The notes under the pieces are model-generated. The model did not search any database, was not told where the DNA came from, and saw nothing but the letters and a program-made list of their open reading frames with translations. A stretch of 64,000 bases of DNA from positions 306,094,001 through 306,158,000 of the forward strand of contig OZ024740.1 of the NCBI GenBank assembly GCA_964016885.1, read 5' to 3'. The position numbers were made by a program, and so were the translations under genes. The stretch is from Eledone cirrhosa (lineage: Eukaryota). Each line of letters begins with the position of its first letter. The stretch's first letter is position 1. Of this stretch, positions 1-64,000 are shown one piece after another.

Positions 1-1134
1 GATGAACGCTAAAACTCCTCAATACACTTCTAGCCGAAGACATTGATTACTTTTGACGAAACATAGATGCCATGAATTTTAGGAGAGGAGAGAATTGGTA
101 AGTTGTGGTTTTAATCTGTTTCTAAAGATATTAACGTTGTGTAGTGAAATGGCTTCAACTAGGAATCAAAGTTGTGTCATGATCCCTGCTTACTGAAACC
201 TCATGCCTTGCTGTATGGCACTCCTGAATCATATCATATCACTAACGACGTGCTATATAGCTCTATAGTTGTCAGCAGCGACAGCATTGTGAAATTGACG
301 AGTGTTTCGTAATATTTGGTCATGATAGAATCAGTAATAATATAGCCCAACTTTCTCTAAAGTTGAATTGGAAATCAAATAACTAATTCATTTCTTACTT
401 GTGTTAATTATTCTTGCCACGGTCGCCGTCGAGACATCAGCCGAGCTCCTCCGTAAAATCGGAACGTCAGCATCCTGTCTGAGGAAGGAGCCCCGCGAGG
501 TGAGGTGGCTGTTGCAGCGTGTGTCGCTGGACATTGTCGGCAGAAATCCTTTTGCAGTTTTGTCTGCCCCGACCTAGGTGTAGAGTCTGTCACCCCTCTC
601 TTTCATCCTTGCCTAATAGTCCTTTCCCTTTCCCTATAGTCCTTTCCTTTACTTTCCAATAGAGCCAGATCTGTCCTTCTTTACCCCTTCCCACCGTTTT
701 TCATTACTTAATTTTGTTTTTATCCTTTTTTAATATTTTAATGTTTAACTTTTGTTTAACTTATGTATAACTTTTGTTTATTCAACTTCACAGAAGAAAA
801 ATATTAGATGACACTCATGCCTTTCTAAATTAGCCATATACCATTTATCATTGGGCATAATAAAATTATTATTACAGTGGGGTAAATGATAGTGAATGCA
901 CCCGACCAGCTTGATGGATGGAAATATCAGTTTATTCCACTGGGTTTATACATAAATAAAAAAATAAAAAAATGACTTAAATTTACTAATAATATAAAGA
1001 CAGTTGTCCATGAGCTTTACCGGTGACACATTTAAGATCGACTGTCCTTGAAACCTTCTATATGCCTATCACTTAGCTATCGTAGCCGAAGCTTTTCGGA
1101 GAAATAGATTAAACATTCTAAACTTAGCAAAGAC

Positions 1135-1866
1135 TTGCACTTGATAGGTTTGATACCGGGTGCTACATGACTGGATTGAAAATCAGTGCTGCAAAAACTG
1201 AGACACTCGTCCTCTGAAGGAAGCCTGCACAGAGCACTCTACATGTAAATGGAGTTTCACTGAAGTAAGTGGAGACTTTCAAGTAATTTGGGGCCGTGTG
1301 ATGGAAGGTAGGAGGCTGAATTAAGTGCAAGAATTGCCGGAGCTGGTGCAGTAATGCGCCAGCTTCAGCATTCGGTAATCAGAAGAAGGGAGGTAGGTGT
1401 AAAAGCCAAACTCACTATTTTCAATGCGGTATTCGCGCCACCCTTACCAATGGTCATGAATCTTGGGTAATAACGGAAAGAATACGATCGCGAATACAAG
1501 CGTCCGAAATGGGATTCTCTCGAGGAGTCTCTGGAATAATGTTACTCGATAGAATGCGTAGCTCTGAGGTCAGAGTCACTCCAGGTAGAACCGCCACTTC
1601 TCCGAATTAATAGATCACAGCTCCGATACTATGGGCATGTGATTAGAATGTCTCAGGAAAGAATCGCTGGACATATTTTACGGTCAAAACCAACCAACAG
1701 TAGACCCAGGGGTATACTCCGAGCAAGATGGTTGGATAACATCCATGACCTTGGTTGGTCTCGTTTCGGGATCCGTTGGAGACGGTTGCTTATGACAGGA
1801 CCCGCTGGAAGGAGTGTTTGAAGACTCAGATTCCACGGCCTTCTCGTGAATAAGTGGCCGAAGAAG
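1135..1866 (+). mobile_element. 5'-truncated RTE-clade LINE (family A), degenerate
   Basis: Remnants GLKISAAKTE, QLRYYGHVIRMSQER and RPRG..RWLD; (GAA)n tail; 14-bp TSD AACTTAGCAAAGAC at 1121-1134 and 1867-1880. Shorter 3' pieces at ~14893-15175(+), 29690-29882(-), 38425-38880(+), 43643-43845(+), 46055-46250(+) and 55810-55885(+). Confidence 0.85.
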
Positions 1867-2265
1867 AACTTAGCAAAGACAAACGCTTTAGTTAGCAGGA
1901 ACAAAGATAACGCTCTACCACCCTCTGGTAAATGGCCGTGTTCAATAGGCAAGAAAAGAAAGGTGGGAATGCCATACTTTGTACCAAATGTAAACTATGG
2001 GTGCATGAGGATACCTTAGGATTAAAGTCAGTTGGCAGAGCACTTCGTTTGAAACATGCGCAGGAGTATTTAGCAGTTAGAACACTAAAATATATTCTCC
2101 TTAGAATTTGTTGTTAGCTGGCCTAATTAGTGGTAGAACGGGGTTTTACAAAATCGTGGTAAGAAGAATAAGAAAAGGTGGAAAGAGAATCGTAAAGGTA
2201 GTTATCTTCTGATGAGAAGCCAAAAATGTCTAAAATGTCTAAAGGTAATATTTCAGTAAACAGAT

Positions 2266-2830
2266 GAAATAGTTGTTTCTACTTTTAGCACAAGGCTAGC
2301 AATTACCCAGTGTATTACTGGTACTTTATTTTATCTACCCCGTAAGGATGAAAGACAAAGTTAACCTCGGCGGGATTTGAACTTAGAATGGCAAGGGCCG
2401 TAACTCTACGCGTCAAAGCATTGCGTCCGACCCTCAACAGATGAAATAATTGTTTCTGATTTTAGGTCCAAGACCAACAATTTTGAGGGGAGGGGGAAAT
2501 CGATTAAATAGAACCCAGTGCATTACTGGTGCTTATTTTATCGACCCCGAAGGATGAAAGGCAGAGCTAACCTCGGCGGGATTTGAACTCAGAGGGCTGC
2601 AACTCTATGCTGCAAAGCATGTTGTTCAACGCTCTACATATGATGAAATAATTGTTTCTACTTTTAGCACAAGGTCAGTAATTATCCCAGTATATTACTG
2701 GTACTTTATTTTATCGACCCCATAAGGATGAAAGGCAAAGTTAACCTCGGCGGGATTTGAACTCAGATCATAAAGGGCCGTAACTCTTTGCTACAAAGCA
2801 TGGCGTCCGACTCTCTACCGATACCGCCAG
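2266..2830 (-). mobile_element. Three head-to-tail tRNA-derived SINEs with a Meta-domain-like core
   Basis: B-box GAGTTCAAATCC and core GCCTTTCATCCTTACGGGGTCGATAAAATAAAGTACCAG repeated three times. Confidence 0.8.
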
Positions 2831-4107
2831 AAATAACGGAAAGCGTTTACACCTCATAGCAAAGGCTTCTAATTCAAAATTGTAGATATATCTACATTAA
2901 GTTTAATATACTGTATTTTAACATATATATGTATATATAATGGAATTATTAATTATCCCTCTGTCATTTCGTGTAGGTCGGACCAACTCCTTGATCACAT
3001 CATAGGAAGGAAAGTAACCCCGATATTATTAGGGTTATTTCCCTTGTTTACTACATAATTCTTTAGTGTTATATATATAAATTAATTATTTCAGGAATGC
3101 TACTTAAAATAAAATTTCGCCAGATAGATAAGTAGAATTTAATAAGCGAGTGTGGGGCGACGATTATTCAAGACTCGAGAGTATCTAGTTACTTTCTCAA
3201 CTTGCCACTATGCAGCATTTCTCATAATTTACTGTAACTATGAATACGATTATTAGCAAAATGATACCTCTATTATTATTATTATACCTATATCACTATG
3301 ATCATACTAATACCAACTGACCACGCCACTATCATTACAACATATATCAATATCCCAGTATGTTTTTGACTATAGAAATACCATGATACACTTTATTCAC
3401 ACTATGGGGTCCTTTCTGAGGCAACGTTTTATAGATGGATGCCCTTCCTGGTGTCAAGCCTTATGGAATATCTTAACCCAGATATACACAACAGTAATAG
3501 ATATTTCAAAAATGTTGTTTGATTGAAGAGATTCCAATAGAAAGGAAAGGAGCCAAATTGATTGTTTGAATATATTCCTGAGAAAATGACTCAAATCCTA
3601 ATTTTAAAATATCTTCATGTAAAAGTAACTAAGTCAAATTCATTGTTTTCCGTCTACACCCATACTAGCGTGGAAGATAGATTTTAAATGATGATGATGA
3701 TATGCGAAGGTATGACGCATCCAACTGGCCAGACTAGCTTCATAAAAAGGGACCACCCAGTTCCACACTGTAAACGTGATTGATGTTAGGAAAGGTATCC
3801 ATCTGTAAAAAACCCAGACAAAATACAATTCTGTTTGAGCAAGGTATGGCAAGGCCAACTGGCCAGACTTGTCTCATAATGCATCTAACCCATGCAAGAA
3901 TGGAAATATAGACATTAAAGAATGATGATGATGATGAAATATACTGATATCATTTGTAAAAGAAGAAAAGTATTCAGATGTTTGAAAAAAATTTCATTGC
4001 AATTCTATTTGAAATTCATAATTTTATTACAAAATTTGTAAATATTTTATTATCGGTTCAACAAATAAAAGAAAAAGTTTTTTGCCGGAATGGGTATTTA
4101 AATTACA

Positions 4108-4194
4108 TCAAATGTCAATTATCACAAATATATCATTATTTTCATTATCATGAACTTGCATGTTGGAATATGTGATAGCTTTTACTTCAGATCC
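4108..4194 (-). CDS. ZBTB8OS: Archease exon 9, terminal (GSEVKAITYSNMQVHDNENNDIFVIIDI*)
   Basis: Long polypyrimidine tract and ttacag acceptor, TGA stop; AATAAA hexamers about 60 and 80 nt downstream on the minus strand. Confidence 0.96.
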   Translation of the reverse strand, partial: GSEVKAITYSNMQVHDNENNDIFVIIDI

Positions 4195-7100
4195 CTGTAA
4201 AAGTAGAGAGAGAAAAACAGCACATTATCAGAGTCATAAATAACAAAAACTTATATTATTAGGAATAAAATTAGGGTGGTGAATTGGCAGAATTGCTACT
4301 GAATCTACTTACGATCATTAACGTTCTAAGTTCAAATCCTATCGAGATTAGCTTTGCCTTTTGTCCTTATATGTTCGATAAAATAAAGTACCAGTAACAC
4401 ACTGTGGTTGATTTAATCAACTTTCCCTACCCCCAAAATTGTTTGCCTTGTACCTAAATCAGAAACCATTATTAGTAATAATGTGGTGGATTGGCAGTAT
4501 CAGTAGAGCATTGGACACCATGCTTCGCAGTATAGAGTTTCTCTGCTAGTAAGGGTTGGATCAGTTATCATAGACCAAGGAAGTAGTCAAATGAACCTAG
4601 TGGCCTCTCATATGAGCTGGAGCCCATTGTGCCAATATATATTTCTGTACTCTACCAAGTGCATTTTATGATGGCACCTGCAATAGGGAGGCTGTCATGT
4701 CTTTGACACAGCTGAAGAGTCATCCCAACCTTTTGTTTGGCATATTTACTACAGATGGATGCCCTAAACAAAATTTATGCTGTTTGATTAGCTTGATATT
4801 CATTATATTATATTCAACAGTAATCTTAACACTTACAATAATTGGGTCAAAGTGATTAACAAAGAAACTTCTACTTTTATCTGCCTTACATTTGATATCA
4901 TCCAGCTCCATCTACCAATTAAACTACCACCCAACACATCACTTGTTCACACAACATACTTCTGCTCAAGCCAACATTATATGTCCAGACCACCATAACC
5001 TACCATTTAATACTACCACAAGCCAGACCACCATCAACTATGGCTTACCACTATTGTAGCTACAATACTATGGCCTACCACTGTTGTAGCTACAATACTA
5101 TGGCCTACCACTGTTGTAGCTACAATACTATGGCCTACCACTATTGTAGCTACAATACTATGGCCTACCACTGTTGTAGCTACAATACTATGGTCTACCA
5201 CTGTTGTAGCTACAATACTATGGCCTACCACTATTGTAGCTACAATACTATGGCCTACCACTGTTGTAGCTACAATACTATGGCCTACCACTGTTGTAGC
5301 TACAATACTATGGCCTACCACTGTTGTAGCTACAATACTATGGCCTACCACTGTTGTAGCTACAATACTATGGCCTACCACTGTTGTAGCTACAATACTA
5401 TGGCCTATCACTATTGTAGCTACAATACTATGGCCTACCACTGTTGTAGCTACAATACTATGGCCTACCACTGTTGTAGCTACAATACTATGGCCTACCA
5501 CTGGTGTAGCTACAATACTATGGCCTACCACTGTTGTAGCTACAATACTATGGCCTATCTCTATTGTAGCTACAATACTATGGCCTATCACTATTGTAGC
5601 TACAATACTATGGCCTACCACTGTTGTAGCTACAATACTATGGCCTACCACTGTTGTAGCTACAATACTATGGCCTACCACTGTTGTAGCTACAATACTA
5701 TGGCCTACCACTGTTGTAGCTACAATACTATGGCCTATCACTATTGTAGCTACAATACTATGGCCTACCACTGTTGTAGCTACCATACTATGGCCTACCA
5801 CTGTTGTAGCTACCATACTAAGGCCTACCACTATTGTAGCTACAATACTATGGCCTACCACTGTTGTAGCTACCATACTATGGCCTACCACTGTTGTAGC
5901 TACAATACTATGGCCTACCACTGTTGTAGCTACAATACTATGGCCTACCACTATTGTAGCTACCATCCAGTGTCATCACCTGTCCATACCACCATCGCCT
6001 ACTATCCATTATCCCCATATATCCATGCTACCTTTAATTACTACAAGTCAGTCTATTACCCACTACCTTCAGATGTCCATATTACCTTTCTCCACCACTA
6101 CTCTAACTACTATACACAAATCTCCATGCCTTTATGTATGTCTACTATAGCAAGCCATTGAGGGAGCCTTTATTCAGTCACTCAACTTAGTAAGAAATAG
6201 TAACCAAATCTCCCTCCTTTCATACTGTACCATATTAAATTATGCAGGACACACCAAATAATGAAGTCCTGAAAAAAAGACAAGATGGCATAGTTGAAAT
6301 ACCTTTGGCTGTACGTATTAAACCTAGGAACTGACTAGGAGTAAACAACAACCTCTGCTATAGGGAGCCACTACATATTGCACTACCTGCAAGAAATAAG
6401 AGACAAATCTTCTTCAAACTCCGTGTTACTCTTTTACAAGTCTACTTGATCAGAATTTACACTACTGAGGTTAAACAACAACTAAATAGCTCTCAACAAT
6501 ACTAAATTCACCAAAATAAACAGACCCTTAAAAATGCTTGTTTTACACTGAACAAAATAACTTTGTTGCCCTTTTTTTAAAAACTTTATCACCTACCTGA
6601 GGGTGCTTGTCAAGATCAAATTCTTCACCATACCTGCAATAATATAAACAGTAATATGAAGAAACGAGTTTCATATCATTGGAAATACATTTACTACATT
6701 AAATTGAGGGATGCTATTCAACCCAAGCCAGCATGTACTGAAGGGTCCTCCTAACCCCTTGTTTGGCAAACTTTTAACAGCTGGATGCCCTTCCTAACAC
6801 CAACCACTTTACAGTGTGCAGGGAAGAAGGGAATGAGGAAGGAAGGGGGAGGGATCGCAGGAGGGAGGGTGGGGAAAGAGGAGAGAGGGAGCCTAGTCAT
6901 ACAATCTACTCTCATGCCATCAAAACAACCTACTTTGATATCAATAACAAATACCTTCAGCTAACTTAGAGTACTTCATATGTCCATCTAGAGAACTGAT
7001 AGTTACAGAGAACTTTATATCTCCATCTAGAGAAGATAAAAAATCAATTTTATAGTTTCTTCCACAGAAGGTTAAAGAAGAATGTTGAAAAGATTCTTTC

Positions 7101-9126
7101 AATACTGAACTGTGAAAAGTTAACTCACCCTTCTGCATGTATGGAGAAGTTTTCCAAATCAAACTCTAATATTTTCACTTTCTGTAAAGAGATTAAAAGT
7201 TGAAAATAAAACAATTAGTATTCAGATAATATTTAAAGGTCTTAGTAGTTGAAGAATGGGTTAGGTGTTACTGAAGTGGTTAAACAATAAAAAAAAAAAA
7301 ACAAGAACAGCTATAGAGAGAAAATACTTTAAAACTACTTTTGTCCCAACTCTATTAACTAAATACATACATTCTTCTACAACTTCTTTCTAAAGAAAGT
7401 TGACTTAGCTTGTAAACTCTGTCCAACGATTCTTTCCTTAGACATTCTAACTACATGTCCATAGTACTGGAGCTGTGTTCTCTCAATGCAGAGAAGTAGC
7501 AGCTCTAACTGTAGTAATATAACTAACTTCCTTATTAACCTTTTAGCATTTAAATCGGCCGTGTCCGGCCATAATTCTCTGTTGAAACTGGCCGCTTATA
7601 CTGATCTTAAGGTATTGTTCTCAAAATAAATAACATCAAAATCTCATAGATTTGATATTTTGTGAAATCATTATGTGAGGTAAAGCTTTTACCATGAAAC
7701 TATGATAGTATATATAGAGTAATGTAAATGCTAAAGGGTTAAACTGATGTTTGGAACATAATTAAACAAAGGATCTTACATAAAATTATGATGGAAGGTT
7801 TTTAGATGAATATAAACACTTCAAAGCAAACAGCATTGTGTCATAGAACCTGAACTGGAGACAGGTGGTTTGATATCAAAAGGGTTAATACACAGAGACT
7901 GATATAGCCTAACATTACACATCCAATGGATCACTGTTACTTTGTTACTCTCCAGCTTCTACTGATCTTGAATATTTAATAAGTGTTTCTCACTAATACG
8001 AAGCATCGTAATTCATATACATGCTTCATACAATCTGACTTTTGCATAAAGAGAGAAACCTTAACATCTTCCAACTATAATTAGATCACATAGGTAACAG
8101 ACTGCGACATCTAGCAAGCAATCTCGGTAGCTCTGGGACTTCCATTTCAAGAGTGTTCCTACTGCTAATTATTTTAAAAATTTTATAGCCTCCTCAACTT
8201 AACATATATATATATATATATATTAGGTATAGGATTATCCTAGATGTAGTAATGGTTAATTACTACACTGGATATGGTTGACGTACGGTGAGAGGTTACT
8301 CTACGAGTTATGGAAGAATTGTTGAAGAAACTTAGTTCCTGATCCTTCTGTATTCCGGAGTGTATATAAAGAATGAATAATAACAGGTAGACATCATAAA
8401 AAGGTAATTTATTCCGTGTGCTTACAAATGTTTCCACGGTGGTACTACAGCCTAGTTATGCTATGTGCAAATTTACAAGAATTTGCAGAACTCAAATATC
8501 CAATGCTGTGACCACTGTATCCTCAGAGCAGAATGGTTAAAATGTACAATGTAAATACCCTTAAGTGGGGTTGTTGGGGAAGATAGAGTAGAAAAGGAAG
8601 AGAGAAAAGTAGGGGAGAGGGAGAGAGACAGAAAGATATGCAGGGGTTGGAGAAATAGGAGAGAGTGGTTTGTAGATATCTTAATCAAAATGTTATGGTA
8701 GGGGTTTTATTATACTGGTTACTTTTGGAGAGATGCGTTGATAGTTAAGGTCGGAATTATTTATTGCCCCAGAGGGCAGGTTCATAGATGGGAGGAGGGA
8801 GGTAGGCCAAAGGCGAGAGAGAGAGAGTGTAATGAATATAGAGAGAGAGAGAGATAGAGAGGGGACAGACGAAGTCTATGTGGTGAGTGAACTTTGGGTT
8901 CGTAGTAGTAATCTGCGAATTGCACTGAGTTACCATTTATAGTGATAAGCAGTGTATTGTCTTGTAGTGTGGGGGAAGAGAAGGTGGTTAGCTAGAAAGC
9001 GATGTTATAGTTACGGGTTCGAATGTTAAGTTATTTTATAGTGAGAGAATTTAGCTTTTAATGGAAACATTTGTAAGCACACGGAATAAATTACCTTTTT
9101 ATAATGTCTACCTGTTATTATTCATT

Positions 9127-9176
<50 letters not shown>

Positions 9177-9460
9177 TCACCGTTTAACGTCCATTTTTCC
9201 ATGCTAGCATAGGTTAGATGGGTTGTCCCATTTGAGGAAAGGTGAGTCCGCTGACCGTGTCTTGCTCACACAGAACTGTTTCTGGTTTGGTGTCTACGGC
9301 TGGAGGCCCTTCCTAATACCAACCACATCTACAGTGTGTACTGGGTGCTTTTTGTTGTGACACCTAAACAACCACTTTACAGTGTGGGCTGGAGGCTTCA
9401 CTAGATGTATGCTACAACCTGTCTTCATGAGAGATGTATAGAAGGGTGGGGTGGTGCATG

Positions 9461-9507
<47 letters not shown>

Positions 9508-11884
9508 CTTCAGCTTCAACCTGTGCTCATGAGAAGGCAGCTTTTCTGTATTACTGCATAACACCAGAGATCCCAGTCCTGTATCATTGTCTTTGAGAGG
9601 GGCTGTTGAGCGAGGTTAGCTTTTATCACCTCATCCCAAGTCTTGCACACATACATATATATATGTAATCATGTTTGTATGTGTGTATAAATATGTATAT
9701 ATACATACATATATATGTATATATTTATATCATCATCATCATCATCATCGTTTAACGTTCATTTTCCACTCTAGCATGGGTTTGGACGGGAATTTTCCCA
9801 CTTGAGGCAAGAGTGATTGTCTTGCTCATATAGGACTGTCTGGCGGGTTTTCTACAGTTGGATGCCCTTCCTAACACCAACCACATTTACAGTGTGGGAC
9901 TGGGAGGTTTTTACCGTGTTACCTACACGGCCACATTACAGCGTGGACTGTGTGTTTTTTTTGTCGTGACACCTACATAACCTCATTTGTTTCGGACTGG
10001 ATGTTGTGGTACCAACATAACTTTACATCGAAAGAGGTGGTGTGGATGGGGTGGGGGTAGTGGGACGGGGGTGTATTTTTGTTAAGAGGTGCCTACTGAC
10101 TGTAGGTTTCGCTTTGTACTTAGGCAAGGCGGGTCTTCTGTATTACTGCGTAGTGCCAAAGATCTCGGTCCAGTGACATTGTCTTTGAGAGGTGTAAGTG
10201 TGTGAGGTCGGAATTTATCAAGTCGTCCCAGGTTTTTCTGGGTCTGCCTACTCCGTGGCTACCGTCTATTTTTATCGCCCTGCACTTTTTTATACAGCTG
10301 TCGTCTTTCATGTGCATCACGTGACCATACCAACGTAGTCTTCTCTCGAGTAAACACCATCTGATCCCTCTTATTCCTAATTTCTCACTTAGTTCATTTA
10401 TGCTTTGCCGTTCACGTATATTACTATTACACATCCAACAGAGCATGCAAGCTTCGTTCCTCTCCAGTCTGCGTATATCTTCTGCACACAATGCCCAAGT
10501 CTCACTGCCATGTAACATTGCTGTTCGTATGCAGGCATCATACAGACTGCCTTTCATTTTTAGAGAGAAACCTTTAGAGGCCAATAGTAGTATAAGCTCT
10601 CTGAACTTTTTCCATCCCGTTCTGACTCTAGCTACTGTACTTTCAGAGCACCTTCCACATACTGATTTTGTCACCCAGGTAACGGAAGGTGTCCACTATT
10701 TCTATAGAACCATCTGTGCAATGGAATGAGCTAGTATTCCGTGGGCACTTGCTGCTACTTAGTGCACCTGAGCACTGGCCACATATAAAATCTATATTCT
10801 TAGTTAGCTTACCTGTGATCCCACTACATCTTTTATGCACCCATACTTTGCATTTGGGACATAAAATGGAGTTTCTGCCTACTCCTTTCCTACACACTGA
10901 GCATGGCCATTTCGCAGATGGGACCAGTGCCCTATTTTCCTTCCTACATACTAGAACTTTAGTCTTAGACAGGTTAATTTAAGGCCTTTTGATTCTAGGC
11001 CATGCTTCCATGTTTGGAATTTCTTCTCTAGTTCAACCATTGATTCAGCTATGAGCGTTAGATCATCTGTGTATAGAAGTTCCCATGGGCAGCCGGTCTT
11101 GAACTCCTCTGTTATAGCCTGAAGGGCAATAATAAATAGGAGGGGGCTAAGGACGGAGCCCTGATGAACACCAACTTTTACGCTAAACTCTTCACTATAT
11201 TCGTTGTTAATTCTAACCTTGCTGACTGTTTCTTTATACATGGCTTGTATAGCTCTCACAAACCATTCATCAACACCTAGTTTTCTGAGAGCCCACCAAA
11301 TAATGGGGCGTGGGACTCTGTCAAAGGCTTTCTCCAAGTCAACAAAAGCTAAGTATAGGGGTTTACTTTTAGCTAGGTACTTCTCCTGTAGTTGTCGTAC
11401 AATGAAAAGAGCATCTGTGGCACTTTTACCTGACACAAACCCGAACTGCATTTCATCTAGATCAATTCGTTCTCTGATTAGTTGTGCTATTACTTTTTCT
11501 GTGACCTTCATGACCTGGTCAATTAATTTAATATATATACATTATATATATATATATACACACACACACATATCATCATCATCATCATCATCACCGTTTA
11601 ACGTCCGTTCTTCCATGCTAGCATGGGTTAGACGGGTTGTCTTGTTGTGGGCAGTGTCTGGTCGGCTGACCATGCCTTGCTCATACAGGAACTGATTTGG
11701 CTTAATTTCTACAGCTGGATGCCCTTTCTAACACCAACCTCATTTACAGTGGGTGCTGGGAGCTTTTTTTCCGTGGCGCCTACACGTCCACTTTAGTGTG
11801 GGCTGGGTGCTTTTTTGCCGTGGTACCTCCACAACCACTTTGCAGTGGGAGGGTGTGGGGGCATATTGTCTATATGCTTCAGCT

Positions 11885-11973
<89 letters not shown>

Positions 11974-14900
11974 CAAACACCAATGCAGTTGCACCACCAC
12001 CATCAACATTTAATTTGATAGTAAGTGATTCTTTGCTAGGATGAGTATGGCTGTTTTATAAATCCATAATAGCTTCAGAAGATAGATGTTACAATTATAA
12101 TAACGACATTAACAAACATTTAAATTATGAAAACCATAACAATAATAATAATAACATTCATGTTAAAGTCAATGTGGGTATACATTTTTTTTTAGCACAA
12201 TCCCAAATACATGCAGAAATTTAAACAAAGAAAATATATATTATATAATGTGTAAAGTTATATAAGGCTACAATGCAAAATGGACGATAAGATGACGTTA
12301 ATGAAAAATTTAGTTACATGGTAATCTTTGTTTTTCATTACCGTTATCGTATCGTCCATTTTGCATTGTTTAGCCTTATATAACTTTACACATTATATAA
12401 TACATTTTATACAATGCTTCAAGCAAACTACAACATTTAAATGTAAAATGTGTTCTATTTACCCGCACTATAAAGAAAGGTTCACAACAGAATAAGAACA
12501 GGAATTCATCCAAGAAATGAAAGAGGAGTGATAACAAATCATGTCCTGAAACAAAGGTAAATTAAGAATATAGACTAATAAAGATCTACACACACACACA
12601 CATATATCATCATCACCGTTTAACATCCATTTTTCTATGCTAGCATGGGTTAGACGAGTTGTCCCATTGTAAGACAGGCCAAGTCAGATTACTATGTCTT
12701 GCTCAAACAGAACTAATTTTGGCTTGGTTTTTGTGGCAGGATGCCCTTCCAAATGTCAACCTCATTTACAGTAAGTACTGGGTGCTGTTTGTCAAGACAC
12801 CTACATGACCACTTTACAGTGTGGGCTGGGCGCTTTTTGTCGTGTCACCATCACGACCACTTTACAGTGTGAGCTGGGGACATTGGTAGGAGAGACAATC
12901 AGTGCTCCTGCTGCTGCTAGCAGAGAAGGACTTCATGGCAGACATGATGTCTGCATTAGGTGCCACATATAGCATGTGAGAATCAGGTGGGGGTATAGGT
13001 CTGAGGGCGGCTCAGGATGCTTGAGCTGAAGAGCGGCCAGGACCTCTTCGGTGGAGTGGAGAACGGTGTCCTCCAAGGGTCTCAATATGTAAACTAAACG
13101 ACTAATTCTGGTTTTATAAAATCAGCATGACACCCCATTCGCCCCACCACACCCATTATTTGGGACCTGAGAGCAGAAAAGATATACATCTTTTAAATAT
13201 ACAAGAAATATGGCTGTAAGGGAGATAACTCTTATTGACACATAGCTAAACAGATAGCACTACAATATTAGAATATCTACTCCTGCTTGTAAACTGAGTG
13301 AAGAATGCAAACATGTCCACTCAAAACAAGCTACTAGGGATTCTGTGTGCCTCATTATGGTCATAACCAAATGCCTGAACTTAGTGAAAGAATGATCTAT
13401 ATTGATTCCTAAAAAGAAAAACAAATTGTAGAATATGATAGCAAAAGTGTTTTATCTCATTCGGTTAACAATATCATAATGAGTGTGTGATATCTCCATG
13501 ATGAGAAAGTTGCATGTGATTTATCTAATATCCAAGTCTCAGGTGACTAACGTCAGCTATGAAAAGGCCGAATTCCGCAACACTGTACTTAGCACCCTTC
13601 CCGTTCTGGCTGAAGCTTGGCTGACACCCAAAGACGCTGCATGCATTCTTGGCTCTCCTATTCTCCCGAAAGCCATAAGAGAATGCCTGGAGACCAAGCA
13701 TGCAAATTTGCCCCAAATGTAGAAAGGCTGTATCTCATTGACGCTCATCCATTCTTCTCAATTTAAATTTTCTTTTTCTATTAAACTGTATTTTCATGAT
13801 ATATTCCATAAATAAACTTATCTATCTACACTGTTTTCTAACTTATTTATTATTAAAATTTATTATTTATTATTAATATTTATTATCAAAAATTACTAAG
13901 GTATCTTCCTATCATCCTCACTCTTTTATTTTACTTCACTGTGTTTTGTTTTTTTTCTTCTACTTTCTTATTACCTTGGCATTTTTACCAAACACGCATT
14001 GTCAGGCTTCCAAATAACCAAACATATTTCTTATTTGTATTTTATATTTTTCAATTTATACCAGTGGCAAGAGCAAATGTTTGTTCTTTTTTTTTTCTTA
14101 ATCATTAAATCATTACAACCTTTATATTCACCATCCTAAATGAGGCAAGGTTAGAATTCTTGCTTAGTCTGGTCTGTCATTGACATACTAAATAACTCTG
14201 GTAAAATACACAATTAATTATAAGGTGTGACTAGGGAGTGTGGTAAACAGCTTCACAACCATGCACAATTTATAGCCATATAAGTACTATATAGAAAAAT
14301 CGGTAAAGTCGTTGGCAAAATACTTTGTGTTATTTTGTAACATTCCATTACATTCTGAATTCAAATCCCACCCCAACTTTCACCATCCTTTTCAAGTTGA
14401 TAAAATAACTACCAGTCAAATAGTGGGCTTGAGCACATGTTTAACTTTTACTATCCTGTAATGATTTAACGAAAATATCTAAAAACGGGTTTGTTAATGC
14501 AAATGTTAATAATATCTTTACAAGTGCATAGACTGTTGTGAACATTTGCAATAAAGTAAAGACTTTGATGTTTAATGTGATGTAGTCATGGTGCTGTTTT
14601 GAACTTCTGAAGATTATCTTACTAATGTAGTTCTGTGTGGTACAGGACTTTAAGAGGTAACTAGCTTCAGCATAGCCTCAATCAAATGACTTACAAACAA
14701 AGAAAAAGAATAGCAATGTCTACGAAATACCAGTAGCTTTAATTTCTTGTCTTTCCAACATATCAACTCTTTCTATATCTGTCATGTATGCAAACATTGC
14801 CATGGCTGACTGCAATAGAAATAACAAGAAACACTATTAAATTAGAATTTACAGTTAACCCCAGTTTAATGATTAAAAAAATTACATCCAATCTCTCCGA

Positions 14901-17900
14901 ATTGAGAGATCACAGCTCCGATACTATGGGCATGTGGTTAGAATGTCTCAGGAAAGAATCACCACAGATATTTTACTGGCAAAACCAATCGGCAGGAGAC
15001 CCAGGGGTAAACCCTTAGCGAGATGGTTGGATACCATCCATGAGCTTGGCTGGTCTCACTTGGGGATCCAGTCAGTTCAATTGGAGATGGTTGTTTCTGA
15101 CAGGACTCGCTGGAAGGAGTATTTGAGGACTCTGACACCATGACCCTCTCACCAATAAGTGGGTGAAGAAGAAGACATCCAATCTCAGAAAATATTTTTT
15201 TAATAATACCCGACAAACAAACAAAACTCCACATTTCTAAGAAAAGCAGTTAGCATGTATAATAATGTATTTTTTTCCTAAGGCCCCAATAAATTGCTTG
15301 TGTTAGTGTTTGAACTTACACAGGGGACCATAAGCCCAACTGTAACCCACTTAGCCATCATGTAACCAGATTATCATTAAAAAAAGTATGGTGTATAATG
15401 TAGTATTGCAGCAACTTCTAACAAAGTGAATCTGCAATTAGATTTTGATTCAAGGCTGGAATTAGTTCACCTATTCTATAAATACTTTTGCACAACCTAT
15501 AAATGTCACAGCATCCAGTTTCACTTCTGCAATAAATCTGAGACTTTATGTTGTAAACAATCATAGGTATATATGAGAAAAGTGTTTACCTGTTCAAAGG
15601 CCTCCTTTTGTGTGCTGCCCCCTGGAGAGAAGTCAGTTAAGGAAACATGAATGTTGATGGTAATGTTAGTGTGAGATGGGTGGCAATGATAGTGTTAATG
15701 TTAACAATGGTGGTGGTGAAGTGATGTCGGTACCAGAGATAATGACGATAACACTGACAGTGATGTTTCCCATGAACACAAGTTTAATGACTGAAGTAGT
15801 AATTATGATGTTAATGATGGTGACAATGGTTGTGGTGATGGCAGCAATGGTGATGATAGCATATTAAAGCCATGAAAGTTGAATCATGATTCTTATGACA
15901 GGTTGACACAACTAAAACTGAGTGAACTTACTCAACAACAAAACAACAGTAGAATCTTATATAATACACTAACATATTACATTTACAGGTTGCCTAAACA
16001 GTGTATTTGAGCCTGTATGACAAGAATACAGAACATTGAATATTTTAGAATTGTTCCACAAATCAGCATTGGCTTCTCTCTATGTAGACATATCTGTTTC
16101 AATGTAATTCTGTTATGGTTGAACTTAAAATTCAAAGTCAATTTTAACTGGATCAACTAGGAAAGTACTTCATTTGATAGAGGGTTTAATAATGTGTAAC
16201 CATGGTCATCATGTCTTTGGTTAAGAAGGCAATAGCCAGATGAAGAAAGTCAACTGGCAGACTAAATGCTTTATGTCATTTACCAATGCTCCTTTACTAT
16301 CTAGTGGAGACGCGTGGACTAGTAGCAAGAGTTATGTTGTGGGTTTGATTCCAGGGCTGGGTTGTGTGTTGTATTCTTGAGCAAAACACTTCAGTTCATG
16401 TTGCTCCAGTATATTCAGCTGAAAATAAGTACCACCAATAGCTGAGGGTTTAACCCTGAGATGGAATGGCATCCTGTCCAGGGGGAAGACATGTACTTTC
16501 AGTCATTTCACCCCACGAAACTGGGATAAGCACCAGCTTGACAAGTCTCCTGACTTGAGACAGATTTTAGATAAGACTTTTTTTTTAGACCTCTACTATC
16601 TGCATTCAATTCCCGACTTCTCATCATTTTAATTTTTCATCATTCTGGATGGCTATGAAAAGTGCCCCAGTTAACTACGAGAAGACTGATTGAATTTAAG
16701 ATAAACTTTTTCTAAAAATGTATGGCCATGTGTCAATATAAGAAACTGTTGTTTATTTTCAAAGGATACAAGAATGAATTCTGAAAAGAGAACAAAAAAC
16801 AGAAGGGATTTAAATCCTTATTACTAATAAAGTAGTGGTTAGTGTGTTTGGCTCATGTTTGTAAGGTTGTGAGTTTGCTTCTTGGCAGTGCATTATGCTC
16901 TTGAGCAAGACACTTTATTTCATATTACTCCAGTCCACTCAGCTCACAAAAAATATGTCATGCCTATAATTCAATGGGGCATGTCTTGTTGCACACTGTG
17001 TCTCTCTGAGAACAACCTCAAAGATACACATGTCTGTGAAATGCTTAGCCAACTGCATGTTAATTTCATGAGCAGGCTGTTCAGTTGACTGAATCAACTG
17101 GAACACTAGTCTTTGGAATTGACAGAGAACCAATATAGTAAAGTCAAGAAGGTGATGTAAATACTGTACATGGCTACCACCAAAAGATAACATGTCAATG
17201 TAAGGTAAGATATTCAACTAACAGGTCACAGATTGAGAGCACAAATTTACAATAAGAGATTCAAACTTTCTGTATTGTCTGATTATGTCACTCTATTACA
17301 GATTACTATCTCACTATTCCCACTACAACTATTAATGTAGATGGATTATATCACTAGAACTAGGAAAGTAAAGAAGGAGTGTATCACAACAGTTGTAGAT
17401 AGAGGGGATTGTGTGACTACAACTGTAGATACAGGAGGTAATGTCATTACATCTACTGATAGAAGTGGTTATGTCACTCTAAGTGTAAATAGGATTATGG
17501 CACTACAACTGTAGATAGAGGAGATTAGGACACTACAGCTGTAGATAGGATTATGGCACTACAACTGTAGATAGAGGAGGTTAAGTCACTACAACTGTAG
17601 ATAGAAGGATATTATCACTACAGTTACTGATAAAGGGGATTATGTCATAATAGCAACTGTTATAGAAGATTAAGGCACTACAACTGTAAATAGAGGGGGT
17701 ATTATAACTGCAGACAAAGGGCGTTATGTTACTACAACTGTAGATAGAGGGGATTGTGTCACACAGCAACTGTTATAGAAGATTGAGGCCCTACAACTAG
17801 TTATAGTGGACTATGTCACAAGTAAAGAAGACAAATTATAATTTAATTAGTTTAGAATCCCTGATATAGTGACCAGTGGTTCTTTATGAGAATCTATTAT

Positions 17901-20900
17901 AAGGGTTAATACTTACTGGACATCAGCTGGGTGGTCCAAGTCTGCAACATAAAACAAAGTTGGTTAACCGTAAAAATATATATATATTTTTATCAATTTG
18001 TTTTGTAAAATTGTTTGGTTAATATCATTAACACTAACTTTAAAGCAAAACCACCCATTTTTAAAAATACCAACATAATTTTATATAAAAACCATATAAT
18101 CAAATTACTATCTTGATAATGAACTAATTAATAATTTTAGTAAATTCCTCAAAATTCTTCAATAATTAATTGAAATAAAAGGTATTTCAGTAGAAATATG
18201 GTCACAAAAATGTTAAGTTGTAGAATTTATGTCCGTCAAAACTCCTCCATGATAAAGTTCTATAGTTTGGTTTTTGTAGCCAGCAGTATATTTAATCTTC
18301 CCAACGTATGTCAACTAGAATTAATCTCTTAGAATATCAAATGCTATCAACCAAGAAAGTTTGTACTCTTGCAATTAGTGAGCAATTTCTATAATATAAT
18401 TACAAGTGCTATTTATATAAGCGCTGCCACTAATGTCATGAATACTAATTATATTAACAATATCATGTGTGGTTAGTAATTGTGATATCTTTAATACTAT
18501 TATCCTTGGTGACAAATGATATATGGTGCTTAGCTTTGGTTTTTGTCGTGACACCTAGATGACCACTTTACAGTGTATACTGGGTGTTTTTTATTGACAC
18601 TTACACAACCACTTTAGAGTGTGGACTGGGCACTTCATCATTTAGACATCTACTGAGTGCTCAGATGGACCAGAGGCCTGCAACACACATATGTTCCTTC
18701 ACTCTACCTAGTGTCACCAGCTCTAAGGAGGTTATGATGTCATTACCACAGCTGAAGAGTCCTCTTGGTATATAACATTCTGAGGCAATGAAAAATAAAG
18801 ACTTCTGTCCAGTAACACAACCTAATGGCAACGGTGGACTTGAACTCACAACCTATAAACAAGTAATCTAATCATCCATGCCACATAGATGATAAGTTAT
18901 AACACCAATAGTATTAACTAAATGCAACACCAGCATGAATAGCAAGGTACGATAATATAATCAACGATCTTTCCTAATGATAGCAATATATAAACCATAT
19001 ATTGTATTTCTTTTAAACTTAAGCTCTGGTGTAGACTTTCTAATAGAAATATTAAATAACTAAAGATTTTCTTTAAAAATTTTGTGATAAATATTTTTGT
19101 TATGACTTTAAAATATAGCATAAGTTTTCCAGAATGTGCTTCATTATGCAGAGCAATACATTCTCTTAGTTCTTGCCAAATTCCTTAGTGTTTTCTAACC
19201 GCAGAACAAGTCTACAAAATGGAAGAGTGTTGAGCCTTCCATCAATATTGTACACCAAAATATACAGAACCATAAGCTAATAAAAGAGCTTCTACATGAT
19301 AGATTTAACTGCTATAAATAGCAGCTTTATCTACCTCAAATCACATCCCAGTTTTAAAAAAAGGAAAGATATTTAATAATGTAGTCTTTGATATACTATG
19401 CTCAAAAAACAAAAACAAAAAAAATATGATGATCATGGCTGGTCATAGATTTGCTAGATGAGGACTGATATGGGGGTAAACAACATCTACAACAAAAGCC
19501 TGCTATATTTAGTAGATATACAATTTATAATTGTCCCACAATCTGTGTATTTATACATATATCTCTATCTTTTATTATGCATCTTAACAGCCACAAGAAT
19601 TAAAGCATACATATACCCACAATCCATAAGTAAATAATTGTTTCTACTTTTGGCACAAGGCCAGCAAATACCCAGTGCATTACTGGTACTTTATTTTATC
19701 GACCCCGTAAGGATGAAAGGCAAAGTTAACCTCGGCGAGATTTGAACTCAGAATGGCAAGGGCCGTAACTATGCGTCAAAGCATAGTAAATAATTGTTTC
19801 TATTTTTGACACAAGGCCAGCAATTACCCGGTGTATTACTGGTACTTTATTTTATCGACCCCGTAAGGATGAAAGGCAAAGTTAACCTCGGCGGGATTTG
19901 AACTCAGAATGGCAAGGGCCGTAACTATGCGTCAAAGCATGGCGTCCGACCCTCTACCGAGTAAATAATTGTTTCTACTATTAGCACAAGGCCAGCAAAT
20001 ACCCAGTACATTACTGGTACTTTATTTTATCGACCCCGTAAGGATGAAAGGCAAAGTTAACCTCGGCTGGATTTGAACTCAGATCGTAAAGGGACGTAAC
20101 TATGCTGGAAAGCATGACGTCCGACCCTCCACCGATACTGCCAATCCACTAAATAATACTATTAAAATATCATAAGCAGTTTCAAATGGGGCCTACATTT
20201 CAGACCTGGCTGGAGCCTTTTTACCAACTTTGAAAGCCTACATTTTATATTTGGCTTATTACTAGCTTTGCAACAGCCAGCACATAATCACATCCAGTGT
20301 TGTAACTATTAAACTGAGTCATGTACAACCAGATCTAAGGTTATACTTCACACGGTAGAATAAATTTGGGCGTTATAAGAAGAGAATTTTAATGTATTGG
20401 GATAGAGCCTTTTGTCTGTATATGTATCTATATCTATATCAGCAAATTACCAGGACTATGTTGTCTCTATAGCCTCAATGACCAGTTCTCAAATGACCAG
20501 TTCACCTAACTGCCAATCAGTTTAATCATCACTATATATGTGTATGATTAAGCCTTTAAATATCGATGAAATAAATATCACTAGTATACGGTAATCGATT
20601 CAAAGACCAGACCAGAGGACCTTGTCTTGGGCCTGGTTAAAAGTTACACATACTTTAAAATGTTCTGCTTGCCAGTGTAACATTTTAACCGAAACAGCCA
20701 TATATGTTTTCCAACAACAATAAATTTCCCAGATATGAAATAAAAAGACTAAAGTTATCAATGGTAGCCTACAACAGAACATGGTATTATATTTCACCTC
20801 CACATCACCCTATGTATTAAAGAAATACACACATGTATATGAGTACAAGGGTTTCTAGTCATCTTTATATAAAGTATGTGTCGCAATAGGTGTGCTGAAA

Positions 20901-21070
20901 ACATCAGGACAAAAGCAAATAGTATGGGGGATCACAAGTAATAAAAGTATGATAAATAACCGAGACGAAGTAAATGGAAGCAAAGAAAATTTGTTCTTTT
21001 AATAATTACATTCATATTTGACAGGAGGCAGTTCCGTGTCGAAATCAGAAATGACTTTCTCATCAGCCAT
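4108..21070 (-). CDS. ZBTB8OS: Archease (RtcB tRNA-ligase cofactor), complete 9-exon gene, 155 aa
   Basis: Join complement(21010-21070, 17917-17941, 16770-16780, 15590-15621, 14731-14809, 12463-12545, 7129-7181, 6597-6633, 4108-4194) = 468 nt. All introns are GT..AG and phases are consistent. Protein: MADEKVISDFDTELPPVKYEYLDHPADVQIHSWGSTQKEAFEQSAMAMFAYMTDIERVDMLERQEIKATGHDLLSLLFHFLDEFLFLFCCEPFFIVRKVKILEFDLENFSIHAEGYGEEFDLDKHPQGSEVKAITYSNMQVHDNENNDIFVIIDI. It matches the archease motifs YEYLDHxAD, EVKAITY and C-terminal VIIDI. Confidence 0.97.
4273..4472 (+). mobile_element. Diverged Meta-like tRNA SINE
   Basis: TGGCAGAATTG A-box-like, AGTTCAAATCC B-box, GATAAAATAAAGTACCAG core. Confidence 0.7.
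5036..5965. repeat. 30-bp minisatellite, about 31 near-identical copies, in archease intron 8
   Basis: Unit TGGCCTACCACTGTTGTAGCTACAATACTA with a few recurrent variants. Confidence 0.97.
6597..6633 (-). CDS. ZBTB8OS: Archease exon 8 (YGEEFDLDKHPQ)
   Basis: ttgcag|GTATGG...CCTCAG|gtaggt, 37 nt. Confidence 0.95.
7129..7181 (-). CDS. ZBTB8OS: Archease exon 7 (KVKILEFDLENFSIHAEG)
   Basis: ttacag|AAAGTG...GAAGG|gtgagt, 53 nt. Confidence 0.93.
7535..7742. mobile_element. piggyBac-like MITE family A (TTAA-flanked)
   Basis: TTAA-CC(C/T)TTTAGCATTTA ... TAAATGCTAAAGGG-TTAA termini; other copies at 42156-42371, 43137-43324, ~45164-45363, 60700-60927 and 62424-62639. Confidence 0.8.
8224..9135. mobile_element. 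(TA)n-embedded non-coding element with a 74-bp inverted duplication (Penelope-type inverted tail architecture)
   Basis: 8363-8436 is the reverse complement of 9062-9135; bounded by (TA)n runs on both sides. Confidence 0.5.
9175..9400 (-). mobile_element. Non-coding retroelement or SINE sharing the RTE 3' end
   Basis: CCATGCTAGCATGG-type stem, GGACGTTAAACG and (GAT)n tail; related copies at ~3640-3937, 11570-11850, 12607-12880, 33440-33750, 34180-34365, 41290-41650 and 42560-42722. Confidence 0.7.
9731..11520 (-). mobile_element. 5'-truncated RTE-clade LINE (family B): RT with PHD-like finger, frameshifted
   Basis: QFGF, FVDLEKAFDRVP, GVHQGSVLSPLLF, LLYTDD, RRLRWYGHV and GRPRKTW motifs split over three frames; (GAT)n tail. 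Confidence 0.95.
12463..12545 (-). CDS. ZBTB8OS: Archease exon 6 (GHDLLSLLFHFLDEFLFLFCCEPFFIVR)
   Basis: tttcag|GACAT...GTGCGG|gtaaat, 83 nt. Confidence 0.95.
13555..13720 (+). mobile_element. Possible short relic of a CRE-like non-LTR retrotransposon
   Basis: Peptide LTPKDAACILGSPILPKAIRECLETK resembles the LGxPI motif after the RT core; no splice context; weak. Confidence 0.25.
14731..14809 (-). CDS. ZBTB8OS: Archease exon 5 (SAMAMFAYMTDIERVDMLERQEIKAT)
   Basis: ttgcag|TCAGCC...ACTG|gtattt, 79 nt. Confidence 0.95.
15590..15621 (-). CDS. ZBTB8OS: Archease exon 4 (WGSTQKEAFEQ)
   Basis: ctccag|GGGGCAGC...GAACAG|gtaaac, 32 nt. Confidence 0.93.
15622..16769 (-). other. U12-type (minor spliceosome) GT-AG intron 3 of archease
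   Basis: 5' splice site GTATCCTTT; branch sequence TTCCTTAAC (plus-strand 15636-15644) about 15 nt before the AG; only a short pyrimidine run. Confidence 0.88.
16306..16565 (+). mobile_element. tRNA-derived SINE, second family (CTTGAGCAAGACACTT core)
   Basis: tRNA-like head plus GTGTTCTTGAGCAAAACACTTCATTTCATGTTGCTCCAG-type core; copies at ~16832-17130, 34563-34820, 42388-42530 and 58005-58100(-). Confidence 0.7.
16770..16780 (-). CDS. ZBTB8OS: Archease exon 3, 11-nt micro-exon (QIHSW)
   Basis: ttctcttttcag|AATTCATTCTT|gtatccttt; supplies exactly the missing 11 nt and restores frame. Confidence 0.9.
17275..17820. repeat. Degenerate ~30-bp minisatellite in archease intron 2
   Basis: Recurring GATTATGTCACTACAACTGTAGATAGAGGA-like units. 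Confidence 0.8.
17917..17941 (-). CDS. ZBTB8OS: Archease exon 2 (YLDHPADVQ)
   Basis: ttgcag|ACTTGGACCACCCAGCTGATGTCCA|gtaagt, 25 nt. Confidence 0.95.
19631..20150 (-). mobile_element. Second head-to-tail trimer of the Meta-like tRNA SINE
   Basis: Three near-identical units; only the outermost has the full A-box head TGGCAGTATCGG. Other copies at 39677-39860(+), 41660-42056(-, dimer), 46311-46507(-), 59829-60030(-) and 62905-63090(-). Confidence 0.85.
21010..21070 (-). CDS. ZBTB8OS: Archease coding exon 1 (MADEKVISDFDTELPPVKYE)
   Basis: aaacATGG start, donor T|gtaatt, 61 nt. Confidence 0.9.
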
Positions 21071-21165
21071 GTTTTTAGTATGAATATCCGACTGTAAATA
21101 ATAGGTGATCTGTGATTGGGTAATTTCCACCACTCCTACCCCTCCGGTTGCCATAAACTACCAAA
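21071..21165. promoter_or_regulatory. 95-nt spacer between divergent archease and IQCC start codons (candidate bidirectional promoter or overlapping 5' UTRs)
   Basis: Head-to-head ATGs at 21070(-) and 21166(+); contains ATTGG (CCAAT box, 21115-21119) and GTTGCCAT (RFX half-site-like, 21147-21154). Confidence 0.6.
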
Positions 21166-21237
21166 ATGGATTCTCATGACAACTCACTCTGCCAAAAAAA
21201 TTCTTCTATTACACTTAGACAAATTCTCCTAATACAG
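21166..21237 (+). CDS. IQCC: IQCC exon 1 (MDSHDNSLCQKNSSITLRQILLIQ)
   Basis: aaaATGG start, donor CAG|gtattt; ends with the IQ residues of the IQ motif. Confidence 0.8.
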
Positions 21238-22731
21238 GTATTTCAAAATTTTTGTGGCTCTAATTACATACTGACATACCAATTTTGCGTGTATATAATG
21301 GTTTCTGTTCTTTTAGGTATAATGGTAATTTTGTGTGTGGAACACCTGTCAATCCTGATCGAGCGGTTATGTGGTGGGGCGCACAAAAGAATAAACACTG
21401 ATCATTTTAAAAATAAGTAAAATCAAAATAGTCAATTCGATAGCCCGTTTGTATAATACACACATATACATATCTATAATGATAAATGAAAATGTATTTG
21501 CTTGTGTCTGGGTGGATTTCTGGCTTCAGGAAATATCAGTATTGTATTAAAGTAAATAAACTGCAAAATAAAATATCATTTCAAGTTCCTATCGTTCTCC
21601 CGTCTAAAAAGAAATTTTGAATTTTAATTATTAGCGAATCGCTTCACTGTTCTCTCCTTGAATAAAGATTAGAGTGTATCCGAGAGTCAATAAAAATAAC
21701 TGTTTTAATCGAAAAACGGGACGGATTCGAATCTCATCGAAGGTGCTCTGTAACGATATTTCAATCGTGCCTTAGCTTATTACTCGTCCATATTCTATAT
21801 TTGTTGAGAGACACCGTTTTGTAGAAAATAAACGTCGTTGTATTAAATTAAATAAACCGCAAAACGAAATGTATCAGTGCAAGTTCGTATCATTTACATG
21901 TCAAAAATGTATTGTTTTCTTTTTTCATACATTACGAAACATGCGCATACAAACACACACACACACACACATATATATATATTAATTTATTATGGGTAAG
22001 TGGTGAGGCCTGCTTTTTAGCGGTGTCAAGAATTTAAGTAAATTTATTTTTATTTTCGAACGTCGTGTTTACATTTTGTGTGTGTTTAAACGAAACATGC
22101 TGGCGACAAAGCTTCTTCTTTGCACGGCTCCATGTGTTCTCTATGAGCTGTGTGTGCACATCAGGGTCCGCAGGATCTACAAAGTTCCGTTCGTGCACCA
22201 CAACATCGTGAACGTAAATCCGACCTTCAATTTCCGAATAGGAAGCCCAACCATCTTGTAATGAGGCTTGCAGAATGGTGAGTCCATCATTGTCGAGATA
22301 GAAGAATCCAAATACTTCCATAGAAAGTATCATCGTGGCCTGTGGAGACAAGGTCTTCGGCGCTGTTGAACGCCATTCTGGACGCTGCTGCCCTGTAGAA
22401 ATCCCAAATCGAAGCCGTGACACTCTGGTCCCCATCATTCAGCAGCGGATTTTGCCAGGCAGCCGCATCATCTCCGATGGTTAGGCTTCCTATTCGGAAA
22501 TTGAAGGTGGGATTTACGTTCATGATGTTGTGGTGCACGAACGGAACTTTGTAGTTCCTGCGGACCCTGATGTGCACACACAGCTCATAGAGAACACATG
22601 GAGCCGTGCAAAGAAGAAGCTTCGTCGCCAGCATGTTTCGTTTAAACACACACACAAAATGTAAACACGACGTTCGAAAAGGAAAATAAATTTACTTTCA
22701 TTCTTGACACCGCTAAAAGTAAGAAACGCCC

Positions 22732-22783
<52 letters not shown>

Positions 22784-25700
22784 TTAATTAGAAAGTGAAA
22801 ACACAAAATATAACTAATCCATTACCAAAGGTTTCTGGATCCCAGACAATAATAATATACGTCTGGATCGGTCGTCATACAGAGATGTTATGGATAAAAA
22901 CTATGAAATGAGATTTAAAATCTGTTAAAAATTGGAAGTGAGACTGGAAAAATAGCGGGAAATATACATAAGAAAAGACGGGTAAGAAAAATAAAATATA
23001 AAAATATATAGCAATATAGAAAAAGACGTGTGCATACATATACACACACATAGACACATTCAGATAAAAGTAAAATATATATATATATGTATATATACAT
23101 ACATGGGCATACGTTAAGACGGGCGTTCGGGAAAGTGAAAGTAATTTTGACAACACAATGAAAGTTACGATACACACGCAATTGTATGGATTTTTTAATA
23201 TATATATATATGTGGGTGTGTATATACATGTGCGTGTGAGTATATGTATGTATATATATGTATGTGAGCGTGTGTATATATGTGTGTGTGTGTGTGTGTA
23301 TATATATATGTGAGTGTGTGTATATATATGTGAGTGTGTGTATATATATGTGCGTGTGAGTATATATATATATATATATGTGTGTGAGTACGCAATACTA
23401 ATTAACACCATATCACTATAGAGACCTGTTGTAAATAAACAACACGCAATACTAATTAACACCATATCACTATAGAGACCTGTTGTAAATAAACAAACAA
23501 ATTCAGTGTACACACATATTTACAACAGGTCTCTATAGTGATATGGTGTTAATTAGTATTGCGTACTCACACACATATATATATATACTCACATGCACAT
23601 ATATATACACACTCACATATATATACACACACACACACACCCTCACACACATATATACACACGCTCACATACATATATATACTCACACGCACATATATAT
23701 TAAGAAATCCATACAATTGCGTGTGTATCGTAACTTTCATTGTGTTGTCAAAATTACTTTCACTTTCCCGAACGCCCGTCTTAACGTATGCCTACATATA
23801 CACACACACATATACTATATATATATATATATAAGTATGTATACAGACGTACAGTAGTATGTATATACATACATGCACACATATATATGTACGTATGGGT
23901 TTACCGAACATTTATTATAATGTTCGGTTTGTTTGTAAACAAACAGCTCGAATTATTAGCCGTACAGTGTTCGGCAACCATCGTTGCCATTTTGTCCAGC
24001 ACTGACAAAGGAACGATGAACTAGTTTCTAGATTATTAGCTGTCATCAGCAGCGTATACCTACCTGTCAGTTGATTGAACATTTGAAAATATATACTTTC
24101 CTTATGCATATTAACGGCTGAGCAGCCTAATTTGCATATCGAGTGAGTTAGTCGGCCGGGCGTACCGAAAACGATAAATGAAAAAAATGAAATTTCATTT
24201 CTCACTATAGTACGGCTGATACTTAAATATAAGTATGTATACGTAAATACATATATGTATACAGACGTACAGTAGTATATATATACATACATCATCATCA
24301 TCATCATCATCATCGTTTAACGTCCATGTTCCACGCTTGCATGGGTTTGGACGGGAGTTTTCCCACTTGAGGCAAGAGTGGTTGTCTTGCTCGCATAGGA
24401 CTGTCTGGCGGGTTTTCTACAGCTGGATGCCCTTCCTAACACCAACCACAGTTACAGTGTGGGACTGGGAGGTTTTTACCGTGTTGCCTACACGGCCACA
24501 TTACAGCATGGACTGTGTGTTTTTTTTTGTCGTGACACCTACACAATCTCATTTGTTTCGGCCTGGATGTTGTGGCACCAACATAACTTTACATAGAAAG
24601 GGGCGGTGTGGATGGGGTGGGGGTGGTGGGACGGGGGTGTATTTTGTTAGAGATGCCTACTGACTGTAGTAGGTTTTACTTTGTATTTAGGTAAGGCGGG
24701 TCTTCTCTATTACTGAGTACCGCCAAAGATCTCGGTCCAGTGACATTGTCTTGGAGAGGTGTGTGTGAGGTCGGAATTTATCAGGTCGTCCCAGGTTTTT
24801 CTGGGTCTGCCTACTCCGTGGCTACCGTCTATCTTTATTACCCTGCACTTTGTTATACAGCTATCGACTTTCATGCGCATCACGTGTCCATACCAACGTA
24901 GCCTTCTCTCGAGTAAACAACATCTGATCCCTCTTATTTCTAATTTTTTCCTTAGTTCGTTTATGCTTTGCCGTTCACGTATATTACTGTTACACATCCA
25001 GCGGAGCATGCAAGCTTCGTTCCTCTCTAGTCTGCGTATATCCTCTGCACACAATGCCCAGATCTCACTGCCATGCAACATTGCTGTTCGTATGCAGGCA
25101 TCGTACAACCTGCCTTTCATTTTTAGGGAGAACCCTTTAGCAGCTAATAGTGGTATAAGCTCTCTGAACTTTTTCCAACCAGTTCTGACTCTAGCTACTG
25201 TACTTTCAGAGCACCCTCCCCCACTGCTGATTTTATCGCCCAGGTAACGGAAGCTGTCCACTATTTCTATAGAACCCTCTGCGCAATTGAAAGAGCTAGT
25301 ATTTTGTGGGCACTTGCTGCTACTTATTGCACCAGAGCACCGGCCACATGTAAAATCTATGTTCTTAGTTAGCTTACCTGTGATCCCACTACATGTTTTA
25401 TGCACCCATACTTTGCATTTAGGACATAAAATGGAGTTTCTACCTACGCCTTTCCTACACACTGAGCATGACCATTTCCCAGAAGGGACCGCCGCCTTAT
25501 TTTCTTTCCTACAAACTAGAACTTTAGTCTTAGCCAGGTTAATTTTAAGTCCTTTTGATTCTAGGCCGTGCTTCCATGTTTGGAATTTCTTCTCTAGCTC
25601 GGCCATTGATTCAGCTATGAGTGTCAGGTCGTCTGCGTATAGGAGTTCCCATGGGCAGCCGGTCTTGAACTCCTCTGTTATAGCCTATATATATATATAA

Positions 25701-26746
25701 TGCTAACACCCACCGTACCACATACACACACCAGTACATTACACTCACTCATACTGTCCCCAGCAATTTCTCCCCCCACACACACACACATCCCACTAAC
25801 ACCTCCACTAATATACACACACACCCCACACACACCACCAACCTCTCCCTCAACCTTTCACACATACCCATCCTCTCCCCTGTCCACCGCACCTCCGCAC
25901 ACACATACACACACATACAGACCATCCCTAATACCCGTCTGTCTGCCTCCTCCTTACTGCCTTCATCCCTACCACTGCCTGTCTGTCACCCTCCTACTGC
26001 TATCCCCTCTCTCCCGCATCCTTCGCCCTGCCTTGACCCTCTTGACCACTTCCTGTTGCGCGCGCACCTCACAACCCTCTACTTCCTCCGCACCATTCCA
26101 CGAATTCTACACCACTGGTCACACCGCTCCAGACATCCCACCCTGTTATACTTGGATTTCTCACCATCTCTTCTACACTCTGTAGGAAAACATTCAGGAA
26201 CACACGCACACACACAACCATACATCCACACCACACAAAAACACACACACGTGCGTATCCTCACATGCACATACTCAGTCTCCAGACCCTGCACGCCCCT
26301 TCTCCCCCACCCCCTCTGACCCCCTCTCCATCCACACACACACACACTGGTCTTCCTATTACTCGAACATGGAACCTCGTTCTTCCCCAAACTCTCACAC
26401 TCACATCCACACACAAACGTACACCTACACATACACCTTCCGCCCTCCCCGCTCGAACCCCCTGTCTCCCTCGCCTCTCTCCTCCCAACCCCCCACCCCC
26501 ACATCCTTTCACCACTTGTTTCATTTTAATTTTTTTACCCTCTTAATAATTTTTTTTCCTTCCCTTCATTTCCCCCTGTTTTAATGTCTTTCCACTACTC
26601 CCCCTCACACCCTCGGAACTCTTTTCCTTCCCACTTTTCTCCTGATGAAGGGCTTATGCCCTAAAGCCCCCCCCCCCATTCTCCAGTGTGAACCTAATAC
26701 TAACACTTTGTACTGCACTCTTCACTATTGTTTTTGTTTTGTGTTT

Positions 26747-26785
<39 letters not shown>

Positions 26786-27127
26786 TTTTTGCTTTGTTTT
26801 ACAAGATTTCTTAACTGAAAACGTGTGTTGAAACAGATATTGTTATAGTTTGGGAGGGTCATGCGGCCAATAAAAACACACGCACCTGTTGGTTTTCACT
26901 TCAATTTATTACAAATTTCCTGTTGTTTGGTTTAATAGCTGGATGGTGGTTTATTTATTGTCAAAGCTCTTTCGTCACACATTGTGACCTCCTCAGTGAC
27001 TAATTTGTTATTTTGTCTCTCTCCTTTGTTCTGTCCTACACCATCAGTTTTCCAATTCATAGCTGAAGGTTTTCAAAATATTTATTTATAAACATACCGT
27101 ATATCGATAGATATAAAAAGTACTCAT

Positions 27128-27159
<32 letters not shown>

Positions 27160-27535
27160 TTACACTTACACATATATATGTATCTAACCCATGCTAGCGT
27201 GGAAGAGAGACATTAAATGATGATGATGTATGCACATATATATATGTCTGTGTGTGTATATATATATATGACTAAGGTTCTTGTAAGTAGATGAGAAAAC
27301 AGAAACCAGATCCCCTCAGGGAATCGGCCTTGCTCAGTATGTAGGAAAGGTGTAGGTAGGAACTCCATCCTCTGCCCCAAATGCAAACAATGGGTACACA
27401 AGAGATGTAGTGGGATCTCAGGAAGCTTGACTAAGAATGTAGGCTTCATATGTAGCAGCTGGACACTGCCCACAACAGGACAACCCGTCTAACCCATGCT
27501 AGCATGGAAGAACAGATGTAAAATGGTGATGATTG

Positions 27536-27566
<31 letters not shown>

Positions 27567-30500
27567 ATATATATATATTAATAAAAGGAATTCCAACTTT
27601 GTCTGATTTACTCGTTTTATTTACAATCCTTTAAAATTATAATGATATTATAATGAAATAGTATGGTAGAATATTAAATGTTAAGTGTTAATTGAACAAG
27701 TACTTTCATGCTTTCGCAATCTTCAGGTTCATATTCAGTGGTGACAGTCAAGTTTGCAATTTTCAACTGTGAAAATTGCAAACTGGACTGTCACCACTGA
27801 ATATGAACCTGAAGATTGCGAAAGCATGAAAGTACTTGTTCAATTAACACTTAACATTTAATATTCTACCATACTATTTCATTATAATATCATTATAATT
27901 TTAAAGGATTGTAAATAAAACGAGTAAATCAGACAAAGTTGGAATTCCTTTTATTAATATAATCTTCTATACACACCCGTGTATATTTATTTATATATAA
28001 ATATCGATATATATATATTTCGTTTCTGAATTTGTTTAACAAGATTCTTTATCTGAAAACGTGTGTTGAAAACCTATATTGTTATGCTTTGGGAGGGTCA
28101 TGTTGCCAATAAGAAACACATGCACCAGTTGCTTTCACTTCAATTTATTATAAATTAAATTTATAAATTTAGGAATTTATAAATTTCCAGTTGGTTGGTT
28201 CCACAACCAGACGATTATTCATATATTGTCAAAGTTCTTTCGTCACACATTCTGTGACCTCTTCAATGACTGGGGGATTCTTTTCTTTGTTTTTGTGCCT
28301 CTCCTTTGTTCTCTCCTACGCCATCTTGTTTTCGTGTGTGTTGTGTGCTTAGTTTGCGCATGTGTTACATCCGAATGTCTGTGTGTGTTTATATTTGTTT
28401 ATTTGTTTGTTTATTTACATGTTACTGGTTGGTTGTTTGTTCTATTTGTGTGTGTGTTTTCATTTTGTCCTTAATTGTAAGTTGTGATGTTGCTATTCCA
28501 TTCATGTTTTCTATTTAATTTTGGTTGGAGTTCATTTATGTTTATTGCCTCTGTGATTTGTCTAAACATTGCGTCTTTTCTGTGTGTAGATTCTATTTTT
28601 ATTTCTATGTTCTCTAATTTGCCCTTATGTTCTATTTTAGATTGTTGGTGGAGTACAGATGATTCTTTACTATCTTGAAGCTCTCGCCAGTGTTCATTTA
28701 TCCGTTCTCCTATACTACGAGCTGTCTCACCTATGTACACTATATTCTTATCTCTACATTGTCCTTCAGTACATCTTATACTATATACTACATTTCTAGT
28801 TGTACAGTTAATATGGGGGCTTAGTTTACAGATTATATATTTCTTATCTATACAGGGAGGTCTTTGAAAAGGGTATGTATTGCTAATAAGTGTTTTTATG
28901 GAGGTACCTGGTCTTTCTACTATCTTAATATTGAGTTTATGTTTATCTAGCGCCCTTCTAAATTTGTAAGCTAATTCACCTCTAGGGGTTGTATTGATGA
29001 ACATTACACTCTGGTATTTATTGCTATCATACCATGAGTTTATTCTATTAACCTTATTCCTAGTTCTTTCTATTCTATTCCAAAATTTGCTTCTATACAA
29101 GGGGCAGATCCCATTTGTATCATTATTTACCATTTTTTCCCATTTGGTTCTGGCTCCTCTATATAATCTGATTTTATCTCTCTGATTGTAACCAGAGAAC
29201 TGCATATGGTGGATGAAGTGTTGTATGTGTCTCTCTAGTTCTTTGGGGTTGCACATGCGGGACACGTTTCTCATCACCCGTACCAAATCCGCAATCAGTA
29301 TGTTGATTTTGGTATGGTCCGAAACAGCTGAGTTTCGGTGGATCATGGGTTTGGCATAATGGGAATGGAGGATTTGTTTTTTGTTATTAATGGTATCTAA
29401 CCAGAACTCTGTGTCTAGTACAGGTAATCGATGGGTGTTTGCTTGGGTAGTCTATAGTAACTCTAATACTCTGGTGGATGGAGTTAGCTATTTGCTGGAT
29501 GCTTTCCATGGTGTTTTTCTCTAATTCCTGACTGTTCTCAAGTGGGGGTGTTTTTACTACGATGTTTATATCATCAACGTAGCGGGAGTACATTATCAGG
29601 GTTAAGCAACTGGTGCGTGTGTTTCTTATTGGCAACATGACCCTCACAAAGCATAACAATATATATATATATATATATCCATCATTAAACACTCCTTCCA
29701 GTGGGTCAGGTCAGAAGCAACCATTTCTAACTGATCTGGCTGGATCCCCAAGCCAGTCCAGCCAAGCTCATGGATGTTATCCAACCATCTTGCTCAGGGT
29801 CTACCCCTGAATCTCCTGCCAGTTGGTTTTGCCCATAATATCACTCCAGCGATTCTTTCCTGAGACATTTTAACCACATGTCCATTATCTTACTAATTCT
29901 TGTTTTATTAACTATGGAAGAAATAAAGACATTACCAATTTTAGTAAGATTTGAACTTAGAACACACATGGACTTAAATTAATAAAAGCCACTCAACAAT
30001 GCAAAGCTGAAGGAAAATATATTTATTTAAAATTTTGACTTGAACTGAAGCATTTTCAAAAATTTTGTGACATACACAGTTGTAATATTTAACTCCTGTA
30101 AATGAATTTTTTGGTAGTTGAGAAACTCATGATGATTGTTCATCTGTGGTTGCAGACACATAATAAGTATAGCTTCTTTTATACTAGAGTACTGTCAATA
30201 TCAACATTGGTGATAGAAATATAACTTCTCCATTTTAAAAGCAGCAGAGATTTTTTTAACATATGTTTATAAAACTTGATTCTACTGTCTATTTTGGATT
30301 AGGAAATATAGTTTTTATTAACTCTAGGTCAGCCTGATTTTACAGACTTCTGATCAAAGGCATTCCAGCTGTAATTATCTTTTTAGGTTGTTGTTGTTTT
30401 TTGACATATCAGTGACACTTTTATTATATACCAAACTTATATCTATAGCTTTCTTGTTATGTCTGAGGCATTACATTTATTCCAAACATTTTTGTTGATA

Positions 30501-33500
30501 CTGTTATTGTTACTAATCTATTATCATTTTTTTTTAATGCTATAGGCATATATCCGTGGTTTCATTGTTCGAAACCGCATGAAAAAACTAAGAGCAGAAT
30601 TTGAGGAAATTATGGAAGAAATTGATCCCAATGAAAATTTTCATGTTGTTTGGAAAAGAGACTTTTTATGCCTACCAGAAATTTCTTCAAAGAAAGCAAG
30701 TTGTTGTAAAGCATTCCAGTTGAATTCTAAATCACATAAGATTAAACCTCCTAAACTTCTAACTAAACCAGAGAACCATATGATTGCTGAAAATTTTAAC
30801 CAAATATCTTCAAAAGTATCTTCTAATTTTGCTAAAGAATTCTCAACATCAAACTCCTTAAACCAATGTTCAAACAGTCAAACATCTACAAGTAACACAA
30901 AATGTTGCAATACACAAGGAATTCATTACAGAAGAGAGAAAGAATTACATAAAAATGAAGAAATGGTTGAAACAGATGAGAATCATTTTAGAGAAGATTC
31001 TATTGAGTCTGAGCAACCAAAGAAAGAAAGAAAAACTTCTACTTTTACACCCCTTGACTGTTCAACTTTGACTGATGTCACATCAGTTTGGGACAGTGAC
31101 TCAGGTAAATATATATTTATATTGGAGTCACATAAATGGCAGAGTGTCTGGTTAAATATTTTGTGATATTGAGTTCTGTTTTTTTATATACTACCTATGG
31201 TTATCCTGATAAAGTTGACTTTACTTTTCATACTTCCTTAGTTGATAAAATAAGTGCCATTGGAGTATTGGCAAATACACACTCCCTCCACCATTTTCTT
31301 AGTTAGATGTGTTCTGAGTTCATATCCTGTTGAGGTCAACTTTGTTTTCATCCTTTTGGAATTGATAAAATAAAGAACTACCCTTCTCTGGAAGAAATCT
31401 GTTGTGTTCAAACCTGGAGAGGATTAGACGCCACTAGGTTTTAAAATGCCCTAGAAATGCTGTATGTCTATACAGTGCCCCTTCTACTCTCTCAGGAGTT
31501 ACAGGACCATACGTATATATCTACATATATTTAGATTCAGGACTTGTGGTTAAACCAGCTTCTAATAAGGAACAAACTGACTAGTTTTGTTTCATTAAAA
31601 AGTTGCTTACTTCTTCCCTTACAAATAGTTATTAAACAACTATTTATTAAAATGTAAACATGATTAAGACTGGCACAACTCATTTACATAATGTGTATAA
31701 AGTTGATGGCCTAACATTAATTACTAATACAGTGTTATTTAATAAACATATATTGAACAAAACATTGGTTCTGCACCTTCACAGTTAAGTGGTTAGAAGA
31801 AAAAAGAGAATCTAGCTGTTATAAAAAATATGCTTCAACAAATATACTACTAGCCTCTCCATGTAAATATGGAAAATAAATGTAAAGACAAATGAATAAT
31901 CAAAGAAGGGTTTCTCCCTGTGTACAAAAGGATGGTTATATGATGCTTGTGTGAGATGCGCGATGCTGCATGATAATGAGACATGGGCAGCAACTGCAGA
32001 AGATATGCGACGGCTGGAGAGAAATGAAGCAAGTATACTCCGTTGGATGTGCAATGTCAATGTGTGTGGATGACCAAGCATAGACGAGTTGAGAAAGAAA
32101 CTGGGTATAAGAGGGATAAGTTGTGGTGTGCAGGAGAGAAGTCTGAGATGGTATGGACATGTGATGCGCATGGAGGATGACCGATGGGTGAAGAAGTGCC
32201 AGGAAGTCCCAGTAGAAGGAAGACACAGTAGGGGTAGACCACGTAAAACATGGGCGGAGGTGGTGAGAGCAGACCTCAGATCGTTGAAATTCACCGAGGA
32301 GATGACGAAGGACCGTGACAAATGGAGAGATGCTGTGCTGAATAGGACCCATCCAACCCTTGCAAGCAGGGGAAAGCGGACGTAAAATGATGATGATGAT
32401 ATGTTAGAGTACATTCATGTCACTTATCAACATTAAAGTATTCTCTGTCTCTCTATGTACACATACTCACAGGTCTCGAATAATCGCCACCTCCCACCAC
32501 CCCCTTATTAATTTTTCAGATTTTTTCAAATCCCCCTCCTTTATTCCAGCCCCCACATATTAAATTTTGCTAATCTATCTCTGGCGAAATTTTATTTTAA
32601 GTGGTAGCATTCTTGTGACAATTGATTTTTTTTTATACATTAAAAAAAATTTACACATGACAAAAAAAAAGAACATTGCAAGAAATCCCATACATTATAA
32701 AATAAATATCATGGGTTAGGATGGGGGTCTCAATACGTAAACTAAACGACTAATTCTGGTTTTTAAAACAATCAACGGAGACAACCTAAAAAATTACCGA
32801 TTTTCCACCCCCAATCCCCACTCATTCCAACACCCCCTATTATTTGGGACCCAAGAGTACACTTTGTTGTGATATTGTATGAATATAATATAGTGTGGTA
32901 TATGTTATATACCATATACTGTAATGTCTATAATATCCCGTTTACTTTTTTTCTCATCATAAAGCAAATGACTCTCTGGATGATAACAATTCCTCAGAAA
33001 CCATAAACTCTCTGCTACAAGACAGACAGAGTTTGGTCATGGAGTTAGTGTGGATACAACAGGCAATATCAAGTCGGAAAAATGTGAGTTAGCATCTTCA
33101 GCATCAATAAAAGACAGTTAATAACATTTGTAAAATAAGTTTATGTGCCATGAGAAGAATTGAATTTTGTTGTCTCAGGCATGGCTCTTTATGTGGTAAA
33201 TAGGTTACTGAATGCACACTTCTTGGAGATATGTGTATGTGTGTTGTAGTTATAGATGTATAAATATATGTATTCAATGATATATGACACCAGAGACCTA
33301 TTTATAATATACCTACATGTCCTTGGTGGATAAAGTGTCAGACTCTGAAGCAGATAAAGGATATTCATATTGTGATATTAACTCTTTTCTCTGGCTACTG
33401 CATCTAACTTACATATCGTCATACATTCTCTTAAGTGCAGAGGAGAAGTTGTCAGGTCTTTTGACACAAACTGAAGGGTCCTTCTAACTCCTTGTTTGGC

Positions 33501-35859
33501 AAGCTTTCTATAGCTGGATGCCCTTCCTATCACTAACTACTTTAGAGCATGTACTGGGTGCATTTATTGTGTAGATTACCAACACCAGGGAGGTTGTCAC
33601 ATCCTTGACACAACTGAAGGGTCTTCCCAACTCTTGTTTGGCAAGCTTTCAACAGCTGGATGCCCTCCCTACCACTAACCACTTTATAGCATATACTGGG
33701 TGCATTTATCATGTAGATCACCAACACTTTGTCATATCCTTGACACCCAACACTTTGTTTCAACAATTGAAATCAATAATTTAGTTTGTCTGTTAGATAT
33801 TTACTGGAATATATTCAAATATCTTGGGAGGTTTAGAAGATGACCTGTTGTTAAAAATTGCTATGTGATGAGTCAATGTTGATTAATTTTTAAAATAAAG
33901 ATGGTTATAAAAAGAATTATATGTAAGAACCAAGCAAGAATGGAATTGGTAACTTTTGTATCTGAAAGTATATTTAATCTTGCTGAAAGAATAGTTTTGA
34001 TTAAAATGCTATTTAAAGAGAGAACAAGTGGTGAAGTGATTCAACAATTGAAGCATTTTAGTTTCAATAAATTGATGAAGATTACAACTAGAAAAAATTG
34101 TCTATATATTGTAGAACTAATGTCACTAACTAGAACTGACTTTTGTATACAAAATATATTGTCATTAACATATTGTCATGACAAAAAGCATCCAGCACAC
34201 TGTGAATATGGTTAGCATTAGGAAGGGCTAGTAGGCACCGTAGAAACCAAGCCAAAATCAGTTCTGTATAGGCAGGACATGATCATTTGACCTGGCTTGT
34301 CTCACAATGGGACAACTCGTCTAGTCCATGCTAGCGTGGAAAATGGATGTTTAATGATGATTATAAATAGTATCCTCTTGTTGCTATTGAATTGTCAAAG
34401 ATTTTCATATTAATGTTGACATCCTAAATACTGTAATTATTGGACAAACAGCATTCAAAACATGTGATACATGTAATATTAGCATATTGTGGCAAGTTAT
34501 ACTGTCAAATGAAGTATCAATACATATTCAATGTAAAATTAATTTAAAAAGTGTTACCCAGTGGAGGCACATGTCCTAGTTGTAAAGGATCATAATGTTG
34601 TGGGTTTGATTCCTGAGCTGAGTTGTGTGTTGTGTTCTTGAGCAAAACACTTCATTTCATGTTGCTCCAGTATACTCAGCTGAAAATGTGTACCGGCAAT
34701 AGCTGGGGGTTTAACTCTGCAATGGACTGGCATCTTATCCAGAAGTGAGTCTTGTACTCTCAGTCACTTCATGCCACAAAACCAGGGTAAGTACCAGGCT
34801 GATGGGCTTGAGACAGACTTTAGAGTTACACAGAAGGATAGTGAGGGAGATGTGTTAAAAAAGTGCTTCCAAGTTGCTGGACTTGTTCCTGTGAGTGGCC
34901 AACTCCAACCTGATAGCAGCAAGTAGGGAGGTGGTTTAGAGACCCAGAATGCCAGAAGTTTCTACTCCTAGAGATTTAATGACAAATTTATCAGAAAGTA
35001 GTTTATTTAGTCAACAAGGTTGAAGTGGTCGACAATCAAGCAGCAACAATATAGAGTAGAAATGGTGCTTTAGTGTGATTGAAGATATGATAACCCCTTC
35101 TGTGGTGCCCAGATAAAATGTTCCCATTACATTCTGTTAAATGGTTGGCATTGGGAATGGTTTACAGCTGTAGAAACCTTACCTAAAATTGCAATATACA
35201 TGTGCGATGTAGTTCTCCAACCTATCTAGGAGGGTAATAATTCTGAATAAAATCTGGTTCAGATGGTAACAAACCACTCAACCTATACCTGCATAGAAAG
35301 TGAACATAAAATAGTGTTGATTATGAAGTACTCTTAAGGTATGAAAAATATTTGGAATATTGCCAAAAATGTTTCAATATTCAGACTTGTGACTAGTTTT
35401 AACCCCTTGATACCAAACCACCCAAAACCATCTCTAGTTCTACAATACAAATCAATTTATTGAAAAGTGTTTATCTAAAAGCCTTTCCATCATAATTTTA
35501 CATAAGAATGTTTATGTTCCAAACACCAACTTAATGAGAAAATTAGTTATATTACTAAAACCCTCCACATTCTTGATTATTTTCAAAATCATCTGAAAAC
35601 CATAGGCATTGAATTTCATCAGAAATATGGTAATGACAGGGTTAATATAAATTCCTTCTTTAATTCTTAGTCCATATGGTAATGGCAGGGCTCCTAGTTC
35701 AACTTATTTGTCATGATGTAGAAGTTGTGAGAGGATAACAAGAAATTAGTATAATTAGTGTTTAATTCTATTTATGTGGTAAGACTACGTTGTACCTGAC
35801 ATGATTTCTTTTATTTATTGTTTCAGTATCTCCAGTTGAAATCCCAGATTGAAACATAA
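21166..35859 (+). CDS. IQCC: IQ motif-containing protein C orthologue, 4 exons, 260 aa
   Basis: Join(21166-21237, 30546-31104, 32965-33083, 35827-35859) = 783 nt, GT..AG introns, phases 0/1/0. The IQ motif LLIQ|AYIRGFIVRNRM is followed by LRAEFEEIMEEID. The C-terminal RQSLVMELVWIQQAISSRKN|YLQLK resembles human IQCC LRAEYEAIVREVE and [25 protein letters not shown] (recalled from memory). Confidence 0.85.
22015..22718. mobile_element. Merlin (IS1595/ISXO2-like DDE) transposase relic arranged as a fold-back
   Basis: Plus strand reads VEIEESKYFHRKYHRG/VFGAVERHSG..PNRSRDTLVPIIQQRILPGSRIISDG*ASY..HERNFV..DVHTQLIENTWSRAKKKL; ~22015-22255 is the reverse complement of ~22482-22718. Confidence 0.85.
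22780..23792. mobile_element. (TA)n-embedded element with long inverted duplication and a degenerate hammerhead motif
   Basis: 23106-23437 versus 23517-23792 inverted; internal 54-bp tandem duplication at 23390 and 23444; hammerhead-like relic at 22819-22882(-). Confidence 0.55.
24290..25686 (-). mobile_element. 5'-truncated RTE-clade LINE (family B), second copy with a long open RT/PHD segment
   Basis: PWELLYADD, GKWSCSVCRKGVGRNSILCPKCKVWVHKTC..CGRC, RRLRWYGHV; (GAT)n tail; highly similar to 9731-11520. Confidence 0.95.
26783..27075 (-). mobile_element. Solo Penelope pseudo-LTR with hammerhead motif
   Basis: Aligns by eye to 28020-28330, the 3' end of the GIY-YIG element; sits between (TA)n runs. 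Confidence 0.75.
26960..27000 (-). ncRNA. Minimal type-I hammerhead ribozyme motif
   Basis: GUCA-CUGAGGA-G-GUCAC(aaugu)GUGAC-GAAA-GAGC-UU-UGAC: stems I and II paired, core intact, CUU cleavage triplet. Confidence 0.65.
27270..27535 (+). mobile_element. Internally deleted RTE family B fragment
   Basis: TKVLVSR..PSGNRPCSVCRKGVGRNSILCPKCKQWVHKRCSG fused to the RTE 3' tail. Confidence 0.75.
27574..27961. repeat. 388-bp near-perfect palindrome (192-bp arms, 4-nt loop) with a hammerhead motif on each strand
   Basis: Arms 27574-27765 and 27770-27961, loop ACTG, one mismatch seen. Confidence 0.92.
27804..27842 (+). ncRNA. Minimal hammerhead ribozyme motif (mirror copy at 27693-27731 on the minus strand)
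   Basis: UGAAC-CUGAAGA-U-UGC(gaaa)GCA-U-GAAA-GUAC-UU-GUUCA; palindromic AGUACU stem III; non-canonical U.U at 10.1-11.1. Confidence 0.6.
28020..29660 (-). mobile_element. Penelope-like retroelement, 5'-truncated (RT C-terminus plus GIY-YIG endonuclease), with pLTR and inverted partial pLTR
   Basis: YSRYVDD; ORF 28471-29346 with NVVYSIRC..YIGETARSIGERINEH..RQITEA..LNRKHEW; 29611-29660 is the reverse complement of 28078-28127; hammerhead relic at 28228-28270 (C3->U). Confidence 0.92.
30546..31104 (+). CDS. IQCC: IQCC exon 2
   Basis: ctatag|GCATATATCCGTGGT...TCAG|gtaaat; 559-nt open exon. Confidence 0.9.
31900..32400 (+). mobile_element. RTE LINE 3' fragment
   Basis: ERSLRWYGHVMRMEDDRWVKKC..GRPRKTW; (GAT)n tail. 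Confidence 0.9.
32464..32859. mobile_element. TA-flanked MITE (Tc1/mariner or pogo-type termini)
   Basis: TA-CTC..GGTC.C.AATAAT...ATTATT.G.GACC..GAG-TA termini; opposite-orientation copy at 61358-61744; fragments at ~3090-3184 and 13075-13172. Confidence 0.7.
32965..33083 (+). CDS. IQCC: IQCC exon 3
   Basis: ataaag|CAAATGAC...AAAAAT|gtgagt; MELVWIQQAISSRK motif. Confidence 0.88.
35399..35645. mobile_element. piggyBac-like MITE family B (TTAA-flanked, older)
   Basis: TTAACCC.TTGATACCAA ... GGGTTAA termini; relatives at ~39170-39360, 43491-43916, 44113-44958, 45593-45828 and 62773-63198, several interrupted by younger retroelements. Confidence 0.65.
35827..35859 (+). CDS. IQCC: IQCC exon 4, terminal (YLQLKSQIET*)
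   Basis: tttcag|TATCTCCAGTTGAAA...TAA. Confidence 0.82.
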   Translation, partial: YLQLKSQIET

Positions 35860-37299
35860 TTCTATACAAAACCTTCAGTGACAGACACAGGTTTCATTGC
35901 TTGCAAGCTGTTATATTAAGATATTGGCCACTTTCCAATAGGTATGTCATTTAATCTCCAGCAGTAGAAACTTCTGGCATTCCAAGTCCTCAAACCACAT
36001 CCCTACTTGCTGCTATTGGATTGGTGTTGGCCAACTGCAGGAATGAGTCCTGCAAGCTGGAATAGCTTTCCTCTGGGATAATGCTTTCTCTCTTCTGTCT
36101 GCTGGGAACATGAGATGAGGTTCTACTTGTTTGAGAGGTAGAGCGGATGAATGGGGGTGCATGACAACCTTTCATCGACTGGTTCATTCTATTACAGTTG
36201 GCCACAACATACACACACAAGACACTACTAAGCCACATTTTCCACACAAACATCAGTTCAATATTTAGATCAAAAGATTTATTATTGCTATCATCAATTG
36301 TACATCTATTTATATGTTGGCTTGATCTGAACAATTCTACAGTATTATATCTCTTTATGTCTATCCATTGTCAATTCTTGTGCGAGTTTAATTCTGACCA
36401 CTTTAATCCTCATTTTCTTTGCCTTATCTGTAGATCCTCTTCAATTACTACCAAACAGCTCAAAGTATATTTTCACTCTTCATATGTCTTCCATTACTGT
36501 CACATCTAATTTCCTTTTCCTTGGTTCATATATTAGTGTCAGTTAGCTAGTGGATCATGTTTGCAGGTTTCACAGCATAACTGTGCAATATAGTGCATAC
36601 AGGGGCTGTTAGCAAGATATATAGAGACTGACTGACAAACAAGTCTCAACAATGTGCTTTGAAATGTGGAGAGTTTGGCAGAATGAGAACAATGTTGATA
36701 CTTTAATCAGCCAGAAAATATATAAATCTGTGTTCACAGTCTAAATATTGGTAGGAACAAAATCAAATTTTGCTGGAAAGGAAATCAATCCAGTATACTC
36801 AGGTATTTTAGTGATGATCTCTGTAGATATAAAGGGCAAAATCCATCCCAGATGTAGAGAAATTTAATAATTGTTATTTGCTATTTCTGCTAACTCATTT
36901 TCTTTAGGGCCTACAAAAATATGGATGTTTTAACATGAGCACATTATCACACAGACACACGTCTTAGAATCAGTTTTATTCTATGTGTATCCAACCTATA
37001 ATAGAACCAATATGGGCTCTGTAGAAAGTTAACAATTGCCGAAGATAGTGTGTAGCAAAGAAGTTTTAAGTTAGTTGTTCATTAACAGTGGTTTATATCT
37101 TTGTTCTTAGAAATAAGTAATAGTTGTGTTTTGGTGTTATCAAGTACTACAAAATAATGTGAACATCATTTAATACAGTGTTCAAGTACATCGTCAGATT
37201 TAAAACAAGCACATATTAAAAAATGTACCCTTCTCTCTTCAATTAAAAATATCTACCCAATTAAGAAATCAATATCAGAATGCTAAAAAATTATATTAT

Positions 37300-38165
37300 T
37301 AAATCAGTAGAGGAGCTAGAGAATAAATTCAGGCTATGGAAATAGCAGTTGGAATCAAGAGGACTAAGAGTGTTGATGAGTAGAAAAGAGGACAAAACTC
37401 TGATTCCGTCAGGGAAATAGCCATGTTCGATATGCAGAAAAGGAACTGGCATAAATTCTATAAAATGTACACAATGCAGATCTTTGGTACACAAGAGATA
37501 TAGTGGGATAGAGGCAAACTAAGAGGTAGGGAGAAATATGTATGCAGTAGATGTACAGGGAAATTTGACAGTAGAAGTCGCATTGATAGACACATTTTCC
37601 AAATGCAGGTGGGTGCTATAGAAGTGGTTGGTAGCTTCCGGTACCTAGATGCTCAGATTAGCATGGGAGGGGGTGTTCCGAGGCCATAGTATCTAGAATA
37701 AGGATAGGTTGGAAGAAGTTTAGGGAGCTGCTTCCTCTGCTAACGAAGAAGGGTTTCTCCCTGCGTACGAAAGGCCGGTTATATGATGCCTGTGTAAGGT
37801 GCGCAATGTTGCATGGTAGTGAGACATGGGCAGCAACTGCAAAGGATATGCGATGGCTGGAGAGAAATGAGGCAAGCATGCTCCTTTGGATGTGCAATGT
37901 CAATGTGCGTGAACGACCGAGCATGGATGTGTTGAGAGAGAAACTGTGTCTGAGAGGAATAAATTGTAGTGTGCGGGAGAGGAGATTGCGATGGTATGGA
38001 CATGTGATGCGCATGGAGGATCACCGATGGGTGAAGAAGTGCCAGGAAATGCCAGTTGAAGGAAGACGTGGTAGAGGTAGACCACGAAAAACATGGGCGG
38101 AGGTGGTGAGAGCAGACCTCAGATCGCTGAAGCTCACGGTGGAGATGATGAAGGACTGTGACATG
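37300..38165 (+). mobile_element. Diverged RTE LINE fragment with PHD-like remnant
   Basis: PSGK*PCSICRKGTGINSIKCTQC, MLHGSETW, ERRLRWYGHVMRM and GRPRKTW motifs; stops and frameshifts. Confidence 0.9.
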
Positions 38166-41100
38166 GGATTATCTGAACTGGTGTTCCAAAGTTTGTAGTT
38201 ATGTGCCACAATAACATATGATTAAGGAGTTGCTGTATCCACATATGGACCTCAATATAGCACCTGAAAATAAAAACTTCAATCTAAAATGTCTATACAG
38301 AACTCACAACACTGATAGGTATTCCAGAGTGTGACAGTTCAGACATTTCTTGATTATTTCCAGAATACAAAGGAAGTCATAGGAACATAGTGTACTGTGG
38401 GAAAGGATTTTGTAATTTATGCATTTGGTAATCAGAAGAGGGGAGGTAGGTGAAAAAGCCAAACTCACTATCTTTAATTCAGTATTCATGCCAACTCTTC
38501 CCTATGGTCATGAATCTTTGGTAACAACTGAAATAATATAATCGTGAATACAAGTGGCCAAAAAGGGTCTATGGAGTAACATTACTCGATAAAGTGCATA
38601 ACTCGGAGATCAGAGAATCACTTCAAGTAGAGCTGCTACTTCTCAGCTATGGTACTATGAGCATAAGGTTAGAGATCACAGTTCCGGTACTATGAACATG
38701 TGGTTAGAATGTCTCAGGAAAGAATCGCTGGACACCCAGTGGCAGACCCCGAACAAGATGGTCTTGCTTGGGGATACAGCCGGATCAGTTGGAATCGGTT
38801 GCTTCTGACAGGACCTGCTGGAAGGAGTACTTGAGGACTCTTCCCCCACAACCTTCTCAGGAATAAGTGGGTGAAGAAGAAGGCAGATAGCAAGAAATTT
38901 GTGTGGAAGAGAAGGTCAATTATATCAACCTCAGTACTTTACTGGTACTGTCATTTCGCACACAAAGGCTCAAAGGCCAAAGTTGACCATGGTAGGGTTT
39001 GAAACCAGAATGTAAACAAATCATGTAGTCACTTGCACTGCTAGAAATAACTGCTCATTTCCCCTCAAATCTCATCCTAATTTCAGATAATGTAGTCCAA
39101 AAATACATTATGTCTGGAAAAAGACATAGAATGGTCATGCCATTAGAGGTCTTCTCAGATGGTATACATTTAACCCTTTTGATACCAACCAGGAAGAAAT
39201 TGGCTTTAGTTCTATGAAATAAAACCACCCATTTTAAATGATTCTTATTTAAATTAAAATTTTCCAATATAATTTTATATATGTTACTATTTTAGTAATA
39301 AAATAATTAACAATTTTAATGAATCTTCAAAATTTTTCAATAATTATTTGAAATAGAATATATTTCTATCTGCTGGTGTAGTTGGAGAAACAAAGTTTGT
39401 ATTTGAATGAATGCTTCATTAGCTTGCAACACTGAGTTTAATTTCTCCTAAGTGTTGAGTTTGGAAAAGAAGGATAAGTTTTACTAGTCTGACTCAGCCA
39501 TATATACAATACCTGAAAATGAAGCCAATTAAGAGACACACCTTACTATGCTTATAAGGAGTACAAATAATTTGAAATAGATTTTAAACAGTCAGTTAAC
39601 TCCACTTTTACAGATTCCAGCCAGAGGGCTATAGCCATGCCAAGGTAAAATAGATATTCAGTAACTCTAAACATTTGAATTGGCAGTATCGGTAGAGGGT
39701 TGGACGCCATGCTTTCTAGCATAGTTACATCCCTTTACAGTCTGAGTTCAAATCCCGCTGAGGTTAACTTTGCCTTTCATCCTTACGGGGTCGATAAAAT
39801 AAAGTACCAGTAATGTACTGGATAATTGCTGGCCTTGTGCCTAAAGTAGAAACAATTATATTAAATAACCAGGCAACACACCCTGATCTGGCTAGCTTCT
39901 ATTCTAGCCATGCTCAGCTTCATTTCATAATGATGTAGCTTGCTGTAACAATCTGAAGTATACAGTAACAGTTCGGCTTAATGTTAATATATGCAAAACA
40001 TTGTGATGTTCCTATGAATTACAATCAAATAGTTTACTTACAATATTACAATAAATTAATTGATTAAATTATTATTTCATATTCAGTACACAACTAACAA
40101 ACTCTAAATATATACAACATCAGAGAAAAATTCTAATGTAAACATAGAATTGTGTAGTTTTCAGTAGTGGGATATAAGTACACCCAGAACACCTAAAGTT
40201 TTCTTGGAAAAATCAGTTTCATGAGAAAAAGTGAATTTCATAAAATACCTATGACAGCAAGAATGATTGTTGGGTAAAGAAGTGCCTGGAAGGAAGCTGC
40301 AGAAGAGGAAGTTCAAGGAAAATCTCGTCAGTGGTTGTGAAATAAAATTTCAAAAGGCTGAACTTCACAGAGATGTTAAAGGAATTCAACAAATGGAGGG
40401 AAGCTGTGCTGGAAAAGACCTGTCTAACCCATGCTAACATGGAGAAATGGACAGAGAATGGTGGTGGTGATGGATTTGTTACTTGTTAGTGTTATGCAAA
40501 AATGCTGAGAAGTAAAGATTCAATGCTATATAAATTTGTGAAAATAACCCTCAGTTCTGGTAATCCAATTTACTGTTTTGTATAAAATTGATTCTTCTCC
40601 AGTTATATTTAAGATCAAGTAATTTGAGGTTACATTTTTTGGTCTATAAGCTCTGCTAAAAACCACAAGAATTCAAGTCTGTGTTTGAATTACTTATCAA
40701 ATTTTTTTCAGATCTATATATCTACAGTACCAGAGCCACGGAACTTTGTTGAGGAAATCCCAACTATATCTAGCTGGTAGCATCTAGCCTCCTCCACTAA
40801 TTCCTACTCCATAGCTGAAAGGGTTGTGATGTTTCAGATTCCAATTGTCAAAGTTTTCTCTCTTCCAAACCCCTTTGGGGGTCTCGAGATATGCAATCTT
40901 TGTGCATCCATCCCACGCTTCCCAGGACAGGTCGCAGGCCCATTGCCAGATCTATATAATGGCACTATCAGGTCATCAGTAGCCCATTAGTGGATTATAA
41001 TCCAGTGCAGTAATATAAGAAAAAACGTGTTATATAAAAAATACTTCTGTATTCCCATTTATCCTACAATGGGCAATTGGAGGTTATGTGTTTTTAGCAG

Positions 41101-41310
41101 GAATATAGCATAGCACCAATAGTTAGATACATACAAGATATAGGCATCAGCACAGTCAACTGTGATTGACAGAAACATAGTTACTGAAATGAATGAGAGA
41201 ATAATTTAACTATTTCTCATTGTCTTTACTTTCTCCTCAAAGCCATAAGAAATTAACACAAACATGGGGTTACATTGAACTCTGATTTTGGTCGTGATGG
41301 CTACATGACA

Positions 41311-41480
41311 AAAAGCACCCAGCCCACACTGTAAAGTAGATGTGTAGGTGTCACAGTAAAAAGCACCCAGCCCACACTGTAAAGTGGTTATGTAGGTGTC
41401 AGAGCAAAAAGCACCCAGCCCACACTGTAAAGTGGTTATGGAGGTGTCAGAGCAAAAAGCACCCAGCCCACACTGTAAAT
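41311..41480 (+). repeat. 48-bp tandem repeat (about 3.5-4 units) inside an RTE-tailed SINE
   Basis: GCACCCAGCCCACACTGTAAA at 41315, 41363, 41411 and 41459. Confidence 0.85.
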
Positions 41481-42721
41481 GTGGTTGACATTAGGAAGGG
41501 CATCTAGCCATAGAAACCAAGCTAAACCAAGTTCTGTGTGAGCAAGACACAGTCTGATTACAGTCATCAGACCTGGCCTATCTCACAACAGGACAGCTCG
41601 TCTAACCAATGCTAGCATGGCAAAATGGATGTTAAACTGTGATGATGATAATCTCTGTTTATAATAGTTTCTGAATTAGGCACAAGGCTAACAATTTGGG
41701 GAGAGGGGAAAGTTGATTAAATCAACCCCAGTGTGTTACTGGTATTTTAATTTGACTCTAGGGACGAAAGATAAAGCTCAGCTTGGCTGGATTTGAACTC
41801 AAAATGTAAAGGGACGTAACTCTGTGCTGCAAAGCATGGTGTTCGACTGTCTATCGATACTGCCAATACGCTGCCCTATAACTTCTATTTATAATTGTTT
41901 CTACTTTAGGCGCAAGGCCAGCAATTACCCAGTGCATTACTGGTACTTTATTTTATCGACCCCGTAAGGATGAAAGGCAAAGTCAACCTCGGCAGGATTT
42001 GAACTCAGATCGTAAAGGGAGGTAACTATGCTAGAAAGCATGGCGTCCGACCCTAATGAACACAAAAATACTCTACACTGTACATGACCAGGGGTTATGT
42101 AGAACAAAATGTGTACACTGAATACAATCACTGTTTACAGTAAGTATAACAATGTTTAACCCTTTAGCGTTTAAACTGGCCGTATCTGGCCAGAATTCTC
42201 TCGCCTTTTTCTGTTCAAACCAGCCGTAACTGGCCACTCATACTGATGTTAAGGTATTGTTCTTAAACTAAATATCATCAAAATCTCATAGATTCGATGT
42301 TATGTGGGATAAAGCTTTTACCATGAAAATACAATAGTATATATAGAATAATGTAAATGTTAAAGCGTTAAGCTGAACATAACATGAAGGCACATGGCTT
42401 AGTGGTTAGAGCATTGGGCTTGCAATCGAAAGGTTGTGAGTTCAATTCTCAGACCAGGTGATGTGTTGTTTCCTTGAGCAAGACACTTTATTTCACATTG
42501 CTCCAGTTTACTCAGCTGTAGAAATGAGATGATAGGGACTGGGGTCCATATCATTCCACTGCAAAATGGTCGTGGAGGTGCCACAGCAAAAAAAGCACCC
42601 AGCACTCACTGTAAATGAGGTTGGTGTTAGGAAGGGCATCCAGCTGTAGAAATCAAGCCAGAATCAGTTCCCGTCCCACCCTTGCAAGCAGGAAAAGCGG
42701 ACATAAAATGATGATGATGAT

Positions 42722-44090
42722 AACAATAAGTTACAATAAACATGGATATGGTTCACAATGAACATCAAAATGTTTACACAGAATATAACCATGATATGAA
42801 CTGAACAACCATAGTTACAATAAACACAACCATGGTATACAATGGATGCAACCGTGGGTTAGAAAAAACAGAACTATGCATTACATTGAATATAATTACA
42901 GACTACACTGAACTCAATCATATTTAAACTAGCGCAGCTATAGTAACACACAACACAAACATGGTTACAAAGATATGTTTAGGCTGAACACAAATATTTG
43001 CTTTACAGAATGGAACAATGGATTACATAGAACACAGTGAACACAAAAATGGGTTACAATAAACAATAGTTTATACTGAACACTATCATGGGTGTTCAGT
43101 ATAGACAGATCACAGAATACACTGAATAAAACATGGTTAACCCTTTAGCATTTACATTACTCTATATTTACCTCACATAATATCAAAGCTATGAGATTTT
43201 GATATTATTTATTTTGAGAACAATACCTTGACATCAGTAGGAGTGGCTGGTTACAGCTGGTTTGAACAGAAAAAGGTTAGAGAATTCTGGCTGGATATGG
43301 CTGTTTTAAATGCTAAAGGGTTAAACTGAACATAACTGTCTGTCACAACAAACACAATGTAGGTTATACTGAACAGTTATAAGTTACACTTAATAACCAT
43401 GATTTACACACGACACAACCATGGTTTATGCTGAACACAGAAATTGTTACATGGAACACAACCATTGATTATACTCAACATAATCATGGTTGACCCTTTT
43501 GATGCTAACCTGCCCCAAATCATCTCTGCATTCTATGAAACAAAACAACCTGTTTTAAAGGTTCCTATTTAAATAAAAATCTTTCAACATAATTTCAGAT
43601 AGAAAAATTTTATGTTAACAATACCATCTTGATAATGAAATGGGCATATGGTTAGAATGTCTCAGGAAAGGATCGCTGGGCAGATTTTACAGGCAAAACC
43701 AGGGATAGACTCCGAGCAAGATGGTTGGATAACACCCATGAGCTTGGCTAGACCCGCCGGATCAGTTGGAGACAGTGGCTTCTGACAGGACCCACCGGAA
43801 GGAATGTTTGAACACTCTGCCCCCACGACCCTCTCAAGAATAAGAATGAAATTATGTATAATTTTAAAAAATCCTTCTAAATTCTCCATTAATTAATTGA
43901 AATACAAAAGAGTTAAACTGACAGTATTGGGTTACACAAACATAGTAAGACTGAACACAATGACAACAACAACTGTACAAAATCATGTGTAACACGGATA
44001 ATCATGAATTATATTAAACAACTATAGTTACACTGAATACAAACACGTTAACAAACATACTGACTATTTACACAGAGGACAACTGTTAGT
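42722..44090. repeat. Highly degenerate ~21-22-bp satellite interrupted by MITEs
   Basis: Recurring ACAACCATGGTTACACTGAAC-like words. Confidence 0.55.
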
Positions 44091-44174
44091 CACAAATTTA
44101 TGATATCGAATTCTTAATCCATAGAACTCTGGCTTTATGAAACATAACCACTCATTTTACCTATTAAAATTAAA

Positions 44175-44825
44175 ATCTTCCAACCGCTCTCCAGCCATCT
44201 ATTTAAAGCTGTATATAGCTATGGTGCGGCCACACTTAGAATTTGCATCACCAGTCTGGAACCCCTATCTTGCTCAGAACATTGACCACCTGGAAACTGT
44301 TCAGAGACATGCAACCAAGCGAATACCCTCCATCAGGCATCTACCATACTCTGAACACCTTGCTTCCCTGGGCATGGATATATTGAAGCTCTGATGCCTG
44401 GCAACTGACTTGGTAAACACCCACAAAATTATTAACCATCTTGCCAACAACAACCCTGAGTACCTTTTTGATTTCCATGTGTCTAACACACGTGGACATG
44501 CCCACAGTCAGAAAACAGCACAGCTCCCATGACCTTTGGAAACATTTTTTGACACTCAGAGTTACTGAAGCATGGAACAAACTACCTGCATCAGTTGTTA
44601 GCTGTCGAGACACTGCATCCTTTAAAACCTCCATGCTTCCTGAGATTCGCCAACACTACACCTAATATTCCTCCTCCATACACATGCACACATGTATATC
44701 ATGACTCATACACTATTCACTTCCCTGACATTTGTATATTATTCTATGTACTATACATGCACCTTTGATGAGTTGTAGTGCACCTGAGCACTGTACACAA
44801 TCATTTCATTATTATTATTATTTAT
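44175..44825 (+). mobile_element. CR1-clade LINE 3' fragment
   Basis: LYIAMVRPHLEFASPVWNPY..LETVQRHATK, TRGH and RV..AWNKLP motifs; (ATT)n tail. Confidence 0.9.
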
Positions 44826-47274
44826 AATTTTATATAAGAATCATGTTGAGTTACTTTCTTAGTTATGAAATCATAATTTTAATAATTCCTTCAAAATTAT
44901 TTAATAATTAATTGAATTACAGTGTATTTCATTAGAAATATGGTCATGGAAGAGTTAATAGGAAAATAACAATGAATAAAGTAACAACTATCAGCTGTCA
45001 GTTCAGATGAGTTACAGAACTTAATGAGGAGGTACATATAATACGGAGAAACCAACCAGTAAAACTGAGGAGTTCAGCAAAATATGGATGATGTCGCTCA
45101 AAATAGGTTTGAATACAACTTAAATAGATAAATATTTTTGTATGTGATTATGCTATAGTGATGAACCCTTTAGCATTTGCGTTACTCTATATATACTATT
45201 GTATTTTCGTGGTAAAGGCTTTATCTCGCATAATATTGAATCTAGGACATTTTGATATTTATTTTGAGAACAATACCATAACATCAGTATGAGCAGCTGG
45301 TTTGAACAGAAAGAGGTGAGAGAATTCTGGCCAGATTCAGTCAGTTTAAATGCTAATGGCTTAGTGTACTGATCTTCCATGTGTAATAAAGGCTTGTAAG
45401 ATCATCTGCTTAAAGATCATAGATAAACCAGCTTAACTGTTTAGAAATGAGTTTGAAGATGTCTTTTGTCAGTACTAATGTGATCAAACAAGGGAGCCTC
45501 TACATAGCTGCTTGACCTGCAAGAAATAGCAGCACTATCTTCAAATTACACCCTACTGTTTTTTTTTTTAAATAGGATACTAGATAATTGTTTAACTTTT
45601 TAGTTACCAACCTGACCAAAACCAGCTCTGGTTCTATGTAATAAAACTACTCATTTGAAAGGTTTCCAATTTAAATTAAAATCTTCCAACAATTTTATAA
45701 AAGAATCTTACATTAAGTTACTATCTTAGTAATGAACTAACTAATAATTTTAATAAATCCCTCAAAATTCTTCATTAATTAATTAAAATAGAGAGTGTTT
45801 CATTAGAGATGTGGTCCTGAAAGGGTTAAGAGTCAGGAATGTTGTGGTTGCAATGCTGTAGATTATATGTCTGTAGAAAAAGTAGGGATAAAGTGGCACT
45901 GGCTATAATTCTTGTCACTCTAATCAGTTGTGAAGATTTGTCTCCTGATATTATCAAAATACTTTTTACCCGACTCAATTACTCCTCCACCCAATTAAAA
46001 CTTGCTTTAATCAGTTGACAGTAACTGAAATTCTTCTTCAAAAGCTGGACAGATTTTATGGGTAAAAACCAACCAGCAAGAGACCCATGGGTAGACCATG
46101 AGCAAGATAGTTGTATAACATCCATGAGCTTGGCTGGTTTCACTTGGAGATCCAGACGCATCAGTTGGAAACAGTTGCTTCTGACAGGATCCGCTGGAAG
46201 GAGTGTTTCAGGACTGCCCTCCATGACCCTCACAGGAATAAGTTGACAAAGAAAAGAAGAAAGCTGTACCAAAGAAACATTTTTAAACTCTGTTTCTTAC
46301 AATTTTCTCATAATAATTGTTTCTACTTTTGGCACAAGGCCAGCAATTATCCCAGTGTATTACTGGTACTTTATTTTATCAACCCCTTAAGGATGAAAGG
46401 CAAAGTTAACCTCGGCAGGATTTGAACTCAGATCATAAATGGCCGTAACTCTTTGCTGCAAAGCATGGCGCCCGACCCTCTACCAATACTGCCAATCCAC
46501 CGCCCTATAATAACTGCAAATTTGTACATTGGCATAAATTATTGGACTGTTTTATACCAGAATGCCCTCACTATATTTTCTCCTTACTCTTCAACACCAA
46601 CCCACATGAGACTAGGCTATAAAATCTCTAATTTTACATTATATTTAAATTAAAACCATCCGTCATAATGTTTTGTAAGAAACTTTGTTAAGTTATGTTC
46701 CAAACAGTAGTTTAATAAGTATTTACTAAATCCATCTAAATTCTTGGTTATTTTCAAAAATATCTGTCATTTTTGGTAACAAAAGGGTTAACTCCTACAA
46801 CTGAATTATGATGTATGTATGATACATTCTGTCAGCTATGGCAAAGTGTGGTCAGTAATGTATATTCCTTAGAGAGGTACTACACAATGGCAGCTGTTTG
46901 GGCAACAAACAATAAGCTTCCCTCTACATACAAAGCCAAGTATCACCAGATAAGTGAAGGCTGAAAATGTATATAAATATAAAAGAAAAGCAAGAGAACT
47001 GACTGTAAATAACATTTATTACTAGAATAGTTCTACACACATGAACCAAACAGTATTTCACTGTGAGTATATGACAATGATGCATCTATAACATCCCTCT
47101 GCATTCTTTCCATGTGAATAGCATGCAAGTTATAAGTTACTGCTAACTAGTGTCTCCTTTGATAGCTGAGTCATCACAATACTTGTATTATTTTCATTTG
47201 AACTAAAGTTAACCATTTTAAAATGGAAAATAGCTCAGTATCAAACAAGAACAGTAGTATATTAACATGCACAA

Positions 47275-47455
47275 CATATATATACACATGTACATATACA
47301 TATATAAACATATACACACATATATATATATATACACACATGTATATGTGTGTGTATACACATTCATATACATATATATATATATATACATACACATGTA
47401 TATATATACATACACATGTATATATATATACACATACACGCATATATATATATAA
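47275..47455. repeat. Compound (TA)n/(CA)n microsatellite, representative of many in the window
   Basis: Similar tracts at 9131-9174, 9463-9501, 11887-11969, 22733-22775, 23200-23380, 26751-26783, 48487-48570 and 51517-51605. Confidence 0.95.
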
Positions 47456-48484
47456 AAACAGATACAAACATAGACACAGAGCAGACCATCTTTGTATTAA
47501 CTTCAAGATATCACCAACAATACAGAGAAAGGATCTATATATACTAAAAAGAGGGGAGAAAATGAAAAAAGAAAATCCAAGCAGGTAAAATTGTATAAAA
47601 AAATAATACAATAAAACAGGGTTTTAATATTTATTTTTAAATATATAAATATATATATGTTATGTTGTGTTTATATTTCAAGAATATTTTAAAAGCAAAT
47701 AACTTTATGGAAATGCTCCGTAAGTATATCAGAGATTCATTGAAAATAAGAAAATTCAAACTAAACAGTATAGATTATTTAGAAAGAGGGATAGTTCAAC
47801 TGGCATAAATATATAGAACTACTGGGATTTGAATCTTTAGTTTTGCCTTTAGCTCAGTGATAAAGGCATTGAAATAAACATTAAATAAATCCACATTCTT
47901 AATCTCTTCACTAATGTTTCAGTATTGTATGTGTGTGTTATATTAAAAGAAGCTTAACAGAGTCTCAGTGAAACAGTTTGGCAGAAATATAGTTAACAGA
48001 ATTAAAACAGTCTCTGGAACATCCCAAAAGCGGCAACATGTTCACCGAGAATCAAAACTTCAGATCTAATTTCATTAGTTTATAAAATATTTTAAAATTT
48101 AATATTTGGTGCCACAAACAAAATTTCCTTTGGTTGATGACAATGTTAAAAGATTTAAAGCAAAAAGTCTGCCAGTTAACCAAAATGAAAGTAAAAAATC
48201 AGATGTTAGAGGAATTTAGACAACACTTTGGTCTACTTATAAAACATTTTTTTTTCTCTTCAAGTAGAAACAAAATCCACACCTTTTCAAAACATTTAGT
48301 GACACTTGAAACATTCCTGAATGTTAAATAGATGACACCTTTGATAATAAAGAAAATCTTAAAATGAAAGTGTCATAAGAAATAACAGGTAGAATAAAAG
48401 ATGTCGGTAGGTGAACAACCAGGGGTAAAGAAGGCACAGTGTAATAGAAATATATATATATATAAAAAATTACAGAGTGAGGAA

Positions 48485-48526
<42 letters not shown>

Positions 48527-51525
48527 TGATATATAAATATATATAATGTATAATATATATACATATATAATACATGTTTCTTCCTCAACATCTTCAATAT
48601 TTTTTCACTTTCAGCTGTCCTTTTCATTATTTATAGATATTCAAGATGTTTTATGAATATTCTAAACAAAAAGGATATATATCATTATCGTTTAACGTCC
48701 ATCTTCCACGCTAGCATGGGTAGGACAAATATATTTGCCTGGTATAAACAGTATTTAAAACCAAATTTCCCAATAACATTGTAGATAATGATTTTAATGC
48801 AATCGATTACATACTTGGCAATGAAATATATGTTAATGCTTGGAATAAAACCCTATTGTATCGCTTATCCGTGTTAATCATTCATTCGTTATATATATAT
48901 CCTTTTTGTTTAGAATATTCATAAAACATCCTGGATATCGATAAATAACGAAAACGACAGTTGAAAGTGAAAAGATATTGGTGAAGGGTTGAGGAAGAAA
49001 CACCTATAAATTTAACGAGCCATTATTATTAAATGTTTAAGGTTATATATGTAATAAGGGAATGAGTTTTTGATTATAGCTGAATTCTGAAAACCTTTGG
49101 CTTAATAAGGGCTTTAAACTTCTTTGAAAGAAATATAAAGTTTAAGTTTAAGCCCCTTAATCGCAAGACTGGCCATAACTGACAATCATACTGAAATAAC
49201 AGAACAAAGGAACTACAGAGAAAAAAATGTTAAGTACATTTTGTTTCTACAAATATCAAATTGTGTACAGTTACAGATTGTGTTTTTTTTTTACTATCAA
49301 AAAGGTACATGGATATTAATTTTTTTTGTGTTATTTACCTTTATTATAGAAAAATGGAGGGACAATATACAGTGTTATAATAATAATAAAAGAATATAAA
49401 AAATATACAAAAAAAAAAACAACAAAGGTGGGGTAGAATTATTATATGACAATGTTAATGGAGGGTGCCAGATACCCTGCTGGAAGTAGCAGGGTTCATG
49501 GTTGACATGCAATTACTTTCCATGGGAAAGAATATATACAGTTGCTTGGCTTCAGTGATATAGATGAGAGACCAATGGTATTTACATAAGTTCTTACCGA
49601 CAACTTTCCAGAAAATGGAAGAAAAAAAAAGGGAGAGAAGCTTTCATAATATTTTTTAAGCTCCTTAAAACCCAATAATAATAATAATAATATTAATAAT
49701 GATGATGATGATGGTGTTATGAATTTTTAAATTGGCACAAGGCCAAAAATTTGTAGGGGGAGGGAGACAGTCAATTGAATAATCCCAGGACAAGATGTAT
49801 TTATTTCATCAAATTCCTAGGAGGGTTAAAAACCAACTCAACTGTAGTAGATCAGAATTGAGAACACAGACAGCCATGGATAAATACAGAAAAATATTTA
49901 GTCCAATGTGCTGCTGATTCTGCCACTCTAGTCTTGATGATGATGATGATGATGATAGAGATACTGATGGGGATTTCTTTTTAGGCACAAAGTTGCTTAT
50001 GTAATAGAGAAGGGAAATGGTAAATTGTATAGTAACAGAATATTACTGGAATTTGTATCAACCTTCCAGGTATGAATAGCTAAGTAAACCTTAGTGAAAA
50101 ATGACCTTGAAAAAGTATGGCAGAAAACTAGAAACTGTAAAGCATCTATCACTGCTCTCTACCTTCTTTGCCAATCCACTGATCTGTATAATAAAATAAC
50201 AACAACAATAATAATAATGATTTGTTACATGCACATGAAATTTCAGTTTTATAGCTGGGAAAAAATTGGAAGGTATGACTCATGCTTTCTTAAAACATGA
50301 GTATCATCAATTAGTTCTTGGCTGGGAATCAAAGCAGGTTAACAAACTTGGTTTTGCACCATAATTCCATATATTATAACAAATTAACAACAATAATAAT
50401 ATTGAATTCTAACATAGGCCTAAGCCCACAGTACTTAATTGGTACTTATTTTATCATCCCTGAAAGGATGAAAGGCAAAGTCAATCCTGGTGAGATTTGA
50501 ACTTAACAATATAAAAGTATTTTTTTCTTATATTCTACAAAGTCTGCCACCCTCTGCTCTATCAATAATAAACAGTTATGCTTAACTTGATTCAAAGCCC
50601 TTTACTCAAAAAATCTCTTATAAACATTAAATTAACAGGTAAAAAATTCAATCCGACAAAGTAACAAATCATTTGTATGCATGTATGTGTGTGTACACAA
50701 ATTATGATATAAAACCTATACCATAGGTTTTATACATTTGTATATATACTTTAATCAAATTTTCCACTACAAACTTGTATTGAGCACTCTTAAGTTTTAG
50801 TACAAAATAGTAAGTATGTGTATGTGCGTGAGATAGAGACATTGATAAACAAAACAACTCCAGACATCTACACCAAATATACAATGACATCAAATAATAT
50901 ATGATTACCCAGTGTCAACTTTATAGAAATACAGTCTACTGCTATCAAATTTAACAACAAAATTCTTAGAGACCTACATTGAATATATTATGAAAATAAA
51001 CTTTGATGTCAGAAAACACAATGGTCGTGAGATTAATGTGCTGCACTGGTAACTATATAGTAAGCTCAGATCTTACAATAGCCATTGGCTTGTACAAATG
51101 AGCAAGGTACACAGCGAGTACTTAAATTCACCTGATGGAACACAATTTCAACTCTGTATTTCACTATTATGTGGTTAGTGATAGAAAGTATTACCATCCA
51201 ATTGTAAAAACAACTATGTCAAAAATGAAAGGATATATATATATAAACAGTAGGATAAAAATAAGCCCACAAACAAAGTACTAGTCATTTCATTTTAAAG
51301 CCATGATATAATAAGGCTTTGAATTTAGAAATATATATTCCTTAGACTATTAACTGTTTCTTTTTTTTCTTTTTGTAAAACATTTCGAAACATTGTGCTT
51401 ACAAAGAAAAGAAAAAAGAGTAAAAGGTAAATTATGCCCCCTTCACCCATTCCCATAGCCGAAAATGTGGTATACAGCCCACCCCTAATTTTTGCCACAA
51501 GCACCCTAAATTAATATATATATTA

Positions 51526-51597
<72 letters not shown>

Positions 51598-54500
51598 TAT
51601 ACACATAAACATGCCAAACAAAGATTAGAGAGGATTCTTCAGCTGTGCGAAAGCCACGATCTCCCTAGTGCTGGTGTCATGACAAAATGCATGGCATGCT
51701 CTGTAGAGCGTGGAAATGTATGCAAGCCAGACTAGATTCTGGTCTATCTGAGAGATCAGTGGCTCCAACTTAATACTGAATTGGTTAATAATGACTTGAC
51801 TGGCTCTAGCTAGCAAGCAAAACATATGTTAAATGATGACAACATACATAAATACACATCACCATCATCATTTAACATCTGCTTTCCATGCTAGCAAGGG
51901 TTGGATGAGCTTTTACAGAACCTGTCAGTAGTGAAGCAGAGTGATTGACCTCCTAGACAGGCCAAGAGTTTGCATCACATTTTATTGTGGCACCAGTATT
52001 AAAGAAGTCATGTGTTTGACACAACTGAAGAGTACTCCTGACCCTTTGTTTGGCAAGCTTTCTACACCTGAATGTCCTTCCTATCACAAAACATTTTACA
52101 GTTAATAAACATTATCACAAATTGTCAAGCTAAATTCAACTGTGGCTGTGTTCTCCTTATGAAAGCATGCATATAATACAATTAAGAGAGAATTTATAAA
52201 ACCAATGAGTCTTTGTTGACCATTCAAAGATACTGATAAAACTTTACTGAAAGCTAGAGAATTGTAGGTGAAGAATATAGTCAGTTACTGAGTGAACATC
52301 TATATATTATTACTGGTTCTATCAATCCCAACAGAATTTGATGTGTGAACATAAAGGAACGTAATTAAATATTGCCTCTATCATAAATACATACATCCCT
52401 TTGCTAATCTACTGCCCTTCAAAATAATAATAATAATAATAATGGTTTTTAGTTAAATCAATCTCTGAAAGACAATGTTTCCCCAATCCAATCTAACACC
52501 AGTGTTGTGAAAGTGACTTTTCTTGGATGTTCGAAAGAGATTCATATCAATTTTTGGAGTGGAGGAGTTATGTTTTGTCATGCTAGTGAAGGGATGTTTT
52601 GTGGTGGTGGTGGTGGTGGTGGTGGGATATTTTGAAAAGTCAGAAAAGAAAGCAAAAATATTTCAAAAACACTGGCAAGAAGGAGCATTTTTCTAAATAT
52701 ATATAAACATTCATATATGCTTAAATACATGCATATAGAAATATATACACAAGCTGAAGAAGTGCTTCTATGGGCCTGCTACAGTCTCTAAAAGCATGTA
52801 AAACTGATAGGCATTTCCCTCATCCCTAACTTATGAAAAGATGTGTTTGAGTATGATCTTTAACACTGACACATCCACAGATATATGAATGAAGGATGTA
52901 GTCATTGGCTAACCTCTGCTTTAACAGAGGAAATAAGCTTAAAATGGTTGCTGTGTAGTCACTTGACCCCTGTATCTAACTGACCCCAATCTCTAACTGG
53001 TATTTATTTTATTGACTATTGAAAGACGAAAGACTAAAACAAAATGAAGTGTTTGTGTGAGTGCATGTGTGCATACACACAATCTTAAGATGTGAAACCA
53101 TACTGCTGCACCAAGATCTACTTCTACTAATTATGTATATAGCAATCATTGCCCACATTACTACACTGAAACTTACTTAAATCCAAAACCATGTGTTCAG
53201 GGCAATAAACAGACCTACAGGGCAATAAACAGACTTCATCTTGATGTTATCAGACCCAGAACAACTTGTATCCAAATAATATGCTAAGCTGTCACTCACA
53301 TTTGAAAGATATTTATGTTAAGTTGTCAATAATAGGCAGTCATCTACAAGTGTGATAAGAGTCAGATACTGATTCTACTGTATGTCAATTCTAAATAGAA
53401 GCACCTGAAACTATATTTGAAGGCATTCATGTATGAAACAAACATGATGATGACAAAAAAACCCAATAGACAATGGCATCAACCTTAGAGTAAATGTCAA
53501 GTGAATGGGAGAACAGGATAAAATGTGAAGAGGAGAAAATAATGAAGTTAAAACAACCAATGGAGTCATACAACCAGAATCTGAGGTTGTTTAAGCAGTA
53601 GTATTAGTAGCAACAACTGCTGCTGTATACATTATTAGTTCAGACACGTGAGTATGTCCCCCAGTATTGCTGGTCTAACCTATTCACACACTACATTGTT
53701 TGGACTGTCAACCAGCAGTGATGTCCACAGTACGTTTCTTTCACTTGTTCAATTGTTGACATTTAACATTGTATATATAATGAATGTATAATGTCCATCT
53801 GCTTTTCTAACTTTTGTTACAATATTTCTAATGAAATACATTGAAAATCATCAAGAATTTGAGGGATTTAATAATTAACTATCTCATTATTAAGTTGATG
53901 TCTGAAGCATAACCTGACAAAGGATCTTATATAAAATCATGATGGCATAAATAAATATAAATATTTTAACATAAACAGCACTGTGGTGGTTTGGTATCAA
54001 AAGGATTAAAAGTCAATGCTATTGCATAGTTCACAACTCTGATATAAGCAAAAATATCTTACAACATAATCTGTCAATTGTGACAGACTACATACAACAG
54101 TTCATAAGTGTAACACCACCACTAATGATTGTGTGCTATAATTTACATCCGTCAAAATAATACATGTTACACATGATAGACTAATATCATATGACAGCAG
54201 TATCACAATTTTTCCTTCACCAATTCTTAAAAGAATTATTTTATTAGAATGTAGAATGAAAGACATTCAGATTTATAGCATTAGCAGTTTCAGATTATAC
54301 TTTTATACTTTTATCAAACATAAGTAAAAAGAAAAACTCTTCCAGCATTACATATAAACAGATGTAAACACCATATCTGTAAAGACAATATTTTATAAAC
54401 AGAAAAAGAAGGATCAGCTAGACTACTTTCAATCCTTGTTTTGGGATTTCATCAGTGACTTATAAAATCTTTCACTGTCTACAAATATGTTGGATAGAAA

Positions 54501-56835
54501 CCCACCATTTCCTGTAGCTTAAACATAAACTGGATAGACTAATTTGTATATATTTACTAGTCTAGTATCAACAATTGATAGTATAGTACAAAATAATTGT
54601 AGTGTGATATCAGTAGTATAAACAACATTTATTGTAGCACCAATAGTAGAAAAAATAACTAGTTTACTACCATTAGTATAGAAAAGAATTACTTTAGTAC
54701 TATAGAACTGAGAGATTACCTAGAGTTGAGAAGACCCTTTAGCCTTGCAGGGAGCAAGGCAATTTTTCTAGAGTTGGTTCATGATAAAACACACACAGTA
54801 CACTCAGTAAAATGTTTGGTGTTAGGAAAGGCATCTAGCCATAAAAACCATGTCAAAAATGAACATATGAGCAAGATGTGCTCCTCTGACATGCCTAGGA
54901 GGGTAGTAAATTTCAATAAGAACTAACTCACTGAGAACCTGCCAGTATGGAAAGTGGATGTAAATGTTGGATGATTTAGTATTTCCTTAGTAACCATGTC
55001 ACTGAAGATATTGGATTGCTTTAACACCAATAAAGAAGATAGAGAAGGATTCTTAAATTTGGAACAGGCCATTTTTGCAGAAATTTCTTACAGTACATTA
55101 CTGGCATATAATTTATAGAATCTAGGTAAAAAACAAACAAAAAGTAATGACCACTAGATATTTAATCTAATGTTCTACAAATTCAGCCAGACTACAGAAC
55201 TTTGGATCTTTGTTGGTTTTGATGATGAACATTCCACAGATATATGTACCCTTTCTCAGGAAGATTCAGTGAGACAGTGTGTGACATGACTGGCTTCTTG
55301 AATTACAAGTACACTCCATTGGACAGGCTTCCAAACATTTTCTGTTCACACAATCTTGCTTACAGAGCTGAGGTCAGCCTATGTCTGTGGTAAATTGAAC
55401 TTGCCCAAGATACCACATGGCGAATATGTTGAAGACACTTTTTCCATTTCATACAAGAGTTAATCTAATACTTTTTTGTAACTGTTCCCCAGGTTTGCTT
55501 TTCATTTTTAACCTTACCCTATATATAATTTATAATTACATATATTTATAATTTACATATACACACCAACAACAATTTATCTCTTATGCAGAAAGCCACA
55601 ATTTATAAGGGGTAGGAATAAGATTATGTGACGTATGCATTTGGGAAAGGTATGAGTGATATTAAGTGAAGTGAATTAAATTCACTTAGAATTCAAAAGT
55701 AGGTTACGCATTTGGCTTGGCTCTAGCTTTATAGTACTTCTAAAATATTAATAACTATTGACAATGTTAATAGTTAATTAAAACATTAAAAAAATTGGAA
55801 CTTTGAATCAACTAGCAGAAGACCCAGGGGTAGACCTCGAGCAAGATGGTTGGATAACATCCATGAGCTTGGTTGGTCTTGCTAAGGAATCAAGGAGTGT
55901 GCAGACTGACAACTAAATAAGTAACCCAGGAGGAAGAATCCATTGTAAACTGAAAGACAACAGCAACAACTGTAGTTTCATAAACAATGTACCCATGAAT
56001 AATGAACTGGGCACCCTACTCATGTATAACTGATCAAGAATTTCTCAATAAAACAATGGAAATAAGTTTCATAAATGAAATTACAAGTGCAGAGACAGAC
56101 TACATTGGAAATGAGATATTTCCAACCACTTCAGAAGAGAAGGAACATAAATATATATACTTTGTTATCTATACACACAAACACATCAATATTTGTAAGA
56201 AGAACATAAGAGTGCTCAATATGTAATAATTCTTTTTAAAATATTAACATATGAGAAAATACAAATTCATCATTTCCCCGCCATAAATTAGCAGTTTTCA
56301 AATTTAATGAATACCTTTATGCATACATACACACACACACAGACACACATTATAGAAATGTTCTCAAAGATATCTTGAGTATGAGTGGCCATAAACAAAA
56401 GATGTGTTTCAAGACAGCCATTTTTTTTGTTTGTGTTTTTTTTTGCAAAAGAAATAAATAATATTAAAATAAGTTTGTATGATTTAACAAGATAAAATAG
56501 AAAAATCAAGAAAAAAAAGCCCCACGTTTTTTTTTGTTTGTTTTCAGCATTAATTGTTGGTACTTTGAATAAATTATATAGTTTTATCTTTACATGAGGA
56601 TATAGTTCAGTGTTGTGATGGGATTGAATAGAAAAATAAACAACCTTGTTAAACTATGAAACAATATTCTCCTCCAAGAAGGAGAAGTGAGGAATTAGGC
56701 AAGGAAGGAGCATTGGTACAAAGAGTGAAGTAAGAAGAAACTATATCTACATAAGAACACAAATAGTCTGTTGATAGGAGGGAGGAGGAAAAAGAGAGAG
56801 AGAGAAAGGAAAGGGCATAAGTCAGTGTAAGATCA

Positions 56836-57621
56836 TTATGCAATTCCTATATTTTCTTTTAAAGTTTTGTGGGGCATTGAGCTTTCATTTTTATCATGTC
56901 CACCACAAGACAGCCTCGCAGGAATCATATGCTGAGAGGCAATATTCTGTGGGCTGTATGTATTCAAAGACTGTCCACATCCAGGCATGCATGCAATTGA
57001 ATGAGTCCATGAGGTAGGCAGAGGTGTGGTGAAATTATTCAAGGTGTTTGGCTCACTATGATGGTTATTGAAGTAACTGGGTGAAAGACCCGCAGGAGAC
57101 GTGGCACCATTGCCACCAACATTGTAGCCAAGTTGTGGGTCAAAGTCAAACTTCTCATTATGCCAGCTGTATGGCCGTGTTGAGTGGCACATTATCATAG
57201 TGCCAGTGCTGCTTGGATAACATGCAGACAACCGCCGACAATCCATATCATGGTTCGATGCAGAGGAATGCCGAGAATCTGTGGATTTTATGGTGCCAGT
57301 ATCTGTAGAGCAAAAACTGCCACTGCTGTGTTGCATCAATAATAAGTGATCGTTAAAAAGTGCAGTGATGAAAGGCACAGAGTTCCGGTTGGCCTCAGTT
57401 CTGATTTTCTCCAATTCAGGGTGTAAAATTTCTTTTTGATTTTTCAGAGAAATCTTGGTTGGTGATTTTGGTTTGGCATCCGTATTAGAGACACTATTGT
57501 CAGGATCTGAGGTAGCTGTACTAGAACTGGGTAGCTGAGAAGGTTGTGAGAGAGTAGCTACTGAAGGTGGGTGATGCAGTTGAAGATGTGATTCCAGACT
57601 AACAGAATCTGCTGCTGATGT
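56836..57621 (-). CDS. Terminal coding exon of the same unidentified protein (TSAADSVSLE...KENIGIA*)
   Basis: ttcttgcag|ACATCAGCA acceptor, 261 codons plus TAA; GC content higher than flanks. Confidence 0.88.
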   Translation of the reverse strand, partial: TSAADSVSLESHLQLHHPPSVATLSQPSQLPSSSTATSDPDNSVSNTDAKPKSPTKISLKNQKEILHPELEKIRTEANRNSVPFITALFNDHLLLMQHSSGSFCSTDTGTIKSTDSRHSSASNHDMDCRRLSACYPSSTGTMIMCHSTRPYSWHNEKFDFDPQLGYNVGGNGATSPAGLSPSYFNNHHSEPNTLNNFTTPLPTSWTHSIACMPGCGQSLNTYSPQNIASQHMIPARLSCGGHDKNESSMPHKTLKENIGIA

Positions 57622-58162
57622 CTGCAAGAAGAAACAATACAAATTGAAATGTTCTCATCTATTGGAAGAATGAAGTAAATAAGAAAACTGATATTGATTG
57701 ACAGAAAAAACATAAGCTGGTGTACAAGTTCGTTTTAATATATAAAATATTGACAGTTAAGAATAAATGAAACTGATCATCCAAACTTAGATCAACACAT
57801 AAGGCACCATACATTCACATACATTGTCATACACATGCTCTCCCATACACACACCTAATGAATGAATGTATGAATGATCATCGATTGACAAGACTCTCAG
57901 ACTTCATTCGCTTACCGAGTAGGGTGGAGATTGTCAAATAAGACCAAGGAAATAATGTTTCCATTGGTCTTTCAAATTGCTAATACTATCTACTAGTTGC
58001 AACTCTTGGCAGAAGGAGCAACATGAAATAAAGTGTCTTGCTCAAAGACATAACAGATCGTCCAGACTGGGAATTGAACTCACAACCTCACCATGAGCCT
58101 ACACACACACCTAAACAAAAATAAAGATTATGTGAATATACAAATAATCAAGAAAATCTCAC

Positions 58163-59523
58163 CTGATTTCTGGGAGCCTCAACAGTTGTATCAACGGGTA
58201 ATGTTCTTGTAGATTTCTCCCTGACATTGCTTAGATGGTTGGAGGTGCCATTAGGAATTGATGGTTTATTTGTCACTTCTCCATTTGATGATGATGATGT
58301 TACATTCTCATGCATATTAACAGATTCTGATTGCTGTGTATGATTAACAAGGTCCAGCACATCAGCCTTGGGTGTAGCTTTAGGGGAAATACTTGGCGAT
58401 GCAGTTGTAGATGCTACTGATAGTAGGTTTGCGTCTGTAGTTCGCTGGGGTGGAAGTTCGGTTAATAACACATCTGGCAAAACATGTTTTGGAGTGGCAT
58501 CAATGGCATTAAATGTTGCCCTTGTCATTGGGATCACAGCTGGATCAGTTTTTACTATATTACACATGGGATCAGCTTTCCAGGAGGGATCTGAAGGGGC
58601 TGCTGTTATAGCTTTCCACTGTGATCCAGCAGATACAGGACATGTCATTTGGTCGGTGCATATGGCAGCCAAGTTTTTATTCCAAGCACCAGGAACTGGA
58701 GATTCGTTATTTGTCCAAACACTATTCAGTTGTGAAGGACTTAATTTCTCAGGGGGACCTGGTGGTAAACCACCACCTCCCCAAGCTACACCAGCACCAC
58801 AAGGTGAAATAGAGTCTAATGCAACCATTTTTGCCCATGAAGCACTACCAATATGATCAATGGCACCAGGTGTTGAAGGAAGATTCTGATTGGATGATGG
58901 GCCATTATAGTTGATAGAAGGGAGTGGAACCATGTTTTTGGGATGCAAGCGTGAGTCTATGTTAACTGGATGAGCAGCAGAAAGAGGAGGTGGTAACGAA
59001 TAAAGGTTAGTATTGGTGTTATCAGTTATGGGATTGTCTACTGTTAAAGTATTTGGCTCTCCTGAAGAATTGTTTTCTACATGGAGCAGACAATGTTGTT
59101 TGAAGCTGTCACCTCGACTTACTGGCTTGCTAGATTTTTCTCCTGGTGTTGACTGTTGTGAAATCACTGGACTTGAAGATCCAGTAATTGCATACTTTAT
59201 AGGAATTTTGCCATTAAATATAATTTGTTGAGGAGAAGGCGTGGCAGAATTTAATTGGCCAGGTTGAGGAGATGGTTGTTGTTGCTGTTTTGGTGGTGGT
59301 GGAGGTGGTTGTTGTTGTGGTTGTTGAGGTGGAGGTGGGGGTGGTGCTGTTGGTTTGGGTGGTTGTTGACGTATGTGGCCTCTATAGCTGCTGGGGGAAT
59401 GCGAACTAGCAGGTTTTGAGTTGGGACTGCTCCCAGCACGACCAGTTGATTTATAGACTTCTATTGGCCTGTTGTCAAATTTAGGGCTTCTGTTAGTTGA
59501 TCCTGGGGCTGATAACATATAAT
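58163..59523 (-). CDS. Penultimate 1361-nt exon of an unidentified Pro/Gln/Ser-rich, probably disordered protein; no further upstream exon could be identified in the window
   Basis: ctctctag acceptor, CAG|gtgaga donor, 453 open codons with PPPPPP and QQQQ tracts; joins in phase 0 to the next exon. Confidence 0.88.
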
Positions 59524-60039
59524 CTAGAGAGAAAGAAAATAATGAAAAATATGATTTGAAAAACTTTACATTTATAATATTCAATGTTTTTTAGAAAATA
59601 GTATTTTGTTTGAAATCTACCACAAAGCAAATTGGACGGCAAATGTTAAACATATGATAATAATGATGCAGGTTTTTATAGGTCCTTATATTTTGGGATA
59701 AAACCCCTTTATCAAAAGATTAATAAAAGAAACTAATTCAGAGTTATATATTTTTTGTCACTCTTAAGCTGCCATATTTTGAAATATGAAAGTTGTGGTT
59801 AATTTTTCAAGATTTAATAATAGTGATAACAATAGTTTCTAATTTAGGCACAAGGCCAGCAATTTTGTGGGCAGAGAAATTAATTAAATTAACCCTTCTA
59901 CTTGTTTCATACTTTTTTCTATTGATCCTAAAAAGAGAAAATATAAGCTCAGCAGGATTCAGACTCAGAACGTAAAGAACCATAACAAATATAATAAAGC
60001 ATTTGATCTGATGCTCTACTGATTCTACCAATTCATGAT

Positions 60040-60617
60040 TTGCATCACCAGTCTGGAACCCCTATCTTGCTCAGAACATTGACCGCCTGGAAACTGTTCA
60101 GAGACGTGCAACCAAGTGAATACTCTCCATCAGGCATCCACCATACTCTGAACACCTTGCTTCCCTGGACATGGATACATTGAAGCTCCAACATCTGGCA
60201 ACTGACTTGGTAAACACCCACAAAATTATTAACCATCTTGCCAACAACAACCCTGAGTACCTTTTTGATTTCCATGTGTCTAACACACGTGGGCATGCCC
60301 ACAAAGTCAGAAAACAGCACAGCTCCCATGACTTTCGGAAACATTTTTTCACGCTCAGAGTTGCTGAAGCATGGAACAAACTACCTGCATCAGTTGTTAG
60401 CTGTTGAGACACTGCATCCTTTAAAACCTCCATGCTTCCTGAGATTTGCCAACACTACACCTAATAGTTTCCCCTCCATACACATGCACACATGTATATC
60501 ATGACTCATACACTATTCACTTCCCTGACATTTGTATATTATTCTATGTACTATACATGCAACTTTGACGAGTTGTAGTGCACCTGAGCACTGTACACAA
60601 TAATTTCATTATTATTA
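60040..60617 (+). mobile_element. CR1-clade LINE 3' fragment, second copy
   Basis: Nearly identical to 44242-44820; NTRGHAHKVRKQ..FFTLRVAEAWNKLP; (ATT)n tail. Confidence 0.9.
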
Positions 60618-63600
60618 TGATGATAGGGATCATCATCACCATTGTCATCATTGTTTTAATGCCCACTTTCCCTGTTAGCAAGAGTTGGACATATATATAT
60701 AACCCTTTATCATTTACATTACTCTATATTTACTATCATATTTTTATGGTAAAGGCTTTACTACACATAATTACCTCACATAATATCGAATCTATGAGTT
60801 TTTGATATTATTTATTTTGAGAACAATACCTTAACATCAGTATACACAGCTGGTTACAGTCGGTTTGAACAGAAAGAGGTGAGAGGATTCTGGCCAGATG
60901 TGGCCAGTTTAAATGCTAAAGGGTTAAAGAAGCATGTGAGAAAGATGGCAGATTTAGTTTTCATTAGAAGATCAGGAATGGGAAAAAAAATTTCCATTAT
61001 AATATCTCCAATAACATTCTGAATGTTATTAGGGATATTATAATACTTCTGAAGCATACCATAGCTATAACTCTTAACATCCTGTACAACATGAAATTGC
61101 ATTAACAAGCCATTCTTAAAAAGTACAAAACAGCTCTATGATTGCAATACATTCAAAATTAAACTATCACAATACTACAAATTTTCACAATGATTTGTCA
61201 ACCAGTATAGTTACTATAAGCAACATTTTCTGCTAAACTATTACAGGGTGGGTGATAAGAGTTAAGTTAGCACTATACCATGAAGTAACAAGTAATATAC
61301 AATATACAAGCAAAAACTGTATTTGAAGATTTAGAAATATTTATAATATAAAAAATATACTCTCAGGTCATAAATAATAGGGCATGTTGGAATAAGCGGG
61401 AGGGAGCCTTGGAAAATCAGTAATTTTTCTAGTCTATCTGCATTAATTGAGTTTTTTAAAAACCAGAATTAGTCGTTTAGTTTGCATATTGAGACTCTAA
61501 TCCATCCTATTTATTTTATAACATATGGGATTTCTTGTAATGTTTTTTTTTTTTTTTGTCATGTATAATGTTTTTTAATGTCTAAAGAAAATTAATTATT
61601 GCAGGAATGTTACCACTTAAAATAAAATTTCGCCAGAAATAGATTAGCAAAATTTAATAAGCAGGAGGGTTGGAATAAGAGCGGGGAGTATCTGAAAAAT
61701 TATTAAGCGGACACACACACATGATTATTCAAGACCCGAGAGTAGTTATTTCTTTTGAAGGTGTAGAAAGGCAACTGAGAAAGGTAGAGTCCATTCTTGC
61801 TTAGATACATTTCAGAAAACTGGTTGGATGAGACAATGATAGTGCTGGAAAGATTTATGCACAGAGTGATACAACAGACTGTGGGGAAAAAATGAAGATA
61901 TAATTTACAGCTCACACATATGCAGTTTTAGTAGGCCTCATATGAGGGTTCTCAGGTATTTTTGTTCCTCTTGTTTCAAATTTCTTATGAAAGATACTAC
62001 CTAGAATTTTCAAATCATTTTGAAAATAATCAAGAATTTGGAGAGATTTTGTATAACTTCATGGAACATTTGGAACATACCTTAAATGTTCTTATATAAA
62101 ATTATGATGGAAGATTTTCATGTAAAACATTATAAAAAGTTTCATATTATAGAACCAGAGCTGGTTTCAGGAGGTTTGGCATGAAAAGGGTTAAAGATTG
62201 ACATGTCTACTACACTACAAATCACCAGACTTAGCACTACTAAATTTAACCTCATAAGTTCTCCCACATCTTATCCTTTTCAATAGATATCCTCTGATAG
62301 CATAACACTTTTTTACTTAAATATTAAACAGTATACACATGCCAGTAATGGGTCTTCTACAATGTCAGTCACTTGAATAGCAAATATATCAGTTAAATCA
62401 CCATTACTAAATACTCTGCTATCTTAACCCTTCAGCATTTAAACCAGCTGTATCCAGCCAGAATTCTCTCACCTCTTTTTGTTCAAACCGGCCGTAACTG
62501 GCCACTCATACTGATGTTAAGATATTGTTCTCAAAATGAATAATATCAAAATCTCATAGATTCGACAATATGTGAGATAAAGCCTTTATCGTGAAAATAC
62601 AATAGTAAATATAGAGTAATGTAAATACTAAAGGGTTAAACAAAAAAGGAGATATGTGATTAACTAAGAGAAGTTGGCCTTAGGTAAAACACTGACCAAA
62701 TAAAATTTAACTAAAACCAATATTCCACATCTTACAAAACATACCATACATAGTACTGTTTTTGAATAATCTTTAAACCTTTTGATACAAAGTTGCTCTT
62801 GGTTTTACAATACAAACTGCTTGTTTTAAAGTGTTTATATTTATAAAAAAAACCTTCCATCATAATTTTATAAGAACCTTTGTAAAGTATGTTCTAAACA
62901 CCAGCTTAATAATTGTTTCTACTTTTGGCACAAGGTCAGCAATTACCCAGTGCATTACTGGTACTTTATTTTATTGACCCCCGTAAGGATGAAAGGCAAA
63001 GTTAACCTCGGTGTGATTTGAACGCAGAACGTAAAGGGCCATAACTATGCTGCAAAGCATGGTGTCTGACGCCCTACTGATACTACCAGCTTAATGAGAG
63101 TTAGTTATTTTCTACTAAACCCCCACCAAATTCTTGATTTTAAAAATGACTTGAAAACCAATGCTTTTCATTAGAAATGTGGTTATGAAAGGGTTTAATA
63201 AGCTCACTAAGGGAAGTGAATAAAAAAAGAAGTGGGATTAACACATCAAGTAAACTGAGTAATTATTCCTTCTAGAAGGAAAAACCATGTGTAGCATATG
63301 TAGGGAGTGGCAGTGATAACATGGATAAAGCTTTCAAAATGTCAGTGTGTATAGAAAGAAACATTTCTAATCTAATGTTCATGGTGCCAAAAATCTAATT
63401 ACAACAAATGCGAAATATAGCTAATTAAAAATAACCTCTGTTGTATTTCAACATTTTCTGAAGCATATATAATAGGGAGGCACATAGGTTGCAACATTAA
63501 ACTAAGACACTACTAACTAAAAGGTATTGAGTTCAACTATTTCTACAGCTAAAGGAAGGCACATTACTTGCCTCAACTTGATTGATGAGAGAATTCAAGG

Positions 63601-64000
63601 TTAGTTACAGTAATCTGTACAGCTCTTCCGCTTAACTCAGACAGCATGACAAACAGCAAGTGCCAATCCTACTTCATAGATAAAGGTTAGTGTTAGAGTT
63701 TAAACCTTGCTATAACTAAGCAAACCATGTTACTTGGCTTACCAAATTTAATTAGGTAGAAAATGGCATCATTTTAACTTCAGAATTAAGCTGTTAATGT
63801 CATCTAACTATTAATTTGCAAATATTCAAATTTATAAAAGACACCTTTAATTATAGCAAAATGAAAAATAATGAATGAACCAAACCTGATAAGGAGGGTA
63901 CAGAATGAACTTCTCTTGGTTGGAGGGAAAATTTATTCTGTCCCTGACTAGGTGTACCCAACACATTTGACCTGGGTGGACTATCAATAATGATTTCTCT

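Follow-up and report, generated by a model that had tools for sequence, protein, structure and literature searches.

The palindrome at 27574-27961 is a head-to-head pair formed by the front end (pLTR/5'UTR) of a common Penelope-like retrotransposon, the part that bears its hammerhead. The insertion probably arose by twin priming: both cDNAs would have run off the element RNA at its 5' end, leaving the two pLTR/5'UTR copies joined head to head. All positions refer to the window, i.e. the whole 64,000-nt stretch that was analysed.

The palindrome and its parent element

Two arms of 192 bp (27574-27765 and 27770-27961) enclose a 4-nt centre, ACTG, and differ by a single mismatch (A27750 versus G27785), exactly as the earlier note had read them. 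G27785 is a private change of the right arm, T standing at the same position in 128 of 129 sampled copies. The left arm, on the minus strand (27574..27770), is a pLTR/5'UTR copy that extends from position -4 of the parent, its inferred transcription start, to +192 and bears no tail. The right arm, on the plus strand (27770..27961), covers +1 to +192 and is followed at 27962..27993 (plus strand) by a Penelope "tail", the sequence of ~45 nt found 3' of the 5' pLTR in full-length copies (e.g. L143, L153, L154, L159), here with a 10-bp internal deletion; the earlier note does not mention it. At the head-to-head junction (27766..27770), with the left arm complete to -4 and the right arm starting from +1, the two share a one-base microhomology (T27770). 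The four central nucleotides had been taken for the loop of a symmetric element; they are present, but they are parent sequence (left-arm positions -3..0), and the one-sided tail makes the element asymmetric. The left flank (27536..27573) is a (TA)n/(TG)n target with no discernible target-site duplication; the right one (27994..28017) is TA-rich and common to the tail end of a neighbouring second Penelope family.

Near-perfect arms set in simple repeats might be thought a fold-back artefact of assembly. The flanks are unlike each other, though, the tail is found on one side only, and arms at other loci have diverged at ~3% of sites. Furthermore, a short-read contig from another sample (run X4, record 31; X4 is one sample with X1 and X2) bridges the centre over 27696-27840 with 7 differences, and five of the seven opposite-strand joints shown from run X3 begin at -5..+5, this contig and the X3 joints representing related copies and not specifically the window locus. 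Given the asymmetry together with the bridging contig and the joints, an artefact is very unlikely, and we place its probability close to nil. A depth step of RAD reads (X19-X21) at the arm start and the absence of strand-switch reads were both discarded as restriction effects, the step because read ends pile up at AATT and GAATTC sites, one of which lies at arm +5. Among the sequencing runs listed as containing the sequence, none was of RNA.

A search of the genome (3.0 Gb, 1,796 contigs) with the arm gave 938 candidates, of which 40 were scored, nearly all at 98-99% identity. A 35-nt piece of the arm 3' end has 2,705 exact genomic matches, its reversed control none. The palindrome itself is multi-copy and recurs across the genome, a point that the earlier note had proposed to check by such a search. 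Among the 30 best arm loci (29 distinct), nine share a common sequence upstream of the arm, leading back to the end of a GIY-YIG endonuclease (E=4e-7).

As read from 20 long loci, the parent is laid out as arm, tail, short simple repeat, ATG, ORF, 3' UTR with TATA box, and arm again, ~4.4 kb in all (4,385 bp in L154). The full-length copy L153 begins at -4/-5 and continues with the arm, the tail and an ATG at +277, i.e. ~280 nt from its start. Direct pLTRs lie on either side of the ORF in L153 and L154, and the hammerhead is located within the pLTR. Reverse transcriptase (RT) shares one frame with a C-terminal GIY-YIG domain, a CxxxxCxxC linker preceding the GIY-YIG core; two cysteines in the core (CCHH motif) and a DKG motif can be read from the translations. 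The ORF is broken in all 20 long loci translated. Of 8,000 scored candidates 1,799 were homologues (the best at 62%); these are RT/GIY-YIG proteins, the named ones coming mostly from bivalve or bivalve-linked assemblies; no named Neptune/Nematis references were among the 120 homologues listed. The optional tail corresponds to the sequence 3' of the 5' pLTR, as it does in EN+ Penelope elements. According to PMC8557442, a CX2-5CxxC linker between RT and EN defines the Neptune/Nematis type, and by this definition the parent, an EN+ Penelope-like element judging from its translated sequence, is of that type.

Four copies apparently starting at -242 proved to be a 3' UTR deletion variant with no true stop there. 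L034, L068, L080 and L117 form a subfamily in which a deletion in the 3' UTR follows soon after the stop codon.

The palindrome had been regarded as a separate, ORF-less rod-like unit. This view finds no support: the arm turns out to be the pLTR belonging to a Penelope-like family that is autonomous, and the centres differ between loci. Its separation from the adjacent Penelope copy was seen correctly in so far as the families and their pLTRs are different; an independent type of element it is not.

Ends, tails and the origin of head-to-head pairs

For a survey of copies, the first 100 of the 2,705 exact matches were taken, all on contig 1, and reduced to 84 loci by removing five duplicate loci and merging pairs; this sample spans the first 106 Mb of one contig and is biased to copies with an intact 3' end. 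It contains 39 head-to-head pairs, 29 short solos and 16 longer single copies. In 34 of the 39 pairs both arms start at or after -15, and these short palindromes are of near-constant length, 390-430 bp. Scaled to the genome, the sample corresponds, as a rough figure, to ~2,270 loci and ~920 short palindromes.

Exactly one arm is tailed in 33 of the 39 pairs, whereas two tails occur in four and none in two, an excess of one-tailed pairs over independence (about half expected) with p=6e-6. The arms end at +192 (50/127) or near +238 (64/127 within +228..239), and head-to-head pairs carry one of each 3' end. At the other side, 76 of 127 arms start at -8..+8, 37 of them exactly at -4; 27 reach further upstream and 24 start later, some merely from deletion-split alignments. 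Solos and longer copies have the same ends. The earlier note had considered that the palindrome could be an ordinary pLTR product with variable inversion points; an ordinary pLTR product it is, but the inversion points cluster sharply.

The distance from the TATA box to -4 is 31 nt in all 14 matches found in the 20 long loci. The base before -4 in the parent is T in 49/49. In copying a cap, an extra G before the start is expected, and in solos located after ATATAT the preceding base is G in 45, C in 11, T in 4 and A in 3 of 63 (counted by eye). After TATATA, G precedes in 22 matches, 9 of them in one array, and C in 22 of the first 100 of 184 matches; pooled, G stands at 59 versus ~51 for C (p=0.25). 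As far as can be judged from genomic DNA, a transcription start at -4 is well supported by its position and only partly by the extra base. A large tandem segmental array lies at G000:C12:16979167-17443352, where one solo junction is found nine times, spaced ~40-65 kb. Copies starting at -4 drop the TATA box, yet land just behind (TA)n. At the appropriate distance, the adjoining (TA)n could stand in as a sequence resembling a TATA box, which might explain the choice of target.

Both priming events could be kept if -4 were no capped start but the place where a longer RNA is processed or causes a pause. The extra-G signal is indeed not clean, and a hairpin begins exactly at -4: an 8-bp stem is predicted for the extreme 5' end of the element RNA (-4..+22; fold run on the L153 copy), corresponding to 27744..27770 on the minus strand and complete in the left arm. 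Nevertheless, the TATA box is fixed at 31 nt, a full-length copy starts at -4, and the stop lies past the hairpin, a point at which no pause would be expected, so that we hold this alternative to be highly improbable.

We favour the following course of events. The element RNA would start at -4, 31 nt below the TATA box, and the endonuclease would cut both strands of a (TA)n tract. Each DNA end would then prime reverse transcription internally, ~200-240 nt from the RNA 5' end, one at the end of the tail and the other at the end of the pLTR. Both cDNAs would run to the RNA 5' end, like retroviral strong-stop DNA, after which their 3' ends would anneal over 1-2 bases and be filled in; how they are joined, and that each end takes a different one of the two sites, is what we infer. 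Success of one end only would result in a solo arm, and for longer copies either a template jump or a template made by read-through would be required. The majority of templates would escape cleavage by the hammerhead, the cut site of which (+68/69) lies downstream of the main stop.

The junctions themselves bear on this. There are 32 distinct junction sequences among 41 sampled centres, and even the commonest of them, which is the window's own (5/41), is found with the tail on either side. Varied centres and a tail on either side imply that the palindromes were made at insertion and not copied as a unit. This is hard to reconcile with a non-autonomous, MITE-like or retrozyme-like palindrome whose transcription and movement involve the entire unit, its ribozyme locking itself. 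Such a unit would fit the abundance of short palindromes of similar length (~40% of sampled loci, hence the ~920 by scaling), and non-autonomous pLTR-derived hammerhead elements are described in the accessible part of a preprint (bioRxiv 10.64898/2026.07.22.740005). But no single fixed internal structure is inherited here, the solos (29/84) and the longer copies (16/84) have the same ends, and the inserted palindrome lacks a TATA box. Retrozymes, moreover, are head-to-tail arrays, and no head-to-tail tandem units, each with a hammerhead, were found in the sampled loci. We therefore consider a palindromic unit distinctly improbable.

Alternatively, one cDNA might reach the RNA 5' end, fold back and copy itself into the second arm; Arkhipova et al. 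2013 (PMC3846280) put forward a variant of this, in which self-priming takes place on an antisense template. The predicted ability of the element 5' end to form a hairpin would suit such snap-back, and at the two commonest junctions, each seen at 5 of 41 centres, there is a hairpin with a loop of 3-4 nt. Copying an untailed arm cannot add a tail, yet in the window the loop bases belong to the untailed arm, so that the tailed arm cannot be its fold-back copy, unless the tips were trimmed later. Of 32 pairs, 15 have a more complete untailed arm and another 15 a more complete tailed arm. Both arms reach -3 or -4 at three centres, and at two of these only 0-1 base separates the near-complete arms, which again disagrees with folding back. 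Later trimming of hairpin tips could blur this argument from the junctions.

Bases that define subfamilies are common to the two arms of a pair far beyond random pairs (0.10 vs 0.37), which indicates that both templates usually came from one source. This likeness would equally be given by snap-back or by later conversion and to that extent counts against twin priming; on the other hand, in 6 of 45 pairs (from 44 loci, one of which entered twice) the arms disagree at three or more subfamily sites, which snap-back does not predict. Taking all this together, we think snap-back unlikely and retain twin priming with run-off as the preferred explanation.

The neighbouring second Penelope family allows an independent look at both rules. 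It is represented in the window by a truncated endonuclease copy on the minus strand (28017-29451), accompanied by an inverted piece on the plus strand (29604-29663), and by a solo pLTR at 26754-27051 (minus strand) starting at -67. Its pLTR is different, with a more canonical hammerhead (~28230-28270 and 26960-27005, also with U17) and likewise two 3' ends, and a 27-nt piece of it has 25,130 exact matches. In the first 30 matches, an unselected set, one tail is present in 10/10 pairs, but of 31 arms no more than 3 have their stop in the range -65..-77 from the core; in a set selected by the hammerhead, seven segments stop at -62..-67. Hence the one-tail rule repeats, whereas the sharp stop is much weaker and run-off of this sharpness is not general. 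The motif directly after the second-family stop presumably resembles a YY1 site.

The one-tail rule (33/39 here, 10/10 in the neighbouring family) and a stop placed 31 nt after the TATA box favour two primings on sense RNA over antisense self-priming. On a wider reading, about which we are evenly divided, the palindromes would be trapped intermediates of Penelope insertion in vivo. A dimeric RT-endonuclease would prime from both ends of the break, invariably with the tail site used at one end and the pLTR-end site at the other. The templates would be capped RNAs that had not been cleaved, and each priming would yield a strong-stop cDNA. Full copies would need a retrovirus-like jump from the RNA 5' end to the 3' repeat; where this repeat ends may be set by the hammerhead. 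The few copies starting at +69 would record ribozyme cleavage in the germ line.

The hammerhead and the host intron

Each strand of the palindrome bears one sense hammerhead. The minimal type I motif of the right arm occupies 27804..27842 (plus strand; predicted cut 27837/27838) and comprises stem I (27804-08/27838-42), the core (27809-15), stem II (27816-27), GAAA (27828-31), a palindromic stem III (27831-36) and U17 at 27837. Its mirror in the left arm, found by motif scan, lies at 27693..27731 on the minus strand. These two were the only matches on both window strands, in a scan that is non-exhaustive and passed over the hammerheads of the neighbouring family. The hammerhead in both polarities had been read correctly in the earlier note, the two matches being one motif mirrored. 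Its assignment to the minimal Penelope type holds as well, as the CUGANGA/GAAA core, stem I and the palindromic 15.2-16.2 region are all present.

Stem II consists of 3 bp plus a U-U closure in place of G-C, so that the G10.1-C11.1 pair is absent, as is the unpaired base after A9, and residue 17 is U. Related motifs in the genome have A-U or G-C at the position of U-U in the same register. In a third hammerhead family (L169, L177), the same stem III is accompanied by a five-pair stem II with varying A-U/G-C closure. An Rfam scan of 20000-36000 gave no hammerhead among 50 matches at E<=5, these being unspecific hairpins, all below gathering scores. The motif is the standard one of its family, identical over 39 nt in 52 of 127 copies; raw per-site divergence is 0.026 in the hammerhead versus 0.042, a difference on which we place no weight.

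The most variable bases of the arm are positions 29-32 (27798-27801), directly 5' of stem I. Differences between the arms of one pair fall mostly here, and the commonest variant ends in CAG, resembling a splice acceptor. The matching place is the end of an intron in the Penelope element of Drosophila (PMC4209133).

Stems I and II are predicted to form with a probability of ~0.08-0.10 in a single arm versus 7e-49 in the hairpin, and the self-pairing of stem III is predicted at -7.2 kcal/mol. The single sense hammerhead per strand precludes a dimer in cis. The antisense arm would thus lock the ribozyme fold, as had been suggested, but the idea of a designed self-locking switch finds no support; on the predicted folds, locking by the hairpin is best read as a by-product.

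Truncated copies joined to TA offer a view of possible cleavage. Among those beginning between +46 and +76, 13 of 30 start at +68..+71 (first 100 of 122 entries, counted by eye). After collapse of near-duplicates the figure is 11 of 28, with p=0.046 versus adjacent positions. Judged from these ends, we see a weak hint that a few templates may have been cleaved at the hammerhead site.

The palindrome lies inside a 9.3-kb intron between the candidate first and second exons of a plus-strand gene, 21166-21237 and 30546-31163, which together spell an IQ motif. The gene is one which we take to be IQCC-like. A Pfam search of the second candidate exon gave no match. The earlier placement of the motif in sense orientation to an IQCC pre-mRNA is plausible in view of the joint IQ motif. 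In the host intron, the insert would fold to a ~190-bp duplex in which the ribozyme is unable to form. Further long inverted repeats occur in the same intron at 22015-22718 (182-bp arms, 97%) and 23084-23814 (247-bp arms, 79%; close to its middle sits a 54-bp tandem pair). Elsewhere in the window, 5037-5963 is a tandem array of a 30-bp unit (31 copies, 96% matches) with several frames open.

Comparison with known systems

Taken singly, the locus is ordinary, one of many dead-on-arrival intronic insertions. The family, by contrast, is a natural experiment on how Penelope-like elements (PLEs) make head-to-head pLTRs with one-sided tails. Moreover, hundreds of perfect hairpins of ~190 bp would be a standing source of dsRNA for editing or silencing.

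L1 twin priming employs two primers from one break and joining by microhomology, as in the present proposal, but L1 primes at its poly(A) tail and at an internal site that varies. Retroviral minus-strand strong-stop DNA is likewise a short first cDNA ending at the RNA 5' end; there, however, the primer is a tRNA and integration comes later.

PLE insertions with an inverted, 5'-truncated pLTR and a one-sided tail are already published (PMC3846280; PMC8557442, both in the parts available). They resemble the present family in the head-to-head pLTR, the tail of 30-45 nt at one end, the TATA box plus initiator in the pLTR, and (TA)n targets in elements with the CX2-5CxxC linker. The present family differs in that its commonest product is ORF-less, both arms stop at one position and the length is near-constant at 390-430 bp. 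In the same portions of these papers there are no counts of tail asymmetry, the junction is not tied to a start site, and the 2013 paper prefers antisense self-priming. Among the main texts accessible to a literature search, none was found that links the point of inversion to a start site or counts how often only one arm is tailed. In short, pLTRs in inverted orientation, tails on one side and hammerhead pairs on opposite strands have been published, and the sharp run-off at a start site was not found in the literature searched.

On minimal hammerheads in PLEs of metazoans, Cervera and de la Pena (PMC4209133) report inactive monomers and low activity of dimers, as well as "dual" opposite-strand hammerheads 100-700 bp apart in Schistosoma. 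The present hammerhead is like these in its short stem I, palindromic stem III and predicted activity as a dimer. Unlike them, it has a stem II of only 3 bp plus U-U, and two features that the same paper lists as conserved are missing, namely the G10.1-C11.1 pair and an additional base following A9. Non-LTR retrozymes (bioRxiv 10.64898/2026.07.22.740005, accessible part) are, like the palindrome, short, ORF-less and pLTR-derived with a type I hammerhead, but they are arranged head to tail in tandem, whereas the palindrome is head to head and contains no hammerhead dimer in cis.

The closest experimental counterpart is Poseidon of the green anole, studied in vitro by Frangieh et al. (PMC11167929, cited here from its available text). 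Both target strands are cut and extended, two internal RT start sites bound the tail, a dimer is predicted, and uncleaved RNA is the main template. Adjacent internal start sites bounding the tail, cutting and extension of both target strands, an AT-rich target and the use of uncleaved RNA are the points in which Poseidon agrees with the present family as reconstructed here. On the other hand, Poseidon belongs to another clade, has no linker, and its hammerhead overlaps the ORF start, while in the present family hammerhead and tail lie entirely in the 5'UTR; a joined two-arm product is not described in that text. For this existing in vitro system, the one-tail rule and the position of the stop give exact predictions.
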